Part shown: in pieces, positions 1 to 64,000 of the stretch | How the letters are laid out: each line of letters begins with the position of its first letter | Numbering within the stretch: the stretch's first letter is position 1 | Assembly (NCBI GenBank): GCA_041664445.1 | Contig: JBAYKT010000001.1 | Span: 29,890 to 93,889, forward strand | Length of the DNA: 64,000 bases | DNA from: Patescibacteria group bacterium | GTDB lineage: Bacteria; Patescibacteriota; Patescibacteriia; Patescibacteriales; UBA12465 | Reading direction: 5' to 3' | Notes under the pieces: model-generated | What the model saw: the letters and a program-made list of their open reading frames with translations, nothing else | Database searches by the model: none | Told to the model about the DNA's origin: nothing | Translations under genes and position numbers: made by a program

Positions 1-1083
1 ATGTTTTGCGCCCTTCCAGGCCAATAATCCTGCCCCAGCCGCCGCGCCAATCGCCAGCTTGTTGCCTGTGCTGGATATCTTCCCAGCGACACCAGCGGCC
101 GCACCGCCAATTTCTTGAGCGATTTTCATGCCACCCAAAAGCATGGCGATAGAAATCACAAACTTAATCATGATGTCAGTCGTGCCCTTCTGACAAACGC
201 CGCTCTCATCTTTCTGACAAGTAATCTTGTTAGGGTCTTGTGGGCTACCGTCAATTCCTAAGCTTTGATTATTAAAACTAACGAGCGAAGTAAATGATAA
301 CCAGATAAAGAAGGCTAATACCGGGCCGACAATCAAATTCTTAGTAAAATCGCTCCACCACATTGAAGAATATTTGGAACCGCCAGGAAAAGCTGCTAAC
401 AAATAAGCGAAGGGAGACAAAACAACATAAACCCAAATCATAATAATGCGCATCACGAGCATTCCCAACATGGCTGTTACTGTGATTAAAGCAATAGCCG
501 AATAAATAACTGATAGAACAAAGGCCCCGGCCACTTCCCAGCTGCTAACATCTTCAAAGCCGTCCAATTTCTGCCAACCGGTAATACCCAACATATCGAC
601 CAAGCCGCCAGCCATCACATCCTTAAAGGCATTAACAAAAGTTAACATCACCACTTGAGCGACATCAATTAACAACCCGCAAATAGTCTTGGAGAAGTTT
701 ATTAAGATTGCCATCAAAATCAACTTTGGTAGCCATTTCTTATAACTATAATTTTCCAAACGTAAAATTGTGCCAAAAGCGATAACCAGAAGAATAATCA
801 CAAAGAACATGTTGGAAATATCACGAGCAATCACCCAGCCATTAGCAACCGCCGCGGCGTGGATGAAATTATTATACTGAGCGATATAAACCAACACCGC
901 CATCACTTTCGCTAAAATCCAACCTAAAACCGAGGCAATGCCAGAAGCCAGGCCTCCAACTACCGTGGTCACCCAATCAGCCCGTGCCGCTTGTGGTAAA
1001 AGTAAAACTAAAGCCGCCAAAAACAAAATTACCGACAGGGCTTTCTGGTGATTATTAAATTTTAGTTTCCGTTTGAAATTCAT
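1..1083 (-). CDS. Polytopic integral membrane protein, C-terminus cut by window edge (VirB6/TrbL-like topology; family unverified)
   Basis: Not in the supplied track. Hand translation of the minus strand from ATG at 1083..1081 stays open for all 361 codons down to position 1. It begins MNFKRKLKFNNHQKALSVILFLAALVLLLPQAARADW (signal-peptide-like), followed by several hydrophobic helices (e.g. ISNMFFVIILLVIAFGTIL, MLGMLVMRIIMIWVYVVLSPFAYLL, LIVGPVLAFFIWLSF). There is a 7-nt gap to the upstream gene. Confidence 0.75.
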   Translation of the reverse strand, partial: MNFKRKLKFNNHQKALSVILFLAALVLLLPQAARADWVTTVVGGLASGIASVLGWILAKVMAVLVYIAQYNNFIHAAAVANGWVIARDISNMFFVIILLVIAFGTILRLENYSYKKWLPKLILMAILINFSKTICGLLIDVAQVVMLTFVNAFKDVMAGGLVDMLGITGWQKLDGFEDVSSWEVAGAFVLSVIYSAIALITVTAMLGMLVMRIIMIWVYVVLSPFAYLLAAFPGGSKYSSMWWSDFTKNLIVGPVLAFFIWLSFTSLVSFNNQSLGIDGSPQDPNKITCQKDESGVCQKGTTDIMIKFVISIAMLLGGMKIAQEIGGAAAGVAGKISSTGNKLAIGAAAGAGLLAWKGAKH

Positions 1084-1090
1084 ATTTATA

Positions 1091-1771
1091 TTAATTGGCA
1101 ATAGCGCTAGTAACTACGCCCCAGATAAGACTAAACTCCGAAGCATAAAACCCTATCGGGTCTTCAATTAGTTTTACTAAAAGGACAATAACCGCGACGA
1201 TGGCAATAATTACAATTAATAAAAGCAAGTCTAAACCAACTAATACCATCGACTCACCGATATTGGCGCAACTACTTCCATTTTTAATAGTTATATAACC
1301 TGACTGCCCACCAACAATGGCATTAACTGATTTAGCCCCACCTGATATACCTCCGGTCGTCCACTCATCTCCCAATTTACAAAAAAAATCTCTACCAACC
1401 ACTAAACTCAAAAAAACATGAATATTTATCCAAATTAGGGTTAAGCCCCAACTGGGGATTAAATTAATCCAGGCGTCTTGCAATAATCTACTGGTTCCCT
1501 GACGCATTGGCGCGGCTGCTTTTTGTTTTAGACCGCCGCCAGATTTAGATTCCTCAGCCGCTTGTTTTCTTTTTTCAGCAATAACGGCCTCTCTTAAAGT
1601 TTGTGGCTCCGCAACTGACCCATCTTCAGAATCAGCGCCGCTTCTCTTGGCCTCATTTAAAGCCCCGGCTTTAGTTGCGCTGTTAGCATCGCCATCTTTT
1701 CCCATTAGGCGACTATCAAAATTGGAATCAAAGCCGGTTCCGGAATTGGAGCGGTCGTCGCTGGTCGCCAT
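1091..1771 (-). CDS. Membrane protein with a low-complexity N-terminal half and two predicted TM helices flanking a 2-Cys loop
   Basis: 226-aa ORF located 6 nt downstream of the giant gene. The N-terminal ~100 aa are Ser/Asp/Gly/Ala/Lys-rich. The C-terminal half has WGLTLIWINIHVFLSLVV and MVLVGLDLLLLIVIIAIVAVIVLLV helices around a loop containing two Cys (FFCKLGDEW...GSSCANIGE). Confidence 0.7.
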   Translation of the reverse strand: MATSDDRSNSGTGFDSNFDSRLMGKDGDANSATKAGALNEAKRSGADSEDGSVAEPQTLREAVIAEKRKQAAEESKSGGGLKQKAAAPMRQGTSRLLQDAWINLIPSWGLTLIWINIHVFLSLVVGRDFFCKLGDEWTTGGISGGAKSVNAIVGGQSGYITIKNGSSCANIGESMVLVGLDLLLLIVIIAIVAVIVLLVKLIEDPIGFYASEFSLIWGVVTSAIAN

Positions 1772-1777
1772 ATTTAA

Positions 1778-4700
1778 TTAATTACTCTTATTATCCCAGT
1801 TATCCCAGATGTTAACAATTATATTTTTATTAGGGTTCTGATTTCCAACACTAACCCCAGTGGCAAGTGGGCCGTAATAATGATAGAAAATATGAGGATT
1901 ATTAGAGTCACTTCTTTGATCTTGACCAGTAATTGCCTGCTTACTATCATCACCCCAATTAATATAAATCATCTTGAGTGGCTGCTGTTCAGGGTCTACT
2001 ATAGTATTAAATTCTAAGCTGTAGACGCCAGAAACACTAACCGTATTTTGATCAACACCATTCAACTTCAATTTTATATTTTCAACCTTCGGCAATTCGC
2101 CATTCTGTCCGACTGGCGGCAACCAACCACCGTCATCATCTGGTAAATAACTGCCAGCTTGATACTTAAAGGCGCCGTAAGATTGCAAGAATAGCTCTTT
2201 TAAGATGTCCTTGGTAGTATCAGAATCAGGTGCTGATGTCCATAATGGCCGACAAACACCGAAACCGCCATCAGAACAAGTCTTTCTATTTATATAATCA
2301 TTATCAGCTCTAGTGCTGGGCGTACAAACCGTAGTAGCTGTTTGACAGGTGCCTGATTGGTCAACTATCCAATCACAACCACCGGGTTCATTTGCTCCTG
2401 GGCAGCGATATTCTTCGTAACTACTACAATTATTATTAATATTTGCTTGAGGATCCATTGATTCACAACGCCCAGAAGATCCTTCGCAAAACCCAGCAGA
2501 ACAATCCGCAGAACTATCGCAACTATCCCCTGAATCAACGTAAGTTGTTATGCAGTTTTGGCTTGAAATAGCACCCGTGTTATTAAATACACACATTACA
2601 CTTGGATTATCGCTACAATAACCGATATTATTGCAGGCTGTACCGGTACAACCATAGGGGCGACCACCAAAAACAGTGGCATCATCTTTTTGATAATATT
2701 GATTTTGCAAATAAACCGGACCGCTATTTAATAAATCATAACTACTCGGTAGGACCGAGGAACCGAAAGGTACCCCATTACGTAGGCGCCCATATAAATT
2801 CAAACCATTGGCGGCGGCAACATCATTAAAGAAAAATGGGGTATTTGTGGCATAAGCCGGATTGGCCAAGATTCCAGTTCTGCCGGTCCAAGCCTTATTA
2901 TCGCCATTACCGGCAACTACCTGCGCAAAATTACTGCAAGTAAAGTTAAAGACATCACTGCGGTCACCATTAACAGCGGATAAATATTTCAGACCAGATT
3001 CATCAAAGGCTGGATAATTATTGTCATAGATTCTAATTGGCGGGTCAGCATTTTTAGCTTCGTCAATTGGGAAACAATCACCTTGAGCAACATCGTCACA
3101 TGTACCCACTGGTTGAATTATAAATTCGCCATCATATTTAACCCAGGCCGAATCATAAAATTTGATATCAGTGCAACCAGTGCCCGAAACATCACCAATG
3201 TATTCAAGGCTCATAGCATTGCTCTCCGGACCAACTCCAAATAAGAAATTAGGGTTCCCTTGTTCCGCTGTTCGAGGAACGCAATAAAGATAATAATTAT
3301 TCCAACTAGCGACATCATTAATTAATATTGCTCGATAGTTAACGGAATCTCCACATCTGCCAAGTGCATGGCTAGCACTTAATTCGAAACAACCTTGATT
3401 ATCATCAGCAATACCAAATTGCCCTTTTCGGCTATCTGTATTATAAACCAACTTGGTCGTAATCTTCTTAGCAAAGGAAATATTGGCATCAACGTTCGTA
3501 CAATAACTTAAGCTGGTCGGACCAGAGTAACCCAAACTTTGGCGACCCAAAACCGAGGAACTAACCCTATCAGCTGGATACCAACTAATACAAACCGAAG
3601 GATTATCTTTATCATGTTCTAAACAATACCCCTCCAAACCATCCTTAATAACGTTGGTGCTTTGATTTTTACAGCTCAAGCTGTCATTGGTCGGATATAA
3701 ACGGCATTCACGTGCCGCATACTGGTTATTACCCATTGCTAAGACTGGTTCAATATTAATATCATCAAAATAAATTTCCCCGGCCTGGGTATTATCAGAG
3801 GAAAGTCTAATTCTTACTTGAACATTATTAAATCGGGCATCACCAGAGTTAAACTTACTTATCTTTCTAGCCCAACCGTTAGTACTGGAGGCTGTAAATT
3901 GGGTTGTAATCGTGGAATCTCTAAACTCAATCGTTATCTTAGCATCCGAACTAGAATTCTTAGTATTCAATAAATAATTCAAATAATAGTCTTGATTAGG
4001 CGACAAGTTAATCCAAGAATTAGCGGACATCGGATAGACATTATAAGTTGAAGGCACTTTCAAATAGCTCTTGCCGGAAACGGGGTAATCAACCGTCGCT
4101 TTTTCCGGCTCACGAATTATTAAATTCTTAACAATACTATCAAACAGACAAGGACCGCCGGTAACAGCACGAACACAAGATAGCGGTGGAATAATTTCTT
4201 CAAAATCATAGTGAGCTTCGCTATTCAAACCAACTTCCTTCATATTACCAATATTATTTGGAGTCAAAGAATTGGCGCTTAAAGAGGAATAGCCGGTCGC
4301 ATTTTCTAAAGGCGGGGGAGTGGCGTTGGCAATAAAATTATTACACTCGCCTTTATCGCTAAGGCTGTTGCATTGTTGTAAAGAATAACAAATCTTGGCT
4401 CCAGTTTCGGGGTCAGTGGCATACGTCGTGCATCCTAACCAGCTAGCACAAACTCTATCCGGTCTAACTTTGATAAGTTGGTTGGCCGCGCAAGAGCCAC
4501 TAATGGCCGAGTCGCACTTTTCTGGAGAACGTTTTTCCAGGGTCGCATATGGGTCAAAGGCGCCGGTTAATTTAGTATAGCTAATGGCCGCCGGAGTGCT
4601 GCTGGCGCTGGAAATTGCTCTTTCGTTAAACAGAATACAACCGTTACTAAAATCTTCAATGCCATTACAACTACCCTTATCTAGCGCATTTTCCAATTGG

Positions 4701-7700
4701 TAACCAATGGCCGCCTCCCTAATATCGGCGGAAGTATTATTAACTGTAACTGTAGTATTTTCAAAAGAATTAAAGACAATCGCCTTGGTAGTGGCGCTGA
4801 TTGATAAGCGGGTAACTTCACCACTATAATTATTATCAGCGAGAAGATATCTGACGGGAGACGTAAATGTTATAGCCGGAATACTTGAATTATTCTTACG
4901 CTCTATAACATAAAGGGTATTCTTTTTTAATTTTGCCGATGAGTCGCTCGTAATATTCAAATTAGGGTTAAGCTTGCTAACCGGGTCAATATATTCGCTA
5001 CAAGTTGAAGCTTGAATCTCGCATAAACCAACCTCCTTATTTGGAACTGGAACCCTATTCCCTTCGCCACCAACGCCGATAGTTTTCAGATAGGAAATTT
5101 CGCAAGCATAGTCGTTATTATCAATAATACAAGGTTTGCCGGCACAATCATTAGTGCTTAAGCAGCTAGGATAATTCTTTTCAGTTCCTGCAATTTGACC
5201 GTTAGAATCAGCGTCGCAACGTTTAACCGGAGCTAAATACCAACTCTTCTGAGACGCGGTAGTAGCTGCAGTCCCTGCCGAAGCATTACGATAAACGCAA
5301 ACTTTATTGCCCGGGTCGCGGAAATAGCTCAAACCACCATCTTCAGCATCCTTCCATTCTTCACAACCGACACCTTCTTGGCCACACAAAATAGTATCAT
5401 ATTTATTAGGATTGTTTTTCTTGAAAACATCAGAATAAACTTTACCGGAACCGGAAACTTGAGATTGACCCAATAAGCTGCAGCCTAAGTCGGCCTGATT
5501 ACACTGCTTGCTCTTATCATAAATAACATACATCGCGCTGTCTGCCTTAACTTTGGTGCAGTTCAGCTCGCTAGCGTCGCATTGACCATTGCGGTTATCA
5601 TCACCCCAGAGACCAACACCATAAGGATTATAATTTTGAGTACCGATTACTTGTTCACAACCGACCGAAGCCGAGTCGCAAATACCGGAGAAGGAACGAA
5701 GATTATGATTGACACTGGAACGGTCAGAATAAGCCGCGCAACCTAAATTGTATTCTGCCCCCTGATAAGTGTCATAAATATCGTAGAAACAAACGTTAGG
5801 AATTTGGCTGGAATTTTTAATCAAATAATAACGATCGGTAATTTCCGTTAAAATAAAGTTATCCAGATAAAAATTACCATTAGCGGTTACTGCTAAAATT
5901 TCTGTAGCCGCAACTTCGTGGTCTAAATTATCTAAATTAGCGGAGTAAACTTGCCAAGCACCGCCGGCAGCTACTCGAAGCGTATTTCCATTATTAAAGG
6001 CGGATTTGGCGCCAGTATCTTTATTATAGAAATAAAGCTCTAGATCTGCACCGCCAGCCGAACTGGCCAAAAATTTAATACTATACGATTTTCCCTGAGA
6101 AACGCCATTGCCAACTTTTAACTGTGCCGCAAGATTAGCGCCGGCAAAAATCTGTTTAATAAGCGGGCTACTCTTAGCTAAAACGTGGGTATCGCTGCCA
6201 ATTGCCGAACAGGCGCTAGCGCTATTATTATATAGTAATGAGTGGCCGTTCTTACTGCTGGAGATAGCGGCCAAACTAATGCCGTTAGTACAGTTAGATG
6301 TCCAAGCACTAGTATTATTTTCAAAATCGTAAGAAGAAACTAAGCGAACATTGTTACCGGTATTGCCATTATATTCACGGCAACCATTATCGGCGGCGCT
6401 ACAAGTTTTCCCTTCTCCAGGAATGCCTTGATAGACACAAGCTTGATGGGTATTATCCCAAACACCACCATTCACACAGACAGAACAAGCACCCGCGGCA
6501 CTATCCCAATGTTTTTCAACACCGGTGCATTGAGTCTGTGATAATTGAGAATCATAATTCTTATCAGTCATGCGGTAAGCGCGACAATCATCAGAACAAG
6601 TAATTACTCGGGAATTTAAGTGATAGAAAACTTGACCGGCGGCGTTATAAAATTCACGGCAATCAGCATTATAAAGAGCGCTGGTAACCGAAGCATTATA
6701 AATAGCGGCGTTGCATAAGGCGCTATCGTTAGAAGTTACAGCCGGTCCGTTATTGCTAGTATCTTGTTTTAAGCTGGATAATTTTAATTGATAACCGTTA
6801 TCCGTGCCCTCCCAAGAATAGAAACTGGCGCAAGTCGTTTGATTTGGTTTAACGCATTGTTTTAAAGCCGAGTAGTATTCTCTCTGTTCGCCTCCGGCCG
6901 CGACATCGTCCAAATTAGTAAACTCATTACAACCGACCGCTTCGGCGTTACATTCCTTGGCAGTTTTCGGAATTAAATTTTCAGCAGTAGTTGGATTGAA
7001 ATATGTTTGTCGAGAAACATAGACATCGTAACCGACGCATTCTGAAGGACAATAATCGGCATTAGAAACTTTAGCCGGAACTGAGAAAACATTATTTTTA
7101 ACTGATTTAAAGAGTTCGCAGCCAACTTCTTCCGAAGAGCATTTGCGGGCATAATTTGCGCATTTAGCTGGCGCATTCGCTTTCAAATGATAACTTAAAC
7201 CATCAGTACTTGTTTCATAACAAGCACTTTCCAAATAAGGTGGTAATAATTTTTGATAAATCTTAGAAGCACCGTAAGAACTATAACCGGTGTCCCAATC
7301 GCTCATTTCAAATTTAATATTTTTGACATATAAGACTACCTGCCCGGAGGCTGAGGCCGTTATGGAAAACATCAACTGGCTGATACTGCTGGCCTTCCCG
7401 ACAATACTCGCATGCTGCCAAGAACCGCTAGTGCTTGTTTGATAAACCGCTTGGTTAACGCCGGCCGGACCGATAGCCAGCTTAACGTTATTACCGGTTG
7501 CCAAATAAACATCAGCGCTTAAAGTATAGGATTGACCGGCCACCAAATCTAAATTAGCTGGCAATAAAGAATTACTAGAATCGGAAAATACTGAAACAAC
7601 ACCGGTGTTGCTGGATAATTTCAAAGCCTTGCCCGTAGTAGAACCGGGCTCAACCGCGCTGTCAACAATTATCGCCTGGAAAGAACCGCCAGCGGCTAAT

Positions 7701-9928
7701 GGCCAAGAATTTAAGAAAGAATTAGTTGAAGAAGCTCCGAGCGCCTCGCTGCTAAAATCAGAATCCATTACTAGGTTTGCTCCCCAAGTCGGCTTAATTC
7801 TAATGAATTCCGAACAACCCTCATCTTTAGAAGAACAATTTTCGGCATTTTTATTCAAATAAACATTTTGCGCCGGATTCCAAGTAATGGTACCACTGGT
7901 TGAGTTATAAGAACCATTATTAGAATATTCTTTACAACCAGCATTTTCTAAACTGCAATTACCATAATCAAGAGTATTTTCCAAATAAGCAATTTTTTGG
8001 TTGGAAGAAGTGTTGGTAAAAGCCTGGCAAGTATTGTTAACCGGGGCGCAGGAATCGCCATCAAAGCTCCAGGTTCTCTTCTCTTCATTACAATAACCGA
8101 AAGCATCGCAACCGCCGCTGCTGTTTTCCTTGATACAGCTTTGGTTATCAGCGCAATAATCTTCCGCGCGCACTACGGTAACTTGACTGGCAACATATTC
8201 ACTATATTGAGTAGCCGCTTGTGAAGGAGTAACGTTTTTATTTAAAATCTGAGCGCTAACGCCATCTTTTTTACAAAAATTAAGCGGCGCTTTCAAAACC
8301 CAATTAGGGTCGACTAGGCCAGTGCACCAGGCTTGATTATCATCATCGAAATCAGAACTAAAAGTACTATATTCATCATCAGGCGCAAAACAAGAGACTA
8401 AATCTCCTAAAGTTGCCTTGGTTTTATCATCGGGATTAGTGACATTATAATTTTTAATTTTTTGCAAAGCGGTTTCCCAGCTGAGTGGTAAAATACGAAA
8501 TTCTCTTAAAATAGCGATATTACGCCAAGAATAACTGCTTTCATAACTGCCCGGCAAACTATCAACCGTCAATTGCCAATCGCCGTGCAGATAACCACTA
8601 GCAATTGCTTCAGCAACTGTCTTTTTTTCGGTTATTCCCTGCATTAACTTATCATCAATCACACAGTTAGTGGGACCCGGATTATTTTTATCCGGACAAG
8701 TGGCTAGTTCCGATAAAATGTCATATTGGGAGCCATTCCCAAAGCTTGGGGTAATCAGTTTAGTGGTCACTGCTTTAAGTGCCACTTCACCGCCACCAGA
8801 ACCAGGATCGCTTTCGTTGGTGGTTCCGGTAATAGACGCCGTGCTGGCAGTTTTCTTACCGATATTTTGCATTAAATTGTTAAAAGCAGAAATAGCGAGT
8901 TGATTCAAAAAGACATTGGCGGCATCAACAAAGGCGTCACCGGTATATTTACCGAAATTAGCGGCATATTCAGCCGATTTAGATTCAACCTGAAGTTGCG
9001 CGGCATTAGGCAGAGTTTTAGATGACCCGCTAATAGCCAAGGAGTCCAGCCAACCGCCCTTACCCGTCAAGGTAGTTTTGGCCACTGATTCAGCTTCAAT
9101 TTTTTCGCCCATCATATCAGTACTCGCCGTCCAATAAATTCCCAAGTCGCTGGAAGTCGGATCGAATAAACTAGGTAGAGTTTTTTCCAAAAAATCAGGG
9201 CTGGTAACATCTTTATATTTAGCGGCGGCATCGCTCCAATTCTTAACCATTTGCGAAGCAGTACAGCTTGGTCCTTGAGGACGACTCTGATTAGCCAATC
9301 CTAAACCAATTTTAACTTTTGATTCTAAAGAAGATGGCTGACAAAAATTAACGGTCAGACCACTAGATTTAACACCGGCAGCACAACTGTTAGCCGTTTT
9401 TTGACAAGCAGCATTACAATTTAAAGCCTCTGTAGAATTTGATTGTCCTAAATAACGGCTAGCGCATTTACTAAGACAGCTTTGATAATCATCAGTACAA
9501 CCGGCCGTGCTGTTACTGCCCTCAGAATAATTGTTAGCAAAATTTTCTAAAAAAGTTCCCGCCGCTTCATCGCCGATTTGCGCCATATAGGCTCCCCAAT
9601 CCTGAGTAACAAATAATGGCTTTTGACCTTGTCCGCCGGAACCGACCCAATTGGCGGTATCATAGGCCATTTTATTCAAAGCGGTTCTAAGCGTTTGCTG
9701 AAAGGCGAGTGAAGCGCTTTTTTTCAAAAGAGTCCCCGATATATTAGTAATCTTGTCCCAAATTAATTTGGGGATATCAGTGACGACCATCTGTGCTCTG
9801 GCGACTTTTATTGGAACCAGCGCGACAGTAAAGATTAAAACACAAAACAGCACAAAAACTTTAATTTTTTGGCTTAAAGCTTGATGCTGCTTCTTTGAAA
9901 ATAAAGAAGGCTTCATTTTATTCTTCAT
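1778..9928 (-). CDS. Giant (2,716 aa) cysteine-rich secreted/surface protein with three jelly-roll (CBM-like) modules and a PKD-like C-terminal domain; putative adhesin
   Basis: Uninterrupted 8.15-kb ORF with an N-terminal signal anchor (VFVLFCVLIFTVALVPIKVARA). About 100 Cys by hand count (~3.8%). A G-C-x-E-[FYW]-type motif recurs. Three segments end in YVKNIKFE / FYLDNFILTEI / IYFDDINIEPV, typical of the last strand of carbohydrate-binding jelly-roll modules. The C-terminus has IYINWGDDS...NPHIFYHYYG (PKD-like WxFGDG...H.Y pattern). Confidence 0.9.
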   Translation of the reverse strand: MKNKMKPSLFSKKQHQALSQKIKVFVLFCVLIFTVALVPIKVARAQMVVTDIPKLIWDKITNISGTLLKKSASLAFQQTLRTALNKMAYDTANWVGSGGQGQKPLFVTQDWGAYMAQIGDEAAGTFLENFANNYSEGSNSTAGCTDDYQSCLSKCASRYLGQSNSTEALNCNAACQKTANSCAAGVKSSGLTVNFCQPSSLESKVKIGLGLANQSRPQGPSCTASQMVKNWSDAAAKYKDVTSPDFLEKTLPSLFDPTSSDLGIYWTASTDMMGEKIEAESVAKTTLTGKGGWLDSLAISGSSKTLPNAAQLQVESKSAEYAANFGKYTGDAFVDAANVFLNQLAISAFNNLMQNIGKKTASTASITGTTNESDPGSGGGEVALKAVTTKLITPSFGNGSQYDILSELATCPDKNNPGPTNCVIDDKLMQGITEKKTVAEAIASGYLHGDWQLTVDSLPGSYESSYSWRNIAILREFRILPLSWETALQKIKNYNVTNPDDKTKATLGDLVSCFAPDDEYSTFSSDFDDDNQAWCTGLVDPNWVLKAPLNFCKKDGVSAQILNKNVTPSQAATQYSEYVASQVTVVRAEDYCADNQSCIKENSSGGCDAFGYCNEEKRTWSFDGDSCAPVNNTCQAFTNTSSNQKIAYLENTLDYGNCSLENAGCKEYSNNGSYNSTSGTITWNPAQNVYLNKNAENCSSKDEGCSEFIRIKPTWGANLVMDSDFSSEALGASSTNSFLNSWPLAAGGSFQAIIVDSAVEPGSTTGKALKLSSNTGVVSVFSDSSNSLLPANLDLVAGQSYTLSADVYLATGNNVKLAIGPAGVNQAVYQTSTSGSWQHASIVGKASSISQLMFSITASASGQVVLYVKNIKFEMSDWDTGYSSYGASKIYQKLLPPYLESACYETSTDGLSYHLKANAPAKCANYARKCSSEEVGCELFKSVKNNVFSVPAKVSNADYCPSECVGYDVYVSRQTYFNPTTAENLIPKTAKECNAEAVGCNEFTNLDDVAAGGEQREYYSALKQCVKPNQTTCASFYSWEGTDNGYQLKLSSLKQDTSNNGPAVTSNDSALCNAAIYNASVTSALYNADCREFYNAAGQVFYHLNSRVITCSDDCRAYRMTDKNYDSQLSQTQCTGVEKHWDSAAGACSVCVNGGVWDNTHQACVYQGIPGEGKTCSAADNGCREYNGNTGNNVRLVSSYDFENNTSAWTSNCTNGISLAAISSSKNGHSLLYNNSASACSAIGSDTHVLAKSSPLIKQIFAGANLAAQLKVGNGVSQGKSYSIKFLASSAGGADLELYFYNKDTGAKSAFNNGNTLRVAAGGAWQVYSANLDNLDHEVAATEILAVTANGNFYLDNFILTEITDRYYLIKNSSQIPNVCFYDIYDTYQGAEYNLGCAAYSDRSSVNHNLRSFSGICDSASVGCEQVIGTQNYNPYGVGLWGDDNRNGQCDASELNCTKVKADSAMYVIYDKSKQCNQADLGCSLLGQSQVSGSGKVYSDVFKKNNPNKYDTILCGQEGVGCEEWKDAEDGGLSYFRDPGNKVCVYRNASAGTAATTASQKSWYLAPVKRCDADSNGQIAGTEKNYPSCLSTNDCAGKPCIIDNNDYACEISYLKTIGVGGEGNRVPVPNKEVGLCEIQASTCSEYIDPVSKLNPNLNITSDSSAKLKKNTLYVIERKNNSSIPAITFTSPVRYLLADNNYSGEVTRLSISATTKAIVFNSFENTTVTVNNTSADIREAAIGYQLENALDKGSCNGIEDFSNGCILFNERAISSASSTPAAISYTKLTGAFDPYATLEKRSPEKCDSAISGSCAANQLIKVRPDRVCASWLGCTTYATDPETGAKICYSLQQCNSLSDKGECNNFIANATPPPLENATGYSSLSANSLTPNNIGNMKEVGLNSEAHYDFEEIIPPLSCVRAVTGGPCLFDSIVKNLIIREPEKATVDYPVSGKSYLKVPSTYNVYPMSANSWINLSPNQDYYLNYLLNTKNSSSDAKITIEFRDSTITTQFTASSTNGWARKISKFNSGDARFNNVQVRIRLSSDNTQAGEIYFDDINIEPVLAMGNNQYAARECRLYPTNDSLSCKNQSTNVIKDGLEGYCLEHDKDNPSVCISWYPADRVSSSVLGRQSLGYSGPTSLSYCTNVDANISFAKKITTKLVYNTDSRKGQFGIADDNQGCFELSASHALGRCGDSVNYRAILINDVASWNNYYLYCVPRTAEQGNPNFLFGVGPESNAMSLEYIGDVSGTGCTDIKFYDSAWVKYDGEFIIQPVGTCDDVAQGDCFPIDEAKNADPPIRIYDNNYPAFDESGLKYLSAVNGDRSDVFNFTCSNFAQVVAGNGDNKAWTGRTGILANPAYATNTPFFFNDVAAANGLNLYGRLRNGVPFGSSVLPSSYDLLNSGPVYLQNQYYQKDDATVFGGRPYGCTGTACNNIGYCSDNPSVMCVFNNTGAISSQNCITTYVDSGDSCDSSADCSAGFCEGSSGRCESMDPQANINNNCSSYEEYRCPGANEPGGCDWIVDQSGTCQTATTVCTPSTRADNDYINRKTCSDGGFGVCRPLWTSAPDSDTTKDILKELFLQSYGAFKYQAGSYLPDDDGGWLPPVGQNGELPKVENIKLKLNGVDQNTVSVSGVYSLEFNTIVDPEQQPLKMIYINWGDDSKQAITGQDQRSDSNNPHIFYHYYGPLATGVSVGNQNPNKNIIVNIWDNWDNKSN

Positions 9929-10641
9929 TATTGATTATTTAAAACTTCTTGATAACTTTTTAAAAGGTCGGCATCCGTAATTGCATCCAGCATAGTTTTA
10001 TCGGCACCATTGTCTAATAAAATTTGTCGTAGCGTCGGAGCATCAACTTGCCCAGCGAGCGCATTTTTTAAATCAGTTTCGCTGGTACTGGAAGAAACAC
10101 TAATCGTTCCCAAACCACCAGAAGAATAATCGGTGCTGCTGGCATTACTAATTGCTGAATCAGTCCCGGTAGCCACTTCAATCGCAAAATTATTACCACC
10201 GATACAATCCTGGCCAAGAGGACAATTGGGATCAGTTCCGTTTTTAGTTTCCAGACTATCTGTTAAACCGTCGCTATCCGAATCTTCTAAATAAGGTGAA
10301 GTTTGATAAACATTAAACTCATCATAATCCGACAAGCCATCGCTATCAGTATCTTTATTGGCGGTATCCACGGCGTCATCGGCTGTTGCTAATCCACTAA
10401 TATCGACTTGGAAAGGACTGATAACTCGATTCCTAAATTGCAAAGCGCCAAAAAATAAAATTACTACCCCTAATCCTAGCAAAAGAACCACGGCCGTTTT
10501 TTGCGGGCGCGGCATGTTCTTAAAACTAAAATCGGAAGAGTTGTTGTCTGAAAAATTAGACCCGGGCATAAATGAAATCTCAGCACTCTTAAAGAGCGAC
10601 TGATTGATTTTATTATACCATAAACGCGCTAAGCTCCGCAA
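9928..10641 (-). CDS. Single-pass membrane protein with thrombospondin-type-3-like acidic (Ca-binding) repeats
   Basis: TM helix TAVVLLLGLGVVILFFGAL, then DTDSDGLSDYDEF...EDSDSDGLTDSLETKNGTDPNCP (DxDxDG repeats). Its stop overlaps the giant-gene ATG by 1 nt (TAATG). The ORF overlaps rsmA by 29 nt, so the true start may be the internal Met at 10569 or 10515. Confidence 0.75.
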   Translation of the reverse strand: MRSLARLWYNKINQSLFKSAEISFMPGSNFSDNNSSDFSFKNMPRPQKTAVVLLLGLGVVILFFGALQFRNRVISPFQVDISGLATADDAVDTANKDTDSDGLSDYDEFNVYQTSPYLEDSDSDGLTDSLETKNGTDPNCPLGQDCIGGNNFAIEVATGTDSAISNASSTDYSSGGLGTISVSSSTSETDLKNALAGQVDAPTLRQILLDNGADKTMLDAITDADLLKSYQEVLNNQ

Positions 10642-11452
10642 ATAATTTATGCCAATCAGCGAGACTTAAATCTTCCGCGCGTACTTTAATATCCAGACCA
10701 ATTTTATTTAAAGTATTAATAATTATTTCCGGCTTGATTTTTAGGCCGCCAACTAGATTATTTTTCAACATTTTGCGCTTAGCGCTGAAACCAGCCTTAG
10801 CCATTCTAAAAAATAATTTATCAATCTCGGCGTTATGCAATTCGGGACGCACCACAATTTTAATGATAGCGCTTTCCACTTTCGGTTCCGGCCAAAAATT
10901 ACCGGCCGGGACGTTTTTAATAATAGCGGCGTCGGCATAATACTGAATCGAGAGCGCCAATAAGCTCATATCCGGAGCGGTCGCGACAATTCTTTCGGCC
11001 ACTTCCTTCTGGAGCATCAGTACTAATAGTTCCGGGCGACAAGCACCGGACAAAACCATCCTTAAAAAAATAGAAGTAATGTTATAAGGCAAATTGGCGA
11101 CTATTTTATAATTTCCGGAAAATTCCGCCGGTAAATTGAACTTTAAAATATCTAAATTTACAACTTTAACTTTTTCTTCATCGCTAGCTCCAAAACCAAT
11201 TTTCAAATAATTAGCCAATTCATCATCAAGCTCCACGGCCACGACGCGAGCTGCTTCTTTTTTAAGTTTAACCGTTAAAAACCCTAAACCGGGTCCGACT
11301 TCCAGAACTTCGTCGGTCTTTTTTAAGTCGGCCGCCTTAATAATATCATTATAAATTTTTTCATTAATCAGAAAATTCTGCCCCTTGGAACGCTTAGGAT
11401 TAATGCCGATTAAGCGACAAATTTCTCGAGTTTTAGATAATAAATCTTCCAT
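10613..11452 (-). CDS. rsmA: 16S rRNA (adenine1518/1519-N6)-dimethyltransferase RsmA/KsgA
   Basis: 279 aa with KRSKGQNFLINEKI, the SAM motif VLEVGPGLGFLT and NLPYNITS, all diagnostic of KsgA. Confidence 0.93.
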   Translation of the reverse strand: MEDLLSKTREICRLIGINPKRSKGQNFLINEKIYNDIIKAADLKKTDEVLEVGPGLGFLTVKLKKEAARVVAVELDDELANYLKIGFGASDEEKVKVVNLDILKFNLPAEFSGNYKIVANLPYNITSIFLRMVLSGACRPELLVLMLQKEVAERIVATAPDMSLLALSIQYYADAAIIKNVPAGNFWPEPKVESAIIKIVVRPELHNAEIDKLFFRMAKAGFSAKRKMLKNNLVGGLKIKPEIIINTLNKIGLDIKVRAEDLSLADWHKLFAELSAFMV

Positions 11453-11460
11453 TTAGCTGA

Positions 11461-13887
11461 TTATTTAATCACAATATTAAGCAATTTTCCGGCCACAAAT
11501 ATTTTTTTAATAATTTCTTTATCCGCTATCCATTTCTGAACATTTTCTTGAGTATTAGCTAAGGCAAAGGCCTCTTCCTCGGAAATTCCCGAAGCTACTT
11601 CCAGGGAAGCTCTTAATTTGCCATTAACCTGAATGATTAAATTAAAAGTTTCGTCCTTTATTTTTGACTCTTCATATTGAGGCCAAAGACTGATAAAAAT
11701 ACTATTCTTTTGAGCCAGCTTTTCCCAAATTTCTTCAGTTAAATGCGGCGCAAACGGCGACAAAACCTGAATAAACCTTAGGAAGTCCGCCTGAGAAAAT
11801 GGTAAAGCATTATTTTTAGTTTTATAATCACTAATTTCATTAACTAAAATCATCATCGCCGAAACTGCGGTGTTCAGTCGGAAAGATTCAATATCTTCAG
11901 TTACTTTCTTAATCGTTTTATGAAGCAAGGAAATTATTTTAGCATCTACTTGATAATTATTAACTTCCGCTAGACTTAAAACCTTTTCCAGGAATTTTCG
12001 CGCGCCAACAACACCATTAGTGTTCCAATTACAAGCTTGCTCAAAGGGGCCCATAAACATTTCATAAACCCGCAAGGCATCGGCCCCGGATTTTTTAACC
12101 ATATCGTCAGGATTAATGACATTTCCCCAACGCTTGCTCATCTTGCGGCCGTCTTCGCCCATAATCAAGCCGACATGTTTTAATTTAGTGAATGGTTCTT
12201 CGTAAGCAACTGCCCCAATATCAAACAGGAACTTATGCCAAAAACGCGCATAAATCAAATGACGAGTCGCATGTTCAGCGCCGCCGACGTAAAAATCAAC
12301 CGGTGACCAATATTTTTCCAGTTTTTTATCAACTAAAGCCTCAGAATTTTTAGGATCAATATAGCGCAAATAATACCAGCAAGAGCCGGCCCATTGGGGC
12401 ATGGTGTTGGTTTCACGCTTGGCAGCTCCGCCACATTTTGGACAAGCAACATTAACCCAATCGGAAATCGCCGCTAAAGGTGATTCCCCTGTCCCCGTGG
12501 GTTCGTAGCTCTCGACATCCGGGAGACGTAAAGGTAATTCTGACTCCGGAATACCGACAACGCCGCATTGAGCACAATGAATCAGTGGGATTGGTTCCCC
12601 CCAATATCGTTGACGTGAAAAAACCCAATCTTTAATCCGATAATTTATTTTACCAATTCCCAATTTATTATCTTCCAGCCAAGAAATCATTTTTTTTCTG
12701 GCTGCGGCTGATTTTAAACCGCTAAACTCGGCGGAATGAAACAAAGTCCCATCATCAGTAAAAGCCGCTTTGCCTTCAAACGGAATTTCGCCATCCATAG
12801 AAATTACCGATTTAATTCTCAGCCCGTATTTCTTGGCAAATTCATAATCTCTTTCATCGTGCGCGGGCACGGCCATTACTGCTCCGGTGCCGTAAGAATT
12901 TAAAACATAATCAGCAATAAAAACCTCTACCTCTTCCCCGGTAAAGGGATTAACGGCCTTAATTCCTTTTAATTTCACACCGGTTTTTTCTTTGCTGGCG
13001 CTAGTTCTCTCTATTTCAGAAACTTTATCCAAAGATTCAATATATTCCGCCGCTTCCGACCAATTGTCTATTTTCGTTTTTAATTTTTGCACCAATTGAT
13101 TTTCCGGAGCCAGAACTAAATAAGTGCAGCCATAAATCGTATCTATCCGTGTGGTAAAAACGGTGACTGCTTCCTCGGTGCCGGCAATTTTAAAAATTGC
13201 TTCTGCTCCTTCACTCTTACCAATCCAATTTCTTTGCATTTCCTTAATTGATTCTTCCCAATCTGGCAACTTCTCTAAATCATTAAGCAAGCGCTCGGCA
13301 TAATCGGTAATTTTTAAAACCCATTGTCGAATCGGCTTTTGTTCCACTTCAGAGCCACAACGTTCGCATTTCCCATCTTCCAAGTCTTCATTAGCTAAAC
13401 CGGTTTTACAAGACGGGCACCAATTTATTGGTTCGTTAGATTCAAAAGCCAAGCCCTTTTCCCACATCTTCAAAAAAGTCCATTGTGTCCATTTATAATA
13501 ATCAGGGTCGGTCGTATTTACTTCCCGCGACCAATCATAAGAAAAGCCTAAAATCTCTAACTGGCTTTTGAAACGAGCAACACTTTCCGCGACGGAAACT
13601 TTAGGATTAACTTTATTTTTAAGAGCATAGTTTTCCGCCGGCAAACCGAAGGCATCAAAGCCCATCGGATGTAAAACATTATAGCCCTGCATACGCCGCA
13701 TTCTGGCAAAAATATCGGTGGCAATATAACCCTTAGGATGACCGACGTGAAGACCGGCACCAGAAGGATACGGGAACATGTCTAAAATATAATATTTAGG
13801 CTTGCTGGCATCATTGCCGGTTAAATAAAGATTATCCGCTTGCCAGCGTGACTGCCATTTTTTTTCAATTTCGGCGTGATTATACAT
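11461..13887 (-). CDS. leuS: Leucine--tRNA ligase
   Basis: PYPSGAGLHVGHPKGY (HIGH-type) and KMSKRWGNV (KMSKS) motifs plus a CP1 editing region. Start moved to the internal Met (MYNHAEIEKKWQ..., ATG 13887..13885), which removes the 50-nt overlap with xth. Confidence 0.95.
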   Translation of the reverse strand: MYNHAEIEKKWQSRWQADNLYLTGNDASKPKYYILDMFPYPSGAGLHVGHPKGYIATDIFARMRRMQGYNVLHPMGFDAFGLPAENYALKNKVNPKVSVAESVARFKSQLEILGFSYDWSREVNTTDPDYYKWTQWTFLKMWEKGLAFESNEPINWCPSCKTGLANEDLEDGKCERCGSEVEQKPIRQWVLKITDYAERLLNDLEKLPDWEESIKEMQRNWIGKSEGAEAIFKIAGTEEAVTVFTTRIDTIYGCTYLVLAPENQLVQKLKTKIDNWSEAAEYIESLDKVSEIERTSASKEKTGVKLKGIKAVNPFTGEEVEVFIADYVLNSYGTGAVMAVPAHDERDYEFAKKYGLRIKSVISMDGEIPFEGKAAFTDDGTLFHSAEFSGLKSAAARKKMISWLEDNKLGIGKINYRIKDWVFSRQRYWGEPIPLIHCAQCGVVGIPESELPLRLPDVESYEPTGTGESPLAAISDWVNVACPKCGGAAKRETNTMPQWAGSCWYYLRYIDPKNSEALVDKKLEKYWSPVDFYVGGAEHATRHLIYARFWHKFLFDIGAVAYEEPFTKLKHVGLIMGEDGRKMSKRWGNVINPDDMVKKSGADALRVYEMFMGPFEQACNWNTNGVVGARKFLEKVLSLAEVNNYQVDAKIISLLHKTIKKVTEDIESFRLNTAVSAMMILVNEISDYKTKNNALPFSQADFLRFIQVLSPFAPHLTEEIWEKLAQKNSIFISLWPQYEESKIKDETFNLIIQVNGKLRASLEVASGISEEEAFALANTQENVQKWIADKEIIKKIFVAGKLLNIVIK

Positions 13888-13894
13888 ATAAGTA

Positions 13895-14662
13895 TTAGTT
13901 AATTTCCAGCCCAACCGGAGCATGGTCGGAACCGGTCTGTTCATCTAAAATATAGGCTTTTTTTAGGTGTTTTTTAAGTTTATCGGATACACAGAAATAG
14001 TCAATCCGCCAGCCGACATTACGCGCCCGGGCACCGGCGCGAAAACTCCACCAAGAATATTGGATTTGATTGCCATTTAGGGCGCGATAAGTATCAACAA
14101 AACCGGCCGCTAAGAATTTATCCATGGAATCACGTTCTTCGGGGGTAAAACCGGGGCTACCAACGTTCTCTTTGGGTCGCGCCAAATCAATTTCTTGATG
14201 AGCGACATTAAAATCACCGGTAATTACTACTGGCTTCTTCTTTTCCAATTTTTTAGCATAATTAAGCAAGGCTTCATTAAACTCAATTTTATAGTCTAAA
14301 CGGCTAAGTTCTTGATTAGAATTGGGGAAATAAACGTTTAATAAATAGAAATCTTTAATTTCTAAGGTTTGCACTCGGCCTTCAATATCAAATTTTTCAA
14401 TTCCCAGACCATTTTTAATATCCAAAAAAATCGCCGTGCCACTTTTAATTAAAATGGCTGTGCCACTATATCCCGGGCGCTTGGCACTGTTCCAATATTC
14501 TTCATAACCAGCAAAATCAAATTCTGTTTGCTCTCTCGCAATATCGGAAATTTTTATCTCTTGTAAACACAAAATGTCCGGTTTTTGTTTCTTGATGAAA
14601 TCTAAAAAACCCTTCTTCGCCACCGCTCTTATTCCATTAACATTCCAAGAGATTATTTTCAT
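13895..14662 (-). CDS. xth: Exodeoxyribonuclease III (AP endonuclease)
   Basis: 255 aa with MKIISWNVNGIRA, LCLQEIK, GDFNVAH and SDHAPV, the hallmarks of the EEP-fold Xth family. Confidence 0.93.
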   Translation of the reverse strand: MKIISWNVNGIRAVAKKGFLDFIKKQKPDILCLQEIKISDIAREQTEFDFAGYEEYWNSAKRPGYSGTAILIKSGTAIFLDIKNGLGIEKFDIEGRVQTLEIKDFYLLNVYFPNSNQELSRLDYKIEFNEALLNYAKKLEKKKPVVITGDFNVAHQEIDLARPKENVGSPGFTPEERDSMDKFLAAGFVDTYRALNGNQIQYSWWSFRAGARARNVGWRIDYFCVSDKLKKHLKKAYILDEQTGSDHAPVGLEIN

Positions 14663-14668
14663 AAATTA

Positions 14669-14677
14669 TGTTATAAT
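14669..14677 (+). promoter_or_regulatory. Extended -10 promoter element (TGTTATAAT) for the dsbA-like/por operon
   Basis: TG-n-TATAAT at 14669..14677, about 47 nt upstream of ATG 14724, in the divergent region shared with the xth start. No good -35 element was seen. Confidence 0.4.
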
Positions 14678-14723
14678 AACAGCATACTGGAAACTAGATA
14701 TTTTTTCAATTTGCCAAAAAAAT

Positions 14724-15476
14724 ATGAGCTTAGAAGAAAGAGTCCAATACGCGGCCATGAAGGCGCGCCATGTAAAAAAATTACGCCCTTGGTATCTTAA
14801 ATGGTGGGGGATAATTTTATTAACCATTGCTTCCCTGATTTTAATTTTTGTGATTGCTTCCGGGATTTATGTCGTCAAGCAAGTTCAAGTCATAAATAGC
14901 GGGGCTACTGGACCCAGCGCCGAAGAACAAATGCAAACTTATTTAACCGCCATTAACGGCGAAAGTGATAACTCTTGGGGGCCGAGCAATGCTAAGGTAA
15001 CGATTGTAGAATTTGCCGATTTTGCTTGCCCTTACTGCGAACAATCATACCCGGCCATAAAAAATATCCAAGCAAACTATAGCGGTCAAGTGCGCATCAT
15101 TTATCGCGATTACCCTTTACATGACAATTCAATTTTTCTAGCCTTATCAGCACGTTGCGCCGGTGAACAAGGAAAATTTTGGCAAATGCATGATGTCTTT
15201 TTTGAGAATCAAGATAAATTTAACCTGACTCAAGAAGAATTAGCTGTTAATATTCCGGCCTTGGCCGAGACTTTAGGATTAAATCCCGACCAATTTAAGA
15301 CTTGTCTTGATAGTCAAAAATATTTCCCTCAGATAAAACAAGATTACGATGATGGAACTTATCTGCAAATTCAAGGGACTCCCACCTGGTTTATTAATAA
15401 TAAAATGTTTACCGGGGCTATGGACAAAGAAGGGCTGCAAACAATAGTCGACGGCTTGGTCAATATAATAAAGTAA
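14724..15476 (+). CDS. Membrane-anchored DsbA-family thiol:disulfide oxidoreductase
   Basis: TM anchor WWGIILLTIASLILIFVIASGIYVV followed by a thioredoxin fold with the active site FADFACPYCEQ (CxxC) and GTPTWFIN (cis-Pro region). Start set at ATG 14724, because the longer track ORF overlaps xth. Confidence 0.85.
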   Translation: MSLEERVQYAAMKARHVKKLRPWYLKWWGIILLTIASLILIFVIASGIYVVKQVQVINSGATGPSAEEQMQTYLTAINGESDNSWGPSNAKVTIVEFADFACPYCEQSYPAIKNIQANYSGQVRIIYRDYPLHDNSIFLALSARCAGEQGKFWQMHDVFFENQDKFNLTQEELAVNIPALAETLGLNPDQFKTCLDSQKYFPQIKQDYDDGTYLQIQGTPTWFINNKMFTGAMDKEGLQTIVDGLVNIIK

Positions 15477-15478
15477 AT

Positions 15479-16018
15479 ATGGAACAAATAAGAATACATG
15501 GCCGTGGCGGGCAAGGAGTGGTAACTGCCGCCGAATTAATCGCGCTGGCCGCTTTTAGTATTGGTAAATATGCTCAAGCCTTTCCTAATTTTGGCGTGGA
15601 AAGAAGCGGTGCGCCGATTCAATCCTACGCGCGAATATCAGAAGAAGCAATTATTACTCGCGAGCAAGTATACAATCCAAATATTCTAATTATTCAAGAT
15701 GCTAGCTTGCTAGAAAATAAGGATATTCTGAAAGGAACGGATAAAAATACTTTATTTATCATTAATGCCCCTGACAATTACCAAGCGCCGATTAAATTAC
15801 CGTCTAAAAAAGTATTTTATTCACCGGCAACGGAAATCGCTTTAAAGATATTCGGTAAAAATATTGTGAATACAGTTATTCTAGGTTCCTTCGCTAAACA
15901 TTCCGGGCTAATAACTTTGGAATCGCTCAAACACGCGGTAACGGAAAAATTTGCCGAAAAAGGCGAAGCTATAATCAAAAAAAATATCCAAGCAATTGAA
16001 GTTGCTTTTAACGACTAG
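15479..16018 (+). CDS. porG: Pyruvate/2-oxoacid:ferredoxin oxidoreductase, gamma subunit
   Basis: 179 aa starting IRIHGRGGQGVVTAAELIA, typical of POR/KOR gamma. Begins 2 nt after the dsbA-like stop. Confidence 0.9.
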   Translation: MEQIRIHGRGGQGVVTAAELIALAAFSIGKYAQAFPNFGVERSGAPIQSYARISEEAIITREQVYNPNILIIQDASLLENKDILKGTDKNTLFIINAPDNYQAPIKLPSKKVFYSPATEIALKIFGKNIVNTVILGSFAKHSGLITLESLKHAVTEKFAEKGEAIIKKNIQAIEVAFND

Positions 16019-16019
16019 T

Positions 16020-16277
16020 ATGAAAAAACTGACTATCAAGGCCAATACTTCCCTCGCCAATAAAACCGGGGCTTGGCGTACCCACAAACCAATAACCGAC
16101 AATCTAAAATGTATCGGTTGTTCTTTGTGCGCCAAATTATGCCCAGAAAATTGCATTGAGATGAAACCAATAGAAAATAAACCCAAGCCGCTAACTGATT
16201 ATGATTATTGCAAAGGCTGCGGCTTATGCGCGCATGAATGCCCGGTCAAAGCGATATCCATGAAAGAAGATTATTAA
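16020..16277 (+). CDS. porD: Pyruvate:ferredoxin oxidoreductase, delta subunit (2x[4Fe-4S] ferredoxin)
   Basis: CIGCSLCAKLCP and CKGCGLCAHECP cluster motifs. Start taken at ATG 16020, directly after the porG TAG. Confidence 0.9.
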   Translation: MKKLTIKANTSLANKTGAWRTHKPITDNLKCIGCSLCAKLCPENCIEMKPIENKPKPLTDYDYCKGCGLCAHECPVKAISMKEDY

Positions 16278-16284
16278 AAATAAC

Positions 16285-17454
16285 ATGAAAGCTAAAAATA
16301 ACAATCAACATCAAGGTAAAGAAATTTTGGAAGGCTCGCGCGCCATTGCCTTAACGGTTAATAATATCGGACCGGAAGTCGTTTCCGCTTATCCGATAAC
16401 GCCGCAAACTCATATCGTTGAAGACTTGGCTAAATTTAAAGCCAACGGCCAGGCGGGATTTGAATATGTACGCGCCGAGAGCGAATTTGCTGCTGCCTCA
16501 ATTGTTCTTGGGGCGAGTGCCGCCGGAGCGCGCGTTTATAGTGCTACTAGTTCCCAGGGCTTATTGCTCATGGCCGAAGTCTTATACAACATTTCCGGCA
16601 TGCGCTTACCAATAGTAATGACTTGCGCTAACCGCGCCATCTCTTCGCCTATTAATATTTGGAATGATCATAGCGACGCGATGGCTGTCGCTGGTAGCGG
16701 CTGGCTCCAATTTTTCGCTGAAAATCATCAAGAAGCCGTTTACCAGCATTTACTCGCTTATAAGGTTGCAGAAAAAATGAATTTGCCTGCCCTAATTAAT
16801 GTTGACGGTTTTATTTTAACGCATTCTTATGAACCAGTAGCCATCCCCAATAAAAGTTTAATTAAAAAATATTTACCGGCTCGAAAACTGGAAGCGGGGA
16901 CTTTTTTAGACACTAACAATCCGGTAACTATGGGCGGCTTTTTCTCACCTAATGATTATTTAGATACCCGAAAGGATATTTGCCAAGACTTTGATTCCAG
17001 TTTGGCAATTATTAAAAAAGAATATCTTAATTTGAAAAAAGTATTTAAGTTCAAAGATAATGGCAACGGATTACTTGAGTATTCCGGCGCCAAAAAACCA
17101 AAAATAATTTTAATCTGCATGGGCTCACTCGCGGGAACCATTAAAGAAGCACTAAAAAAATATTCTGATGTCGGCTTATTAAAAATAACCACCTTCCGCC
17201 CCTTCCCAGCTGAAGAAATAAAAAAGGCGATTGGCCATTGCGTGAATGTAGCCGTTATTGAAAAAGCGATTAACCCCGGAAGCGGCGGTCCTTTATATTT
17301 AGAAACAAAAGCGGCTATTTTCGAGTTAGGAAAAATAAACATCCAAAATTATATTGCCGGTCTAGGCGGACATGACATCAGCGAAAAAATGATAGCTAAA
17401 ATTATTAAAGAAATGCGCGGCCGAGCAACAAACAAAATAAAATTTGTTAATTAA
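16285..17454 (+). CDS. porA: Pyruvate:ferredoxin oxidoreductase, alpha subunit
   Basis: 389 aa with LEGSRAIALTV...SAYPITPQTHIVE and the correct size and position for PorA. Confidence 0.9.
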   Translation: MKAKNNNQHQGKEILEGSRAIALTVNNIGPEVVSAYPITPQTHIVEDLAKFKANGQAGFEYVRAESEFAAASIVLGASAAGARVYSATSSQGLLLMAEVLYNISGMRLPIVMTCANRAISSPINIWNDHSDAMAVAGSGWLQFFAENHQEAVYQHLLAYKVAEKMNLPALINVDGFILTHSYEPVAIPNKSLIKKYLPARKLEAGTFLDTNNPVTMGGFFSPNDYLDTRKDICQDFDSSLAIIKKEYLNLKKVFKFKDNGNGLLEYSGAKKPKIILICMGSLAGTIKEALKKYSDVGLLKITTFRPFPAEEIKKAIGHCVNVAVIEKAINPGSGGPLYLETKAAIFELGKINIQNYIAGLGGHDISEKMIAKIIKEMRGRATNKIKFVN

Positions 17455-17455
17455 T

Positions 17456-18430
17456 ATGAAAATTAAACTGCCAAAATTAGTAATTAATTTAAGTTTTGGA
17501 CTATTAGTCTGTTTTTCCTTATTGTTTCTGCCGGCCAGCTTAGCCCTCGCGGCCGATGCAATAAAATTCACGCCGCAAATTCCCATCCCTGGCATGGGTT
17601 CGGGAGCAATTGATGTCGGTACGACCGTGGATGGAAAAATGACCAGTGATTTATTGGCTAGATATATTAAAGCAATGTATGACTACGGCTTAAAGGCCGC
17701 TGGAATTTTAGCAGCCGTTATTTTAATGGGTGGTGGTTTAATCTGGCTTACTTCTGCTGGCAATGAATCAAAAATTGGCCAAGCCAAGGAAATGATTGTG
17801 GGCGCCATCAGCGGTTTAGTAATTTTATTTAGTGCTTGGTTAATTTTGAATACAGTTAATCCGGCACTTTTAAGTTTGACGCCAGTGAGTTTAACAAAGT
17901 TAACGGTCAATGCTGATTATTTAATAACTGATTTAAAAAATGCTCCAGCGGATATGAAATATGGTTGGATATGTATGAATAGCACTGATCAGCGATGCGA
18001 AGACAACATTCCTCCTTCTTTAAATTTAGATGCAAGTATTTGTCGCACAGGGACGCCTTCAAATTCAGAGCCAACAGATTGCCCATATAATCAAAAAAAA
18101 TGCTGTGGTCAAAGTAATATAGTTACTCAAACCGCTGATAATTTTTGCAAAGATGAGGATGACTACACTCCTTGCGTCTTAAATTCAACAGCGGTAAACA
18201 AGGGTTACTGTTACCAAGAAAAATGTATTAACACTAAAGTTTGCTGTCAATGTGGACAAGGCGAAGTTGCCGGTGTTTATGTTTATGTAACTTGTAAAAA
18301 TGACATTTTACCAGCCGAATGTGCAAGCTGGTGTATAAATGGCTGGGTTGGTTCCTCTTATAAAATGTATGTTCCAAATTCGTCTTATTCTTGTGCTGGC
18401 GGGGCAATGAGCTATTGCCGACAACAATAA
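17456..18430 (+). CDS. Exported protein: signal peptide + T4SS-pilin-like (VirB2/TrbC-like) two-helix hairpin + Cys-rich C-terminal domain
   Basis: Signal peptide LVCFSLLFLPASLALAADA. The hairpin is GLKAAGILAAVILMGGGLIWLTSAGNESKIGQAKEMIVGAISGLVILFSAWLIL. About 18 Cys fall in the last ~165 aa, including CC pairs. The start is 1 nt after the porA stop, and the stop is 4 nt before the porB start. Confidence 0.8.
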   Translation: MKIKLPKLVINLSFGLLVCFSLLFLPASLALAADAIKFTPQIPIPGMGSGAIDVGTTVDGKMTSDLLARYIKAMYDYGLKAAGILAAVILMGGGLIWLTSAGNESKIGQAKEMIVGAISGLVILFSAWLILNTVNPALLSLTPVSLTKLTVNADYLITDLKNAPADMKYGWICMNSTDQRCEDNIPPSLNLDASICRTGTPSNSEPTDCPYNQKKCCGQSNIVTQTADNFCKDEDDYTPCVLNSTAVNKGYCYQEKCINTKVCCQCGQGEVAGVYVYVTCKNDILPAECASWCINGWVGSSYKMYVPNSSYSCAGGAMSYCRQQ

Positions 18431-18434
18431 AATT

Positions 18435-19316
18435 ATGCAAAAAAATAAAACTCAAGAATATAAAAAACTTGCTCCTGGCCACAATGCTTGTTCTGGTTGC
18501 GGGCAATTATCAGCAGTTCACGCGGTCATGCGCGGTTTAACTAAAGATACAATTATTGCCAATGCCACCGGCTGTTTAGAAGTGACCACGACCGCTTACC
18601 CACAAACTTCTTGGGGTCTGCCTTGGATTCATTCTTTATTTGAAAATGCATCTTCAGTCGCCTCAGGAATCCAAGCGGCTTTAAAAAATCGCGGCGATAA
18701 TCAGACTAAAGTATTGGTTCAAGCGGGCGACGGTGGCACTTTTGATATCGGCCTGGGTCTCGTCAGCGGCATGTGGGAACGGGGTGAAAACATTCTTTAT
18801 ATTTGTTACGACACGGAATCATATTCTAACACTGGCATCCAAGCTTCCGGCTCCACGCCTTATGGCGCCTCAACTACGACCACCCCAAGTGGCGCCCAAT
18901 CTATCGGCTCCAATCAAGTAAAAAAAGACATGCTAGCAATCGCGCTGGCACATGGCTTAAAATACGTTGCCCAATCAGCCGCCGGCTTTCCGGATGATAT
19001 TACCAATAAAGTTAAAAAAGCCTTGGCGACTCCCGGACCTTCTTATATTCAAATTCTCAGCCCCTGTGTTCCAGGTTGGGGTATTGGTTATGATGAAGCA
19101 GCTATGATGGGTAAATTAGCGGTTAAAACTGGCCTGTATCCTTTATTAGAATATACTAACGGCAAACTAAGTGCCTCCAGTGTCAACGCTAATTTTAAAG
19201 CCGAGTCGGTTAACAGCTATCTAAAAACTCAAAGCCGTTTTAAACATTTAGGCGAAGCGGAGATTAATCATATTCAGATGTTGGCCATGGATAATATTAA
19301 AAAATATCAAATTTAA
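18435..19316 (+). CDS. porB: Pyruvate:ferredoxin oxidoreductase, beta subunit (TPP-binding)
   Basis: NACSGCGQL cluster Cys motif and the TPP motif QAGDGGTFDIGLG; 293 aa. Confidence 0.9.
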   Translation: MQKNKTQEYKKLAPGHNACSGCGQLSAVHAVMRGLTKDTIIANATGCLEVTTTAYPQTSWGLPWIHSLFENASSVASGIQAALKNRGDNQTKVLVQAGDGGTFDIGLGLVSGMWERGENILYICYDTESYSNTGIQASGSTPYGASTTTTPSGAQSIGSNQVKKDMLAIALAHGLKYVAQSAAGFPDDITNKVKKALATPGPSYIQILSPCVPGWGIGYDEAAMMGKLAVKTGLYPLLEYTNGKLSASSVNANFKAESVNSYLKTQSRFKHLGEAEINHIQMLAMDNIKKYQI

Positions 19317-19317
19317 T

Positions 19318-20886
19318 ATGAGAATCAAAAAAATATTTCTCAGCCTGTCATTATTAATATCATTCTTTATTCCGGTTGCTTTCGCTCAAGCGGGTCAATG
19401 TACAATTAGAAATGAGCGCACACCAGCAATAGCGGGGCAATCAGCCTGTGAGGCGGGAGAAGAAAAATCGGATAACAATTTATGCCCAGGAATAAATACC
19501 AGTATCAGGTGGCAAGGCAGTGATAGATTCCAAGACATTTGCTGCTGCGTAAAAGAAAGCAGCGAAACCACAATCAGCGCTACCCCCAAATTTGAAATTC
19601 CTGAATTACAAATAAATCTTCCCGGATTAAATCTTACGCAACCGGAATGTACTCAAGGCGGCAATGGCGAATACACTTGTAAAGTAAATTGGCTGGGTGA
19701 ATATTTGAATTGGATTTATAATTATGCGCTTAAAATAGCCGGCATTCTGGCGGCCGTCATGCTAATGGCCGGGGGGTTACTCTGGCTTATTTCCGGTGGC
19801 GATGCCGGTAAAGTCGGGCAAGCGAAAGAAATAATTATCGGCAGTATTACCGGATTAATAATTCTTATGAGTTCTTATGTTCTGCTAGTTCAAGTAAATC
19901 CTAATTTGGTAAAATTTCCGGCGATTACTTTAGGAGCTCTGAGCAACCAAGAAGTTACAGAAATAATAAAGTCTAAAGATTCTGGCGGCGCCAATACTTA
20001 TATGGGTGCTGGCTGTGCTACGGATGAAGAACTAAAAACTGGAGCCACTTTCTATGCCACCGGCTATTGTCGACCAACTTGGTCAAATACTGATAAATTT
20101 TTCTGTACTATCGCTATGAATTGTACATGTCCATCAGGAACAGATACATCTAAAAATTGTGATGACATTTATAAAACTTTAGCCAGCCAAGGAAAGCACT
20201 ATTCTCCCTGTAAACCTTTTCCGAAAGATACGGAATATTGCAATCACACCAAGAGCGGTTCGGCTCCCTATGACGGTTCTATCGCCGGTCCAGTAGATGA
20301 TTGCTCAAATTTAAAACTCGGAGACCAAGTTTGTTTCAATAATAAAACTTACACCATTACCGATAGCGGCGGTTTGATTAAAGGCAAACGTATTGATATT
20401 TGGACCGGGGATTGCGGCGGCGTAGCTGCGGTGACTGGCACAGGAATTCTAACAAAAGGCGAATGTGGCTCCAATCCTGCAGCAATTTTTCCATCAACTC
20501 TAGTTACTGCCGGCTGGTCTTTCGATCCTGAAATAATTAACCAGGTTGGCGATGCTAGCGCTGAGTTAGGCCAATTATTAAACTGTATGCGCACGCAATT
20601 ACCTAATGGAATCGGGGTCATATCCTCAATTAGCGATAGTAATTATATCGGCAAGCTATATGAGTGCAATGTAAGCAATTGTTCAAGACCGCCCTGCGTT
20701 CATTCATGCGGTTCCTGCCATTACGGCGGCGGTCTATTAACCAATAAATCTTACGCAGTTGATTTTGGCGACGAAACAAATGCCGCCGCTTTAAGCGCCG
20801 CAGCTAAAGCCTGCGATTCCGGCGCCTATGTTTTAAACGAGGGCAACCATCTGCATGTTAGTATTTCCGCTTGTCCGCGCCAATAA
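19318..20886 (+). CDS. Exported multidomain protein: Cys-rich N-domain + T4SS-pilin-like hairpin + 3D (MltA/RlpA-like) domain + LAS/M15-like metallopeptidase-like C-terminus
   Basis: Signal peptide LSLLISFFIPVAFAQA. The hairpin ALKIAGILAAVMLMAGGLLWLISGGDAGKVGQAKEIIIGSITGLIILMSSYVLL is paralogous to that of 17456..18430. NHTKSGSAPYDGSIAGPVD...KTYTITDSGGLIKGKRIDIWTG matches the 3D-domain pattern. The C-terminus has SCHYGGG...YAVDFGDE...EGNHLHVSI (an H...D...HxH arrangement). Confidence 0.8.
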   Translation: MRIKKIFLSLSLLISFFIPVAFAQAGQCTIRNERTPAIAGQSACEAGEEKSDNNLCPGINTSIRWQGSDRFQDICCCVKESSETTISATPKFEIPELQINLPGLNLTQPECTQGGNGEYTCKVNWLGEYLNWIYNYALKIAGILAAVMLMAGGLLWLISGGDAGKVGQAKEIIIGSITGLIILMSSYVLLVQVNPNLVKFPAITLGALSNQEVTEIIKSKDSGGANTYMGAGCATDEELKTGATFYATGYCRPTWSNTDKFFCTIAMNCTCPSGTDTSKNCDDIYKTLASQGKHYSPCKPFPKDTEYCNHTKSGSAPYDGSIAGPVDDCSNLKLGDQVCFNNKTYTITDSGGLIKGKRIDIWTGDCGGVAAVTGTGILTKGECGSNPAAIFPSTLVTAGWSFDPEIINQVGDASAELGQLLNCMRTQLPNGIGVISSISDSNYIGKLYECNVSNCSRPPCVHSCGSCHYGGGLLTNKSYAVDFGDETNAAALSAAAKACDSGAYVLNEGNHLHVSISACPRQ

Positions 20887-20900
20887 AATTTTGCTTAACA

Positions 20901-20935
20901 AAAAGAGGCTTGATTATTCAAGCCTCTTTTTTATT
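20901..20935. terminator. Bidirectional intrinsic terminator between the por operon and rnhA
   Basis: Perfect 13-bp stem aaaagaggcttga / tcaagcctctttt (20901-20913 / 20918-20930) with loop ttat. It is flanked by an A-run and a T-run. Confidence 0.85.
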
Positions 20936-20948
20936 TATCTTCAATATT

Positions 20949-21359
20949 TTAAACCCCCTTATCCATCGCGTCATTAGCTAGTTTATCCGCGGCTTTATTT
21001 TGCTCACGCGGAATATGGGTATAAGTTATTTTTTTGAAATTAAAACTTAAATTATGAATCTCTAAAAATAAGGGTGCCAGGTCTTTATTTTTTACTTTGT
21101 ATTCCCGCTTCAACTGTTTAACGACCAATTCGCTGTCCAAATAACACTCCAGCTCGCTCACCCCTAGGCTGGTAGCTTTTTTCAAAGCAGCGATTAAAGC
21201 TTTATATTCAGCCTGGTTATTCGTGGCTACGCCCAGATATTCCGAAATCTCGGCTAATACTTGTTTTTGGCTGTCGTATAATACCGCTCCAATTCCCGCC
21301 GGTCCCGGATTGCCCCGCGCGCCACCATCCGTGAAAATTATTATTTTTTCTAAGCTCAT
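20949..21359 (-). CDS. rnhA: Ribonuclease HI family protein
   Basis: 136 aa with IFTDGGARGNPGPAGIG, NNQAEYKALI and the EQNKAADKLAN acidic catalytic pattern. Confidence 0.88.
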   Translation of the reverse strand: MSLEKIIIFTDGGARGNPGPAGIGAVLYDSQKQVLAEISEYLGVATNNQAEYKALIAALKKATSLGVSELECYLDSELVVKQLKREYKVKNKDLAPLFLEIHNLSFNFKKITYTHIPREQNKAADKLANDAMDKGV

Positions 21360-21374
21360 ATCTATTTAACTAAT

Positions 21375-23162
21375 TTATTTTGTTGATAAACGCAAATCAA
21401 TAATCTTAAGCTGCGCGTCGCGACGACCATTAAATTCGTTGACCTCCAAATAATAAACAATATCTACGCGGTCGCCGATTTTGAATTGTTTATACTGTTC
21501 CGCCGCCCCAAAAGCCAAAGCCCAAAAGCCGGATAGTCTCAATTTAATATGTTGATTATCAAACCCCATTACCGAAATATCTTCAACCAGCATATTATAA
21601 CTTACTAAACGCGGTTGCTGATTGTTCTGGCCAAAGGGCTCCAGTTTACTAATTTCATCAGCCAAATTCAAACTAATTTCCTCCGGTTTTAAAACGGCTT
21701 CAATTTCCAATTTAGGCACCAAACTTTTGCCGGCCAATTCTTTAGAAACCAGCGCTCCTAATTTTTCTTTAAAAATTCTAAGTTTGTCCTCTGATTTCAC
21801 GGAAAAACCGCAAGCCATGGGATGTCCACCATATTTATCAAGCTCTTCCGAACAAGCTTCAATCGCTTTAATCAGATTTAATTCCGGAATAGAGCGCCCC
21901 GAACCCTTAAAAGAAACTTTCTTAGGAACCAGCTTCTTTTTTTCAATATCAAATTCGGCTTCTTCAATCAAACGAGTAACAATTAAAGTCGGACGATAAT
22001 ATTTTTCGGCAATACGGCCGGCAACTAGACCAATAACGCCCTCATTCCAAATTTCATCTTCACCGGCAATGCCAATAATAATATCAGGGATATTATTAAT
22101 ATCAATTTGTTTTTCGACTTGTTCGCTTATTTCTTTAGTTATTTGCTGGCGACTTAAATTACGCTGATTAAGCTCTTCAGCTAAGGCTTCAGCTTCACCG
22201 ACTTCCTCGCAAGTTAACAAGGCAAAAGCGGTATTGGCATGACTTAAACGACTGGCGGCATTAAGACGCGGGCCGATTTGCCAACCAACATTCCATGCCT
22301 CTAATTTTTTACCAACATTAATTTTGGCAGATTTAACTAAAGCGTTTAAACCTAAACGTTTATTTTGATTAAGAATTTCCAAGCCCTTTTTTACTAATAA
22401 ACGGTTTTCACTTAAAAGCCCGACCATATCGGCAATTGTCCCAACGGCAACTAAATCTAAACTTTTTTCTAAAATTAATTTTTTTTGCGCTTCCGGCAAA
22501 TTGGATTTTATCAGCAGGGCGCTAATCAATTTAAAAGCCACGCCGACACCTGCTAAAAACGGACAAGGATAAGCATTGCGGCTATCGGCCGGATTAATTA
22601 ACAGACAATCCGGCAAATCATTAAGCTCCGGTAAAACATGATGATCGGTAATTATAATATCTAGACCTTTACTCTTGGCATAAGCGACTTCTTCCTTATT
22701 GCGGACACCATTATCAACCGTGACTACCAATTTAAAGCCATTAGCCAGTATCTGGTTAATCGCCATTTTATTAAGACCGTAGCCCTCGCTTACTCTATCG
22801 GGCAAATAAACTTCCACTTTGGCGTGTAAAATTTTTAAAGTTTCCAGAAGGACAACCGAAGAAGTCACGCCATCAGCATCATAATCGCCATAAACAACAA
22901 TGCCATTCCCCTGCTTGATATGGCTGATTATCAAATCAACCGCCGCGACCATATCTTTAAAAATAAAGGGGTCATAGAAGCTTAAATCATTACCAAAACT
23001 AACAGTATTTTGGCTAGCAAGCTCTCCACTTAAAAAAGTTTTAATCGCCGACTCTTCCTTTAAGCCGCGATTAAAAAGCAGCTGTAAAAAAATACGGCTG
23101 ATATTGGGATATTTAGCAGTTGTTTCCTGATCAATACCGGGCAAGACACTCCATTCTTTCAT
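21375..23162 (-). CDS. recJ: Single-stranded-DNA-specific exonuclease RecJ
   Basis: DHH family motifs VVYGDYDADGVTS, TVDNG, IITDHH and a DHHA1-type GGHPMACG; 595 aa. Confidence 0.92.
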   Translation of the reverse strand: MKEWSVLPGIDQETTAKYPNISRIFLQLLFNRGLKEESAIKTFLSGELASQNTVSFGNDLSFYDPFIFKDMVAAVDLIISHIKQGNGIVVYGDYDADGVTSSVVLLETLKILHAKVEVYLPDRVSEGYGLNKMAINQILANGFKLVVTVDNGVRNKEEVAYAKSKGLDIIITDHHVLPELNDLPDCLLINPADSRNAYPCPFLAGVGVAFKLISALLIKSNLPEAQKKLILEKSLDLVAVGTIADMVGLLSENRLLVKKGLEILNQNKRLGLNALVKSAKINVGKKLEAWNVGWQIGPRLNAASRLSHANTAFALLTCEEVGEAEALAEELNQRNLSRQQITKEISEQVEKQIDINNIPDIIIGIAGEDEIWNEGVIGLVAGRIAEKYYRPTLIVTRLIEEAEFDIEKKKLVPKKVSFKGSGRSIPELNLIKAIEACSEELDKYGGHPMACGFSVKSEDKLRIFKEKLGALVSKELAGKSLVPKLEIEAVLKPEEISLNLADEISKLEPFGQNNQQPRLVSYNMLVEDISVMGFDNQHIKLRLSGFWALAFGAAEQYKQFKIGDRVDIVYYLEVNEFNGRRDAQLKIIDLRLSTK

Positions 23163-23177
23163 AATTTTAGCTTATTA

Positions 23178-23285
23178 TTAAAACCCGCCCACTCCGCCCA
23201 TCATCAAAGGGAAAACAATCATCGAAATTGTCACCAAAATAGAAATTGCCAACCAAATGGCACGAATAATTTTTTTTCTTTTCAT
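23178..23285 (-). CDS. Possible 35-aa hydrophobic micro-protein
   Basis: Below the track threshold. Hand translation gives MKRKKIIRAIWLAISILVTISMIVFPLMMGGVGGF. It exactly fills the gap between the lepA stop (23287) and the recJ start (23162). Confidence 0.4.
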   Translation of the reverse strand: MKRKKIIRAIWLAISILVTISMIVFPLMMGGVGGF

Positions 23286-23286
23286 A

Positions 23287-25107
23287 TTATCTTTTTAAAA
23301 TTTTAACAAAAGTATCAGGCGGAATCTCGACGCTTCCCTTGCCGGCAGCCATCATTTTCTTTTTCCCCTTTTTCTGTTTTTCTAATAATTTACGCTTGCG
23401 GGAAACGTCGCCGCCATACAATTTAGCAGTCACATCTTTACGCATCGCTGATAGTTTTTCCGCGGCAATAACTTTAGCGCCAATTGCTGCTTGAATTTTT
23501 ACGGCAAACATCTGACGCGGCAGACTATCTTTTAAAATATCCACCACTTCCCGGCCTTCACGGTAAGCATCATCACGATAAACAATTGTAGCCAAAGCTT
23601 CAATAATATCTTCAGCCACTAAAATATCCATTTTAACCACATCAGCTGGACGATAATCTAAATATTCATAATTAATGGAGGCATAACCGGCGGAAACACT
23701 TTTTACCTTATCATAAAAATCAGTTAGAATCGCCGACAAGGGAATTTCATAATGCAAAATAACACGACTGTCTTCGCCTTCGGCCGAGATATATTCAGTA
23801 TTTTTATAGATTCCCCGCTTCTCTTGCGCCAGCTTAATAATATTTCCCATGTAACCCTTAGGGCTAACTATGTCTAAGGCTACCCAGGGTTCTTCAATTA
23901 TTTCCAATTGATTTTGATCGGGTAATTTTTGCGGTGTTCTAATTGTTATCTCCTCGCCATTAGTTTTAACAATTTTATAAGCCACACTCGGGATAGTGAC
24001 AATTAAATCTAAATTATATTCGCGGCGTAAGCGTTCCTGAAAAACTTCCAAATGCAACAGGCCCAAGAAACCGCAACGAAAACCGAAACCTAAAGCATCG
24101 GAACGCTCCGGTTCATATGACAAAGCGGCGTCATTCAACTTTAATTTATCCATCGCCTCGCGTAATTCTTTAAAATCATTGCCTTCGCGCGGAAAAATGC
24201 CGGCAAAAACCATGGGCTTAACTTCTTTATAGCCCGGCAACCTATCCAGACTATCAAAATCGGCATTAGTGCCGGCAATTAAGGTGTCGCCGACGCGACA
24301 ATCAGCTACTTGTTTAAAGCCAGTAACCACATAACCGATTTGTCCCGCTTGCAATTCCCCGGTGGAAACATAACCGGGTTTAAAAATTCCGCAGTCCAAA
24401 ACTTCGCTCTCGGCACGAACAGAGGCTAATTTTATTTTATCGCCTTTTTTAATCTTACCATTAAAAACGCGGATGTAAGCGACTACTCCACGATAAGTAT
24501 CATATTTGGAATCAAAAATAAGCGCCCGCGAATAATTGCCACCCCCGGCAATCACCGGCTCTTTAGGGGCTTCACTACGCTTAATAATTTCATCTAAAAC
24601 CTCGGCCACACCCACGCCAGTTTTACCCGAGGTACAAAAAATATCATCTTCTTGGCAGCCGATTAATTTAACAATTTCTCTTTTGGCCTTAGGGACATCG
24701 GCAGCCGGCAAATCAATTTTATTAACTATTGGAATAATCGTTAAATTTTGTTCCAAAGCTAAATATAAATTAGCCAGCGTCTGCGCTTGGATTCCTTGAG
24801 TGGAATCAACTAACAACAAGGCCGTTTCTACCGCCGCCAAAGAACGGGAAACTTCATACGAAAAATCAACATGGCCCGGGGTATCAATCAAATTAAGATT
24901 ATAACCCTTATACTCCATGTTCACTGGGGTCAACTTAATCGTTATTCCCCGTTCGCGCTCGATATCCATGCCATCAAGCAGCTGTGCTTTCATATTGCGC
25001 TTTTCAACCGTGCCGGTAATTTCTAACATTCTGTCGGCCAGAGTAGATTTACCATGGTCAATATGAGCAATGATGGAAAAATTTCTAATTTTATTAATAT
25101 CTAACAT
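23287..25107 (-). CDS. lepA: Elongation factor 4 (LepA)
   Basis: IRNFSIIAHIDHGKSTL, DTPGHVDF, NKIDL and the LepA-specific C-terminal domain; 606 aa. Confidence 0.95.
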   Translation of the reverse strand: MLDINKIRNFSIIAHIDHGKSTLADRMLEITGTVEKRNMKAQLLDGMDIERERGITIKLTPVNMEYKGYNLNLIDTPGHVDFSYEVSRSLAAVETALLLVDSTQGIQAQTLANLYLALEQNLTIIPIVNKIDLPAADVPKAKREIVKLIGCQEDDIFCTSGKTGVGVAEVLDEIIKRSEAPKEPVIAGGGNYSRALIFDSKYDTYRGVVAYIRVFNGKIKKGDKIKLASVRAESEVLDCGIFKPGYVSTGELQAGQIGYVVTGFKQVADCRVGDTLIAGTNADFDSLDRLPGYKEVKPMVFAGIFPREGNDFKELREAMDKLKLNDAALSYEPERSDALGFGFRCGFLGLLHLEVFQERLRREYNLDLIVTIPSVAYKIVKTNGEEITIRTPQKLPDQNQLEIIEEPWVALDIVSPKGYMGNIIKLAQEKRGIYKNTEYISAEGEDSRVILHYEIPLSAILTDFYDKVKSVSAGYASINYEYLDYRPADVVKMDILVAEDIIEALATIVYRDDAYREGREVVDILKDSLPRQMFAVKIQAAIGAKVIAAEKLSAMRKDVTAKLYGGDVSRKRKLLEKQKKGKKKMMAAGKGSVEIPPDTFVKILKR

Positions 25108-25115
25108 AATTTTTA

Positions 25116-26753
25116 TTAAACACCGCGGGCCTCACCCTGATCTTCAAGCTTAACTTTTTTAAACGGCAAATGTCTTTTCATGGTTGATAGTAACGAAAAG
25201 AATTCTTCACTGTTAAGCAGGTAGCAAAAGAAAGCGTACATCAACAAACCGGAAACGAAAGAGGCTGTTAACTGAATAAAAACACCACTGAATTTATCCA
25301 TGCTGATAAATGGCCAAACGACCACTTTCATTATCTGGGCCGTTAAACCGGCGGCAATGGCCGCGACTACAAATTTAGCGCTCGCGCTTAAAATATTAAC
25401 TAAATCCAAGGCTCCCACTTTAACATAAAGCCAGCCCCAAAGCAAGATTAAATTAAGAATGCTGGCTACGGAAAAAGCAAGGGCTAAACCAGCAACTCCC
25501 ATAATTTTTCCCAAATAAAATGACAGGATAATATTGATAATAATTGATATCAAACCAAAATAAAGTGGGGTGCGCGAATTATGACGCGCGTAAAAAACCC
25601 GAACTACGAGAGGAATCGTCGCCTGAGCAAATAAGCTCAAAGAAAAGAAAGCGAGGGTGTCCATCGTCATAAAAGTAGAGCGCCAATCAAAGTTCCCTGT
25701 TCCTAAAACGACGCGAATAATCTGAGCGCGGAGCGTCACAATTAAAACGGTGGCCGGAATAATAAAAAAGAGAATCTGGCGCATGGTGCTAGAAAAATGC
25801 ACCGTTAATTTATGTTTATTGTGAGCATGTTCGGCCAAGGCCGGAAAAGCGGCAATGGCAAAAGAAATCCCAAAAATTCCGACCGGGAAAGATTGTAAAT
25901 TATTAGCAAAATTGAAAGCAGTTAAAGAACCACTGGGCAAGGTGGAGGCAATAATAGTAATTACCACTAAATTTATCTGGGAAATCGCCAAGCTCATCGT
26001 TCGCGGCACCATCATGCGGCCAATCTTAATCGTATTAATATCCTGCCAAGTTAATTTAAATAAATAGCGGTAACCCAAATGATAAACGGCTGGCAGTTGC
26101 ACGACAAAATGCATAAAAGCACCCAAAACAACGCCCCAGGCTAAACCGTTAATGCCTAGATGCTCAGTGAAATATAAGGCGCCGATAATAATCCCTAAAT
26201 TATAAAAAATGGGGGCAAAAGAATAAACCAGAAAACGTTTAAAGGATTGTAAGATGCCGCCCAAGACGCCAGACAATCCCAAAAATACCGGCGACAAAAA
26301 CATAATTCTAGTGAGCAAGGTAGTTTTTAATTGTTCTTCCGGTCCAAACCCAGGCGTAATTAAACGGGTCAAAAGTGGAGCAAAAATTATTCCTAAGATT
26401 GATAAAAAGGCGAGTCCTAAAATTAAAAAATTTAAAACATTGCTAGCCAGCGCCCAAGCTTCTTTATTAGACTGGCGACGCTCGCCATGATCACCTTGCG
26501 AGTCCTTAATCAAACTAGTAAAAATCGGAATAAAACCCGCCGATAATGCGCCCAAAACAATCAAATTAAAAATTAAATCCGGAATTCTAAAAGCGGCATA
26601 ATAAATATCCAGAGTGGAACCCGCTCCAAAACGGCCAGCTAAAATACGATCGCGCACCACCCCTAAAACACGGGAAATTAAAGACGAAAAAGCCACCAAG
26701 GCAGCCGCAACCGTAATATTATTTATTTGGCGATTAAATATCCTTTTAAACAT
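25116..26753 (-). CDS. murJ: Lipid II flippase MurJ/MviN
   Basis: 545-aa polytopic protein with RVLGVVRDRILAGRFGAG...DIYYAAFRIPD, the conserved MurJ N-terminus. Confidence 0.9.
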   Translation of the reverse strand: MFKRIFNRQINNITVAAALVAFSSLISRVLGVVRDRILAGRFGAGSTLDIYYAAFRIPDLIFNLIVLGALSAGFIPIFTSLIKDSQGDHGERRQSNKEAWALASNVLNFLILGLAFLSILGIIFAPLLTRLITPGFGPEEQLKTTLLTRIMFLSPVFLGLSGVLGGILQSFKRFLVYSFAPIFYNLGIIIGALYFTEHLGINGLAWGVVLGAFMHFVVQLPAVYHLGYRYLFKLTWQDINTIKIGRMMVPRTMSLAISQINLVVITIIASTLPSGSLTAFNFANNLQSFPVGIFGISFAIAAFPALAEHAHNKHKLTVHFSSTMRQILFFIIPATVLIVTLRAQIIRVVLGTGNFDWRSTFMTMDTLAFFSLSLFAQATIPLVVRVFYARHNSRTPLYFGLISIIINIILSFYLGKIMGVAGLALAFSVASILNLILLWGWLYVKVGALDLVNILSASAKFVVAAIAAGLTAQIMKVVVWPFISMDKFSGVFIQLTASFVSGLLMYAFFCYLLNSEEFFSLLSTMKRHLPFKKVKLEDQGEARGV

Positions 26754-26757
26754 ATTA

Positions 26758-28212
26758 TTATCTTAACTGGTTTTTCAGAATAAGCAAATCTTGAAGATTG
26801 GCAATCGCTCTATCATATCCGGGGTTAATTTCTAGCTCTTTTTTAAACTCCGCTTCTGCTTCTGCTAGCTTACCCTGATTTAAATAAATAACCCCGATAT
26901 TGTTATGGGCCATCGGTTCTTCAGGATTTAATTCCAAGGCGCGGCGATAAGCGGCGATGGCTTCGGCAGAACGATTATTAAAATAAAGCATAACCCCTAA
27001 ATTGCGGGCCGGCATTGGCGCCGATGGAGAGCAACTGACGGCGCTTTGCCAAAACACCAAACGATTTTGAAAGTTCGGCAAATGAAAAGCTGAAAGCGTG
27101 AAAAATAAAATTAGCAGCGCCAACCCGCTTCCATAAACTACCGGACGACGATAATTTAATTCTTGGAGAAATCTAATTTGCGCTATTATTATCAACAAGC
27201 CGACAAAGGGCAGATAAAGACGATGTTCTAAAAAATAATAAGAAGTTTTGGGATCGGGGTTTATTAAAGATGGTAATAAAAATAATAAATACCAGAGCAA
27301 ACCAAAGGCCAAATATTTTTTAGAAACTCCTTTTTTTAAAATAGCGACTGAGGTCAGGATTATTACAGCCAACAACCCAAAAACTAAATTAGCATCTTGT
27401 AAAACGGACATAATAGCCAAATCAAAAGGCAGAAAAAATCTTCCCAAGCCAACAATCATGGCAGGTGAATTAGCTAAAATTGAAGAAACCATTATCGACA
27501 AACCGCTGCCGCCATTAATCGCCAGACTGCGAAAAAAAGTCCAAATTAAAATTCCTGCAGTCGCCCCAACTATCCATGACCACTTATCGGCAATATTAAT
27601 TTTTTTCTCAGAAATAAATAGATAATAAAATAAAGCCAATACCGGAAAAACCAAGGCAGTTTCTTTAGTAAACAAGGCAGCTGAAAAAAATAAAAGGCTA
27701 GCAATATAATCGGCTAAACGCGGTTTTTCTAAAAATTTTAAAAAATAAATAAAAGCCGCCATGATAAAAATCGCCAGCAGCGAATCATTGCGTCCCGGTA
27801 TCCAGGCAACGGCCTGAACCAGCGCCGGATGAACTAAAAATATCAGCGCTAACCAAAAAGCTAGAGGTTTAGGTGACTTTAATTTTTTAAGCAGCCCAAA
27901 AAGCAAGCAGGCCGCCAAAATATGCAATAATACATTGGTCACATGAAAAAACCAAGGCAATTGACCGGAAATAATGGTATCAAAAAATAAGGATACACTT
28001 AATAGCGGGCGATAATAGAAATCATTACTAGAGAAAAAAACATCATTAGTAAAAAAATCGCCAATCTGGGAAGCCTGGCTAATTATTGAATAGTTATCCA
28101 AAATGAGCGTATTGTCATCCAAATAAGAAAAATCAAAAAAAGCGCTTGCCAAATAAAGAACCAGCCCCAGCAAAATAATTACTAAATATGGTCGATACCT
28201 ATTACTGAACAT
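26758..28212 (-). CDS. Polytopic membrane protein (GT-C/GT39-like) with C-terminal TPR repeats
   Basis: About 11 hydrophobic helices. The C-terminal ~110 aa have TPR-type repeats (AIAAYRRALELNPEEPMAHNNIGVIY, GKLAEAEAEFKKELEINPGY). Confidence 0.7.
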   Translation of the reverse strand: MFSNRYRPYLVIILLGLVLYLASAFFDFSYLDDNTLILDNYSIISQASQIGDFFTNDVFFSSNDFYYRPLLSVSLFFDTIISGQLPWFFHVTNVLLHILAACLLFGLLKKLKSPKPLAFWLALIFLVHPALVQAVAWIPGRNDSLLAIFIMAAFIYFLKFLEKPRLADYIASLLFFSAALFTKETALVFPVLALFYYLFISEKKINIADKWSWIVGATAGILIWTFFRSLAINGGSGLSIMVSSILANSPAMIVGLGRFFLPFDLAIMSVLQDANLVFGLLAVIILTSVAILKKGVSKKYLAFGLLWYLLFLLPSLINPDPKTSYYFLEHRLYLPFVGLLIIIAQIRFLQELNYRRPVVYGSGLALLILFFTLSAFHLPNFQNRLVFWQSAVSCSPSAPMPARNLGVMLYFNNRSAEAIAAYRRALELNPEEPMAHNNIGVIYLNQGKLAEAEAEFKKELEINPGYDRAIANLQDLLILKNQLR

Positions 28213-28241
28213 AAATTTACATTTCCGTACTCAATAAGCAA

Positions 28242-28955
28242 CTAAAATCTAAAACCAAAAAAATATTTTAAACCCGTCCATAAAGTAGCTAGTCCATATT
28301 TCAAACTTCGCCAAAAATTTATAGAAGAGGCTTCTTTAAAATACCTGACCGGAACCGGAATCTCGCCAATTCGATAATTAGCGCCGGCAATCTTAAATAA
28401 CATCTGGCTGTCGAATACAAAATCATCGGAATTTTTCAGCCAATTAATCTTTAGTAAAACTTCACGCTTATAAGCACGCATGCCGGTGTGCCATTCGGAA
28501 AGATTTAGGCCACTAACGAAATTTTCAAAAATCGTTAACGCGCGATTAGAGATGTATTTGTATAAAGGCATGCCACCAGCCAAAGTTTCCCGTCGACTGC
28601 GGATGCGCGTTCCCAGCATCACATCAAAATAATCATCGGCAATAAATTCCGCAAAATATTTAATCAATTTCGGATCATACTGATAATCAGGATGAATCAT
28701 CACGACAATATCCGCCCCTTTATCCAGCGCCAGTTGGTAACAAGTTTTTTGATTGCCACCATAGCCTTTATTTTCGGCATGTTCAAAAACCGTTAAACCC
28801 AGACGTCGGCCGAGAGCGGCAGTTTCGTCAGAGCTCTTATCATCCACCAAAATAATTTCGTCCACAATTGCCGGGATATCAGCCACTGTTTGTGTTAAGG
28901 TGTGTTCCGCATTATAAGCCGGCATCACCACGATAATTTTTTGGTTATTATACAT
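28242..28955 (-). CDS. Family 2 glycosyltransferase (polyprenol-phosphate sugar synthase-like)
   Basis: VVMPAYNAE...[11 protein letters not shown]...DADYQYD-type pattern (HPDYQYDP); 237 aa. Confidence 0.85.
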
Positions 28956-28961
28956 ATAAGA

Positions 28962-30935
28962 TTAAATGATGGCGCGAACATCGCCGGCCAGTGCGCCTTC
29001 AGCTCTTAAAAATAAGGGATTGATATCAAATTCTTTAATCTCCGGATGCTCATTAGCTAATTTAGATAAGGCCACCAAAATATTAGCCAGTTGTTTAATA
29101 TTATATTTCTTGCCGCCGCGTGCACCGAGCAAAATCGGATAAAACGGCAAGCTCTTAATAAACTCCAGGGCTCGCGCTGTATTTAAATCGGCAATTACCA
29201 TGCGGAACTCCTTAAAAATTTCCGCGTAAATACCACCGATACCCACTAAAATCAAGGGGCCGAAAGAAGCGTCGCGCTTGAAGCCTAAAATTATTTCTAA
29301 ACTGCTTTTAATCTGCGGCTGAACCACTAAATAATTTTCTTGATTAGCAAAAACTTTTTTATTATTTTTTAAATAATTAAGTGCCGCTTTATCTAAAGCC
29401 TGGCGGTTTTCCAAATTTAACATAATCGCGCCTTTGTCGCTCTTATGCAAAAAATCCGGACCGACTGCTTTTAAAACTGCCGGGTAAGAAACTGGAACCG
29501 CGCCGGAATATTTCAAAGTTTTAACGGTCGGAAATTTATATTTATTCAATAAATTAAACAAATAAAGATAATCGGATTTAGCTCTGCCGGCCGGAAACTC
29601 AGTTTTACGAAATGGTGTTAATGATTTAATGACGGCTTGTCTATCTGTTAATTTTTTAATAGCCCGGATAGCTCTTTCCGGATAATTAAAGGCGGGCACA
29701 TTATTTTCCAACAAAAAATCTTTAGCCTTAGAGACTGCCACTTCCCCCAAAAAACTAGCAACTACTAAACGCTTGGCATATTTCTGATCGACTTTGATAA
29801 TTGATTTAGCGGTCAACATTGGCTCAGTCGCCGTTTGTGGCGTCAGTAACACTAAAACATTATCGCCGCTAGAACTGCGCAATATTTTGTCCAAAGCTTG
29901 TTCGTATTTAAGCGCACTGGCATCACCTAAAATATCCAAACTATCTTTTAAGTTTAATTTTTGCCGCGAAATTTCATCGGCAGATAAAACAGCGATGCCA
30001 CCGGCATTCGTTAAAATATGCAAATCGCCATTTACCTTGCCAAAAGCGCCTCGAGCTTGAAAAACTAATAATAAATCAAACAACTCTTCTAGGCTTTCAA
30101 TCATAATGGCGCCCGCACGCTCAAGCCCCGCCTTAATAGCTGCTGCGCCTCCAGCCATAGCGCCGGTATGCGACTTAGCCATTTGACCGCCGCGCTCGCT
30201 CATTCCCGACTTTAAAACGACAATCGGCTTTTTAGGAGAAATTTTAGAAACCAAAGACATAAATTTTTGACCATCTTTAATGTCTTCTAAATAGAAAAAA
30301 ATCGCACTCGTTTTTTTATCAGCCGCCAAATACTCCAAAAAATCATTTTCATCCAGTGCCGCCTTATTTCCTAAACTGATAAAATATCCCAAATTAAAAC
30401 TTTTATTTCGAAGCCAATCCAAAACTGCGCTGCCAATTGCTCCTGATTGCGACAAGAAGGCAATCTGCCCGCCACCGGTACCACTATCGGCAAAGCTGGC
30501 ATTTAAGCGATTGTTATTATTAATAAATCCTAAACAATTAGGACCTAAAATATTTAATTTATGATGGCGCGCCAATTTTGTTAGTTCCGCCTCCCGTTCA
30601 ATTCCTTCCGCCCCCGATTCTTTAAAGCCGGCGCTGATAACAATAATATTTTTTATGCCCAAACGTGCGCATTTCTCAATTTCTGCCAAAACAAAGGGAG
30701 ACGGGATGACAATGACTGCTAAAATAGCCGACTTATTCTTAGCCGGAATCATTTCTAGACCGGCGAAAGCCGGACGTCCAGCTACGATTTTATTTTCACG
30801 ATTAATCGGATAAATCTTGCCAGCATAACCATTTTTGATAATGCTATCTAAAACTTGGCGGCCAACTTTATGCTTGTCCGAAGAAGCGCCGACAACCGCT
30901 ACTCCCGAGGGATTGAAGAAATTTTTTAAATCCAT
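28962..30935 (-). CDS. ADP-forming acetyl-CoA synthetase (acetate--CoA ligase, fused alpha/beta)
   Basis: CoA-binding N-terminus (VAVVGASSDKHKVG), the phosphohistidine loop MAKSHTGAMAG and a C-terminal ATP-grasp domain; 657 aa. Confidence 0.88.
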   Translation of the reverse strand: MDLKNFFNPSGVAVVGASSDKHKVGRQVLDSIIKNGYAGKIYPINRENKIVAGRPAFAGLEMIPAKNKSAILAVIVIPSPFVLAEIEKCARLGIKNIIVISAGFKESGAEGIEREAELTKLARHHKLNILGPNCLGFINNNNRLNASFADSGTGGGQIAFLSQSGAIGSAVLDWLRNKSFNLGYFISLGNKAALDENDFLEYLAADKKTSAIFFYLEDIKDGQKFMSLVSKISPKKPIVVLKSGMSERGGQMAKSHTGAMAGGAAAIKAGLERAGAIMIESLEELFDLLLVFQARGAFGKVNGDLHILTNAGGIAVLSADEISRQKLNLKDSLDILGDASALKYEQALDKILRSSSGDNVLVLLTPQTATEPMLTAKSIIKVDQKYAKRLVVASFLGEVAVSKAKDFLLENNVPAFNYPERAIRAIKKLTDRQAVIKSLTPFRKTEFPAGRAKSDYLYLFNLLNKYKFPTVKTLKYSGAVPVSYPAVLKAVGPDFLHKSDKGAIMLNLENRQALDKAALNYLKNNKKVFANQENYLVVQPQIKSSLEIILGFKRDASFGPLILVGIGGIYAEIFKEFRMVIADLNTARALEFIKSLPFYPILLGARGGKKYNIKQLANILVALSKLANEHPEIKEFDINPLFLRAEGALAGDVRAII

Positions 30936-30939
30936 ATTT

Positions 30940-31119
30940 TTATTTTTTGATTAATAAATAGATTCCGGAAATAAGCGTTCCCAAGAACAAATAATTAAGA
31001 TTAAAATAAGCCAAAACAATATTGGGCAAAATAACTTCTAAAAAAATTAAAATTAAGTACAACAAAAATAAAAAGTAAAAAATTTCCCGCACTATTATTT
31101 TATCGCTCAATTTTTCCAT
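30940..31119 (-). CDS. Possible 59-aa two-helix membrane protein
   Basis: Just under the track threshold. Hand translation gives MEKLSDKIIVREIFYFLFLLYLILIFLEVILPNIVLAYFNLNYLFLGTLISGIYLLIKK. It fits tightly between 31127..32617 and the acetyl-CoA synthetase gene. Confidence 0.45.
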   Translation of the reverse strand: MEKLSDKIIVREIFYFLFLLYLILIFLEVILPNIVLAYFNLNYLFLGTLISGIYLLIKK

Positions 31120-31126
31120 ATTAACT

Positions 31127-32617
31127 TTATTTTCCTCGGCCTAATAGCTTTTGCCAAATAGTCCGTCCGGAAAATTCCATTTTTATTTCACTAATCTCCA
31201 AATAATCATCAACTTGGTCATCATTTTTAAGGCCGGGGATAGAAATCATAAAATTATATTTCCCCTTTTCTCGGTAAACACCGACTAAGTTAAACTCCGC
31301 TGAAGCGCTAGTTTCGCCATCATGAACGCTCGGCTCTTGATAATCGCTCAGTATATATTTAACTCCCGCGCCTAATTTAAAAAACTGATTAACCTTAAGC
31401 AATGAAGGATTAAAAACCATATTTTTATTGAACGAAAAAACCCCGCCACTTTCTAGAATAACATCGTCTTTACTTAATCTAATTTCCTTAATCAAAGAAT
31501 TACCGTCAACTTGAAAATTAAATTGCTTATAGGGCTCATCAAGAGAAAAAGTTTGGCCACCAAAATTAATATCTTGAACGCTGGCAGGTGCGAACGCCTT
31601 GGCTTGGAGATAGTTAGAGTCGGTATAAATATTTAATGATCTAGCAACTGAAACTGGCCAAACCCTCCCCACAAAAACGAAGCGGTCCAATGAACTTTGG
31701 AGACTCTTAATAACCGTATCATCGCTAATCTTAATTTCCACTTTGTACAGACCGGGGCTCAAGGTTCTTTCTTCCAAAATTAATGACTTGTATTCCTCTT
31801 GGCCGCTGGCAGGATTTAAATTTTCATCGGCTAAATCCGCCTGTTGGATAACTTTCCCGTCTTTAGACAAGATAATCGCCAGTGGATCGGCCGCTTTATC
31901 CTGATTTAAATCAACGAACTTTAATTCCAGGCGTAAGGGTTCATTATTTACATAAAAAAATAAAGTATGCGCCCCCCGCAAAGGAATATCGACAAGCGTC
32001 GGTAATGAATCTTTCAAGCCCTTAAACTGAAAATTAAAATCCGGATTATAATTATAAACCGCCAGGCAAGAAGCCGTGCTACCAGGGCAAGCTTCTAAAT
32101 TATTGGTTTTTAAATCAGCAAAAAAGTCTTCTAAGTTATTATAATCATTCCCTTCTTGCCACAGCGTTAAGCCTTGTTCTTCCAGGCGCCGGCCAGGAAG
32201 CTTTAAATCGTCTAAGATTTTATTATCCAAGGGTTGTAAGTCATAACGCCAAACAAGGCCATCAGCCAAAACACCGGCTTCTATCAAAGGAGTACTCGAG
32301 CTCAAGTGCGATTTATATTTAACAGTCAATTTAACTTTAGAAAAGGTCCGGGGTGTAAATACGGAAAAATAAACCGGGTCACCAATAAGGCGCGATAAGC
32401 GCCCGCTTTTAATATCGACTCTTTCCGCCGGGCTAAAATTATAGATAAATCCCTTACCAGAATGCAGCCACTGGGAATAATTCTTAGTATAACTAATCTG
32501 CCCGCCAGGAACTACTTTAAAAAACAAAATAGCCAAAACAATCAGAAAAATAATGACAATTCCTGACGCGCGCAACCTGAATAAGGCGGATTTTTTAGTA
32601 ATAAACGGTAAAAACAT
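31127..32617 (-). CDS. Hypothetical membrane-anchored extracytoplasmic protein
   Basis: 496 aa with the N-terminal TM GIVIIFLIVLAILFF and a beta-rich remainder with no motif I recognise. First gene of the minus-strand envelope/glycosylation operon. Confidence 0.75.
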   Translation of the reverse strand: MFLPFITKKSALFRLRASGIVIIFLIVLAILFFKVVPGGQISYTKNYSQWLHSGKGFIYNFSPAERVDIKSGRLSRLIGDPVYFSVFTPRTFSKVKLTVKYKSHLSSSTPLIEAGVLADGLVWRYDLQPLDNKILDDLKLPGRRLEEQGLTLWQEGNDYNNLEDFFADLKTNNLEACPGSTASCLAVYNYNPDFNFQFKGLKDSLPTLVDIPLRGAHTLFFYVNNEPLRLELKFVDLNQDKAADPLAIILSKDGKVIQQADLADENLNPASGQEEYKSLILEERTLSPGLYKVEIKISDDTVIKSLQSSLDRFVFVGRVWPVSVARSLNIYTDSNYLQAKAFAPASVQDINFGGQTFSLDEPYKQFNFQVDGNSLIKEIRLSKDDVILESGGVFSFNKNMVFNPSLLKVNQFFKLGAGVKYILSDYQEPSVHDGETSASAEFNLVGVYREKGKYNFMISIPGLKNDDQVDDYLEISEIKMEFSGRTIWQKLLGRGK

Positions 32618-32676
32618 ATACCTCTATTTTACGTTATTTGCCCCAAAAAAACAATTAAGACAAGGGGGGTATTTTT

Positions 32677-32685
32677 TGCTATAAT
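32677..32685 (+). promoter_or_regulatory. Extended -10 promoter TGCTATAAT placed 6 nt before the ATG (leaderless mRNA candidate)
   Basis: TGCTATAAT at 32677..32685, a 6-nt spacer attaat, then ATG at 32692. No Shine-Dalgarno sequence is possible in that space. Confidence 0.5.
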
Positions 32686-32691
32686 ATTAAT

Positions 32692-34182
32692 ATGAAAAAT
32701 CAAAAATCTCTGAAAAATCAAATAAAATCCCCGGCTCAAAGTTTTATTAATGATTTGCGAGGCGAAAAACCGGCTCCGGCAATCTCCGGATATTCTCTTT
32801 TTATTTTTGGTTCAGGCTATAACACTGCCAAATATTTCCAAGACGTCTTTAAGACGGAAGCTAATTACAGTCTTATCAATTTCCGCCATAATGGGCAGAC
32901 AAAACTATTTTTGGCCGAAGGTGCCTGGAAACAATATAATCGTGAAGTTTTTGCTAATTATCTGAAAAACACAAAATATGTAAAAATGGTGGAAAAAAAA
33001 TTCTATAGCCATTTTCCAAAAATAAATCAGTTATTTGAAAAATATAGTTATCAATTTATAGAAAAAAGCGACAACCGGCAACTGCTTAAAGTTGTTGAAG
33101 AAACCTTTGATTTATTTTGGGAAAGTAACGCTTGGTCACATTTCTCCATCTATTTTGATATTGAGACCTGTTTTTCCTTAGTCAAAGAGGCACACCCAGA
33201 AACAAAATACGAAGAAATAAAAAAAATCTGGCATCAGGCGACCGCTCTTAGCGCCGAATCCTTTGATAAAGAACAGAAGCGAGATATCCTAAAAAAGATC
33301 GCTGCCAATCAAGCCAATAAGCTCGTTGAAGACTGCCAATACTTCTGGACTTCTTATAAAAATGTGCTCCCGCTTAACGAAATCGAGGAAAAAATAAAGG
33401 ACACTTACGGAAAATTTTTGAATAATCCTAAAATGGCACGGGCTGAATTAAAGCGAATGGATAAGGAGCTATCCGAAAAGAAGAAAAAGTTTTCTCTTTG
33501 GCGACGAAAATTAACACCGATACAGAAAAAGATAGTTGATTTCTGCCAAACTATCATGGAAATCCGCGATAAGCGCAAAAACCATTTTGCCAAAGGAATC
33601 ACCGTCACTTGGCGGGTAGCGGAAAAAATATTTTCTGAAGCTGGAGTCGAAAAAGATTTGATAGAGAACGTCCTCGTATTTGAGGAATTGCTAAAGGGAG
33701 CTAACTTCATTAAAACTATCAAGGCTGATTTGAAAAAGAGAGAAAAAGGTTATATTGTGTATGTTCCCTACCGCGGTGCCAAAAAAGTATTCTACCGCAA
33801 AGTGAAGAAAAATTATGACCTAATCAATAATTATTTCCTGGCGGGCGGAGACAAAAATGACAAGGAAATAAAAGGCCAAACCGGTAATAAAGGAATAATT
33901 TCCGGACGAGCTAGAATTATCTACTCAAGCAAAGATTTTCACCTTTTTAAAAAGGGCGAAATACTGGTTACCGGCATGACTAGGCCGGAATTTGTACCGC
34001 TAATGAGACTGGCCAAGGCCATTATAACCGATGAGGGCGGAATAACCTGCCATGCGGCTATCGTCTCCCGAGAACTCAAGAAGCCCTGTATTATCGGCAC
34101 CAAATTTGCCACCAAAAAAATAAAAGACGGAGATAAATTAGAAGTTAATGCTAATAAAGGAGTGGTGAAAATTTTGAGTTAA
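32692..34182 (+). CDS. Protein with C-terminal PEP-utilising-enzyme mobile (swivel phosphohistidine) domain and an uncharacterised N-terminal ~370 aa
   Basis: The C-terminus has ILVTGMTRPEFVPLMRLAKAIITDEGGITCHAAIVSRELKKPCIIG, matching the GGxTSHAAIVARE signature of PpsA/PPDK/rifampicin-phosphotransferase swivel domains. Confidence 0.8.
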   Translation: MKNQKSLKNQIKSPAQSFINDLRGEKPAPAISGYSLFIFGSGYNTAKYFQDVFKTEANYSLINFRHNGQTKLFLAEGAWKQYNREVFANYLKNTKYVKMVEKKFYSHFPKINQLFEKYSYQFIEKSDNRQLLKVVEETFDLFWESNAWSHFSIYFDIETCFSLVKEAHPETKYEEIKKIWHQATALSAESFDKEQKRDILKKIAANQANKLVEDCQYFWTSYKNVLPLNEIEEKIKDTYGKFLNNPKMARAELKRMDKELSEKKKKFSLWRRKLTPIQKKIVDFCQTIMEIRDKRKNHFAKGITVTWRVAEKIFSEAGVEKDLIENVLVFEELLKGANFIKTIKADLKKREKGYIVYVPYRGAKKVFYRKVKKNYDLINNYFLAGGDKNDKEIKGQTGNKGIISGRARIIYSSKDFHLFKKGEILVTGMTRPEFVPLMRLAKAIITDEGGITCHAAIVSRELKKPCIIGTKFATKKIKDGDKLEVNANKGVVKILS

Positions 34183-34203
34183 ACTAAATTATTGCTAATA
34201 TTA

Positions 34204-34240
34204 CAAAAAAACGCCACGGAATTACCCGTGGTGTTTTTAA
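34204..34240. terminator. Bidirectional intrinsic terminator (32692..34182 gene / rpoC)
   Basis: Stem acgccacgg / ccgtggtgt (34211-34219 / 34226-34234, one G-U pair). It is preceded by an A-run and followed by ttttt. Confidence 0.8.
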
Positions 34241-34263
34241 TTTTCTATTTGTTTACTACTAAT

Positions 34264-37200
34264 CTATTTCTCGTATTCAAAACGTTTTTTCTTGCCCTTA
34301 TAGCCAGTTCCCGCTGGAATTAAGCAACCGATAATAACGTTTTCTTTCAAGCCTTCTAAATAATCGATCTTGCCGTTAACCGCCGCGTCAATCAACACGC
34401 GAGAGGTTTCTTGGAAGGAGGCGGCTGATAAGAAGCTGTCGGTAGTTAGCGATGCCTTGGTAATACCCAGTAATAACATTTCTCCGGTCGCTAATTTTTT
34501 AGCATTCTTATTCGCTTGGTAGAATACTTCATCTTCAACCGTTTCTCCCGGCAATAAATTAGTGTCGCCGGCATCAGTGACGAAGAAACGTGAGAACATT
34601 TGGCGCGCGATAATTTCTACGTGCTTATCATTCAAAGGCTGACCCTGAGAAGAATAAACATATTGAATTTCACGAATAATATATTTTTGGGTTTCAAGCT
34701 GTCCTTTCAACTTATAAAGTTCGCGCAAATCCAAGCTGCCTTCAGTTAGCTGAGTGCCTCTTTCAATTAAATCGCCGTCTTTAACCAACATCATCGTTCC
34801 CTTAAGAATTGAAAATTCTTTTACCTTTTCAACTTCCTTAGAAACGCTGACAAATTTTTCTGTCACCTTGGCTAAACCAGCGGCTTTAGCCTTAACCATT
34901 TCGCCGCCGACGCTGAATAAATCAGTATTCTTGGAAACTTGCTCGTTATCTTTAACAAGCACCTTAACTTCTAATTTTTTCTTATCCTTAGTAGTTAAGC
35001 CGCCAGCCAATTTAAGTTCATTAACTTTTTCTGAAAAATAATATTTATCACTGTCTTCGCCTTTATAGAAAATGCTCAAAATCTTAGCCTGAGGATTATC
35101 AACCAGAATCTCTTTGCCGTCCTGGTCTTTAATTGTTTTCTGAGCAAACTCAACTTTAACACGGCCGGAAACATCGGAAATCAAGGCTTTTTTCTTAGGG
35201 CTACGTGCTTCAAAAATTTCTTCAACCCGAGGCAAGCCCTGAGTGATATCATCTTGACCGGCGACACCTCCAGTATGGAAGGTTCTCATTGTTAACTGTG
35301 TACCTGGTTCACCGATAGACTGAGCGGCAATAACACCGACGGTCGAACCCAATTTTACCGGCTTATTATAAGCCAAGTCCCAACCATAACATTTAGCACA
35401 AATACCTTTGTGCATTTTACAGCTAAGAACGGAACGGATTCTAACTTCCGACGCTTCACTGGTTTTCAAAAGCTTAATATTTTCTTCATCTAACATCTCA
35501 CCAGCTTTCAAAACCGCCTTACCCTTAGTATTCAGGACATCGGTGGCTAAATAACGACCGGTAATTTTCTTAAAGAAATCTTCACCGGTTGCCTCGGCAT
35601 CGGTCTTTTTCATAATAATACCCTCCTCATCGCCACAATCTTCTTCAGCGACAATAATATCTTGAGAAACGTCCACTAAACGACGGGTTAAATAACCGGC
35701 GTTAGCTGTTCTTAAGGCGGTATCGGACAAACCTTTACGTACACCGTGAGTGGAAATAAAATATTCCAAAACACCAAAGCCTTTCTTAAAGTTACCTTTA
35801 ACCGGCAATTCGATAATGGCTCCGGATGGTGAAGTTACCAAACCTTTCATACCTAAAATCTGAACCGGCTGAGCCCAAGAACCACGGGCACCAGAATCAA
35901 TCATGGAATAAACCGGCAATACATTGGTTAAACCTTTTTTACAAATTTCTCCAATTTTATCTTTAGTATTAGTCCATTCTTCAATAACTTTGGCATAACG
36001 TTCACTCTCAGTGAGCAAACCTTCTTCGTATTGTTCCTGAATAACTTCAATCTTCAAATTAGCCTCATCAATCAAACGATCCTTCTCTGGCAAATTAGGC
36101 AAATCGCCAAAGCCCCAAGATAAACCGGACTTAGTAATAAAGGCGAAAGCTCTGTTTTTCAAGCCATCAATAAACTTAACGGTTTCATCTTCGCTATATA
36201 AACGCAAACATTCACGAATCAAATCTTTCAATTTGCTCTTACCGACGACATCATTAATAAAACGTAATTTTTCCGGTAGCAATGAGTTAAAAATCAAACG
36301 GCCAACAGTCGTCTTTAACATTTCCCCGCTATATTTAACGGAAATTGGCGCGTGTAAATCAATAAAATTATTATCGTAAGCCAAATAAGCCTCGTCTTCA
36401 TTATAGAAATAAGGCATCTCTTCCCGTTTCTTATCATTAAAATCTTTACTAATGGAAGTTAAATAATAAGTACCCCAAACAATATCTTGCGCCGGGGCAA
36501 TAATTGGATCGCCGGTGGCTGGTTTTAATAAGTTATGGCTAGCAAGCATTAAATGTTCAGCTTCCCATTTAGCCTCCTTGGTTAACGGAACATGAACGGC
36601 CATTTGGTCACCATCAAAGTCAGCGTTAAACGCGGTACAAACAAGCGGATGAATCTGAATCGCTTTACCTTCAATTAAAATCGGGCGGAAAGCTTGAATG
36701 CCTAAGCGATGCAAAGTCGGTGCGCGATTTAACAAGACGAAAGCACCGCGAACAATTTCCTCCAAAATATCCCAAACTTCATCATGTCCAGCCTCGATAT
36801 AACGAGAAGCGCTGCGCACATTATGAACTATTTCTCTCTTAATCAACTGGGAAATAATAAAGGGCTTGAATAATTCCAAAGCCATAATCTTCGGCAAACC
36901 GCACTGATCAAGATTTAACTTTGGATTAACGACAATAACGGAACGACCAGAATAATCAACGCGCTTACCTAATAAGTTCTGACGGAATCTTCCCTGCTTA
37001 CCCTTTAAGGTGTCAGCTAGAGATTTCAATTGTCTCTTTTGTCCGGTAGAAGCCGTGACTGTTTTAGTATGGCGAGCGGAGTTATCAATTAAAGCATCAA
37101 CCGCTTCCTGCAACATTCTTTTTTCATTGCGGCAAATAACTTCCGGAGCATTCAAATCTAATAATTGTTTTAAGCGATTATTACGATTAATAACGCGGCG

Positions 37201-38184
37201 ATATAAGTCGTTTAAATCAGAAGCGGCAAAGCGGCCACCATCCAACGCAACCATCGGGCGTAAATCAGGCGGAACAACCGGCAAAACAGTCATAATCATC
37301 CACTCCGGACGCAAATCGTTATTTCTAAAACTCTTTAAAAGTTTTAAGCGTTTAACTAATTTTTCTTTCTTGGATTCAATCGCGTCTTGTAATTTTTCTT
37401 CCAAATTAATGATGCTCTTTTCCAAATCAATCTTGCCAAGCAATTCTCTAATCGCTTCAGCACCGATAGAAGCTTCAAAAATATGACCAAATTTTAAACT
37501 CAAACTTTGATATTGATGCTCTGACAAAATTAACAACGGCTTCAATTCCTTAAGTTCTTTTTGGGTAGTCGCAAAATCTTCATCTAAGCGCGCTAATTTT
37601 TCTGTTTTATCCTTGAGCGCATCTTTAACATCGCTTTCGCTACCGCCGGCATCTTTAATTTTTTTAAGTTCGTTATTATATTCATTTTCAAAACCCTTAA
37701 CCTTGCTTTTGTATTCGGCTTTAATTTGGTTAATGGTTACTTCCTTTAAATTTTCATCAACGTCAGTCACAATAAAACTGGCGTAATAAATAACTTTTTC
37801 CAAAGATTGAATGCCTAAATTTAAAAGCAAACCAATCTTAGAGGATAAGCCTCTTAAAAACCAGATATGAGACGCTGGAACTTGCAAAGTAATGTGTCCC
37901 AATCTTTCGCGTCTAACAATGCTTCTGGTCACCTCTACGCCGCACTTATCGCAAACAATTCCTTTGTAGCGAATTTTTTTATATTTGCCGCAAGCGCATT
38001 CCCAGTCCTTAGTCGGACCAAAAATCTTTTCACAGAATAAGCCGTCCTTTTCCGGTTTCTGAGTACGATAGTTGATTGTTTCCGGACGCGTTACTTCTCC
38101 GTGAGACCAAGATAAGATTCCATCCGGACTGGCCAGTTTAAGGCGGATAGCGTCAAAGTCGCTGGTTTTAATTGGATTTAACAT
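34264..38184 (-). CDS. rpoC: DNA-directed RNA polymerase subunit beta'
   Basis: 1,306 aa with Zn-finger CACGKYK...CDKCGVEV, the catalytic NADFDGDQMAVH motif, and bridge helix/trigger loop regions. Confidence 0.97.
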   Translation of the reverse strand: MLNPIKTSDFDAIRLKLASPDGILSWSHGEVTRPETINYRTQKPEKDGLFCEKIFGPTKDWECACGKYKKIRYKGIVCDKCGVEVTRSIVRRERLGHITLQVPASHIWFLRGLSSKIGLLLNLGIQSLEKVIYYASFIVTDVDENLKEVTINQIKAEYKSKVKGFENEYNNELKKIKDAGGSESDVKDALKDKTEKLARLDEDFATTQKELKELKPLLILSEHQYQSLSLKFGHIFEASIGAEAIRELLGKIDLEKSIINLEEKLQDAIESKKEKLVKRLKLLKSFRNNDLRPEWMIMTVLPVVPPDLRPMVALDGGRFAASDLNDLYRRVINRNNRLKQLLDLNAPEVICRNEKRMLQEAVDALIDNSARHTKTVTASTGQKRQLKSLADTLKGKQGRFRQNLLGKRVDYSGRSVIVVNPKLNLDQCGLPKIMALELFKPFIISQLIKREIVHNVRSASRYIEAGHDEVWDILEEIVRGAFVLLNRAPTLHRLGIQAFRPILIEGKAIQIHPLVCTAFNADFDGDQMAVHVPLTKEAKWEAEHLMLASHNLLKPATGDPIIAPAQDIVWGTYYLTSISKDFNDKKREEMPYFYNEDEAYLAYDNNFIDLHAPISVKYSGEMLKTTVGRLIFNSLLPEKLRFINDVVGKSKLKDLIRECLRLYSEDETVKFIDGLKNRAFAFITKSGLSWGFGDLPNLPEKDRLIDEANLKIEVIQEQYEEGLLTESERYAKVIEEWTNTKDKIGEICKKGLTNVLPVYSMIDSGARGSWAQPVQILGMKGLVTSPSGAIIELPVKGNFKKGFGVLEYFISTHGVRKGLSDTALRTANAGYLTRRLVDVSQDIIVAEEDCGDEEGIIMKKTDAEATGEDFFKKITGRYLATDVLNTKGKAVLKAGEMLDEENIKLLKTSEASEVRIRSVLSCKMHKGICAKCYGWDLAYNKPVKLGSTVGVIAAQSIGEPGTQLTMRTFHTGGVAGQDDITQGLPRVEEIFEARSPKKKALISDVSGRVKVEFAQKTIKDQDGKEILVDNPQAKILSIFYKGEDSDKYYFSEKVNELKLAGGLTTKDKKKLEVKVLVKDNEQVSKNTDLFSVGGEMVKAKAAGLAKVTEKFVSVSKEVEKVKEFSILKGTMMLVKDGDLIERGTQLTEGSLDLRELYKLKGQLETQKYIIREIQYVYSSQGQPLNDKHVEIIARQMFSRFFVTDAGDTNLLPGETVEDEVFYQANKNAKKLATGEMLLLGITKASLTTDSFLSAASFQETSRVLIDAAVNGKIDYLEGLKENVIIGCLIPAGTGYKGKKKRFEYEK

Positions 38185-38210
38185 AAATATGTAAATGTTT
38201 ATTTAATTAT

Positions 38211-41200
38211 TTATTCCGCTTTGCTATCTTTATCTTCGTCTAAGGAAATGATAATTTCCGGCTTCTCATAATCAAGCGTTTCTTCCTTTTCCAGCTCTTC
38301 ATCCAAATCGGTCATTACTTCAGAAGCGGTCAAACCACTGGCACCGTTTAAGAGCTCAACATTCAAGCCTAAACCTTTCAATTCTCTGATTAAAACGTTG
38401 AATGATTCCGGAACATTTAATTTTTCAATCTCTTCGCCCTTAATAATGGATTCATAAGCCTTACTGCGTCCAGGAATATCATCGGATTTAATGGTTAAGA
38501 TTTCCTGCAAAGTATGAGAAGCGCCGTAACCCTCCAAAGCCCAAACTTCCATTTCTCCGAATCTCTGGCCGCCGAATTGAGCTTTACCTCCTAAAGGCTG
38601 TTGGGTAATTAAAGAGTAAGGGCCAATTGAACGTTGATGAATCTTATCTTCAACCATATGGTTGAGCTTCAACATATACTTATAACCAACAGTAATTTGA
38701 TTATCATAAGCGCTGCCGGTCTTGCCATCATATAAAGTGACTTTTCCGTTCTCAGGCAAACCTGCTTTTTTCAATTCCCCTTTAATCTGTTCTTCGGTCA
38801 CACCGTTTAAAGCCGGGGTCATAATACGATAACCTAATTTCTTAGCCGCAAAGCCAAGATGAGTTTCTAACAACTGACCCAAGTTCATACGAGAAATAAT
38901 ACCGAGCGGAGATAGAATAACATCAATCGGCGTCCCGTCAGACATATAAGGCATATCTTCAATCGGTACAATTTTAGAAATAACACCTTTATTGCCATGG
39001 CGTCCGGACATCTTATCGCCAACTTGAATCTTTCTTAAGTTAGCCACTGAAACCTGAATGGATTGCAAAACACCGGCTGATAGTTTATCGCCTTCCTCAC
39101 GAGAGAAAATTTTAATATCCACGACTTTGCCGTGTTCACCGTGCTCTAAGTATAAGGAGGAATCGCGAACATCTTTAGCTTTCTCGCCGAAAATCGCGCG
39201 TAATAATTTTTCTTCAGCCGATAAAGTTGTTTCTCCTTTAGGGGTAATCTTACCAACTAAAATATCGCCGGAAGAAACTTCAGCGCCAATTCTGATAATA
39301 CCTTCGTCATCCAAGTTCTTTAATTTTTCCTCACTGATATTTGGGATATCGTTAGTCACTACCTCCGGGCCGAGTTTAGTATCGCGCACATCAATAGTAT
39401 AATTTTCAATATGAATGGAGGAATAGATATCTTCTTTAACTAAACGTTCAGAAATAATAACCGCATCTTCATAGTTAAAGCCTTCCCAGGTCATAAAGGC
39501 CACCAGCGCATTTCGGCCCAAAGACAATTCACCATTATCAATCGCCGGCCCATCGGATAAAACTTGGCCCTTCTTAACTTTTTCACCGACATCAACCGTT
39601 GGGTGCTGATTAATACAGGTGGAGGAGTTGGAACGTAAAAATTTATTTAAATTATAAGTCACGACTTGGTCTTTCTTGGTTGTTAATTCAATTAAGCCCG
39701 CCTCTGACTTGGTAATTACACCATCATCAGCTGCTAACACAACATGGCCGCTATCGCGAGCAGCACGTTCTTCGACGCCCGTGCCGACAACCGGCGCTTC
39801 ACTCTTAACTAAAGGCACAGCCTGACGTTGCATGTTTGTTCCCATCAAAGAACGCTGACCATCATTATGTTCCATGAAAGGGATTAAACTGGTGGCAATA
39901 GAAATAATTTGATTGGCGGCAACACCGACAAAATCAATCTTATCAACTTCTTCCATGCCCGGTTGGCCATATTTTCGACCTTCAAATTTAGATACCAAAA
40001 AGTACCCGTTTTCATCGGTCGGGATAGTAGAATCGACAGTAATATATTTTTCTTCTTCAAAAGCGTCCAAATAGACAATTTCGTCAGTTACGCGTGGACC
40101 TTTTTTATCTTTAACAACTTTACGATACGGAGTCTCTAAAAAGCCATAGCTATTTAATCTGGCATAGCTGGCTAAGTGGCCAACTAAACCGATATTCGGA
40201 CCTTCTGGGGTAGCAATCGGACAAATACGACCATAGTGAGTGGTATGTACATCACGAACATCAAAGCCTGCTCTTTCTCTAGTTAAACCGCCAGGACCCA
40301 TCGCCGATAAACGACGCTTGTGTTCCAATTCGGCGAGCGGATTGGTTTGATCCATGAATTGGGAAAGCTGAGAAGACATAAAGAATTCTCTAACGACACC
40401 AATCACTGGACGCGCGTTAACTAATTTGGAAGGAGTAAGTGAAGTAATTTCCGAAGTGGACATTCTATCCTTGATAATTCTTTCCATTCTGGCCAAACCA
40501 ACGCGGAAACGATTTTGGATTAAACCACCAATCGCGCGAATACGACGATTACCAAGATGATCAATATCGTCTTCCGGTTCTTTAGTAATATTTAATCTGA
40601 TAACCTCTTTAATAATCAGAACCAAATCTTCTTTTCTTAAAATACGATATTCTTTTTTAGTGGCCGGTAAATCTAAAGAGAAACGACGGTTAAGCTTATA
40701 GCGGCCGACACGTCCAAAATCATAACGATCAAAACGGAAGAACATGGAGTAAATTAATTGGCGGGCATTTTCTACCGAAGCCAAATCTCCTGGGCGAATA
40801 CGGCGATAAACTTCCTGCAAGCCTTCCGCTTCATCTTTAGCGGCGTCTTTTTCGATGGTTGCTTCAATAAAAGTTTTTTCATCTTTACTTTTTACCAAAT
40901 CAACATCGGCAAATAATTTTAAAATTTCTTCATCGCTGGAATAACCAAAAGCCCGTAAAAGCGAAGTTACTGCTACCTTACGTTTGCGATCAATTCTCAC
41001 CCAGAGAACTTTATTAGAATCTGATTCTATTTCCAACCAAGCACCGCGATTTGGAATAATCTTGGCGCCGTAGCATTTTTTGCCCTTAATAAATTCGGCG
41101 GTGAACATAACGCCGGCGCTACGGATTAACTGGGAAACAACGACTCTTTCAATACCATTAATAATGAAGGTGCCTTTATCGGTCATCAAAGGAAAATCAC

Positions 41201-41513
41201 CCAAGAAAACTTCTTGATTATTTGCTTGACCGGTTTTCTTATTTAATAGGCGCGTCTTAACGCGTAAAGACGCTTCGTAAGTAATATTTTTTTCTCGACT
41301 TTCAACTTCGGAAAATTTTGGTTCGTCTAAATTATAGTCTTCGAAATAAAGCTCTAAATCACGACCGATAAAATCAGTGACAGGATTAATTTCGTCGAAT
41401 AGCTCCGCTAAGCCTTCTTTTAAAAACCAAGTATAGGAATCCTTTTGAATCTCTATTAAATCCGGCATCGGCAGGACTTCTCTAACCTCGGAGAATGATT
41501 TGCGTTTAGACAT
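38211..41513 (-). CDS. rpoB: DNA-directed RNA polymerase subunit beta
   Basis: 1,100 aa with the rifampicin-region SQLSQFMDQTNPL, GRHGNKGV and GGQRFGEMEVWALE motifs. Confidence 0.97.
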   Translation of the reverse strand: MSKRKSFSEVREVLPMPDLIEIQKDSYTWFLKEGLAELFDEINPVTDFIGRDLELYFEDYNLDEPKFSEVESREKNITYEASLRVKTRLLNKKTGQANNQEVFLGDFPLMTDKGTFIINGIERVVVSQLIRSAGVMFTAEFIKGKKCYGAKIIPNRGAWLEIESDSNKVLWVRIDRKRKVAVTSLLRAFGYSSDEEILKLFADVDLVKSKDEKTFIEATIEKDAAKDEAEGLQEVYRRIRPGDLASVENARQLIYSMFFRFDRYDFGRVGRYKLNRRFSLDLPATKKEYRILRKEDLVLIIKEVIRLNITKEPEDDIDHLGNRRIRAIGGLIQNRFRVGLARMERIIKDRMSTSEITSLTPSKLVNARPVIGVVREFFMSSQLSQFMDQTNPLAELEHKRRLSAMGPGGLTRERAGFDVRDVHTTHYGRICPIATPEGPNIGLVGHLASYARLNSYGFLETPYRKVVKDKKGPRVTDEIVYLDAFEEEKYITVDSTIPTDENGYFLVSKFEGRKYGQPGMEEVDKIDFVGVAANQIISIATSLIPFMEHNDGQRSLMGTNMQRQAVPLVKSEAPVVGTGVEERAARDSGHVVLAADDGVITKSEAGLIELTTKKDQVVTYNLNKFLRSNSSTCINQHPTVDVGEKVKKGQVLSDGPAIDNGELSLGRNALVAFMTWEGFNYEDAVIISERLVKEDIYSSIHIENYTIDVRDTKLGPEVVTNDIPNISEEKLKNLDDEGIIRIGAEVSSGDILVGKITPKGETTLSAEEKLLRAIFGEKAKDVRDSSLYLEHGEHGKVVDIKIFSREEGDKLSAGVLQSIQVSVANLRKIQVGDKMSGRHGNKGVISKIVPIEDMPYMSDGTPIDVILSPLGIISRMNLGQLLETHLGFAAKKLGYRIMTPALNGVTEEQIKGELKKAGLPENGKVTLYDGKTGSAYDNQITVGYKYMLKLNHMVEDKIHQRSIGPYSLITQQPLGGKAQFGGQRFGEMEVWALEGYGASHTLQEILTIKSDDIPGRSKAYESIIKGEEIEKLNVPESFNVLIRELKGLGLNVELLNGASGLTASEVMTDLDEELEKEETLDYEKPEIIISLDEDKDSKAE

Positions 41514-41720
41514 AGATATATAGTGTAATTATTTAACTATTTTTATCGAATTAAAATGACGAAAGAGCAAAAAAAGATAGCCAGATTAAGTGGTTTTTAA
41601 CAAAAAAATCCCAATCCCAAATTGGCTTGAGTTTCGGTACGTATTAAATTAATTATTTTCTTTATATATCACTTTTTTTAAGTAAAAAAGTGTTAATGTA
41701 TCCTAATAATATGATAATAA

Positions 41721-43154
41721 TTATTTTTTGTCAATACACATTTTGTCCACAATCGCTTGACGCAGTTGTTCCCGATCATCCCAGGGTATTTTAGACCCCT
41801 CTGGACCACAAATATATTGTTCGGCGCCTTTGCCAGTAATTAACACTAAATCACCTTCTTTGGCTAATTCTAGTGATTTTTTGATAGCCTCCCCACGATC
41901 TAGGATTAAGAATAAGTCCTGGTTTTCTTTCTTTCCGACCATTTTAGCCCCAGCGGCCACATCTCTAATAATCACCCCGGGGTCCTCATCATAGGGGTCT
42001 TCATTGGTGATAATCACCACATCGGCTTTTTCGGCCGCCATCTTCCCTAAAATCGGCCGACGGGATTTATCGCGCCCCCCACCGGTTGAACCCAATATAT
42101 GAATTAAACGGTTATAAGGTAAGATTGAAATAGTCTCATATAATTTTTCTAGGGCTCGGGGTTCAAAAGAATAATCAACCAGCGCCGCAAAATCCTGACC
42201 GGCATTAATAATTTCCATTTTCCCCGCCAACCCGGAAACGCTTTCCAGACCAGTTTTGACTTTCTCAATTGCAATCCCCTGACTTAAGCCAACGGCGTAA
42301 GCGGCCAGCGCATTAAGAGCATTGAATTCTCCTAAAAGATTAAGATGAATATCTTGATTATTAATATTTAAATCCAGGCCGGCAATACTGGTTGACTTGA
42401 GCTCTCCGACAATGCTCACAAAATCTAAACCTGCGGAATCGCTCCCAAGCTTAGTTTTAAATTTTTCTAATTCGGCTAAACCGCGCATTGAATAAACTAT
42501 TTTTGATTCACTCCAAAACTCTCCAAAATAATCGGCGTGCTCATCATCACCGTTAATGATTATTGTTTTTTTAACACGCAGTAAATCTAATTTCTTTAAT
42601 CCGCTTTTAGCTTGAGAAACAATTTTATCTTCGCTAACATATTTATTTTTGAAACGGCGAAGATGAGAAAACAATAAACCCTTAGCTTGTTTGTATTTTT
42701 CAAAACTACCATGAGATTCGATGTGTTCCGGATATAGGCCGGTAAAAACTAAAACATCGTAATTAATAAAACGATGCCGAAATTGCTTAATGCCTTCAGA
42801 GGTTGTTTCAATGACCGCATAACGACAGCCATTTTTAAGCATTTTTTTAATTAACTTCTGGATAAAGACCCGACCGGGCATGGTCATCTTTTTATCGTTA
42901 AGCCATTCTTGATTGCCGTCAGAAAAAATCGTCGTCGAAGTATAGCCGGTCTTATATCCGGCTTTCTCCAACATCTTGGCAATTAAATAAACGGTGGAAG
43001 TTTTTCCGGCCGTGCCGGTAACGCCAATGACAATTAATTTCTTACTAGGAAAACCGCTCATCAGCGCCGCCAAAAAACTCATTAAAAAATGATAAACGGG
43101 CTGAAGCGCCTTAAACAAACGCTTAGGGATTATTTTTTTAAGCTTATCGGCCAT
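41721..43154 (-). CDS. murE: Mur ligase, MurE-type (UDP-MurNAc-L-Ala-D-Glu:diamino-acid ligase)
   Basis: P-loop GVTGTAGKTST, FTGLYPEHIESHGSFEKYKQAKGLLF and GSTGGGRDKSRRPILG (MurE GGDRDxxKR pattern). The N-terminus is short and hydrophobic in place of the usual N-domain. Confidence 0.8.
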   Translation of the reverse strand: MADKLKKIIPKRLFKALQPVYHFLMSFLAALMSGFPSKKLIVIGVTGTAGKTSTVYLIAKMLEKAGYKTGYTSTTIFSDGNQEWLNDKKMTMPGRVFIQKLIKKMLKNGCRYAVIETTSEGIKQFRHRFINYDVLVFTGLYPEHIESHGSFEKYKQAKGLLFSHLRRFKNKYVSEDKIVSQAKSGLKKLDLLRVKKTIIINGDDEHADYFGEFWSESKIVYSMRGLAELEKFKTKLGSDSAGLDFVSIVGELKSTSIAGLDLNINNQDIHLNLLGEFNALNALAAYAVGLSQGIAIEKVKTGLESVSGLAGKMEIINAGQDFAALVDYSFEPRALEKLYETISILPYNRLIHILGSTGGGRDKSRRPILGKMAAEKADVVIITNEDPYDEDPGVIIRDVAAGAKMVGKKENQDLFLILDRGEAIKKSLELAKEGDLVLITGKGAEQYICGPEGSKIPWDDREQLRQAIVDKMCIDKK

Positions 43155-43156
43155 AA

Positions 43157-43498
43157 TTAATTATTGAAGATTTTCGAATCAATCTTATTTTTTGTTGCTT
43201 GAGTTTCTCTATTCAAAGAATCGTTAGCAGGGCTAGATTCTTTAAGCAAGCCAGCTAAATCCGCTTCCGCCGCTTTAAGTTCTAAATTTTTTTCTTCAAG
43301 GCTCTGTCCGAGATATTTAGCATCGTCCTCAGCCATAAACATAATTTCTTTTTCCAGTTCGACAACTTTAGCGCGGGCGGCATTTATAGCATCATCCAAA
43401 GTTTTCTGACGCTCCCGCGGCGATTTAGCATCTTCTTTATTTCCCAAACGATCAAATTCATCATTGGGATAAACATTCTCAAAATGTTCAAATTTCAT
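43157..43498 (-). CDS. Hypothetical coiled-coil protein
   Basis: 113 aa, charged and heptad-like (VVELEKEIMFMAEDDAKYLGQSLEEKNLELKAAEADLAGLL). Lies 2 nt upstream of murE in the ftsK-murE operon. Confidence 0.65.
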   Translation of the reverse strand: MKFEHFENVYPNDEFDRLGNKEDAKSPRERQKTLDDAINAARAKVVELEKEIMFMAEDDAKYLGQSLEEKNLELKAAEADLAGLLKESSPANDSLNRETQATKNKIDSKIFNN

Positions 43499-43525
43499 AT
43501 TTTTAGCGATTAAATTATTAATAGT

Positions 43526-46069
43526 TTATTTAGAAAAAAACATCTCATCGTCATCATCCGGCGGAAAGGCCGGCTTTTTAGACTCCGAGGCTGCGGGCGA
43601 TTTTTTTTCAGCATCCGCGCCCTCTCTTATCTCTTCTAAAATTTCATCTTCATCATTTATAGCTTCTTCTTCCTCATCGGGAGTGAGGGTTAATTCTTCC
43701 GTAATCTCTTCTTCTACCTCTTCAGTCTCTTCCGTTTCCTGCTCTTCGCGGCCAAAATCTAAAACTCCGTCATCGCCTTCCTCCTCTTCAGGACTGCCAG
43801 CAGTGCCCCCAAAGTAGTTTTCCGGAGCTTTGGCAGTGGCACGATTATGAATTGGAATGCCGCCAAAACCGCTTTGTTCATCATACTCTTCCTGAGAAAT
43901 CATCACTTCGCGTGGTTTAGAACCATTGGACGGACCAATAATCCGCGCTTCTTCCAACATGTCTAAAATCTTAGCAGCCCGACCATATCCAATAGATAAC
44001 CTTCTTTGCAACATCGAAGTTGAAGCTTTACCAGCACGTACGATTATCTCTTTGGCTTCTTCGAACAATTCATCCTCATCGCCATGATTGCCGTCTAAAC
44101 CAACACCGGCGACGCCACCAACTTTTTGACGGTCAGTAATACCTTCCAGATATTCAGCGGCTCCGCTTTTATCTTTAATATAATTAACAACATCGTTAAT
44201 TTCATTATCGCTAAGATAAGCACCCTGAATACGTTTTGGTTTTGCCAGCTCGGCGGTAGAAAATAACATATCACCCTGCCCTAATAATTTCTCCGCGCCC
44301 GAAGCATCTAAAATAGTTTTAGAATCAACCAGTGAAGCGACGGAAAAAGCAATTCTGGTCGGAATGTTGGCTTTAATCAAACCAGTGATAACATCTACGC
44401 TCGGACGTTGAGTAGCTAAAATTAAATGGATACCAATCGCACGGGACATCTGCGCTAAGCGAATAATGGCGGCTTCCATTTCTTTACCGGCCGTCATCAT
44501 AAAATCAGCGAGTTCATCAATAATATAAACAATGTATGGCAACTTTTCCTTGGAAACTAAATTATAAGCTTGAATATTCTTTTTACCGGACTTATTTAAT
44601 AAGTCATAACGTCTGTCCATCTCGTTCAAGCACCACTTAAGCGAATTGATGGTTTTTGAAACCTCCGTAATGACCGGCGTTAACAGATGCGGAATACCAT
44701 TGTAAGTCGGGAGTTCAACGCGTTTAGGATCAACCATAATAAAACGCAAATCATCAGGATTATTTTGATAAAGCAGAGAGACAATAATAGCGTTTAAACA
44801 AACGGACTTCCCGGAATTAGTCGCACCGGCAACTAACAAGTGAGGCATCTTCGTTAAATCATATAACCAAGCGGTACCGGCGACATCTTTACCTAGGGCA
44901 ATATATAAATTATTTTTACGCTGCTTAAAAGCATCATCTTCTAAAATTTCGCGCAAACCAACGATTGCTTTAGCGCGATTGGGTACTTCTACGCCGACTA
45001 AAGATTTTCCAGGAATTGGAGCTTCAATTCTAATCGGATGCGCGGCCAGCGCCAGAGACAAATCATTACTTAGAGTTGTGATGCGCGAGAGCTTGACCCC
45101 TTCGGCCGGCCTAAAAGTATATTGGGTAACAGTCGGGCCAACCTTAGTTTCGCCCATCTCTACTTCAATCCCAAATTTATTTAAAGTGTTATGAATTTTT
45201 TGTTGATTTAAGTCAGTGTCACCGCCAATGGCTTTAGAAAATTTATTATTTAAAAGTTCCAGCGGCATATCAATCTTGATAGAATTTTTCGGCCAAGTAA
45301 TTTTTTCCTGCACCGGCTTTTGATTTTTAGGCTTAGCGACCGGAACAATATCTTCTTCGTCTTCATTCGCTAATTCCGCGAGCGCGCTCACATCACGCTT
45401 CTGCCAGGCGCTTAATACCTCTTCGCGAGCCGAAGTAATCAATTCTTCTCGCTCTTCAGTAATATCATCCGCCTCAGCTTCTGACTTAGAAAATAAGGCT
45501 TTAAAAAATAAAGCAAAAGGTTTAAAAATTTTAGCTAAAATACTTTCGCGGCCAACAATTTTTTCTAGTGAAGTATTAAAAACCAGTACTAAAGAAATAA
45601 GGAAGAAAGCAAAAAGCACAATTACTCCTCCCCAAAATCCGACGACATATAAAAATAAGCGGCTTAAATAATAACCGACATAACCGCCACCCTCCCCCAG
45701 CTTAACCATCGCTAACCAATTCTTTTGGTCAATAAAAAAGTGAAACAAAGTTTGATAAGAGACAAATAAGAGACCGAGACCGAGATAATCACTAAACTTC
45801 AAGGTCTTTTTAGCGCCTCTTATTAAGACAAAGGCCCAATATAAAAGCAGAATCGGTACCAGCCAGCGGCCATAACCGAATCCCAGGGTAAGCATTTTAG
45901 AAACGAATTGGCCAAAATGACCGGAAAGGTTAAGTAGTCCTAAGAAACTAATAATTCCCAAGGCTAAAATTACAACAATAATAATACTGCGCTTGGCACG
46001 GTCGTTAATTTCAAAATCCGGCAAAGTAACATAATCCATTGGATTGCGACTCTTCTTTTTTCTGCCCAT
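43526..46069 (-). CDS. ftsK: DNA translocase FtsK/SpoIIIE
   Basis: N-terminal TM helices, Walker A GATNSGKSV, Walker B YIVYIIDELAD, and the gamma winged helix STSMLQRRLSIGYGRAAKILD. These are followed by an unusual ~120-aa acidic tail. Confidence 0.93.
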   Translation of the reverse strand: MGRKKKSRNPMDYVTLPDFEINDRAKRSIIIVVILALGIISFLGLLNLSGHFGQFVSKMLTLGFGYGRWLVPILLLYWAFVLIRGAKKTLKFSDYLGLGLLFVSYQTLFHFFIDQKNWLAMVKLGEGGGYVGYYLSRLFLYVVGFWGGVIVLFAFFLISLVLVFNTSLEKIVGRESILAKIFKPFALFFKALFSKSEAEADDITEEREELITSAREEVLSAWQKRDVSALAELANEDEEDIVPVAKPKNQKPVQEKITWPKNSIKIDMPLELLNNKFSKAIGGDTDLNQQKIHNTLNKFGIEVEMGETKVGPTVTQYTFRPAEGVKLSRITTLSNDLSLALAAHPIRIEAPIPGKSLVGVEVPNRAKAIVGLREILEDDAFKQRKNNLYIALGKDVAGTAWLYDLTKMPHLLVAGATNSGKSVCLNAIIVSLLYQNNPDDLRFIMVDPKRVELPTYNGIPHLLTPVITEVSKTINSLKWCLNEMDRRYDLLNKSGKKNIQAYNLVSKEKLPYIVYIIDELADFMMTAGKEMEAAIIRLAQMSRAIGIHLILATQRPSVDVITGLIKANIPTRIAFSVASLVDSKTILDASGAEKLLGQGDMLFSTAELAKPKRIQGAYLSDNEINDVVNYIKDKSGAAEYLEGITDRQKVGGVAGVGLDGNHGDEDELFEEAKEIIVRAGKASTSMLQRRLSIGYGRAAKILDMLEEARIIGPSNGSKPREVMISQEEYDEQSGFGGIPIHNRATAKAPENYFGGTAGSPEEEEGDDGVLDFGREEQETEETEEVEEEITEELTLTPDEEEEAINDEDEILEEIREGADAEKKSPAASESKKPAFPPDDDDEMFFSK

Positions 46070-46117
46070 ATTAGTAAAACCTATTAATTGAGCTTAAAAC
46101 AGCTCGGATATGTTTAA

Positions 46118-46126
46118 ATTATAGCA
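46118..46126 (-). promoter_or_regulatory. Extended -10 promoter (TGCTATAAT on minus strand) upstream of ftsK
   Basis: The reverse complement of 46118..46126 reads TGCTATAAT, about 50 nt upstream of the ftsK ATG (46069). Confidence 0.45.
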
Positions 46127-46162
46127 CAAAATGAAAATTAGCTTTAAATCAGCTAACTTCGA

Positions 46163-47188
46163 TTAATTAATCTCCATATCAATAAACACCGCTTCCGGCA
46201 CTTTAGCGCGAATCTTCTTTTCTAAATCATCAATTTTTTGACCAACCAAGCGCGGCACTCGATCCATATAGTCAACCGAAAACTTCAAAAAGTTCTCATA
46301 GCTTTCTTTAACATCTTCATACTCGTTCTCTAAAAAATGATGTTTGTTAAATTCTTTCATTAACGCGGAAGCATTAAATTCAATATCACATTTGATTAAG
46401 TATTTATCAACATCTAAGACCGCCGATTTAAAATCCAAAACTTTTTCAATCGCCGGGTCGCTATTTAAAACCTCCAAAACCAGTTCTTCGGCCTCCGCTG
46501 GGATACACCTAGTGATTAGATAGTTGCGATTCTTCGCGATTAAAATAATGGCCGCGATTCCCAAAGAAGTACCGATAGCGATGGAGCCGACGGCATCCCA
46601 AAAAATCTGACCGGTAATTTGAGATAAGATAATACTGAGACCAGCTAAAGCGACACCGATAACGGCTAGCCCGTCTTCATAAATAACCGCTAAAGTCGTC
46701 GGGTCAGCTTTCTTAAAAATACAACCCCAAGTATCATTAGGAAAATGGCGACGCACATCTTTAAACGCCAGCCATAAAGTAAAAGATTCAATAACAAAAG
46801 CGGCAAGTAGAATATAGAGGTTCCAGACGTTAAAATGAATTTCCGGTTTATTAATTAGGGCATCAACCCCATGATAAATGGTAACGCCGGCGCCAATAAA
46901 AAAGATGCCGCAGGCGGAAATGAGTGCCCAAATAAAACGCTCGCGGCCATAACCATAAGGAAAAAGATGATTGGGCTGCTTTTTAGTTTTTTTAACACCA
47001 ATAATCAACAAGGATTGATTAGCCGTATCGGCAAAACTATGAACCGCTTCGGAAAACATCGCACCCGAACCAGTCAAAGCAAACCCGGCAAACTTAGCAA
47101 CACAGACAGTGGCGTTACCGAAAAAAGCAGCAATCACCGGCAAGAGTCCAGAAATTTTACCATTCTCAGTCGTAGCGGAAGAAATCAT
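46163..47188 (-). CDS. Cation diffusion facilitator (CDF) family transporter
   Basis: AKFAGFALTGSGAMFSEAVHSFADTANQ (TM2 HxxxD metal site), six TM helices and a cytoplasmic C-terminal domain; 341 aa. Confidence 0.85.
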   Translation of the reverse strand: MISSATTENGKISGLLPVIAAFFGNATVCVAKFAGFALTGSGAMFSEAVHSFADTANQSLLIIGVKKTKKQPNHLFPYGYGRERFIWALISACGIFFIGAGVTIYHGVDALINKPEIHFNVWNLYILLAAFVIESFTLWLAFKDVRRHFPNDTWGCIFKKADPTTLAVIYEDGLAVIGVALAGLSIILSQITGQIFWDAVGSIAIGTSLGIAAIILIAKNRNYLITRCIPAEAEELVLEVLNSDPAIEKVLDFKSAVLDVDKYLIKCDIEFNASALMKEFNKHHFLENEYEDVKESYENFLKFSVDYMDRVPRLVGQKIDDLEKKIRAKVPEAVFIDMEIN

Positions 47189-47191
47189 AAT

Positions 47192-48259
47192 TTATAGATT
47201 AGTTTTTATAAACTTTAAATAGTCGTTAAAGTTATCAGTAATTTTTTGGCGGCGAGTTCTAAATTTGGATTGATAATTTTTTCGCTTTTTGAAAATGGCT
47301 TGAGAACGCTTGAGCAACTCACCACTCTTAAGTTTATCCAAATCAACCACTAATTCCGGATGGCCGATAAATTCCGCAAATCCGTAGTTTCGAATATCGT
47401 AAGCAACACTAATTTCCGGAGTCAAAGCCCCAAAAGACATCACGCCGACATGGAGCATCATACCAATCACTAAATCCAGTTTTCCATAAATATATTTTTG
47501 TTCACTGGGTTTTAAATCTACAATTTTTAAATTTTTTATTTTAAGTTCCGGATAAATATTATCTTCGCCGGGATGATGTTTTAAATAATAAATCTCAGCG
47601 TCAAACTCTTGCTGAAAATATTCCGCTGTTTCTCGATAAGCGCGCAAAATATCTTCCCGCCATTTTCCAAAACCCAGCCAACCAGAATAATTAAGATTAA
47701 AACCGACTTTAACGCGACGCGGCAAAAGCATTAATTTATTCATCGTGCTGACTACCGGCTTCTTTTCCGATAATAGTGCTGCTGGGTCACCAATAATTTT
47801 AATAGCGGCCGATTTTATTCCCCCGGCAATCAAAAAGCGCTTGGTATTTAAATCGCGCACGCCAACACCGCGAGCCTGCTTAACTAAAGCGATAACGCTG
47901 GCGCTCTTATCTTTAGTCCATAACGGGGCGTCGACTTCTTTAATATAACCAAGACCAAATAAAAAAATCGGCTTCTTAAGTGCCGCTATCATTTCCTGGC
48001 TGAAAGGTAAAAAATAAGAATAAAAAATCCCGCCACCACCAATAACAATTAAATCGGCGCGATTTAATTTAGCGGCTTGCGCCTGATCATAACTCTTTAA
48101 AACTTCAACCGGAAAATTATTAATAATCGCTCCGGGAAATTTTTTAAGCAATAATTCTTGCACCGCCAACACGATGGCGTAATCGCCCTTATTATTTTTA
48201 TCCCAAACATGAATATGAGCAATTTGATAACGCTTGGTTTTAACCGTTTCTTTTTTCAT
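47192..48259 (-). CDS. Polysaccharide pyruvyl transferase family protein
   Basis: 355 aa. N-terminal NKGDYAIVLA and the Rossmann-like GGGGIF pattern are typical of the PS_pyruv_trans family. Confidence 0.7.
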   Translation of the reverse strand: MKKETVKTKRYQIAHIHVWDKNNKGDYAIVLAVQELLLKKFPGAIINNFPVEVLKSYDQAQAAKLNRADLIVIGGGGIFYSYFLPFSQEMIAALKKPIFLFGLGYIKEVDAPLWTKDKSASVIALVKQARGVGVRDLNTKRFLIAGGIKSAAIKIIGDPAALLSEKKPVVSTMNKLMLLPRRVKVGFNLNYSGWLGFGKWREDILRAYRETAEYFQQEFDAEIYYLKHHPGEDNIYPELKIKNLKIVDLKPSEQKYIYGKLDLVIGMMLHVGVMSFGALTPEISVAYDIRNYGFAEFIGHPELVVDLDKLKSGELLKRSQAIFKKRKNYQSKFRTRRQKITDNFNDYLKFIKTNL

Positions 48260-49285
48260 CTAAGCAATGTTTAAATTAACTTTTACCTGATTAAACAAGA
48301 GCTCCGCCCTATGAGGATCGCTTTCGTGTTTTAAAAACAAAAAAGCGGAGGTTCTAATGGCTGTCCAGTTATAATATAACTCAATTCGCTTTTCCAAATC
48401 AGCATTAATTTTCAAACCAGCCGCCTCCAAATAAGCGGACAAAAATATATCTTTTAATTCAGTCGCGATTTGCTTATCGCCAATTTTAACGATTACTTTA
48501 TATTCCAATTGCTGTAAAAACGTTCCTAGGTCACGAGCAAAATCTCCTAAACAGAAATCGGTAAAATCAATTAAACCAATTCGATCTTCCCCGGTTTTAA
48601 TTAAATTTTCCGTATGGGCATCGCCATGAATCAAACTGAGATTAAGTTCACGCGCCAGAAACTTTTCTTCTTGAGAAATAAAATAATCGTACATCCGCTT
48701 TAAAGATTCATCGAACTTCCCTTCGTAACGCAGCGACATTTCTTTTAAAATATTATCGACTCCGGGTATAACCGTTTTAATCCGAGAATTCATCGGATTA
48801 AAATTGGCGGCTGTTCCGGCTGGCAATTGATGCAATTTAGCAAATAGGCGAGCGGCCAATCGCAACAGCCGCTTAACTTCTTCGTAGTCTTTATTTTTTA
48901 TATAATGGAGCAAATTTTCACCGTGCAGGCCGCGATAAAAAGCACCACGAAAATATTCGGAATAAAAAAGCGGATGCGGAATATCAATATCTCCCTGGTT
49001 TAAATTATGATCCCAGAGATAACGCATGGCATCAAACACATTTTCGCGTGGTTCGTCGCTGTGCGCTGAACAGACTACTAAAATTTTAGTATCTTCTTGA
49101 TTGGCGCCGGAAAGATAAATATCATATCCAACAACAACATGATACGTTGTCACCCAAATTAATTTTTTATAAGGGATGATTTTAATTTTTTCTATTTTAG
49201 AAAAAGCGGGATATAAAGGTAATAGCTTACGGCGGAACATCGCCAAAACATACTCTTCATCAAATAACTGTACAATTTTGTTCAT
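48260..49285 (-). CDS. Aminoglycoside-phosphotransferase-fold kinase (maltokinase-like?)
   Basis: Brenner motif LIHGDAHTENLI and the metal-binding IDFTDF. Start moved to the Met at 49285 (MNKIVQLF...), which removes the overlap with the GH57 gene. Confidence 0.75.
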   Translation of the reverse strand: MNKIVQLFDEEYVLAMFRRKLLPLYPAFSKIEKIKIIPYKKLIWVTTYHVVVGYDIYLSGANQEDTKILVVCSAHSDEPRENVFDAMRYLWDHNLNQGDIDIPHPLFYSEYFRGAFYRGLHGENLLHYIKNKDYEEVKRLLRLAARLFAKLHQLPAGTAANFNPMNSRIKTVIPGVDNILKEMSLRYEGKFDESLKRMYDYFISQEEKFLARELNLSLIHGDAHTENLIKTGEDRIGLIDFTDFCLGDFARDLGTFLQQLEYKVIVKIGDKQIATELKDIFLSAYLEAAGLKINADLEKRIELYYNWTAIRTSAFLFLKHESDPHRAELLFNQVKVNLNIA

Positions 49286-49302
49286 ATAATTTAACGGCTG
49301 AA

Positions 49303-50484
49303 TTAATCGATATTTTTCCAATGATTTTTCCAATGCTCTTCCCAAATAAGCTGCTTGGTTTTTAAATAATATTTTTCGGCTTCTAATTTAACTTTTTTAG
49401 TTTTTTTATCATTAAGCGATCTGACGGCTCTAATCAAATCTTCCAAACCGCGTTCAATGCCGTCCGGATTCCAGGCGTAGGGACCAAAAATTTTGGAAAA
49501 GTCGCGCGCGCTCGCCCACCAAAAAGTACAGCTGGCGATTCCACGCACCAAATGCCAATAATACCAAGCATGATTTTTATCATTTTTATATTTATCATGC
49601 AGAGAAATTGCGAGGGCTGTCAGTTTCCAGAGATTGAGATGAATTTTATTTTTTTTATCCTGCCAAAGTTTAAAGGGTTCATTTTTTTCTAATTCTTTTT
49701 TACTTGACTCCCAAGAACAAGCCACGATTTTTATTTTTTGCGGCTTAATTTTTACCAAAGATTTTAAAAATGAAGAAATAGTTTCGGTTTCTAATTTTTT
49801 ATGACCGGCTAACTTCTCCATTTCTGCGGTTGGGTCTTCATGCCTCAAACCATACAATTCGGCATCGGTCGCGGTAATTATTATTTCATTAATAGCGGTC
49901 TTCACTGCTAACTTAGCCATTAATTTATCGGGCGGATAAGCGCTGGAAGCGTTGCGGCTACGAAAAATAATTTTTAACCCGGAATTAGCATCGACATAAT
50001 TGCCTAAATCATCCGGACGATGACCGCCACCATCATAAGCAATCTCATCTAGAATTAACCATTTATAGCCAAGCTTTTTAACAATCGTGGCAACAAGCGG
50101 AGTGTACGCCATTTCCGGCAAGAAAAATCCTTGAGGCTTAAAAGCTTTGCCAAAATATTTTTTTAAAATCTTTTCGTTAGTCTTTATCTGGCGAATAACT
50201 TCCGCCTCAGGCAGCAGTGGCAAAAATCCATGATAAGCGGCCGAACCGACTAATTCAACTCGTCCGGATTTTACTAAACTCGCTAAACGTTTAATAAAAT
50301 CTAATTTATTTTCATCTTCCAAGCGGACTAAAAGACAACCGGAAATATTCCAAGTCATCCGTAAATTGGGATGCTCCTCCATTAAGCGCAATAAACGATA
50401 ATAGCTTTTGTCGAGCGCCTTGCCGATGCTATATGATTCAATATTGGCCGGCTGATAAAAATGTAGAAAATTTATCCATTTCAT
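49303..50484 (-). CDS. Glycoside hydrolase family 57 protein (alpha-glucan processing)
   Basis: N-terminal WINFLHFYQPAN (GH57 HQP motif) and TATDAELYGLRH (GH57 catalytic-region-like); 393 aa. Confidence 0.78.
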   Translation of the reverse strand: MKWINFLHFYQPANIESYSIGKALDKSYYRLLRLMEEHPNLRMTWNISGCLLVRLEDENKLDFIKRLASLVKSGRVELVGSAAYHGFLPLLPEAEVIRQIKTNEKILKKYFGKAFKPQGFFLPEMAYTPLVATIVKKLGYKWLILDEIAYDGGGHRPDDLGNYVDANSGLKIIFRSRNASSAYPPDKLMAKLAVKTAINEIIITATDAELYGLRHEDPTAEMEKLAGHKKLETETISSFLKSLVKIKPQKIKIVACSWESSKKELEKNEPFKLWQDKKNKIHLNLWKLTALAISLHDKYKNDKNHAWYYWHLVRGIASCTFWWASARDFSKIFGPYAWNPDGIERGLEDLIRAVRSLNDKKTKKVKLEAEKYYLKTKQLIWEEHWKNHWKNID

Positions 50485-50488
50485 AAAA

Positions 50489-51949
50489 TTATTTCCTTAA
50501 TACTTTACGATAAAGTTCCACATATTTCTTGGCCGGGATTTCCCAGCTATTTGATTGCTTCATAGCTCTTTTTACCAAGCTCTTCCAAACAGTTTTGTGT
50601 TTATAATTTTCTAAGGCTCTAATAATTGCCGCATAAAATAAATTAGCGTCTTCAGTTTTAAAAGTAAAACCGGTTCCTTGTTTAAGCGTCGGATTAAAAT
50701 TATCAACTGTGTCATATAAACCACCAATCTCTCTAACTACCGGAATACAGCCATAGCGCATCGCAATCAACTGATTAATGCCGCAAGGCTCATGATTAGA
50801 TGGTAGTAAGAATAAATCGCTGGCCGCATATAACAAAGTTTCCAATTTTTGATCAAAGGGCAACCAAATAATGCGGTCCGGAAATTTCCGCTGCAGCTTT
50901 TTAATCGGTTCGATATATTCTTTATTGCCGTCGCCCATAAAAACTAATTGGACGTCGGTCTTAAGTAGCAATTCAATAATCTTTAAAATTAAATTAAAGC
51001 CTTTTTGAAAAGTTACCCGCGAAGTTGTGCAGAGTATCGGCACTTGCGCTTTTACTGGTAAACCGATTTTCTTCTGTAAGTAAGTTTTGTTGCTTGCCTT
51101 GCGCGCAACAGTCGCGGCTGAATAAACTTCATGAAGAGTTTTGTCCTTTTCCGGATTATAAGTGTTGTAATCAATACCGTTAATAATGCCGAACAATTTT
51201 CCGGAGCGATTCTTTAAAATACGATTTAAATCCTGGCCGAATTTTTTAGTCATGATTTCTTGTCGATATTGTTCACTGACGGTATTAATAATATCGGCCG
51301 ACATAATCGCTCGTTTGGCAAAATTAATATATTCCAATTTCGGGTCTTCTAAATGCGGCAAGCGTCCGCGACCATAGTCTTTGTTTTCCGGTGCGACTTC
51401 CCACCAATTATGGCCAAATTGAAAAATTAAATTATGAATAGTGAAGACGGTTTTAGCCTTCTTTAAAGTTTTGGAATAACGAAAATCAGTTTTTAAATAA
51501 TAAGGAATAAGACCGGTTTGCCAGTCATGGCAATGAATAACATCGGCCGGAAACTTTAAAAGCGATAATAATTTTAAGGAAGCGACATTAAAAACTAAAA
51601 ATCGAGCATTTTCACGAGTAGAACCATAAAGCTTTTTATGTTTAGAAAAAAACTTTTTGCATTCCACAAAATAAACCGGCAAATCTTCCATTAAATAACT
51701 CTGCCAATAATTAACTTTAATGCTTTCCTGACTATTAAGGCGTAGGGTGACATCGCTAAATATTAATTTTAAGCCCTTTTCCTTTTTATCAATCAGGCGC
51801 CCATAAAGAGGAGTAATAATTATTACCTCGTGTCCTAAGCGTTTTAAGGCTTTAGGTAAACTACGCGTCACATCGCCCAAGCCTCCAGTTTTAGAAAAAG
51901 GAGCGACTTCAGAAGCAATATGAACAACTTTTAATTTTTTTTCTCTCAT
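50489..51949 (-). CDS. glgA: Glycogen/starch synthase (GT5)
   Basis: LKVVHIASEVAPFSKTGGLGDV (KTGGL motif) and a C-terminal PSNHEPCGINQL. Start taken at the Met at 51949, which forms an ATGA overlap with the ruvC stop. Confidence 0.92.
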   Translation of the reverse strand: MREKKLKVVHIASEVAPFSKTGGLGDVTRSLPKALKRLGHEVIIITPLYGRLIDKKEKGLKLIFSDVTLRLNSQESIKVNYWQSYLMEDLPVYFVECKKFFSKHKKLYGSTRENARFLVFNVASLKLLSLLKFPADVIHCHDWQTGLIPYYLKTDFRYSKTLKKAKTVFTIHNLIFQFGHNWWEVAPENKDYGRGRLPHLEDPKLEYINFAKRAIMSADIINTVSEQYRQEIMTKKFGQDLNRILKNRSGKLFGIINGIDYNTYNPEKDKTLHEVYSAATVARKASNKTYLQKKIGLPVKAQVPILCTTSRVTFQKGFNLILKIIELLLKTDVQLVFMGDGNKEYIEPIKKLQRKFPDRIIWLPFDQKLETLLYAASDLFLLPSNHEPCGINQLIAMRYGCIPVVREIGGLYDTVDNFNPTLKQGTGFTFKTEDANLFYAAIIRALENYKHKTVWKSLVKRAMKQSNSWEIPAKKYVELYRKVLRK

Positions 51950-52422
51950 AACCTTGAATTTAAAGCACATATCGCCGCCGCCAGCGCATCCGCTGCGTCA
52001 TCGGGATAAGGGAGCTCCTCTAAATTTAAAATTAGCTTAACCATTTTTTGAACTTGTTTTTTATCCGCTTTACCATAAGCGGAAACCGCTTGTTTAATCT
52101 GGGAAGGGGTAAATTCTTTAATCGGCAGTTTATTTTGTTTTAATGTCAAAAGTGCAACTCCGCGAGCTTGACCGACAATTAGGGCAGTACGGACATTCTT
52201 ATTAAAAAATAACTGTTCGACTGAGGCTAATTGGGGACGGTATTTTTTGATGATTTTATGAAGTTCTTGATGCAGGATTTCCAAACGCGTAATTAAATCA
52301 TCTTGAGGCGAAGTTTTAATGCTACCATAAGCCAGACAGAAAAGTTTTCCCTTCTCCTCTTTGACCACCCCGTATCCGGTGTCGGCAATGCCCGGATCAA
52401 TCCCGAGAATGATTTTACTCAT
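51946..52422 (-). CDS. ruvC: Holliday junction resolvase RuvC
   Basis: ILGIDPGIADTGYGVV and C-terminal DAADALAAAIC; 158 aa with a TGA stop. Confidence 0.92.
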   Translation of the reverse strand: MSKIILGIDPGIADTGYGVVKEEKGKLFCLAYGSIKTSPQDDLITRLEILHQELHKIIKKYRPQLASVEQLFFNKNVRTALIVGQARGVALLTLKQNKLPIKEFTPSQIKQAVSAYGKADKKQVQKMVKLILNLEELPYPDDAADALAAAICALNSRL

Positions 52423-52429
52423 TTAGGCC

Positions 52430-53149
52430 TTAGATAAGATTAGTATAATAATCGCTGACGTCTTCATTGTCTTCCAATTCTTCAAAAAATTTTTCCAGCT
52501 TTTCTTGATTATCGGCTGGCATGGCAATTTTTTCCTTAGCAACGTATTCAATGTCAGAGCTTTCGGCTTTTAAACCCTTAGCTTCCAAAAAATCTTTAAT
52601 TTTTTGTAAATCTTTGATTTCGGTATACACGGTTATGCCTTCAGTTTCCTTCTGGAAATCTTGAACATCTTGATCAATTAATTCCAGTTCCAAATCTTCA
52701 TAGCTTAAATGTTTAGCTTTAATTTCTTCGCCGGCAACTCTAATCACTCCCAACTGGGAAAAATTCCAAGCGACGGCTCCAAAGGCGCCGCCATTTTTAG
52801 TAAATAAGTGACGAACAGTGGCGCCGCTACGATTTTTATTGTCAGTTAAACATTTAACAATTACTTGGATTCCGGTCGGCACCATCCCTTCATAAAATAA
52901 TTCTTCCACCTGCTCGCCGCCAAGTTCTCCTGTACCCTTCTTAATGGCTCGCTCAATATTATCTTTGGGCATATTAGAGCCACGCGCCTTATCAATCGCC
53001 GCTCTTAAGGAAGGGTTGGCGTTCGGATCGCCGCCACTTCGGGCCGCGATCGTAATAACATTGGCTAACTTGGTAAAAATAGCACCCCGCTTGGCATCCA
53101 CCAATTCTTTTTGGCGATGAGTTGTCGCCCACTTGGAATGTCCGGACAT
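52430..53149 (-). CDS. YebC/PmpR family DNA-binding transcriptional regulator
   Basis: The highly conserved N-terminus MSGHSKWATTHRQK...DAKRGAIFTKL; 239 aa. Confidence 0.92.
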   Translation of the reverse strand: MSGHSKWATTHRQKELVDAKRGAIFTKLANVITIAARSGGDPNANPSLRAAIDKARGSNMPKDNIERAIKKGTGELGGEQVEELFYEGMVPTGIQVIVKCLTDNKNRSGATVRHLFTKNGGAFGAVAWNFSQLGVIRVAGEEIKAKHLSYEDLELELIDQDVQDFQKETEGITVYTEIKDLQKIKDFLEAKGLKAESSDIEYVAKEKIAMPADNQEKLEKFFEELEDNEDVSDYYTNLI

Positions 53150-53218
53150 ATGGTAATAATTTATAATTTAAAATACTGAAAAATATTCTCTTCCAGCCTA
53201 CCGCCAGCTTAACGCAAA

Positions 53219-53247
53219 TTGAAATAAAAATCAAGATGAATTATAAT
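53219..53247 (+). promoter_or_regulatory. Sigma70-type promoter TTGAAA-N17-TATAAT
   Basis: -35 TTGAAA at 53219..53224, a 17-nt spacer, and -10 TATAAT at 53242..53247. Lies 28 nt upstream of ATG 53275. Confidence 0.6.
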
Positions 53248-53274
53248 AAAAATATAATAAAATAAAGCAAAAAT

Positions 53275-54192
53275 ATGAAAATAACACAATTGCCGAACCT
53301 AGATGAAAGCGTCATGCAGGCGTTGGATTTCTTTAAGGGCAACCCGCCGACTAAGCTTAACCTGAAAACAGGCGTCTGGCGCTTTGTGGTCGGCAGCGGC
53401 AATGCCTATAACACTGGCAAAATTATCTTTAAGGGCCGTCAGGCAATTTTTGCGAGCGAAAGCGATTTTCTAGAGAAACTAAGCGCTTATAAGGACTTAA
53501 TAAAATCCGGTATTATTAAAGAGGCCTTAATTATTTCAGCTTCCGGAGAAAAAGATGCTACCTGGGAAATTGCCGCCGCTAAAAAAGCCGAGCTAAAAAC
53601 CATATTGATGACTTGCAGCCCTCAATCCAGCGGTGCCAAAATCGCTGATTTGGTTATCCCTTATCGTAAAATAGCCGAACCCCAAACTTACAATATTTCC
53701 ACTTATTTGGGAATGATTATGTCATTAAGTGGAGAAAAAGCTCAAGATATTAAGAAAATTATTCAAAAATTACGTTTGCCAAAAAATTACACCGCCTATA
53801 ATGCCTATACTTTTGTCTTGCCCGATGAATTTACGGAAATTACGCCAATGTTAGAGATAAAAAGACACGAGCTCTTTGGCCCACATCTATCTTTACGGGC
53901 TTTTTCTGCCGGTGAGGCGCGTCATGCTAAATTTGTGATGCCCTGGGAAAAAGAGTTAGTTATTAGTTTAGGAGAAAATAAATATTTCGGCCTAAAAGAG
54001 CATCGTTTCCAAGTAAAAATGCCAAAAAATTATGGACCGGGCCTAGTAATGGCCTTAACTTATTACTTAATAGGTCAAATTCAGAAGGCTAAAACACCAT
54101 ATTATAAAAAGAATATTGCTAAATACTGCGTTGAGGGGCCAAAGGCCTATGGTAAAAAAGAACCATTTGAGGTTATTGTGCCGGGTAATTAA
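53275..54192 (+). CDS. Hypothetical protein (possible SIS-like sugar-phosphate-binding fold)
   Basis: 305 aa. VVGSGNAYNTG and LIISASGEKDAT resemble SIS-domain nucleotide/sugar-phosphate loops. The match is weak, so the function is unassigned. Confidence 0.7.
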   Translation: MKITQLPNLDESVMQALDFFKGNPPTKLNLKTGVWRFVVGSGNAYNTGKIIFKGRQAIFASESDFLEKLSAYKDLIKSGIIKEALIISASGEKDATWEIAAAKKAELKTILMTCSPQSSGAKIADLVIPYRKIAEPQTYNISTYLGMIMSLSGEKAQDIKKIIQKLRLPKNYTAYNAYTFVLPDEFTEITPMLEIKRHELFGPHLSLRAFSAGEARHAKFVMPWEKELVISLGENKYFGLKEHRFQVKMPKNYGPGLVMALTYYLIGQIQKAKTPYYKKNIAKYCVEGPKAYGKKEPFEVIVPGN

Positions 54193-54212
54193 AAATTGAC
54201 TTTTGCTAAATT

Positions 54213-54247
54213 AAAAAAGCCTCGCTATATTCGCGGGGCTTTTTTAT
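54213..54247. terminator. Bidirectional intrinsic terminator (53275..54192 gene / gpmA)
   Basis: Stem agcctcgc / gcggggct (54218-54225 / 54233-54240, one G-U pair), flanked by aaaaaa and tttttt. Confidence 0.8.
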
Positions 54248-54261
54248 TGAATAGAATTAAA

Positions 54262-54996
54262 TTATTTTTTTGTTCCTTGCTTTTTAACCTTATCAATTGC
54301 CGCTTCTAGAGTCTTTTTATCGGCTAAATAATAATGTTTTACTGGTTTAAATTTTTCATCAAGCTCATAAACCAAAGGGATACCAGTAGGAATATTAACT
54401 CCTGAAATTTCAGCGGCGGATATTTTATCAAGATATTTAACAATCGCGCGCAGACTATTACCACTAGCGGCAATAATAATTTTTTTACCGGCCTTTATTT
54501 GAGGAACGACTTCATTTTTCCAAAAAGGCATAACTCTTTCAACAACATCTTTTAAACTCTCAGTTTCCGGCACCCTTATTCCTTTGTATTTTGCATCATT
54601 CTTTTGGTTAAAAGGATTATTTTTATCAATCTTAGGTGGCGGCGTACTGTAACTGCGGCGCCAAACTAAAACTTGCTGTTCACCAAATTTAGCCGCCATT
54701 TCTTTTTTATTCAAGCCTTGCAAATTTCCGTAATGTCTTTCATTCAGGCGCCAATCGCTAATAACTTCTGGTTTTTGTTTCATGGTTTTTAAAGCGATGG
54801 CCAAAGTTTTTGAAGCCCTCTTTAAAAGAGAGGTGAAAGCTAAATCGAAGCTAAATCCTTTTTTAAGTAATTCTTGGCCGGCATTTAAAGCCTCTTCTTT
54901 TCCTTTTTTAGTTAAATCAACATCTGTCCAGCCGGTAAATAAACCTTTTTTGTTCCAGGTGCTTTCGCCGTGACGAAGTAAAACAATTTTGTACAT
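54262..54996 (-). CDS. gpmA: 2,3-bisphosphoglycerate-dependent phosphoglycerate mutase
   Basis: LLRHGESTWNKKGLFTGWTDVDL (RHG catalytic motif) and ERHYG; 244 aa. Confidence 0.93.
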   Translation of the reverse strand: MYKIVLLRHGESTWNKKGLFTGWTDVDLTKKGKEEALNAGQELLKKGFSFDLAFTSLLKRASKTLAIALKTMKQKPEVISDWRLNERHYGNLQGLNKKEMAAKFGEQQVLVWRRSYSTPPPKIDKNNPFNQKNDAKYKGIRVPETESLKDVVERVMPFWKNEVVPQIKAGKKIIIAASGNSLRAIVKYLDKISAAEISGVNIPTGIPLVYELDEKFKPVKHYYLADKKTLEAAIDKVKKQGTKK

Positions 54997-55039
54997 AATT
55001 TATAAAACTTATATTTTTATTTTTTCATTATATCATAAA

Positions 55040-55069
55040 TTGACTATAAAAGTTTAAAAATGATAGTAT
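55040..55069 (+). promoter_or_regulatory. Promoter TTGACT-N18-(TGa)TAGTAT upstream of the extended LysM/M23 reading frame
   Basis: -35 TTGACT at 55040..55045 and -10 TAGTAT at 55064..55069, preceded by TG at 55061..55062. The predicted transcription start (~55076) coincides with the point where the M23 frame opens (55079). Confidence 0.5.
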
Positions 55070-55441
55070 AAAGTATAGTCTAATAGCAATTATATAAAAA
55101 ATACTAAGACTAGCCAATTTAAGAAAATAGCCATTGAAGGCGGCCTAATCGGCATTAAATCGTTAAATATCTTAGGAAATTTAGCGATTAGCATTTCCCG
55201 ACTCTTTGCCGGCTTTTTTCGTTTATTTTTTCGGTTATTTTTCTATAAAATACTGGTAAAAATATATTTTCAGGTTTTTCGCTTTAAAAAGAACAATTTA
55301 CAAGAAAAAAACTCCTCACAATTTATCAGAAATAACCAAGTTTTTGTTTTTATTTTAATTTTTGCGATTATTTTTATTATTTCTAACTTAAGCGACAAAA
55401 GTAAAATTAATGCGGCCGAGAATCTTATTCCGCGGACAGTA

Positions 55442-56473
55442 ATGTCTAACTTAGTAACTAATGAATTCAGCGCGACTACCGAAAATGATGAACTAATTGA
55501 AGAATTTTATACGCCCGACACCTTAAAAGCGGCCGGTAAAGAAAAATATCTGGATTCTCTTTCCATGGTTGATAAACAAACGGCTCTAAGTGCCAATTCT
55601 GAAAATGAAGATTATGCACCCTTAATTTTTGTCAGTGAAGAAGGCATGGCCGTCAAACCAATAATGATTGGCTCGAGCACAAACAGCGATGGCGTGGTTC
55701 CGCAACGCGATAAAATTATTTATTACACCGTTCAAAAAGGCGACACCATCAGCACTATCGCCCGTAATTTTGCCATTACAATCAATACCGTTTTATGGGC
55801 CAACAATCTTTCAGCTTATAGCTTAATTAGGCCTGGAGACAGCTTAACTATTTTGCCTTACAGCGGCGTTATTCATACCATTAAGAGCGGAGACACTATT
55901 TCTAAGATTGCTAGACTATACGGTGTAGAGGATGAAAAAATACTCAGCAGCAATAATATTGGCGGGACTTTGAAAATCGGCGAGAAAATCATTGTTCCTG
56001 GTGGTAGCAAATTAACCACGTCAGTGGCGACGACTAGAACCTCCAACACGACTGGCCTTTCAATAATTAAAGACATTATTAAATCCCCATCAGCCACGGC
56101 CGCTGCCGGAGCTAAAATGGTTTGGCCGACAGTTGGCCGACGCATTACGCAATATTTCTCTTGGAAACATAATGGTTTAGATATTGCGAATAAAGTCGGC
56201 ACCGCGATTTATGCGGCCGACGCCGGAACAGTAGAAATCGCTGCCGGCGGTTATAACGGCGGCTATGGCAACACAATATTAATCAATCACGGTGGCGGTA
56301 AAAAAACGCGTTATGGGCACTTATCTAAATTATATGTTAAGGCTGGAGATAAAGTGGAACGCGGTGAAAACATCGGATTGATGGGTTCAACTGGACGCTC
56401 AACCGGATCGCATCTTCATTTTGAAGTAGTTATTAGCGGGGCGAGATATAATCCTTTAAATTATATAAAATAA
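55442..56473 (+). CDS. LysM-domain M23 family peptidoglycan endopeptidase (coordinates from the first ATG; the frame is open upstream to 55079)
   Basis: Two LysM repeats (YYTVQKGDTISTIARNF..., HTIKSGDTISKIARLYG...). M23 motifs HNGLDIA, GYGNTILINHGGG..TRYGHL and GSTGRSTGSHLHFEV. Confidence 0.88.
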   Translation: MSNLVTNEFSATTENDELIEEFYTPDTLKAAGKEKYLDSLSMVDKQTALSANSENEDYAPLIFVSEEGMAVKPIMIGSSTNSDGVVPQRDKIIYYTVQKGDTISTIARNFAITINTVLWANNLSAYSLIRPGDSLTILPYSGVIHTIKSGDTISKIARLYGVEDEKILSSNNIGGTLKIGEKIIVPGGSKLTTSVATTRTSNTTGLSIIKDIIKSPSATAAAGAKMVWPTVGRRITQYFSWKHNGLDIANKVGTAIYAADAGTVEIAAGGYNGGYGNTILINHGGGKKTRYGHLSKLYVKAGDKVERGENIGLMGSTGRSTGSHLHFEVVISGARYNPLNYIK

Positions 56474-56480
56474 AAAAAAT

Positions 56481-56741
56481 ATGGTGGGACAAATCATTTT
56501 GGGCGCAATCATGATTGCAGCCGGGGCCGGAGCCGTTATTAAAACGGAGTGGATAATTAATAATTTTGGACGCATGGCCTGGTTTGAAGAAAAATTAGGT
56601 TCCGACGGCGGTTCGCGGTTGGGCTATAAATTAATCGGCATCGTGGTGCTTACTATTGGAATTATCGTAATGACCGGCAGTGGCGATAGCTTTATGCGCT
56701 GGTTATTGTCGCCAATTATGAAATATAGCATGCCTAAATAA
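56481..56741 (+). CDS. Small two-helix membrane protein
   Basis: 86 aa with helices IILGAIMIAAGAGAVI and LIGIVVLTIGIIVMTG. Lies 7 nt downstream of the M23 gene. Confidence 0.6.
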   Translation: MVGQIILGAIMIAAGAGAVIKTEWIINNFGRMAWFEEKLGSDGGSRLGYKLIGIVVLTIGIIVMTGSGDSFMRWLLSPIMKYSMPK

Positions 56742-56826
56742 GCCTTTAAAAAATCAAAGCCTAATGGCTCTTGACCGCGCGCTAAACAATTGGTAATCTG
56801 AATTACAGTCACGCGTTGTTAAGTAT

Positions 56827-56900
56827 GGGCCCTTAGCTCAGCTGGCTAGAGCACCTGCTTTGCAAGCAGGGGGTCATCGGTTCGAATCCGATAGGGTCCA
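56827..56900 (+). tRNA. tRNA-Ala (anticodon UGC)
   Basis: A cloverleaf can be folded by hand. Acceptor stem is GGGCCCT/AGGGTCC with the G3:U70 Ala identity pair. D-arm is GCTC/GAGC, the anticodon loop is cTTTGCAAg, the T-arm is ATCGG-TTCGAAT-CCGAT, and the discriminator is A. CCA is not encoded. Confidence 0.95.
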
Positions 56901-56912
56901 CAAAATAAAAAT

Positions 56913-56952
56913 CCCCGCAACTTTTTTCTAAGCTGCGGGGGTTTTGTTTTTT
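56913..56952. terminator. Bidirectional intrinsic terminator (tRNA-Ala / 56977..58674 gene)
   Basis: Stem ccccgca / tgcgggg (56913-56919 / 56934-56940), followed by gttttgtttttt on the plus strand and atttttatttt on the minus strand. Confidence 0.75.
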
Positions 56953-56976
56953 GATAATAATTAATACTTGTTTAAA

Positions 56977-58674
56977 CTAATCAAAGTAGGTAATACCATC
57001 TTCTTCGTTAAAATTACCACCGATAAAAGCAGAGGCTAAAACAATGGGCGTAGCCTTTGTTTTTTGTAGCACCAACATGGTACGCCGCAAATTATCGGGC
57101 AAACCGGCATTTTCCAAGGTGATTACTTTAAAATAATCGTGAGGGAAAAGTTTAACCAAGGTTTTTGGTCCAATCCGCCAAAAATCTATCGGCGCCTCAT
57201 GTTTAGGAAATGATTTGCCAGGAACAGTAATAAAAATATAACCGCCAATCTGACAAATTCTGGCCATCTCGTTGATTACGCGCCAAGGATGTTTGGTGTG
57301 CTCCAATAATTCGATCGCCCAAACTTGATTTTGGCTTTCATCAGAAAAAACTGTTTGCAAATTTTCAGCGTCAGCCACTAAGTTATTCATTCCGGGGACA
57401 TCTTCTAAATCAAGATTAGTAAATTTAGTCATGGAAACTAGCGACATAAAATCTTCTTTTTGCCCGGCTTCCAATAAACCCAAGACTTCGCCTTGAGCCG
57501 AACCTAAATTGACAATTACATCACCCTCTTTAATTAAAGGAGCAACTTCTTGATAGAAAAAATTTATCACTTCTGGTATTCCCGGACAATCCAAATCCAA
57601 TTTATCGGTTTCTACAATTGCTGGCAGATATTTTTCAGAATCAAAACGATTAATATATTTATTAAATAATAAATTACCGTTCTGATCATTGCCAATAAAA
57701 TGAAAATTCATCCGCCAAAGCAAATGTTGAATATTGGAATTGGTGGTTGAATTAATCAGATGCAAAAAAACTCTGACAACGCCTTGTTTCCTAAGTTTGC
57801 CAAGCAAAATAGCCAGAGATCTCTCTTCAAAATTAAAACCCATGGCGCTTGAGGAAAAAGTAGCGTTTTCAATGGTCGCTTCATTATCATTAATACTGAC
57901 CATAAAAGCGCCAATTAAACCGAAAGAGTTTCCTTGCTGTGAAGCGGAAATTGCATAAATTACACTTCCAGAATTAACTTTTTGAAAAATCATTTCCAAA
58001 AGCTCGCGCTCATCAGCAAAAACCAAGGGATTGAAGTTTAATTTTTGAGTGGTAAAGAACAATCTGGCCAGACGATATAAATCGTTAACCGAAGGTGCCG
58101 CCACACAAATTTCTTGCCGCAATGCTATTTGCAATTCCATGCTAGCACTCTTGCCCCAGGATAAAAACCATTTATCAAGTTTGGCTCGATAACGATTCTG
58201 CCGATGCTTGATGGCTGACAAAAGTTCTACTGAACGAATATCAAGCACGGGTATGGCACTTAAAAAAATCATTTGCTCCGGTTCCAAAACATGAAGCCGG
58301 GGAAAATTTTCCTGAGCCGCTTGGCGTTTAGCAGCATCGCTGTCGATGAATATCGCCGCTGATTGAGAAATCTGCGTCGCTTCCAAAAGTCGAGCAATGT
58401 TTTTTACCTTAGGCTCCAAATTAGCCATAATATAGGTAAACAAATCTTTATCAACGCCTGATGCTTCCAGGGCCCGTAAAACAACCTCGCGGTCATTTTT
58501 AGAAATGATGAAAATTTGAATTCCTCGGGCATGCAGAAACTTGATAGCTTCTAAACGTTCCCGATCAAGAATAAGCTGGTCATCGGTAATTGGCCCCTTT
58601 AAAAGGGTTTGCCCTAAATCAACAATCACGGCGGCAATCTTTCTGGCCGTTAATAAACTCCTAGATAGTTCCAT
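56977..58674 (-). CDS. Tri-domain protein: FkbH-like HAD-IIIC domain + GNAT-like domain + class I SAM methyltransferase-like domain
   Basis: N-terminus AAVIVDLGQTLL...IFIISKNDREV...IFIDSD (HAD motifs I-IV, with motif I reading DLGQT rather than DxDxT). The middle region SFGLIGAFMV...ERSLAILLGKLRKQG is FkbH/GNAT-like. The C-terminus VWAIELLEHTKHPWRVINEMARICQIGGYIFITVP is a methyltransferase motif. Confidence 0.75.
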   Translation of the reverse strand: MELSRSLLTARKIAAVIVDLGQTLLKGPITDDQLILDRERLEAIKFLHARGIQIFIISKNDREVVLRALEASGVDKDLFTYIMANLEPKVKNIARLLEATQISQSAAIFIDSDAAKRQAAQENFPRLHVLEPEQMIFLSAIPVLDIRSVELLSAIKHRQNRYRAKLDKWFLSWGKSASMELQIALRQEICVAAPSVNDLYRLARLFFTTQKLNFNPLVFADERELLEMIFQKVNSGSVIYAISASQQGNSFGLIGAFMVSINDNEATIENATFSSSAMGFNFEERSLAILLGKLRKQGVVRVFLHLINSTTNSNIQHLLWRMNFHFIGNDQNGNLLFNKYINRFDSEKYLPAIVETDKLDLDCPGIPEVINFFYQEVAPLIKEGDVIVNLGSAQGEVLGLLEAGQKEDFMSLVSMTKFTNLDLEDVPGMNNLVADAENLQTVFSDESQNQVWAIELLEHTKHPWRVINEMARICQIGGYIFITVPGKSFPKHEAPIDFWRIGPKTLVKLFPHDYFKVITLENAGLPDNLRRTMLVLQKTKATPIVLASAFIGGNFNEEDGITYFD

Positions 58675-58720
58675 TTTTACTTTTATTTTAAGTTACACAT
58701 TATTTTTAAAGAACCCGTCT

Positions 58721-58749
58721 ATACTAAAACAAAATAAGATAAATGTCAA
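58721..58749 (-). promoter_or_regulatory. Sigma70-type promoter TTGACA-N17-TAGTAT (minus strand) for the FkbH-like gene
   Basis: The reverse complement gives TTGACA (58749..58744), a 17-nt spacer and TAGTAT (58726..58721), about 47 nt upstream of ATG 58674. Confidence 0.6.
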
Positions 58750-58750
58750 T

Positions 58751-58785
58751 ATAAAAGCCCCGCGGACAGGCGGGGCTCTTTAAAA
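58751..58785 (-). terminator. Intrinsic terminator downstream of ddl
   Basis: Perfect GC-rich stem agccccgc / gcggggct (58756-58763 / 58770-58777), followed on the minus strand by ttttat. Confidence 0.7.
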
Positions 58786-58811
58786 AAATTTTACTTTTTA
58801 CCTAATAATTC

Positions 58812-59990
58812 TTATTTTTGCGCTAATTTTAGACTCTTCAACTGACCGAGAACCTCTGATGAAAAACTATGAACGGAGACGTCTTTTTCTTTTTGACGAA
58901 TAAGGGCGTCGGCTATTAATTGGCGGACTAATTCGGCAATCTTAACGCCGCTTTTCTCCCAAAGATGATGATATAGAGTCCCGGGGAGCGGATTTATTTC
59001 ATTAGCAAAATACTGACCGGTCGCTTTATTATATAAAAAGTCAAAGCGAGCAATGCCGACACAGCCCAAGGCTTGAAAAACTTTTACGGAAATTTCTTGA
59101 ATTTTTTTAGTGGTGTTTTCATCAAGACTGGCGGGAATCACAATTTTTTTATCCGCTTGTCCTAACTGCGCACCGCCGTCGCTTAAATATTTATCTTCAT
59201 AACTGAACAGCCCCTCGCTAAAAGATGATTCTTGCAATAATGATGGCTGTGGATTTTGATAACCCCTAACCGCGCAGGTAACATCCATCAGATTTTCTAC
59301 GCCCTCTTCAACCAGAAGCTGGTCATCATAATGTAGGGCAACCTCACAAGCCTGTTCTAAATCTTTAAAATCACTAACTTTAGTAATGCCAATTGAGGAG
59401 CCCAGATGCGGCGGTTTTACAAAAACCGGCCAAACTAAAGAAGTTTTAATCTCTTCTAAAATTTTAATTTTGTTAGCCTGCCACTGGGAACGATTATAAA
59501 AAACGAATTTAGTGGTTGGAACATTTAAGCCTTGATAAAAAATCTTGGTTAAAATTTTATTCATGGCAATACTGGAAGCGGCCACGTCGCAACCGACATA
59601 AGGAACATTAAAAATATTAAACAGCCCCTGCATCGCGCCGTCCTCGCCTAAATTACCGTGAAAAGCCGGAAATACAAAATCAATTATCTGCTTTTTAGAA
59701 AAGAGACCGGTTTTTTTAAACACCAAGCAATCGCGGGAAGCATCCAAATCTAAATCATAGGCGCCCATATTTTTTAGAGCAGCTTGATAATTAGCAGTAC
59801 TAAAAAATGCTAAGCTGCCAAGCTTGTCGTCAATAAAAAACTGTTCTTGTTTATCTAAATAGACGGGAATAACTTCATATTCCGGCATCTTTTTTAAAAC
59901 CGAGATAATAAGCTGTCCGGTAATAATGGAGATATCATGTTCCGGGCTCTTGCCCCCGAAAAAGACGCCAATTCTTTTTACGTTTTTCAT
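58812..59990 (-). CDS. ddl: D-alanine--D-alanine ligase
   Basis: IGVFFGGKSPEHDISI N-terminus, ATP-grasp core, and the C-terminal ARFDFLY...ANEINPLPG; 392 aa. Confidence 0.9.
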   Translation of the reverse strand: MKNVKRIGVFFGGKSPEHDISIITGQLIISVLKKMPEYEVIPVYLDKQEQFFIDDKLGSLAFFSTANYQAALKNMGAYDLDLDASRDCLVFKKTGLFSKKQIIDFVFPAFHGNLGEDGAMQGLFNIFNVPYVGCDVAASSIAMNKILTKIFYQGLNVPTTKFVFYNRSQWQANKIKILEEIKTSLVWPVFVKPPHLGSSIGITKVSDFKDLEQACEVALHYDDQLLVEEGVENLMDVTCAVRGYQNPQPSLLQESSFSEGLFSYEDKYLSDGGAQLGQADKKIVIPASLDENTTKKIQEISVKVFQALGCVGIARFDFLYNKATGQYFANEINPLPGTLYHHLWEKSGVKIAELVRQLIADALIRQKEKDVSVHSFSSEVLGQLKSLKLAQK

Positions 59991-59999
59991 ATAAGCAAA

Positions 60000-61370
60000 T
60001 TATTTATAATTATCCGGCCAATCATTTTGAAAAATAATGGTATCGCCAGCGTGCAAAACTTTACTTAAATCTTGATGAGCCGAAATGGCATCCGGATATT
60101 CTTTAAAATTTAAAAAACCGATTTTCTGAAATTCGTCTGCAATATAGGCGGTGGCGCTATTTTTTATTAATAGCACTAAATCAATTTTTTTTGAAGCATA
60201 AAGTCTAGCGATTTCTCGATGACGCTCCTCTTTTTTGGTGCCCAATTCCACTAACCCGGGAGTAATGACTAAACGGCGGCCAGAGGCGCGATCTAAAACT
60301 TCCAAACCACTTTTAAAGCCATCAAAATTACCGTTATAACTATCATCAATTACCAAGAGCTGCGAGGCGGCATTCCAAATCGGTTCCAGGCGATTTTTAA
60401 CAATTGGCATGGCCGAGAGCGGCACGACTGCCTTATTTAAATCTAGCCCCAATTCTTTAGCCAATGAAAGTGCCATCGCCATTAAAATAACGTTGTGTCG
60501 CGCTAACAGCTTGGTAGAAAAAGTAAGGTCATCATACTTAAAAGATAACCCGACAAAATTTGGCAAAATGTTAAGCTCGCTAACTGAAGAATAATCAATC
60601 CCAGTAATCTCTGGTAATTTGAAGCGGGAATAATTATCTTTAACATTCTGATCGGTAAAATTAAGGATGACCTTGCTCGTCGTTCTTTCGGCTAATTCAA
60701 ACTTCGCCTTAATGGTATTTTGAAGACTGCCAAAACGCTCCAAATGTGATTCATTAATACCGGTCAAAAAGGAATAGCTAGGATTAACCAGCGCACAAAT
60801 TTTAGCAATGTCGCCAATTTGATAGGCGCCCATCTCGACGATAAAAAAATCAGCAGCAGCCAAAGCGTCTTGATTGGCAATAATAAAATAAGCAATCCCT
60901 AAATCCGTATTAACATTATTAGGCGTCTTAATAATCTTAAAACCACTTTGAAGAACAACTGCTAAAATTTCCTTCAGACTAGTCTTGCCATAACTACCGG
61001 TGATACCAATAACTTTAATCTTATTGTTCGCTAAGATTTTTTTTGCGCGACCAATAACTCTATTTTTTAAAAAATAATCCAGGGGCAGGAATAACCATAA
61101 AACCAAAACCGTAATTAACGGCAAGATAGCCAATAACAAAACCAAAAAAGCTAAAGCCCAAATTTTAAACAAAAAAATAGCTAAAGCAATTAAAGAAACA
61201 ATGACTACCAACAACAAATAATAAATCGCGCGCGCCTTCTTTGTCCAATCAATCGCTTGGCGCTTCTCAAAAGACCACCAGCGCCAATCAGAATAAATAA
61301 ACGTTAAAAAACGTCGTACATCATACGACTCTCTTTGTAAAATATAAACTAAGCCACGAACAATGTTCAT
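60000..61370 (-). CDS. murF: MurF-type Mur ligase (UDP-MurNAc-tripeptide:D-Ala-D-Ala ligase) with an N-terminal two-helix membrane segment
   Basis: P-loop GITGSYGKTSLKE, VEMGAYQIGDI, TGINESHLERFGS and IDDSYNGN, all MurF-like. The first ~100 aa contain YYLLLVVIVSLIALAIFLF and LAFLVLLLAILPLITVLVLWLFL instead of the usual soluble N-domain. Confidence 0.82.
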   Translation of the reverse strand: MNIVRGLVYILQRESYDVRRFLTFIYSDWRWWSFEKRQAIDWTKKARAIYYLLLVVIVSLIALAIFLFKIWALAFLVLLLAILPLITVLVLWLFLPLDYFLKNRVIGRAKKILANNKIKVIGITGSYGKTSLKEILAVVLQSGFKIIKTPNNVNTDLGIAYFIIANQDALAAADFFIVEMGAYQIGDIAKICALVNPSYSFLTGINESHLERFGSLQNTIKAKFELAERTTSKVILNFTDQNVKDNYSRFKLPEITGIDYSSVSELNILPNFVGLSFKYDDLTFSTKLLARHNVILMAMALSLAKELGLDLNKAVVPLSAMPIVKNRLEPIWNAASQLLVIDDSYNGNFDGFKSGLEVLDRASGRRLVITPGLVELGTKKEERHREIARLYASKKIDLVLLIKNSATAYIADEFQKIGFLNFKEYPDAISAHQDLSKVLHAGDTIIFQNDWPDNYK

Positions 61371-62107
61371 AAATACTTAGCAATAATTTTTTTAAATTCT
61401 TCCGGCTTATCTAAAAATGCGTAATGCCCGGCAGCCGGTATTGTTTCTAAAATCGCTTGATTGCTTAAATTTTTTAATTTTTCTGCCTGGCGATACGGTG
61501 TCGCCACATCATCTTTCCCCCAAATAAGAACAATCGGCAATTGTAATTTATAAAAAGCGACTTGTCGGTCCTCGCTAATTAATTTTTTATAAGTTTCAAC
61601 CATTTCCCCGGCTTCTAAATAATCAGGACTAAGCGCTTTCCCGGCCAGACGTTGCCGCCATTTTTTATTAACAAAAGGAAATAAAGCGCGAAAAATTTTA
61701 GCTCCGATAAATAACTTTTGCGAACGACCTAATCTCTCGCGAATAATCGCGCCACCCAGCAAGATTAACTTCTGAGCTTCCCTGCCAGAACTCAAATATT
61801 CAACCGCTATCGCTCCGCCAACGCTATGCCCAATAACAATTGGGTTCACAACATTTAATTTTTGCAAAACAGCGGCCACTAAGTTTGAATAGTCGACTAA
61901 ACCCCAATCTTCTTTTGGCACTTCACTGCCACCCCAGCCCGGCAAGTTAATCGCTAATAAATTAGAAATTTTACCCATAACCGAACAAAACAAATCGGCG
62001 GGCGATTTCCAGCCTGGCAGAAAAACAACTGCCTGATTAGGGTTGAAGTCTGAACTAATCAAATAGTTGATTTTTAGACCATTAATAATGATTTCTTTTT
62101 TTAGCAT
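61367..62107 (-). CDS. Alpha/beta-fold hydrolase
   Basis: Nucleophile elbow GHSVGG, oxyanion FLPGW and a C-terminal GHYAF. ATGA overlap with murF. Start set at the Met at 62107, because TGCTATAAT lies 6 nt upstream and a plus-strand promoter occupies the longer ORF extension. Confidence 0.82.
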   Translation of the reverse strand: MLKKEIIINGLKINYLISSDFNPNQAVVFLPGWKSPADLFCSVMGKISNLLAINLPGWGGSEVPKEDWGLVDYSNLVAAVLQKLNVVNPIVIGHSVGGAIAVEYLSSGREAQKLILLGGAIIRERLGRSQKLFIGAKIFRALFPFVNKKWRQRLAGKALSPDYLEAGEMVETYKKLISEDRQVAFYKLQLPIVLIWGKDDVATPYRQAEKLKNLSNQAILETIPAAGHYAFLDKPEEFKKIIAKYL

Positions 62108-62113
62108 ATAAAT

Positions 62114-62122
62114 ATTATAGCA
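62114..62122 (-). promoter_or_regulatory. Extended -10 promoter TGCTATAAT placed 6 nt before the ATG (leaderless mRNA candidate)
   Basis: The minus strand reads ggaTGCTATAATatttatATG, with ATG at 62107..62105. The architecture is identical to 32677..32694. Confidence 0.5.
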
Positions 62123-62161
62123 TCCTAGCCTAAAAACAGGAAAAGTCCAAGACCTAATTCC

Positions 62162-62191
62162 TTGACGGCTAAAAAGCAAATATTATATAAT
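62162..62191 (+). promoter_or_regulatory. Promoter TTGACG-N18-TATAAT (mini transcription unit 1)
   Basis: -35 at 62162..62167 and a consensus -10 TATAAT at 62186..62191. Confidence 0.55.
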
Positions 62192-62229
62192 AGCAACAGT
62201 TCTTATTTAATAACTAAAAAATCAGCATC

Positions 62230-62376
62230 ATGAAAAAGAAAAATTTATTGACAGCATTGCAGACAACAGTATCCGTATCCGGAACATTTGGCGAAAAAAG
62301 AAGCGAAAAAGGTAACGTAGCAACAGGTTTCGACTCCAGCGGGCAACAAAGTTCAAACATGCAACAAAGGAAGTAA
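62230..62376 (+). CDS. Possible 48-aa small protein (mini-TU 1)
   Basis: Hand translation gives MKKKNLLTALQTTVSVSGTFGEKRSEKGNVATGFDSSGQQSSNMQQRK. It is bracketed by the 62162 promoter and the 62403 terminator. No homology was recognised. Confidence 0.35.
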   Translation: MKKKNLLTALQTTVSVSGTFGEKRSEKGNVATGFDSSGQQSSNMQQRK

Positions 62377-62402
62377 AGAAAAGATGCCGGGTTTTAAAAA
62401 TG

Positions 62403-62436
62403 AAAAAGGTTGCCAATGGTAACCTTTTTTCTTTTT
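62403..62436 (+). terminator. Intrinsic terminator of mini-TU 1
   Basis: Stem aggttgcc / ggtaacct (one G-U pair) at 62407..62426, followed by ttttttcttttt. Confidence 0.7.
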
Positions 62437-62443
62437 CTCCTTA

Positions 62444-62472
62444 TTGACGACGAAAAATAAAGTAACTACAAT
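62444..62472 (+). promoter_or_regulatory. Promoter TTGACG-N17-TACAAT (mini-TU 2)
   Basis: -35 at 62444..62449, a 17-nt spacer, and -10 TACAAT at 62467..62472. Confidence 0.6.
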
Positions 62473-62478
62473 ATAAAT

Positions 62479-62786
62479 ATCTTTAAATTAAACAGTAAAG
62501 TAGATCTCCCTGAACCAATTAGGTTCGCTCGGAAAGATTCAATCGTTCTTTCTTAATTTGATAAGCCTAATTTTCCTCGCTTATCAAAACTATGCAAAAC
62601 GGATTTCTGAATTGTTATAAATCTTTTAAATTATGAGGAAATCATTCACACGCTTTTTTTATCAGCTGCAGAACCAGAGTGCATCTACATTGGCATAGGA
62701 CTCTATCAGTCATTGGTTCTTAATTTGATGAATGAATTTGATCAAGGAGGTTCCCTTCACAAAGGAGCAAAAAGAGTTTAAACGGA
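62479..62786 (+). ncRNA. Candidate ~330-nt non-coding (or micro-ORF) transcript, mini-TU 2
   Basis: The interval between the promoter and terminator has only 10-, 17- and 21-codon ATG-initiated ORFs that end before the terminator (plus one 41-codon frame that runs through it). Local hairpins include gataagc...gcttatc and gaacc-aatta-ggttc. No known RNA family motif was recognised. Confidence 0.3.
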
Positions 62787-62817
62787 AAGGTCTCTGTCTC
62801 AGAGGCCTTTTTCTTTT
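62787..62817 (+). terminator. Intrinsic terminator of mini-TU 2
   Basis: 10-bp stem aaggtctctg / cagaggcctt (62787-62796 / 62800-62809, one G-U pair) with a 3-nt loop, followed by tttttctttt. Confidence 0.8.
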
Positions 62818-62853
62818 ACAAAAGCTCGTCCTCAGCTCTGTTAACAAAGACAC

Positions 62854-62881
62854 TTGACCTTTTTTATTCTTTTGCTAATAT
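62854..62881 (+). promoter_or_regulatory. Promoter TTGACC-N16-(TGc)TAATAT (mini-TU 3), copy A of a duplicated promoter/leader cassette
   Basis: -35 at 62854..62859 and an extended -10 TGCTAATAT at 62873..62881. 27 of the first 30 nt are identical to 63424..63453. Confidence 0.6.
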
Positions 62882-62906
62882 AACAGCATCACCAAAATTT
62901 CAGAGC

Positions 62907-63248
62907 ATGACAAAATTAGTTTTTCTTGTTTTGATTCTGGGTTTTGGGCCTTACTCACGTGTTGATGGACCGGGAAAATCCCTGATGCTTATTATCCAAG
63001 CAGATTTTCCGTCACTTGAACGGGTTACTATCTTCGGTTTAGCGCCGGATAACCCCTCAAAAATCAACATTGATGAGCAAACGGCGCCAATTTTTGCCGG
63101 CGCCATGCACAATTTTTATTCCCGAAGTGGAGATTCCTCGTTGCAATGGCTCAGGCAAAAAGCTAAACCCGCAGGGCTTGCCATTTGGAGAATAATGGCC
63201 TGTCCCGTCGTATCAGAGGATAAATATCCTCACAATTCTCTGGCGTAA
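62907..63248 (+). CDS. Hypothetical 113-aa protein (mini-TU 3); coding status uncertain
   Basis: Track ORF with a hydrophobic N-terminus MTKLVFLVLILGFG. It is locally more GC-rich than its surroundings, with 127 nt between its stop and the terminator. No recognisable motif. Confidence 0.4.
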   Translation: MTKLVFLVLILGFGPYSRVDGPGKSLMLIIQADFPSLERVTIFGLAPDNPSKINIDEQTAPIFAGAMHNFYSRSGDSSLQWLRQKAKPAGLAIWRIMACPVVSEDKYPHNSLA

Positions 63249-63374
63249 CCATAACGCCGCAAGCTACTCCGCATGCATCGCGGAAAAATGTTCTTTTTAA
63301 GGATGATAATACCGAACTAACGCCGCCCTGAAAGCTGGGCTAGGCATCTCATCCCTTATTAATTTTCTCAAAAC

Positions 63375-63411
63375 AAAAGCGCTTTCCCAAAAAGAAAGCG
63401 CTTTTACTTTT
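63375..63411. terminator. Intrinsic terminator of mini-TU 3
   Basis: Perfect 11-bp stem aaagcgctttc / gaaagcgcttt (63376-63386 / 63394-63404) with loop ccaaaaa, followed by tactttt. Confidence 0.75.
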
Positions 63412-63423
63412 AAAAACCTTCTA

Positions 63424-63451
63424 TTGACCTTTTTTCTTCTTTTGTTAAGAT
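63424..63451 (+). promoter_or_regulatory. Promoter TTGACC-N16-(TGt)TAAGAT (mini-TU 4), copy B of the duplicated cassette
   Basis: -35 at 63424..63429 and an extended -10 TGTTAAGAT at 63443..63451. Confidence 0.55.
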
Positions 63452-63477
63452 AAACATATAACCTAAAATCAGATGCT

Positions 63478-63705
63478 ATGAAGAAATTTCTTTGCACTTT
63501 GATTAGCGGTTCCTTCTCGCTAGCCGAGCTAATGGCAGAAATATTTGCGAGCATCAACTATGCTTACACAATTCTCCATCAAGCAATGCTAGATGAGCAA
63601 CTGGTTTCAGCTGAGGTTGAAACCAAATTCAAAATTTCAAAAAAACGACGAAAAGATCGCTTGGTGAAATTTATGACAGAAGGAAGCGCGTTAGGGGCAT
63701 ACTAG
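63478..63705 (+). CDS. Hypothetical 75-aa protein (mini-TU 4)
   Basis: Track ORF MKKFLCTLISGSFSLAELM... with a basic C-terminal half (KISKKRRKDRLVKF). Its ATG is at the same distance from the duplicated promoter as in mini-TU 3. Confidence 0.45.
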   Translation: MKKFLCTLISGSFSLAELMAEIFASINYAYTILHQAMLDEQLVSAEVETKFKISKKRRKDRLVKFMTEGSALGAY

Positions 63706-63721
63706 CTAAAGAGGTACTATT

Positions 63722-63796
63722 ATGCCCCATTCAAAAATGAGACCGGCGTATCCTCTCGCCAAAAAACTTTTTCATATTAGATTTAGAGAACAATAA
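63722..63796 (+). CDS. Possible 24-aa peptide with one of the few Shine-Dalgarno-like sites in the window
   Basis: AAAGAGG lies 7 nt upstream of ATG 63722. Translation gives MPHSKMRPAYPLAKKLFHIRFREQ, and the stop abuts the terminator stem. Confidence 0.3.
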   Translation: MPHSKMRPAYPLAKKLFHIRFREQ

Positions 63797-63830
63797 AGGC
63801 AGCGCTCACGGGAGGCTGCCTTTTTTCTTT
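63796..63830. terminator. Bidirectional intrinsic terminator (mini-TU 4 / helicase gene)
   Basis: Stem aaggcagc / gctgcctt (63796-63803 / 63815-63822), followed by a long T-rich run (63821-63844). Confidence 0.7.
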
Positions 63831-63841
63831 TTTTCTTTTTT

Positions 63842-64000
63842 TTATTTTAAAACAAAATATTTTCCGCACTTCTTCGTTATTTGAAGAATATGAGAGAAAG
63901 CTTCCGCGATATCAAGATGTTCGCAATCAACGAAAGTCTGCGAATTACCGATGATAATCAGTTTTTCCTGAGCGCGCGACATGGCGACGTTCAAACGGCG
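63842..64000 (-). CDS. C-terminal fragment of a superfamily-1 helicase (N-terminus beyond window)
   Basis: Hand translation of the minus strand, in frame to position 64000, gives RRLNVAMSRAQEKLIIIGNSQTF...KYFVLK*. RLNVAxSRAxxxLxxxG is the SF1 (UvrD/Upf1/AAA_12-type) motif VI region. Confidence 0.7.
   Translation of the reverse strand, partial: RRLNVAMSRAQEKLIIIGNSQTFVDCEHLDIAEAFSHILQITKKCGKYFVLK

What the first reader, a model, noticed from the sequence alone, without database searches (positions are those of the whole stretch)
1778..9928. Modular architecture of the giant protein: recurrent G-C-x-E-[FYW] motif, three jelly-roll modules, PKD-like end
The translation shows a short Cys-containing motif recurring at least a dozen times along the protein. 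Examples are NAGCKEY, DEGCSEF, EVGCELF, AVGCNEF, ADCREFY, DNGCREY, SVGCEQV, GVGCEEW, ASTCSEY, SNGCILF, WLGCTTY and ARECRLY. This suggests a repeated, disulfide-stabilised module that I cannot match to a named repeat family.

Three Cys-poor segments are interspersed among these repeats, at about 7300-7780, 5840-6350 and 3750-4220 in DNA coordinates. They look like carbohydrate-binding beta-jelly-roll modules: each starts near an acidic D-F-(S/E)-x motif and ends in a hydrophobic-D-[ND]-[IF]-x-[LI]-x-[EP] strand.

The last ~100 aa (about 1790-2100) resemble a PKD/Ig-like domain. My hand count is about 100 cysteines in total, which implies roughly 50 disulfides in a presumably anaerobic fermenter.
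Basis: seen in the sequence. Interest (0 to 1): 0.6.

Follow-up and report, generated by a model that had tools for sequence, protein, structure and literature searches.

The report
Giant cysteine-stapled surface protein of Falkowbacteria
This is a real 2,716-residue secreted protein, conserved across hundreds of Falkowbacteria (ultra-small CPR bacteria) genomes, built from three sugar-binding-type beta-sandwich modules separated by rigid cysteine-rich spacers, and it is most likely a cell-surface attachment protein whose function nobody has yet tested.

Summary
ORF 1778-9928 (-) encodes 2,716 aa with 103 Cys. 81 of these Cys are kept in at least 90% of 120 homologues.

The recurrent motif is real, but it is best described as an 11-residue C-x6-C unit: C-[NSD]-x4-G-C-x-[EQ]-aromatic. 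C-x6-C spacing occurs 16 times against 4.2 expected (0 of 2000 shuffles). No Pfam or NCBIfam model covers it. It is a short motif, not a demonstrable domain-length repeat.

All three Cys-poor segments are CBM4/9/16/22-like jelly-rolls:
- JR2 passes the Pfam threshold.
- JR1 and JR3 are supported by AF2 plus Foldseek, with TM 0.65-0.70 to CBMs.

The C-terminus is predicted as a 7-strand beta-sandwich with a PKD-like WGDGS motif. PKD membership is not shown.

The family is Falkowbacteria-wide (449 GTDB hits, about 1,000 clusters at 50% identity) and every member is annotated 'hypothetical'. The gene sits in a conserved cluster: membrane DsbA/MdbA-like oxidoreductase, xth, leuS, ksgA, a TSP3-repeat membrane protein (translationally coupled), the giant, a 2-TM protein, and an ~870-aa TrbL/VirB6-like membrane protein.

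Best reading: a Sec-exported, ~51-disulfide surface stalk or adhesin with lectin-like modules and a variable C-terminal third. The function is inferred, not shown.

The parts
1778..9928 (-). Giant ORF: 2,716 aa, 103 Cys. 100% identical to MAG protein WCW61_00145, which is annotated 'hypothetical'.
9794..9928 (-). Sec-type signal peptide, res 1-45. Lys-rich n-region, hydrophobic core within res 17-49, and a conserved A-[KRQ]-A|Q signal-peptidase motif at res 43-45.
   Evidence: read from the sequence (no SignalP run)
8174..9793 (-). Conserved N-terminal region, res 46-585. Few Cys, predicted mainly helical at low confidence, no family match. It occurs only inside giants of this family.
9383..9499 (-). 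Six-Cys helical hairpin, res 144-182, with a palindromic pattern: C-x6-C-x3-C ... C-x3-C-x6-C. Absent from about 15% of homologues.
7793..8173 (-). Cys-rich stretch 1, res 586-712, 10 invariant Cys. C-x6-C units at 627, 658 and 698. Length is invariant in the family (sd 1.1 aa).
7289..7792 (-). Jelly-roll module 1 (JR1), res 713-880, CBM4/9/16/22/61-like.
6359..7288 (-). Cys-rich stretch 2, res 881-1190, 22 Cys. C-x6-C units at 923, 930, 993 and 1176. Contains a moderately confident small beta domain at about res 1030-1110.
5813..6358 (-). Jelly-roll module 2 (JR2), res 1191-1372. Pfam CBM_4_9 above the gathering score.
4979..5812 (-). Cys-rich stretch 3, res 1373-1650, 18 Cys. C-x6-C units at 1417, 1450, 1476, 1515 and 1636. 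Includes a small Cys sub-module (Cys 1571-1600) that is lost as a unit in 4 homologues.
4694..4978 (-). Cys-free beta module, res 1651-1745. Variable in sequence and length.
4259..4693 (-). Cys-rich stretch 4, res 1746-1890, 9 Cys.
3719..4258 (-). Jelly-roll module 3 (JR3), res 1891-2070, CBM-like.
2921..3523 (-). Mixed beta/alpha domain, res 2136-2336. Confidently modelled (pLDDT 64-92), yet the most variable part of the family in sequence and length. No match to anything.
2294..2578 (-). Lineage-specific Cys-rich insert, res 2451-2545, 10 Cys. Present in only about 4% of homologues.
1781..2098 (-). C-terminal 7-strand beta-sandwich, res 2611-2716, with I-[DN]-W-G-D-[GD]-S and PHxFYHYY motifs. 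PKD-like at motif level only.
9928..10569 (-). Upstream single-pass membrane protein with two bacterial TSP3 (Ca-binding type) repeats. Its stop codon overlaps the giant's ATG. Found upstream in 41 of 41 full-flank loci. The real start is probably the ATG at 10569, not the TTG at 10641.
1091..1771 (-). Downstream 226-aa protein with two TM segments. It starts 6 nt after the giant's stop and is conserved.
1..1083 (-). N-terminal 361 aa of an ~867-aa polytopic membrane protein; the ORF runs off the window. About 8 TM segments, then a ~540-aa charged tail. Distant TrbL/VirB6-like.
14724..15476 (+). Membrane-anchored DsbA/MdbA-like thiol-disulfide oxidoreductase with a CPYC motif. Transcribed divergently. 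Within 6 kb upstream in 37 of 41 loci.

Best explanation
The gene encodes a Sec-exported cell-surface protein of a Falkowbacteria (CPR/Patescibacteria) cell. It probably works as a long, rigid, disulfide-stapled stalk that presents lectin-like modules to a partner cell or to a polysaccharide.

**Proposed mechanism**
1. The signal peptide is cut at the conserved AxA site (inferred).
2. The ~102 mature cysteines are oxidised to ~51 disulfides by the neighbouring membrane-anchored DsbA/MdbA-like enzyme (inferred).
3. The short C-x6-C-x-E-aromatic units close small loops or hairpins, and the length-invariant Cys-rich stretches act as stiff spacers (inferred).
4. The three CBM-like jelly-rolls bind glycans. 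The fold is shown; binding is inferred.
5. The conserved N-terminal third holds the protein at the envelope through the co-transcribed membrane proteins: the TSP3-repeat protein, the 2-TM protein and the VirB6-like polytopic protein (inferred).
6. The hypervariable C-terminal third (beta module, JR3 loops, res 2136-2336 domain, inserts) is the partner-specific end (inferred).
For: **A real, strongly constrained gene**
- 292 homologues in the first search. The 120 listed are mostly 2,600-2,950 aa; a few are partial.
- 449 hits in GTDB species genomes; the informatively named ones are mostly Falkowbacteria.
- 1,022 clusters at 50% identity, and the top 150 are all giants or fragments of them.

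**Export**
- One N-terminal hydrophobic segment and a conserved AxA motif.
- No other TM segment and no LPXTG.

**Disulfides rather than metal sites**
- 81 of 103 Cys are at least 90% conserved.
- 84% of homologues have an even Cys number, and Cys are lost or substituted in pairs.
- There is only one CxxC and no CxxCH.
- The DsbA-like CPYC protein is syntenic.
- MdbA-like oxidoreductases are a CPR-enriched family (10.1101/335083).

**Lectin-type modules**
- Pfam CBM_4_9 on JR2.
- AF2 plus Foldseek on JR1 and JR3.
- BFVD matches to phage tail-fibre and CenC-CBM proteins.

**Spacer role of the Cys-rich stretches**
- Their lengths have sd 1-6 aa across the family. The variable regions have sd 12-38 aa.

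**Operon**
- The upstream stop codon overlaps the giant's start, and the next gene starts after a 6-nt gap.
- The TSP3 protein is found in 41 of 41 loci.
- The VirB6-like protein lies on the same contigs as the giants: about 30 matching contig lengths.
- TrbL hits at E 4e-5 to 1e-3 with near-full profile coverage in 3 homologues.

**No catalytic domain was found by any search**.
Against: - Nothing here shows location, binding or disulfides experimentally.
- A CBM-like fold does not prove glycan binding.
- More than half of the residues have AF2 pLDDT below 50. The Cys-rich scaffold and the N-terminal third are therefore structurally unknown and could hide an enzyme.
- No recognised anchoring domain is present, so retention at the surface is conjecture.
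- The TrbL/VirB6 similarity of the neighbour is below Pfam's threshold (19-24 vs 25.9 bits) and absent in most of the 11 homologues scanned.
- No VirB4 lies in the locus.
- In class ABY1, T4SS loci are reported next to comF/recG/radA, not here (PMC12102498).
Confidence: 0.5

Rival explanations
1. It is an envelope structural protein (S-layer or sheath-like coat) of Falkowbacteria. On this reading the CBM-like modules bind the cell's own wall polymers rather than a partner cell.
For: - It is present lineage-wide at one conserved chromosomal position next to housekeeping genes.
- The scaffold lengths are strongly conserved.
- The window also carries wall and polysaccharide genes: murJ, mur ligases, ddl and a pyruvyl transferase.
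Against: - From general knowledge, S-layer proteins are usually Cys-poor and much smaller.
- No SLH or other wall-binding domain was found.
- The hypervariable C-terminal third fits partner recognition better than a lattice.
Confidence: 0.2
2. It is a giant polysaccharide- or cell-wall-degrading enzyme. The catalytic domain would be unrecognised (the N-terminal region or res 2136-2336), targeted by three CBMs, as in multi-modular glycoside hydrolases and the giant predatory proteins of Omnitrophota.
For: - From general knowledge, CBM4/9/22 modules are normally appended to glycoside hydrolases.
- Foldseek's top hits include CBMs of xylanases, arabinanases and hyaluronate lyase.
- Giant genes have been linked to cell-wall degradation (10.1101/2023.11.21.568195, listed; not read).
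Against: - No catalytic family was detected at any threshold by Pfam, NCBIfam, a PDB profile search or Foldseek.
- The res 2136-2336 domain is the least conserved part of the protein, which is unlike an active site.
Confidence: 0.12
3. It is the surface adhesin or extracellular component of a T4SS-derived apparatus, playing the role of PrgB-type adhesins in Gram-positive conjugation systems. It would work with the VirB6-like channel protein encoded two genes downstream.
For: - The downstream ~867-aa protein has about 8 TM segments plus a long cytoplasmic tail. By recollection this resembles monoderm VirB6 homologues such as TcpH; that comparison was not checked here.
- It gives sub-threshold TrbL hits with full profile coverage.
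- Two T4SS_pilin-domain ORFs lie 7-11 kb away, and this is conserved.
- A phylum-wide survey found no PrgB-like adhesin in Patescibacteria (PMC12102498), so that role is unassigned.
Against: - No VirB4, VirB3 or coupling protein lies in the cluster.
- ABY1 T4SS loci are reported elsewhere in the genome.
- TrbL scores are below the gathering threshold.
- There is no PDB sequence match.
Confidence: 0.15

Closest known systems
CBM4 / CBM9 / CBM16 / CBM22 / CBM61 carbohydrate-binding modules (Pfam CBM_4_9, PF02018)
   Same: - All three Cys-poor segments have the beta-jelly-roll fold. Foldseek gives TM 0.65-0.70 to 2xom, 3jxs, 2zew and 3oea.
- JR2 passes the Pfam threshold.
- The terminal 'hydrophobic-D-D/N-hydrophobic' strand is present.
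   Different: - Here the modules sit inside a 2,716-aa protein with no recognisable catalytic domain.
- They are separated by long Cys-rich stretches.
- Sequence identity to solved CBMs is only 12-18%.
- Ligand binding is untested.
Giant modular bacterial surface adhesins (e.g. SiiE, Embp/Ebh, the Mobiluncus 7,651-aa adhesin, PrgB)
   Same: It is a very large exported protein built of many small beta-rich modules with lectin-like elements. It has intramolecular cross-links for rigidity, as do the disulfide, ester and isopeptide bonds of the Mobiluncus adhesin (PMC10619420 abstract).
   Different: - It has no tandem array of one Ig-like repeat.
- It has no LPXTG sortase motif.
- The scaffold is a non-periodic set of Cys-rich stretches with about 51 putative disulfides.
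- The family is confined to Falkowbacteria-type CPR genomes.
PKD domain (PF00801 / PF18911; PDB 1B4R)
   Same: - The C-terminal ~100 aa are predicted as a 7-strand beta-sandwich.
- They carry I-D-W-G-D-G-S followed about 14 residues later by H-x-F-Y-H-Y-Y.
- hhalign aligns this with WDFGDGS of 1B4R.
   Different: - Pfam PKD models are not matched: 1 of 25 members, at E 0.11-0.23.
- The hhalign alignment spans only 17 columns (E 0.025).
TrbL/VirB6 (PF04610) and monoderm VirB6-like proteins, for the gene two positions downstream
   Same: - The N-terminal domain is polytopic and is followed by a long cytoplasmic tail.
- TrbL profile positions 2-209 of 215 are aligned in three homologues.
   Different: - Scores are 19-24 bits against a gathering score of 25.9.
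- There is no adjacent VirB4.
Phage tail-fibre / host-specificity proteins with CenC-type CBM modules (BFVD)
   Same: Both have a multi-beta-sandwich architecture with CenC-like CBMs; the best BFVD hit has E 3.7e-8.
   Different: - Overall TM is low (0.1-0.2).
- The gene is chromosomal, housekeeping-linked and vertically conserved, not a phage gene.

Membership tests
CBM_4_9 (PF02018) jelly-roll carbohydrate-binding module | Sequence match to the family HMM above the gathering score | tested here: met
   - JR2 scores 29.0 bits against a cut-off of 25.9, E 1.5e-6.
- JR1 reaches only 15.1 bits, and JR3 reaches 19.3 bits to the related PF22637. So the criterion is met for one module of three.
CBM_4_9 (PF02018) jelly-roll carbohydrate-binding module | Beta-sandwich jelly-roll fold | tested here: met
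   - AF2 pLDDT is 68-90 for JR1 and 61-88 for JR3.
- Foldseek against PDB hits CBM61/4/16/22 at E 3e-6 to 1e-3, with target TM up to 0.70.
- JR2 was not modelled.
CBM_4_9 (PF02018) jelly-roll carbohydrate-binding module | Binds a carbohydrate ligand | not testable with these tools
   Needs glycan arrays or binding assays with recombinant modules.
PKD domain (PF00801 / PF18911) | Sequence match to the family HMM | tested here: not met
   Only 1 of 25 C-termini matches, at E 0.11 (PKD_4) and 0.23 (PKD). The window's own C-terminus gives no hit.
PKD domain (PF00801 / PF18911) | WDFGDGS-type motif, a later H-x-Y motif, and an Ig-like beta-sandwich | tested here: inconclusive
   - hhalign puts IDWGDGS on WDFGDGS of 1B4R (17 columns, E 0.025).
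- AF2 gives 7 strands at pLDDT 67-83.
Any described Cys-rich repeat family (Pfam-A, NCBIfam) | HMM match over the Cys-rich stretches | tested here: not met
   - Pfam gives no hit at E <= 10 for res 881-1190, 1373-1650, 1651-1890, 2071-2450 or 2451-2716. The piece containing stretch 1 (res 586-880) hit only CBM_4_9, in its JR1 part, plus a chance-level Transp_Tc5_C match at E 2.4.
- NCBIfam gives none for the whole protein.
- The PDB profile search finds only CBM-region hits.
Internal tandem repeat domain | Significant profile self-similarity over a domain-length unit | tested here: not met
   - The hhalign self-comparison gives off-diagonal matches of 10-50 columns at E 0.02-0.3, all centred on C-x6-C sites.
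- Fragment-against-whole blastp reaches at best E 0.001.
- There is no consensus outside the 11-residue core.
Disulfide-bonded extracytoplasmic protein | Exported, with conserved, paired cysteines and an oxidoreductase available | tested here: met
   - A signal peptide with an AxA site.
- 81 of 103 Cys are at least 90% conserved.
- An even Cys number in 84% of homologues, and pairwise loss of Cys.
- A syntenic DsbA-like CPYC protein.
- The disulfide bonds themselves have not been observed.
TrbL/VirB6 (PF04610), for the downstream ~867-aa protein | HMM match above the gathering score | tested here: not met
   Scores are 19.2, 22.0 and 23.9 bits against 25.9 in 3 of 11 homologues scanned. Profile coverage is 2-209 of 215.
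TrbL/VirB6 (PF04610), for the downstream ~867-aa protein | Encoded with VirB4 and other T4SS core genes | tested here: not met
   No VirB4 lies within 8-10 kb in three loci.
Sortase-anchored (LPXTG) Gram-positive adhesins | C-terminal LPXTG motif plus a hydrophobic tail | tested here: not met
   There is no LPxT[GAN] motif and no C-terminal hydrophobic segment.

The most novel reading that the evidence does not exclude
The giant and its three co-transcribed membrane partners may form a Falkowbacteria-specific host-contact organelle. The partners are the TSP3-repeat protein, the 2-TM protein and the VirB6-like polytopic protein. The extracellular shaft of this organelle would be built from a so-far undescribed disulfide 'C-x6-C knuckle' fold. 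The giant would be the missing adhesin or conduit component of the repurposed, relaxase-less secretion machinery of Patescibacteria.
Probability: 0.2. Interest if true: 0.75.

Novelty: new variant of a known kind. Interest (0 to 1): 0.5.

Why it matters
Falkowbacteria and other CPR bacteria are thought to live attached to other cells, but the molecules that make contact are largely unknown outside the Saccharimonadia. This protein is a concrete candidate for that role, for four reasons:
- It is about 290 kDa and conserved across the whole lineage.
- It is exported and carries lectin-type modules.
- It has a hypervariable distal end.
- It has conserved membrane partners.

It also defines an unclassified cysteine-rich scaffold (about 51 disulfides, with an 11-residue C-x6-C unit). 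Finally, it shows that heavy oxidative folding is built into the surface biology of a fermentative organism: an MdbA/DsbA-type enzyme is kept next to the gene.

Tried and rejected
- **Plain self-BLAST.** blastp of the whole protein against itself returned nothing or only the identity hit. Fragment-against-whole blastp gave only weak hits.
- **Whole-family hhalign self-comparison.** It showed no domain-length repeat.
- **NCBIfam on the giant and its neighbours.** Nothing apart from the housekeeping genes.
- **PDB sequence and profile searches.**
  - The whole-family profile gave only E ~0.06-0.09 CBM hits.
  - The N-terminal region and res 2130-2420 gave nothing meaningful.
  - The VirB6-like profile gave nothing.
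- **Alignment size.** The first 60-sequence alignment was too large for AF2, so 28-sequence alignments were used. This probably limited model quality in the Cys-rich parts.
- **Metal-cluster or multihaem reading of the cysteines.** Rejected: one CxxC and no CxxCH.
- **Phage or mobile-element origin.** Rejected: conserved housekeeping synteny.
- **Literature.** Searches found no description of this family.
Full report
**What is there.** The window is a chromosomal piece of a CPR/Patescibacteria genome. It carries leuS, ksgA, xth, rpoB/C, ftsK, mur genes, PFOR and an ADP-forming acetyl-CoA synthetase-type enzyme. The minus-strand ORF 1778..9928 encodes 2,716 aa. It is 100% identical to a MAG protein annotated 'hypothetical' (WCW61_00145) and 88% identical to one from a complete Candidatus Falkowbacteria chromosome, CP066698.

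**The family.**
- The first search found 292 relatives. The 120 listed are mostly 2,600-2,950 aa at 42-88% identity, and a few are partial. None has a functional name.
- A scan of one genome per GTDB species found 449 encoding stretches. The informatively named records are mostly Candidatus Falkowbacteria. Several carry obviously wrong bin labels such as 'uncultured Gammaproteobacteria'.
- The N-terminal 555 aa hit 1,022 clusters at 50% identity in the 1.84-billion-protein library. The best 150 are all giants or fragments of them.

So this is a real, vertically conserved, lineage-typical gene.

**Checking the observation: cysteines and motif.**
- There are 103 cysteines.
- In an alignment of 120 homologues, 81 of them are conserved in at least 90% of sequences, although overall identity is 40-60%.
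- Ten of the non-conserved ones lie in an insert (res 2451-2545) found in only ~4% of homologues.
- Strict G-C-x-E-[FYW] occurs 5 times against 0.03 expected. C-x-E-[FYW] occurs 7 times against 0.4. C-x5-G-C occurs 8 times against 0.3. None of 5000 shuffles reaches these counts.

The underlying regularity is a C-x6-C pair. It occurs 16 times against 4.2 +/- 1.95 expected, and 0 of 2000 shuffles reach that number. CC and CxC never occur.

Eleven of these sites share a core: C-[NSD]-[AS]-x-[EDA]-x-G-C-x-[EQ]-[YFWLV]. They are at res 627, 658, 698, 930, 993, 1176, 1417, 1450, 1476, 1515 and 1636. Each is conserved at its own position across the family, but the flanks have no common consensus. Two further sites (144, 175) belong to a different element: a six-Cys palindromic pattern that AF2 models as a helical hairpin.

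**Is it a repeat domain?** Not demonstrably.
- Whole-protein self-BLAST found nothing or only the identity hit. Fragment BLAST gave at best E 0.001.
- A profile-profile self-comparison of the family alignment gives only 10-50-column off-diagonal matches at E 0.02-0.3. All are centred on the C-x6-C sites.
- Pfam at E <= 10 and NCBIfam find nothing meaningful in the Cys-rich stretches.
- AF2 leaves most of them below pLDDT 50.

There is a significantly enriched, conserved short motif, but no periodic module. The Cys-rich stretches are also almost invariant in length across the family (sd 1.1 aa for res 586-712, 0.9 aa for res 2071-2143, and 3-8.5 aa for the longer ones). Other regions vary by tens of residues.

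**Disulfides.** These are inferred, not observed.
- The protein has a single N-terminal hydrophobic segment and a conserved A-[KRQ]-A|Q motif.
- It has no other TM segment and no LPXTG.
- It has one CxxC and no CxxCH, which argues against metal or haem sites.
- 84% of homologues have an even number of Cys.
- C513 and C535 are replaced together in two homologues. C1450/C1457 are deleted together in three. Cys 1571, 1589, 1595 and 1600 disappear together in four.
- A membrane-anchored DsbA-like protein with a CPYC motif lies four genes upstream on the other strand. It is found there in 37 of 41 related loci with full flanks.
- MdbA-like oxidoreductases, often next to VKOR, are a CPR-enriched family (10.1101/335083).

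So ~51 disulfides in a fermentative organism is not paradoxical.

**Jelly-rolls.**
- The D-F-[SE] starts are at res 724, 1201 and 1908. The hydrophobic-[DK]-[ND]-[IF]-x-[LIF]-x-[EPM] end strands are at res 868, 1355 and 2054.
- JR2 matches Pfam CBM_4_9 above the gathering score.
- JR1 and JR3 give weak in-register hits (E 0.03 and 0.0014).
- JR1-JR3 and JR2-JR3 align in register by hhalign (E 0.0019 and 0.034).
- AF2 models JR1 (pLDDT 68-90) and JR3 (pLDDT 61-88) as all-beta.
- Foldseek against the PDB returns CBM61, CBM4, CBM16 and CBM22 modules at E down to 3e-6, with target TM 0.65-0.70.
- BFVD returns phage tail-fibre and CenC-CBM proteins.

**C-terminus.** Residues 2611-2716 are modelled as seven strands at pLDDT 67-83. 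The family consensus is I-D-W-G-D-G-S ... P-H-x-F-Y-H-Y-Y ... D-N-W. This recalls the PKD signature, and hhalign aligns it with WDFGDGS of polycystin-1 PKD (1B4R), but only over 17 columns at E 0.025. Pfam PKD models hit 1 of 25 family C-termini, at E 0.11-0.23. The supportable statement is 'Ig-like beta-sandwich, PKD-like at motif level'. PKD membership is not shown.

**Other parts.**
- Res 46-585 is conserved, Cys-poor, predicted mostly helical at low confidence, and matches nothing.
- Res 1651-1745 is a variable Cys-free beta module.
- Res 2136-2336 is confidently modelled (pLDDT 64-92), yet it is the least conserved and most length-variable region. It has no sequence relative in the PDB.

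**Context.**
- The upstream ORF is a single-pass membrane protein with TSP3 repeats. Its stop codon overlaps the giant's ATG.
- The next gene, a 226-aa protein with two TM segments, starts 6 nt after the giant's stop.
- After it comes an ~867-aa protein whose first 361 aa are in the window.
- The order DsbA | xth-leuS-ksgA-TSP3-giant-2TM-~870 aa-~310 aa is kept in loci whose giants are only 43-48% identical.
- Among 41 loci with full flanks, TSP3 and KsgA are present in 41, LeuS in 39, Xth in 38 and DsbA in 37. Downstream counts are limited by the flank length.
- The ~870-aa protein has about 8 TM segments and a ~540-aa charged tail.
- Three of 11 homologues scanned hit Pfam TrbL/VirB6 at E 4e-5 to 1e-3 over nearly the whole profile. 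These scores are just under the gathering score.
- No VirB4 is nearby.
- A recent survey places ABY1-class T4SS loci next to comF/recG/radA. The same survey found no PrgB-like adhesins in Patescibacteria (PMC12102498).

**Interpretation.** The best-supported reading is a Sec-exported, heavily disulfide-bonded surface protein. Length-invariant Cys-rich stretches space out three lectin-type jelly-rolls. The conserved N-terminal third probably contacts the co-transcribed membrane proteins, and the variable C-terminal third is the specificity end.
- Shown: export signals, Cys conservation and pairing statistics, the CBM-like folds, and synteny.
- Inferred: the disulfides themselves, glycan binding, surface retention and the adhesive role.

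Three rivals cannot be excluded: an envelope or S-layer protein, an enzyme with an unrecognised catalytic domain, and a T4SS-associated adhesin.

**Novelty.** The kind of protein is known: a giant modular surface protein with CBM-like modules. The family, its C-x6-C scaffold and its operon are undescribed in Pfam and NCBIfam and in the literature searched.

Noticed in passing
window 17444-18430 (+) and 19318-20886 (+): Two ORFs with the T4SS_pilin domain (PF18895; E 9e-7 and 9e-9) are interleaved with the pyruvate:ferredoxin oxidoreductase subunit genes. The same arrangement is kept in the complete Falkowbacteria chromosome (L084). It is an odd place for pilin-like membrane proteins.
   Followed up: partly
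window 9383-9499 (-), giant res 144-182: There is a six-Cys palindromic pattern, C-x6-C-x3-C ... C-x3-C-x6-C. AF2 models it as two antiparallel helices (pLDDT 65-80), which suggests a triple-disulfide helical hairpin. The whole element is missing from about 15% of homologues.
   Followed up: partly
window 2294-2578 (-), giant res 2451-2545: A 95-aa insert with 10 extra Cys is present in only about 4% of the 120 aligned homologues. Other homologues carry unrelated inserts of up to 181 aa at the same point.
   Followed up: partly
window 1778-9928 (-): Among 103 Cys there is not one CC or CxC pair, although about 4.3 of each are expected from shuffles. This suggests selection against vicinal cysteines.
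   Followed up: partly
window 9928-10641 (-) and 14574-15476 (+): The mechanical ORF starts are probably too long.
- The TSP3 protein most likely starts at the ATG at 10569. Homologues are 205-214 aa, and the TTG start overlaps ksgA by 29 nt.
- The DsbA-like protein most likely starts at M51 (14724). Its homologue in L084 is 250 aa.
   Followed up: partly
L010, L013, L015 and many others; L055; L005: Many public MAGs that carry this Falkowbacteria-type gene and its synteny are labelled 'uncultured Gammaproteobacteria', 'Bacillota bacterium' or 'Candidatus Saccharimonadales'. These are most likely placeholder or wrong taxonomic labels.
   Followed up: no
L084 24733-26073 (+): A 446-aa protein with a Por_Secre_tail (T9SS C-terminal sorting) domain lies in a complete Falkowbacteria chromosome, a few genes downstream of the giant's cluster. 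This is unexpected in a presumed monoderm CPR bacterium.
   Followed up: no
window 31127-32617 (-): A 496-aa ORF has no Pfam match at E <= 0.001. It sits next to a divergently transcribed PEP-utilising-enzyme-domain ORF of identical length (496 aa).
   Followed up: no
L002 122-2379 (-): In a distant relative, the DsbA-like gene is flanked by a T4SS_pilin-domain protein and an Amidase_2 (peptidoglycan amidase) protein instead of PFOR genes. So pilin-like genes stay near this locus even when the metabolic genes differ.
   Followed up: no

Follow-up and report, generated by a model that had tools for sequence, protein, structure and literature searches.

Bacterial mRNAs with structured 3'UTRs can be sources of 3'UTR-derived regulatory RNAs such as CpxQ and SroC. 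Short regulatory leader or ribosome-arrest peptides form a second class of miniature coding element, exemplified by ErmCL/ErmDL and CatA86L. Type I toxin-antitoxin loci, such as hok/sok and fst/RNAII, typically have toxins of about 20–60 aa. In the preQ1-II and SAM-II riboswitches, among others, SD-like sequences are sequestered by pairing of a purine loop with a pyrimidine strand, as a pseudoknot or kissing loop. Here, we describe a 1.7 kb islet that resembles each of these systems in part. It lies on the chromosome of an uncultured Candidatus Falkowbacteria (Patescibacteria/CPR), within the 64 kb stretch of DNA that was analyzed as a whole and is referred to as the window. The islet comprises four independent plus-strand miniature units and occupies the gap from which the hydrolase-murF-ddl and polA-murD-murI-holA operons diverge (Table 1). 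We lean, with slightly better than even confidence, toward reading it as a lineage-restricted accessory cluster in a variable divergent gap, made up of four miniature genes that are transcribed independently. Three of these genes appear to encode small, rapidly evolving proteins, and the remaining one a folded RNA with a 9–21 codon micro-gene.

Table 1. Features of the islet and its borders (window positions; U-run, uridine run).
Feature	Position	Strand	Description and support
-10 box, hydrolase-murF-ddl operon	62114..62119	-	extended, TGcTATAAT; sequence reading; kept in L007, L009, L010, L011
Promoter P1	62162..62191	+	TTGACG-18-TATAAT; 11/12; aligned part (-10 box and spacer) invariant in L005, L007
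Shared motif, copy 1	62199..62213	+	GTTCTT-N(0-6)-ATTTRATRA; unit-1 5'UTR
Unit 1 gene (ORF48)	62230..62376	+	48-aa hydrophilic peptide, conserved C-terminus TGFDSGQQ..MQQRK; orthologues
Terminator T1	62402..62436	+	hairpin then U-run; -16.1 kcal/mol, z = -6.1
Promoter P2	62444..62472	+	TTGACG-17-TACAAT; 10/12; almost invariant in L005, L007, L010
Unit 2 structured 5' leader RNA	62500..62623	+	RNAalifold, 7 lineages; pair counts
Unit 2 leader hairpins A, B, C	62511-62527, 62531-62552, 62557-62588	+	RNAalifold, 7 lineages
Shared motif, copy 2	62545-62564	+	GTTCTT-N(0-6)-ATTTRATRA; in unit 2 leader
Unit 2 micro-ORF	62633..62698	+	MRKSFTR[F/L]F conserved; codon comparison
Shared motif, copy 3	62716..62731	+	GTTCTT..ATTTGATRA; distal unit 2, then small hairpin
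Terminator T2	62784..62817	+	-16.4 kcal/mol, z = -4.2; counterpart in every orthologous unit-2 copy
Promoter P3	62854..62881	+	TTGACC-16-TGcTAATAT; 9/12, TG extended -10; kept in L005, L007, L010, L013
Unit 3 gene (ORF113)	62907..63248	+	113-aa protein; profile search, open frame in 8 lineages
Unit 3 RNA domain	63174..63306	+	last 25 codons of ORF113 and 3'UTR; pair counts, comparison
Unit 3 helices P1/P2	63174-63206	+	P2 = 63180-63185 with 63194-63199
Unit 3 pseudoknot	63188-63193 with 63235-63240	+	loop GAGAAU with AUUCUC
Unit 3 helices P3, P4	63216-63231, 63242-63258	+
Unit 3 variable hairpin	63268-63284	+
Unit 3 segment GUUCUUUUUAA	63290-63300	+
Unit 3 3'UTR variable patch	63263..63355	+	allelic; strain/lineage comparison
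Terminator T3	63375..63411	+	hairpin then U-run; -15.6 kcal/mol, z = -5.2
Promoter P4	63424..63451	+	TTGACC-16-TGtTAAGAT; 9/12, TG extended -10; kept in L013, L093, L094
Unit 4 gene (ORF75)	63478..63705	+	75-aa protein, basic C-terminus; homologues P0005, P0007, copy in L013
Unit 4 3' RNA domain	63691..63768	+	hairpin 1 63694-63728, hairpin 2 63745-63760
ORF24 (not a conserved gene)	63722..63796	+	ATG inside 3' arm of hairpin 1
Terminator T4	63795..63836	.	between unit 4 and convergent helicase; -18.0 kcal/mol, z = -4.9
SF1B (Upf1/IGHMBP2-like) helicase, 3' end	63842..64000	-	769 aa in L001

Transcription signals and genomic setting

The initial annotation had proposed four autonomous promoter-terminator units, and promoter scores and terminator folding recover all of them. 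Every unit has a sequence that reads as a sigma70-type promoter of its own and one that reads as an intrinsic terminator; T1–T4 are all strong hairpins with a U-run behind them, and 0/200 shuffles fold as well as they do. Promoter-like hexamer pairs alone are common in the AT-rich window, where 31 sites on both strands score ≥10/12 and a region scan returned 24 against 14.8 expected. The four promoters exceed chance because of their position and conservation, not because of the hexamer match alone. Each comes after the previous terminator and is followed by an ORF or structured RNA. In the orthologous islets of other species, the signals of units 1–3 are kept, often more than the ORF bodies; those of unit 4 are kept in L013, L093, and L094. 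Both unit 4 and its convergent helicase neighbor probably terminate at T4. A similar hairpin (GGCAGC..GCTGCC) adjoins the 3' end of the helicase gene in L094 and likewise in L095, a lineage without ORF75. On the opposite border, the hydrolase ATG (62107-62105) lies only 6 nt from the extended -10 box, so its mRNA is probably leaderless. The genes of the window do not use SD sequences, in agreement with the loss of the anti-SD motif from many Parcubacteria (PMC9297842), and translation in the islet would likewise start without a Shine-Dalgarno sequence.

Comparing synteny among relatives, as the initial annotation had advised, established the islet as accessory. The hydrolase-polA gap is only 95 nt in L024, measures 644–1185 nt with different small ORFs in L025, L017, L016, L020, and L015, and reaches 1037–1731 nt with units 1–4 in the window clade. 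By this comparison, the gap appears to be a hotspot where small genes are gained, lost, and recombined. Units 1–3 and their signals recur in related Candidatus Falkowbacteria genomes, and promoters, terminators, ORF frames, and RNA helices are maintained between species with core proteins up to ~30% different. This persistence argues against decaying intergenic DNA that mimics genes, even if small unannotated ORFs with their own signals, no family matches, and a high ORF113 dN/dS could be taken that way. The same features would suit a bacteriocin/RiPP-type peptide locus, which the initial annotation had entertained. However, a double-glycine or other recognizable leader is absent, as are transporter, immunity, and modification genes, and the neighbors are core cell-wall and replication genes. 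We consider either reading, peptide locus or decay, extremely improbable.

Coding content of units 1, 3, and 4

The ORF inventory first drawn up from the letters (48 aa, micro-ORFs only, 113 aa, and 75 + 24 aa) was reproduced, and its products remain without a recognizable family: Pfam, PHROGs, NCBIfam, and PADLOC returned no match for the proteins, nor Rfam for the RNAs. The islet is new because its units belong to no known family. Neither housekeeping homology nor uniformly strong purifying selection was found, with dN/dS spanning 0.2–1.0.

Unit 1 appears to encode a hydrophilic peptide of about 45–48 aa. Its orthologues in L007, L009, and L010 have 43–46 aa, the frame is open across lineages, and dN/dS is 0.34–0.58 in a codon alignment derived from the protein alignment.

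Unit 3 is predicted to encode a fast-diverging protein of ~100–120 aa that is hydrophobic at the N-terminus and disordered elsewhere. In ORF113, the hydrophobic N-terminal stretch (MTKLVFLVLILGFGP) gives way to a middle that has diverged; the protein also carries the motifs APIFAGA and RQKxKxxG, and its tail varies. When 1.84 billion representative proteins were searched with a profile, ~19 clusters of 95–147 aa emerged that conserve FGPFS, APIFAGA, and RQKxKL. AF2 modeled the N-terminal helix alone (pLDDT 52.8). The middle is just 37–38% identical in nucleotides to L005 and L007, whereas identity in the flanks is 88% to L005 and 70–78% to L007. Among 8 lineages, the frame is open throughout and dN/dS is 0.2–1.0, mostly 0.5–0.9; values near 1 among close relatives are equally expected of a decaying ORF. 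The product may be under relaxed or diversifying selection, and its hydrophobic N-terminus may export it or anchor it in the membrane. Export of islet proteins is a guess because the hydrophobic segments carry no canonical signal-peptidase or lipobox site. If true, export and diversification of the unit-3 product would suit a protein acting at the cell surface of an episymbiont or of a cell exposed to phages.

Unit 4 likely encodes a helical, C-terminally basic protein of 73–75 aa. ORF75 has acidic residues near its N-terminus, and AF2 (pLDDT 72) predicts helices at residues 2–10 and 15–73, the latter one long helix; the frame is open across lineages with dN/dS of 0.22–0.51. The companion 24-aa ORF of the initial annotation did not hold up as a gene and is instead part of an RNA hairpin: its start is ACG in L094, its frame over hairpin 2 is not the same in L093 as in the window, and its length elsewhere ranges from 16 aa to open-ended.

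The gene abutting unit 4 is a helicase, as first annotated, and is of the SF1B type. ORF75 homologues are found only beside this helicase and always convergent with it. The window shares unit 4 and the helicase (~2.85 kb) with L013, L093, and L094. The closest relatives, L009, L010, and L007, lack both, and their unit 3 directly adjoins the polA promoter. This pair is the sole part of the islet that behaves as an inserted module. Moreover, the ORF113 allele type co-varies with the presence of the helicase. The small genes might thus be cargo or partners of a horizontally acquired helicase in a mobile or defense module, the more so as its core is similar to MkoA from the anti-phage system Mokosh (PADLOC E = 6.3e-63). 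That match is limited to the C-terminal 280 aa (residues 477–758 vs the last ~300 of 1112 model positions) and to the generic Upf1-like helicase core; no PLD nuclease partner lies beside the helicase, and its NCBIfam IGHMBP2 score is far under the cut-off. Units 1–3 occur without the helicase in some relatives, and L095 has a helicase without ORF75. The mobile-element origin raised by the initial annotation also found no footing in sequence comparison: the islet matched neither phages nor plasmids nor viral contigs, the L001 gene list has no integrase or transposase, and no flanking repeat was seen. We therefore regard a mobile or defense module as distinctly unlikely.

RNA domains and modules shared between units

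Covariation analysis, another check put forward at the outset, supports structures in units 2, 3, and 4 that the initial annotation had not described. Unit 2 reads as a ~340-nt RNA whose first ~125 nt form three covarying hairpins, followed by a micro-ORF. The leader scores 93.2% paired (slid controls ≤58%), 7 pairs show compensatory change (0/500 shuffles), and the covariance model R1 matches just the 7 orthologous sites. The early small-RNA reading stands insofar as unit 2 is essentially RNA. The micro-ORF, whose apparent translation the initial annotation had missed, has 21 codons in the window and 9 in L009 and L010. Its Arg codons interchange (AGG/CGC/CGG/AGA/CGT), the window and L007 differ by 3 synonymous changes and 1 non-synonymous change, and 4/4 differences between L009 and L010 are synonymous. 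Codon comparison thus points to a translated peptide under purifying selection.

The unit 3 domain is 96.4% paired (slid controls ≤56%) with 12 compensatory pairs against 4.1 ± 1.5 (0/500 shuffles), and its model, R3, matches orthologous sites only. The ORF113 3' end is constrained as RNA, not as protein, because the stop wanders and the downstream nucleotides are conserved: TAG occurs at window codon 94 in L010 and L093 and earlier in L094. L007 has a 4-nt loop insertion there. In L095, a compensatory pair (ACA/UGU) alters two amino acids and preserves the hairpin. The 3'UTR patch contains a long hairpin, GGAUGA (63301-63306) with UCAUCC (63349-63354), that holds an exchangeable insert; the patch has three or more types of allele, besides a minimal form in L094, and the near-identical strain contig L004 has the L009-type allele instead. 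The unit 4 domain is 90.5% paired (slid controls ≤56%), the hairpin loops are complementary (AGAGG, 63710-63714, vs CCUCU, 63752-63756), and 4 pairs are compensatory, one of them in the loop-loop helix. The G.U pairs of L093, L094, and L013 are compatible with the plus strand only. All these counts come from small sets of 5–8 mutually related lineages, relatedness alone can exceed pair-count shuffle controls (a warning of the count tool), and alignment A10 had been fitted to the model structure.

Units 3 and 4 are paralogous, with a common promoter, 5'UTR, and 3' RNA module. P3 with its 5'UTR (62854-62897) is 80% identical to P4 with its 5'UTR, and the unit 4 model, R2, also matches the ORF113-end hairpins of L095, L013, L011, and L020. 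In the 3' module, a GAGG/GAGA hairpin loop pairs with downstream CCUC/UCUC, and both strands change together (GGAGG/CCUCC in L094, GAGGG/CCCUC in L014). Support for these pseudoknots comes from comparison only, since a generic descriptor (GAGR-loop hairpin plus downstream complement) was not enriched over shuffled sequence. Units 1 and 2, for their part, have a GUUCUU..AUUURAURA element in common; the motif has 3 matches in 64 kb against 0.03 expected, all in the islet and on the plus strand. Through their shared modules, the transcripts may be handled alike after transcription, whether by way of stability, of folding coupled to translation, or of a single bound factor, for which no candidate was identified. 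Taken with the coding content, this would make the islet a source of small envelope or exported proteins under shared RNA-level control.

Alternatively, function could reside in the RNAs themselves: the unit 2 leader and the 3' domains of both unit 3 and unit 4 would be regulatory, acting for instance as protein-binding decoys or as sRNAs processed from 3'UTRs, and the ORFs would be carriers or incidental. Covariation in all three domains, RNA parts and promoters conserved above ORF bodies (88% vs 37–38% nucleotide identity), the shifting ORF113 stop, the L095 pair, and ORF113 dN/dS of up to 0.8–1.0 all fit this proposal. It is nevertheless unlikely: ORFs of ~100 codons stay open with conserved motifs in the ~19 clusters, ORF75 and ORF48 have dN/dS of 0.2–0.6, and micro-ORF changes are synonymous. 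Neither an internal promoter nor a processing site was identified, and inspection of the 5'UTRs found no target complementarity, nor does the complement of the invariant unit-2 motif occur elsewhere in the window above chance.

Comparison with known systems

The favored accessory cluster can be set against each described system in turn. First, what it has in common with type I toxin-antitoxin loci are small genes for proteins hydrophobic at the N-terminus, extensively folded mRNAs, and an accessory distribution. Membrane-active ORF113 and ORF75 could be restrained by their structured mRNAs and a unit-2 RNA regulator, and the autonomous promoters and terminators and the purine-/pyrimidine-rich pairings, which recall SD sequestration, would fit. 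Yet ORF48 is hydrophilic, and the 75–113 aa products, with their long polar or disordered tails, are larger than typical type I toxins. The four units are co-oriented, the single antisense promoter-like site is weak (62499-62470, 9/12), and neither an antisense or overlapping RNA gene nor conserved complementarity was found in the islet. Candidate 5'-3' or unit-2/5'UTR pairings of the window are lost in L007, L009, L010, and L093, the unit-2 motif complement gives no support, and the genome does not use SD sequences. The toxin-antitoxin suggestion of the initial annotation is, on this evidence, very unlikely.

Second, the loop-to-downstream pairing with compensatory changes is akin to that of the preQ1-II and SAM-II riboswitches. 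Here, however, the structures lie at the ORF 3' end rather than at a ribosome-binding site, in a genome without SD use, and have no recognizable ligand-binding core or Rfam model match. Third, unit 2 recalls leader and arrest peptides in its micro-ORF of 9–21 codons, conserved peptide, synonymous turnover, and long structured leader upstream. Its transcript has no downstream gene, ending instead at a strong terminator followed by a separate promoter; no alternative antiterminator pairing was found, and the peptide has no known arrest motif.

Fourth, as in 3'UTR-derived RNAs, a conserved fold lies between stop codon and intrinsic terminator, and its sequence is better kept than that of the ORF ahead of it. 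For this fold, neither a processing site nor an Hfq-type module, a target, or an Rfam family was identified, and the islet domain differs in overlapping the ORF end and in having a loop-to-downstream pseudoknot and an exchangeable insert. Finally, the islet shares with variable intergenic islets of strain-specific small ORFs its fixed flanking genes with varying content (95 nt in L024 vs 1.7 kb), its mosaic alleles, with a patch swapped in L004, and products without family assignment. Unlike these, its boundaries have no mobility genes or repeats, each unit has covariation-supported RNA structure, and the regulatory and UTR sequence is far more conserved than the coding bodies.

Transcription signals and genomic setting

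The islet (62108-63841) carries four plus-strand units with their own promoters (P1-P4) and terminators (T1-T4). These were placed by the initial annotation and confirmed by a consensus scan and by folding of the terminators; the ORF content also agrees with that account, which gives ORFs of 48, 113, and 75 + 24 aa for units 1, 3, and 4 and nothing larger than micro-ORFs for unit 2. Each of the four units is preceded by -35 and -10 hexamers spaced 16-18 nt apart, the defining arrangement of a sigma70 promoter. P1-P3 are retained in orthologous islets of related Candidatus Falkowbacteria, and P4 in three loci (L013, L093, and L094). T1 to T4 fold at -16.1, -16.4, -15.6, and -18.0 kcal/mol (z = -6.1, -4.2, -5.2, and -4.9) with 0/200 shuffles as stable, and every hairpin is followed by a U-run, as in intrinsic terminators. 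Hexamer matches are common in this AT-rich DNA and alone unremarkable (31 promoter-like sites in the window score at least 10/12), and the case therefore rests on the arrangement of the signals and on comparison with other genomes.

Coordinates of the four units, their transcription signals, and their RNA elements
Feature	Position	Strand	Description
Unit 1	62162-62436	+	ORF48
Promoter P1	62162-62191	+	TTGACG-18-TATAAT, 11/12 (consensus scan)
Unit 2	62444-62817	+	micro-ORF
Promoter P2	62444-62472	+	10/12 (consensus scan)
Unit-2 leader hairpins	62511-62527, 62531-62552, 62557-62588	+	within first ~125 nt past the promoter
Unit-2 micro-ORF	62633-62698	+	~35 nt past the leader; codon comparison
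Unit 3	62854-63411	+	ORF113
Promoter P3	62854-62881	+	9/12 plus TG-extended -10
Unit-3 helices P1/P2, P3, P4	63174-63206, 63216-63231, 63242-63258	+	model-guided alignment
Unit-3 loop-to-downstream pairing (pseudoknot)	63188-63193 with 63235-63240	+	model-guided alignment
Unit-3 3'UTR past the domain	long hairpin 63301-63354	+	in order: lineage-specific-stem hairpin; conserved GUUCUUUUUAA; long hairpin with exchangeable insert; AAUUUUCUCAAAA; T3
Unit 4	63424-63836	+	ORF75
Promoter P4	63424-63451	+	9/12 plus TG-extended -10
Unit-4 hairpin 1	63694-63728	+	loop AGAGG (63710-63714)
Unit-4 hairpin 2	63745-63760	+	loop CCUCU (63752-63756)

To the left of the islet lies a minus-strand operon of an alpha/beta-hydrolase, a MurF-like ligase, and Ddl; to the right, an SF1B helicase (769 aa) is followed by the plus-strand polA-murD-murI-holA operon. 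ORF113 is deposited as a hypothetical protein of 'Patescibacteria group bacterium', and a search with the MurF-like neighbour led to Candidatus Falkowbacteria genomes. The hydrolase-polA gap is empty in L024 (95 nt), where the whole islet is absent; it holds other small ORFs in L025, L017, L016, L020, and L015 (644-1185 nt), units 1-3 in L009/L005, L010, and L007 (1331-1447 nt), and units 2-3 in L011 (1037 nt). Measured from hydrolase to helicase, it spans 1351 nt in L013 (units 2-4 plus helicase) and 1731 nt in the window (units 1-4 plus helicase). Length and content differ greatly across species, so the site is an accessory hotspot. Unit 4 and the helicase (~2.85 kb) form an insertion relative to the closest relatives, both being missing from L009, L010, and L007, and homology to L009 restarts exactly at the polA promoter. 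The presence/absence comparison that the initial annotation proposed is thereby made, and the islet's distribution is narrow: one Falkowbacteria sub-clade.

This polymorphism among close relatives is the part of an earlier mobile-element suggestion that stands. Similarity to known elements is lacking, with 0 matches in phage and plasmid BLAST and no relative in viral contigs; there is no integrase or transposase gene in the 20 kb of L001, and no repeat at the borders of the unit-4/helicase insertion. Little or no positive evidence likewise favours a defence cargo linked to the helicase. The core of this enzyme alone resembles MkoA of the Mokosh system, which is defined by full-length MkoA plus the PLD nuclease MkoB, or by fused MkoC. 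Only the C-terminal helicase core aligns with MkoA, there is no PLD-domain gene nearby, and the protein is a generic Upf1/IGHMBP2-like SF1B helicase.

Several side observations concern the surroundings of the hotspot. First, ~500 nt of extra hairpin-rich, terminator-like DNA separates the helicase start from the polA promoter in L014, and the hotspot therefore reaches the other helicase side there. Second, L095/L096 have the helicase without an ORF75 homologue, and ~310 nt containing two terminator-like hairpins come after their ORF113 homologue; the helicase therefore does not require unit 4. Third, the same spot in L016, L017, and L025 (reverse complement, locus ~4440-5260) holds a different small ORF (MRLYV.SSF.., 45-55 aa) with its own covarying 3' structure, CCUGGAUAC/GUAUCCUAGG against CCUGGACAC/GUGUCCUAGG, and a conserved ACCCCCUC(A/G)AA directly ahead of the terminator. 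Fourth, the left part of the long-read contig L094 (1-5500) is GC-rich, encodes an MCP-signal protein and other unrelated genes, and meets Falkowbacteria-like sequence abruptly within the ORF113 homologue; L094 is probably a chimeric assembly. Fifth, an extended -10 (TGcTATAAT) of the hydrolase-murF-ddl operon (62105-62119, minus strand), conserved in L007, L009, L010, and L011, ends 6 nt ahead of the ATG at 62107-62105, and this mRNA seems to start leaderless. Elsewhere in the window, a single minus-strand ORF of 2716 aa occupies 1778-9928.

Small proteins of units 1, 3, and 4

A profile search with ORF113 across 1.84 billion representative proteins, combined with alignment, yielded ~19 genuine clusters, every one within 95-147 aa; one further entry, a 1442-aa repeat protein, was a false positive, and viral contigs contained no relatives. 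Family members share a hydrophobic N-terminal FLVLILsFGPfS, followed by APxFAGA, RQKxKLxG, and a variable tail, and the window ORF113, which fits the family criteria defined here, is the best match to the profile (2e-49). AlphaFold returns an N-terminal helix only (pLDDT 52.8), a prediction that suggests an N-terminal anchor or signal, then disorder. The protein body is diversifying: dN/dS is 0.5-1.0 in most pairs, and the middle of the gene has only 37-38% nucleotide identity to L005 and L007, while its first 54 nt and last 120 nt have 88% identity to L005 and core-protein identity for that genome pair is 94-98%. The middle occurs as two allele types that track the presence of the helicase module. 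A 70-aa ORF in L020 (island 608-820) ends in ..DKQKGII* and carries the GGGUAUAAUA..UAUUAUACCC hairpin typical of ORF113 relatives, among which it probably belongs as a distant member overlooked by protein searches.

Orthologues of ORF48 in L007, L009, and L010 are 43-46 aa long, with dN/dS of 0.34-0.58 (codon alignment derived from the protein alignment) and a conserved C-terminus, TGFDSGQQ..MQQRK. The protein search returned only ORF48 itself, and beyond these orthologues there is no homologue and no family; we regard ORF48 as a genuine small protein of hydrophilic character. Homologues of ORF75 occur in L093 (79% identity), L094 (73%), and L013, with dN/dS of 0.22-0.51, and all copies are convergent with the helicase. 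AlphaFold predicts a single long helix, and the C-terminus is basic. Little or no positive evidence favours the rival reading that the islet yields RNA-only products.

The initial annotation saw no recognisable family signature, which database searches bear out. Pfam, PHROGs, NCBIfam, and PADLOC gave no match for the four small ORFs. Rfam 15, run at gathering threshold over the whole window, returned only a tRNA-Ala at 56827, and a permissive search of 62000-64000 produced islet matches far under gathering score, mostly terminator look-alikes.

A type I toxin-antitoxin locus, also suggested earlier, would pair a toxin with an antitoxin RNA. Type I toxins are very small (about 20-60 aa) hydrophobic membrane peptides; ORF48 is hydrophilic, and ORF113 and ORF75, at 113 and 75 aa, have polar, disordered, or basic tails. 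The islet contains no strong minus-strand promoter for an antitoxin RNA, and the window shows no enrichment for sequence complementary to the invariant unit-2 motif; pairings spotted by eye in the window (5'-3' end or unit-2/5'UTR) are not conserved in orthologues. Product size, polarity, and the lack of a conserved complementary RNA leave this guess with little or no positive evidence. The bacteriocin-like alternative fares no better: the peptides match nothing in Pfam or NCBIfam and lack a double-glycine or similar leader, and the neighbours (alpha/beta hydrolase, MurF-like ligase, Ddl, helicase, and PolA) include no transporter, immunity, or modification gene.

Conserved RNA structures of units 2, 3, and 4

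Unit 2 is the most widely retained unit, found in 7 lineages. In a 7-sequence alignment of its leader, 93.2% of cells are paired and 7 pairs are changed on both sides; 0/500 shuffles match this, slid partners pair at ≤58%, and the G.U pairs (e.g., in L014) are compatible with the plus strand only. The leader's covariance model, R1, matches unit-2 orthologous sites only, with no further copy in the window, 33 other loci, or viral contigs. A degenerate unit-2 pattern gave 58 loci in a metagenome scan (57 chance matches and one duplicate of L011) and 4 matches in viral contigs, all chance. No trans target was found for the invariant UCAUUCACA. In L004, a strain contig nearly identical to the window, unrelated sequence with another TTGACG stands in place of the 5' portion of unit 2 to the left of 62567 (L004:1-88 versus window 62479-62566); this may be a real allele or an assembly artefact of a short contig.

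Downstream of the leader, the micro-ORF is 21 codons long in the window and L007; in L009 and L010 its length is 9 codons. Its peptide MRKSFTR[F/L]F is retained in 5 lineages while Arg, Lys, and Leu codons change synonymously, with Arg codons varying as AGG/CGC/CGG/AGA and CGC/AGA/CGT. The window and L007 differ by 3 synonymous changes and 1 non-synonymous change; L009 and L010 differ at 4 sites, all synonymous. Synonymous turnover is a coding signature, so the unit-2 transcript would combine a long structured leader with an ORF from which a micropeptide is translated. The micro-ORF is a conserved short ORF of the kind found in leader-peptide attenuators and arrest peptides. Nothing complementary to the T2 arm that might serve as an antiterminator was seen, T2 is strong and followed by a separate P3, and no regulated gene lies on the transcript; a classical attenuator is therefore unsupported.

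In unit 4, the putative 24-aa product did not survive comparison: its ATG is ACG in L094, its length is erratic, and the window and L093 read through the conserved GGCGUAUCCUCUCGCC in different frames. The region is instead an RNA hairpin. Nucleotides around the ORF75 stop form a 10-12 bp stem with the 'ORF24 start' (hairpin 1), which is maintained via compensatory and wobble changes, and the loops of hairpins 1 and 2 are complementary and covary, as GGAGG/CCUCC in L094 and GAGGG/CCCUC in L014. Across this domain 90.5% of cells are paired, with 4 compensatory pairs and slid controls at ≤56%. On the minus strand (63743-63762), hairpin 2 also scores terminator-like downstream of the helicase, for which it could be a back-up terminator; the wobble pairs of hairpin 1 favour plus-strand RNA instead. 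The unit-4 covariance model, R2, also matches, in L095 (E = 1e-5), L013, L011, and L020, the hairpin where the ORF113 homologue ends, with stem GGUAUAAUA/UAUUAUACC, loop AGAGGAA, and UCCUC downstream. A compensatory ACA/UGU pair in L095 alters two amino acids and retains the stem.

The ORF113 3' end is, as the alignments read, constrained as RNA and not as protein. A TAG replaces window codon 94 (63186-63188) in L010 and L093, the stop in L094 falls ahead of helix P3, a 4-nt loop insertion in L007 shifts the frame at the ORF113 end, and reading continues further in L097; nucleotides 3' of these shifting stops are conserved throughout. The domain has 96.4% of cells paired and 12 compensatory pairs versus 4.1 ± 1.5 in shuffles (0/500), slid controls giving ≤56% pairing and ≤2 compensatory pairs; the alignment was fitted to the nested helices, with the pseudoknot outside that model. 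Its covariance model, R3, has no extra copies in the window or 33 other loci. The covariation check proposed initially was made by counting compensatory pairs. Further downstream, the first 3'UTR hairpin has a different stem sequence in each lineage. L004, otherwise almost identical to the window, has 63263-63355 swapped for an L009-type allele, which gives direct evidence of recombination inside the islet.

The promoter and 5'UTR of units 3 and 4 are 80% identical over 44 nt, and both units have the GAGG-loop/CCUC module and encode a hydrophobic N-terminus; they are, to judge from these elements, paralogues. Units 1 and 2 share GTTCTT-N(0-6)-ATTTRATRA, found 3 times in 64 kb, all on the islet plus strand, versus 0.03 expected, and a related GUUCUUUUUAA-plus-hairpin is present in the unit-3 3'UTR. 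A custom descriptor for a GAGR-loop hairpin with a downstream complement was not enriched over shuffles and was dropped. No Shine-Dalgarno sequence precedes any of ~40 window genes, whose upstream regions are simply A/T-rich, in agreement with a report that many Parcubacteria lack the anti-SD motif (PMC9297842). GAGG/CCUC pairing is therefore unlikely to be ordinary RBS sequestration. The hotspot small ORFs of L016, L017, L020, and L025 do have GGAGA-type boxes.

Interpretation and comparison with known systems

The feature is real and was correctly observed. Its broad interpretation was partly right, and the specific guesses (toxin-antitoxin, bacteriocin, mobile element) are unsupported. The best-supported reading would be an accessory, recombining cluster of four monocistronic mini-genes, probably producing three small proteins that evolve fast and one structured RNA that contains a micropeptide ORF, with shared RNA modules on the transcripts. 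All statements on function are inferred: the proteins may act at or outside the envelope, as the hydrophobic N-terminus of the unit-3 protein hints, and the shared modules may confer common post-transcriptional control.

An alternative that we consider unlikely is a new modular RNA class in SD-less CPR bacteria, in which selection would act on the RNA domains as products instead of on the small proteins. One module would be the GAGG/GAGA-loop hairpin pairing with downstream CCUC/UCUC at the small-ORF ends of units 3 and 4; the other would be the GUUCUU-plus-hairpin of units 1, 2, and 3. They could serve as 3' switches that sense translation, as regulatory RNAs released by processing, or as decoys for a single RNA-binding factor that co-regulates the whole islet.

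The locus is a clear recombining hotspot with conserved promoters and UTRs and diversifying protein bodies. Short genes without annotation abound in CPR/Patescibacteria genomes, and very few descriptions of non-coding RNAs are known from this group. The locus offers three RNA structures supported by compensatory changes and without an Rfam match, a micro-ORF with a coding signature, and two unnamed small-protein families, one of ~19 clusters; in their particulars, these structures and families are undescribed. If surface-exposed or exported, the proteins would be candidate players where an episymbiont meets its host or phages. Regulatory RNA modules would show post-transcriptional control in bacteria without Shine-Dalgarno initiation.

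Among other named systems, retron ncRNAs were rejected for want of a reverse transcriptase, integron cassettes because each unit has its own promoter and no attC-like core was noticed, T-box or riboswitch leaders because there is no downstream gene, and 6S, tmRNA, RNase P, and SRP RNAs because neither Rfam nor ARAGORN gave a match. The islet fits the defining features of no named family tested; its general character is similar to that of variable small-ORF islets, structured 3'UTRs, and leader micropeptides.
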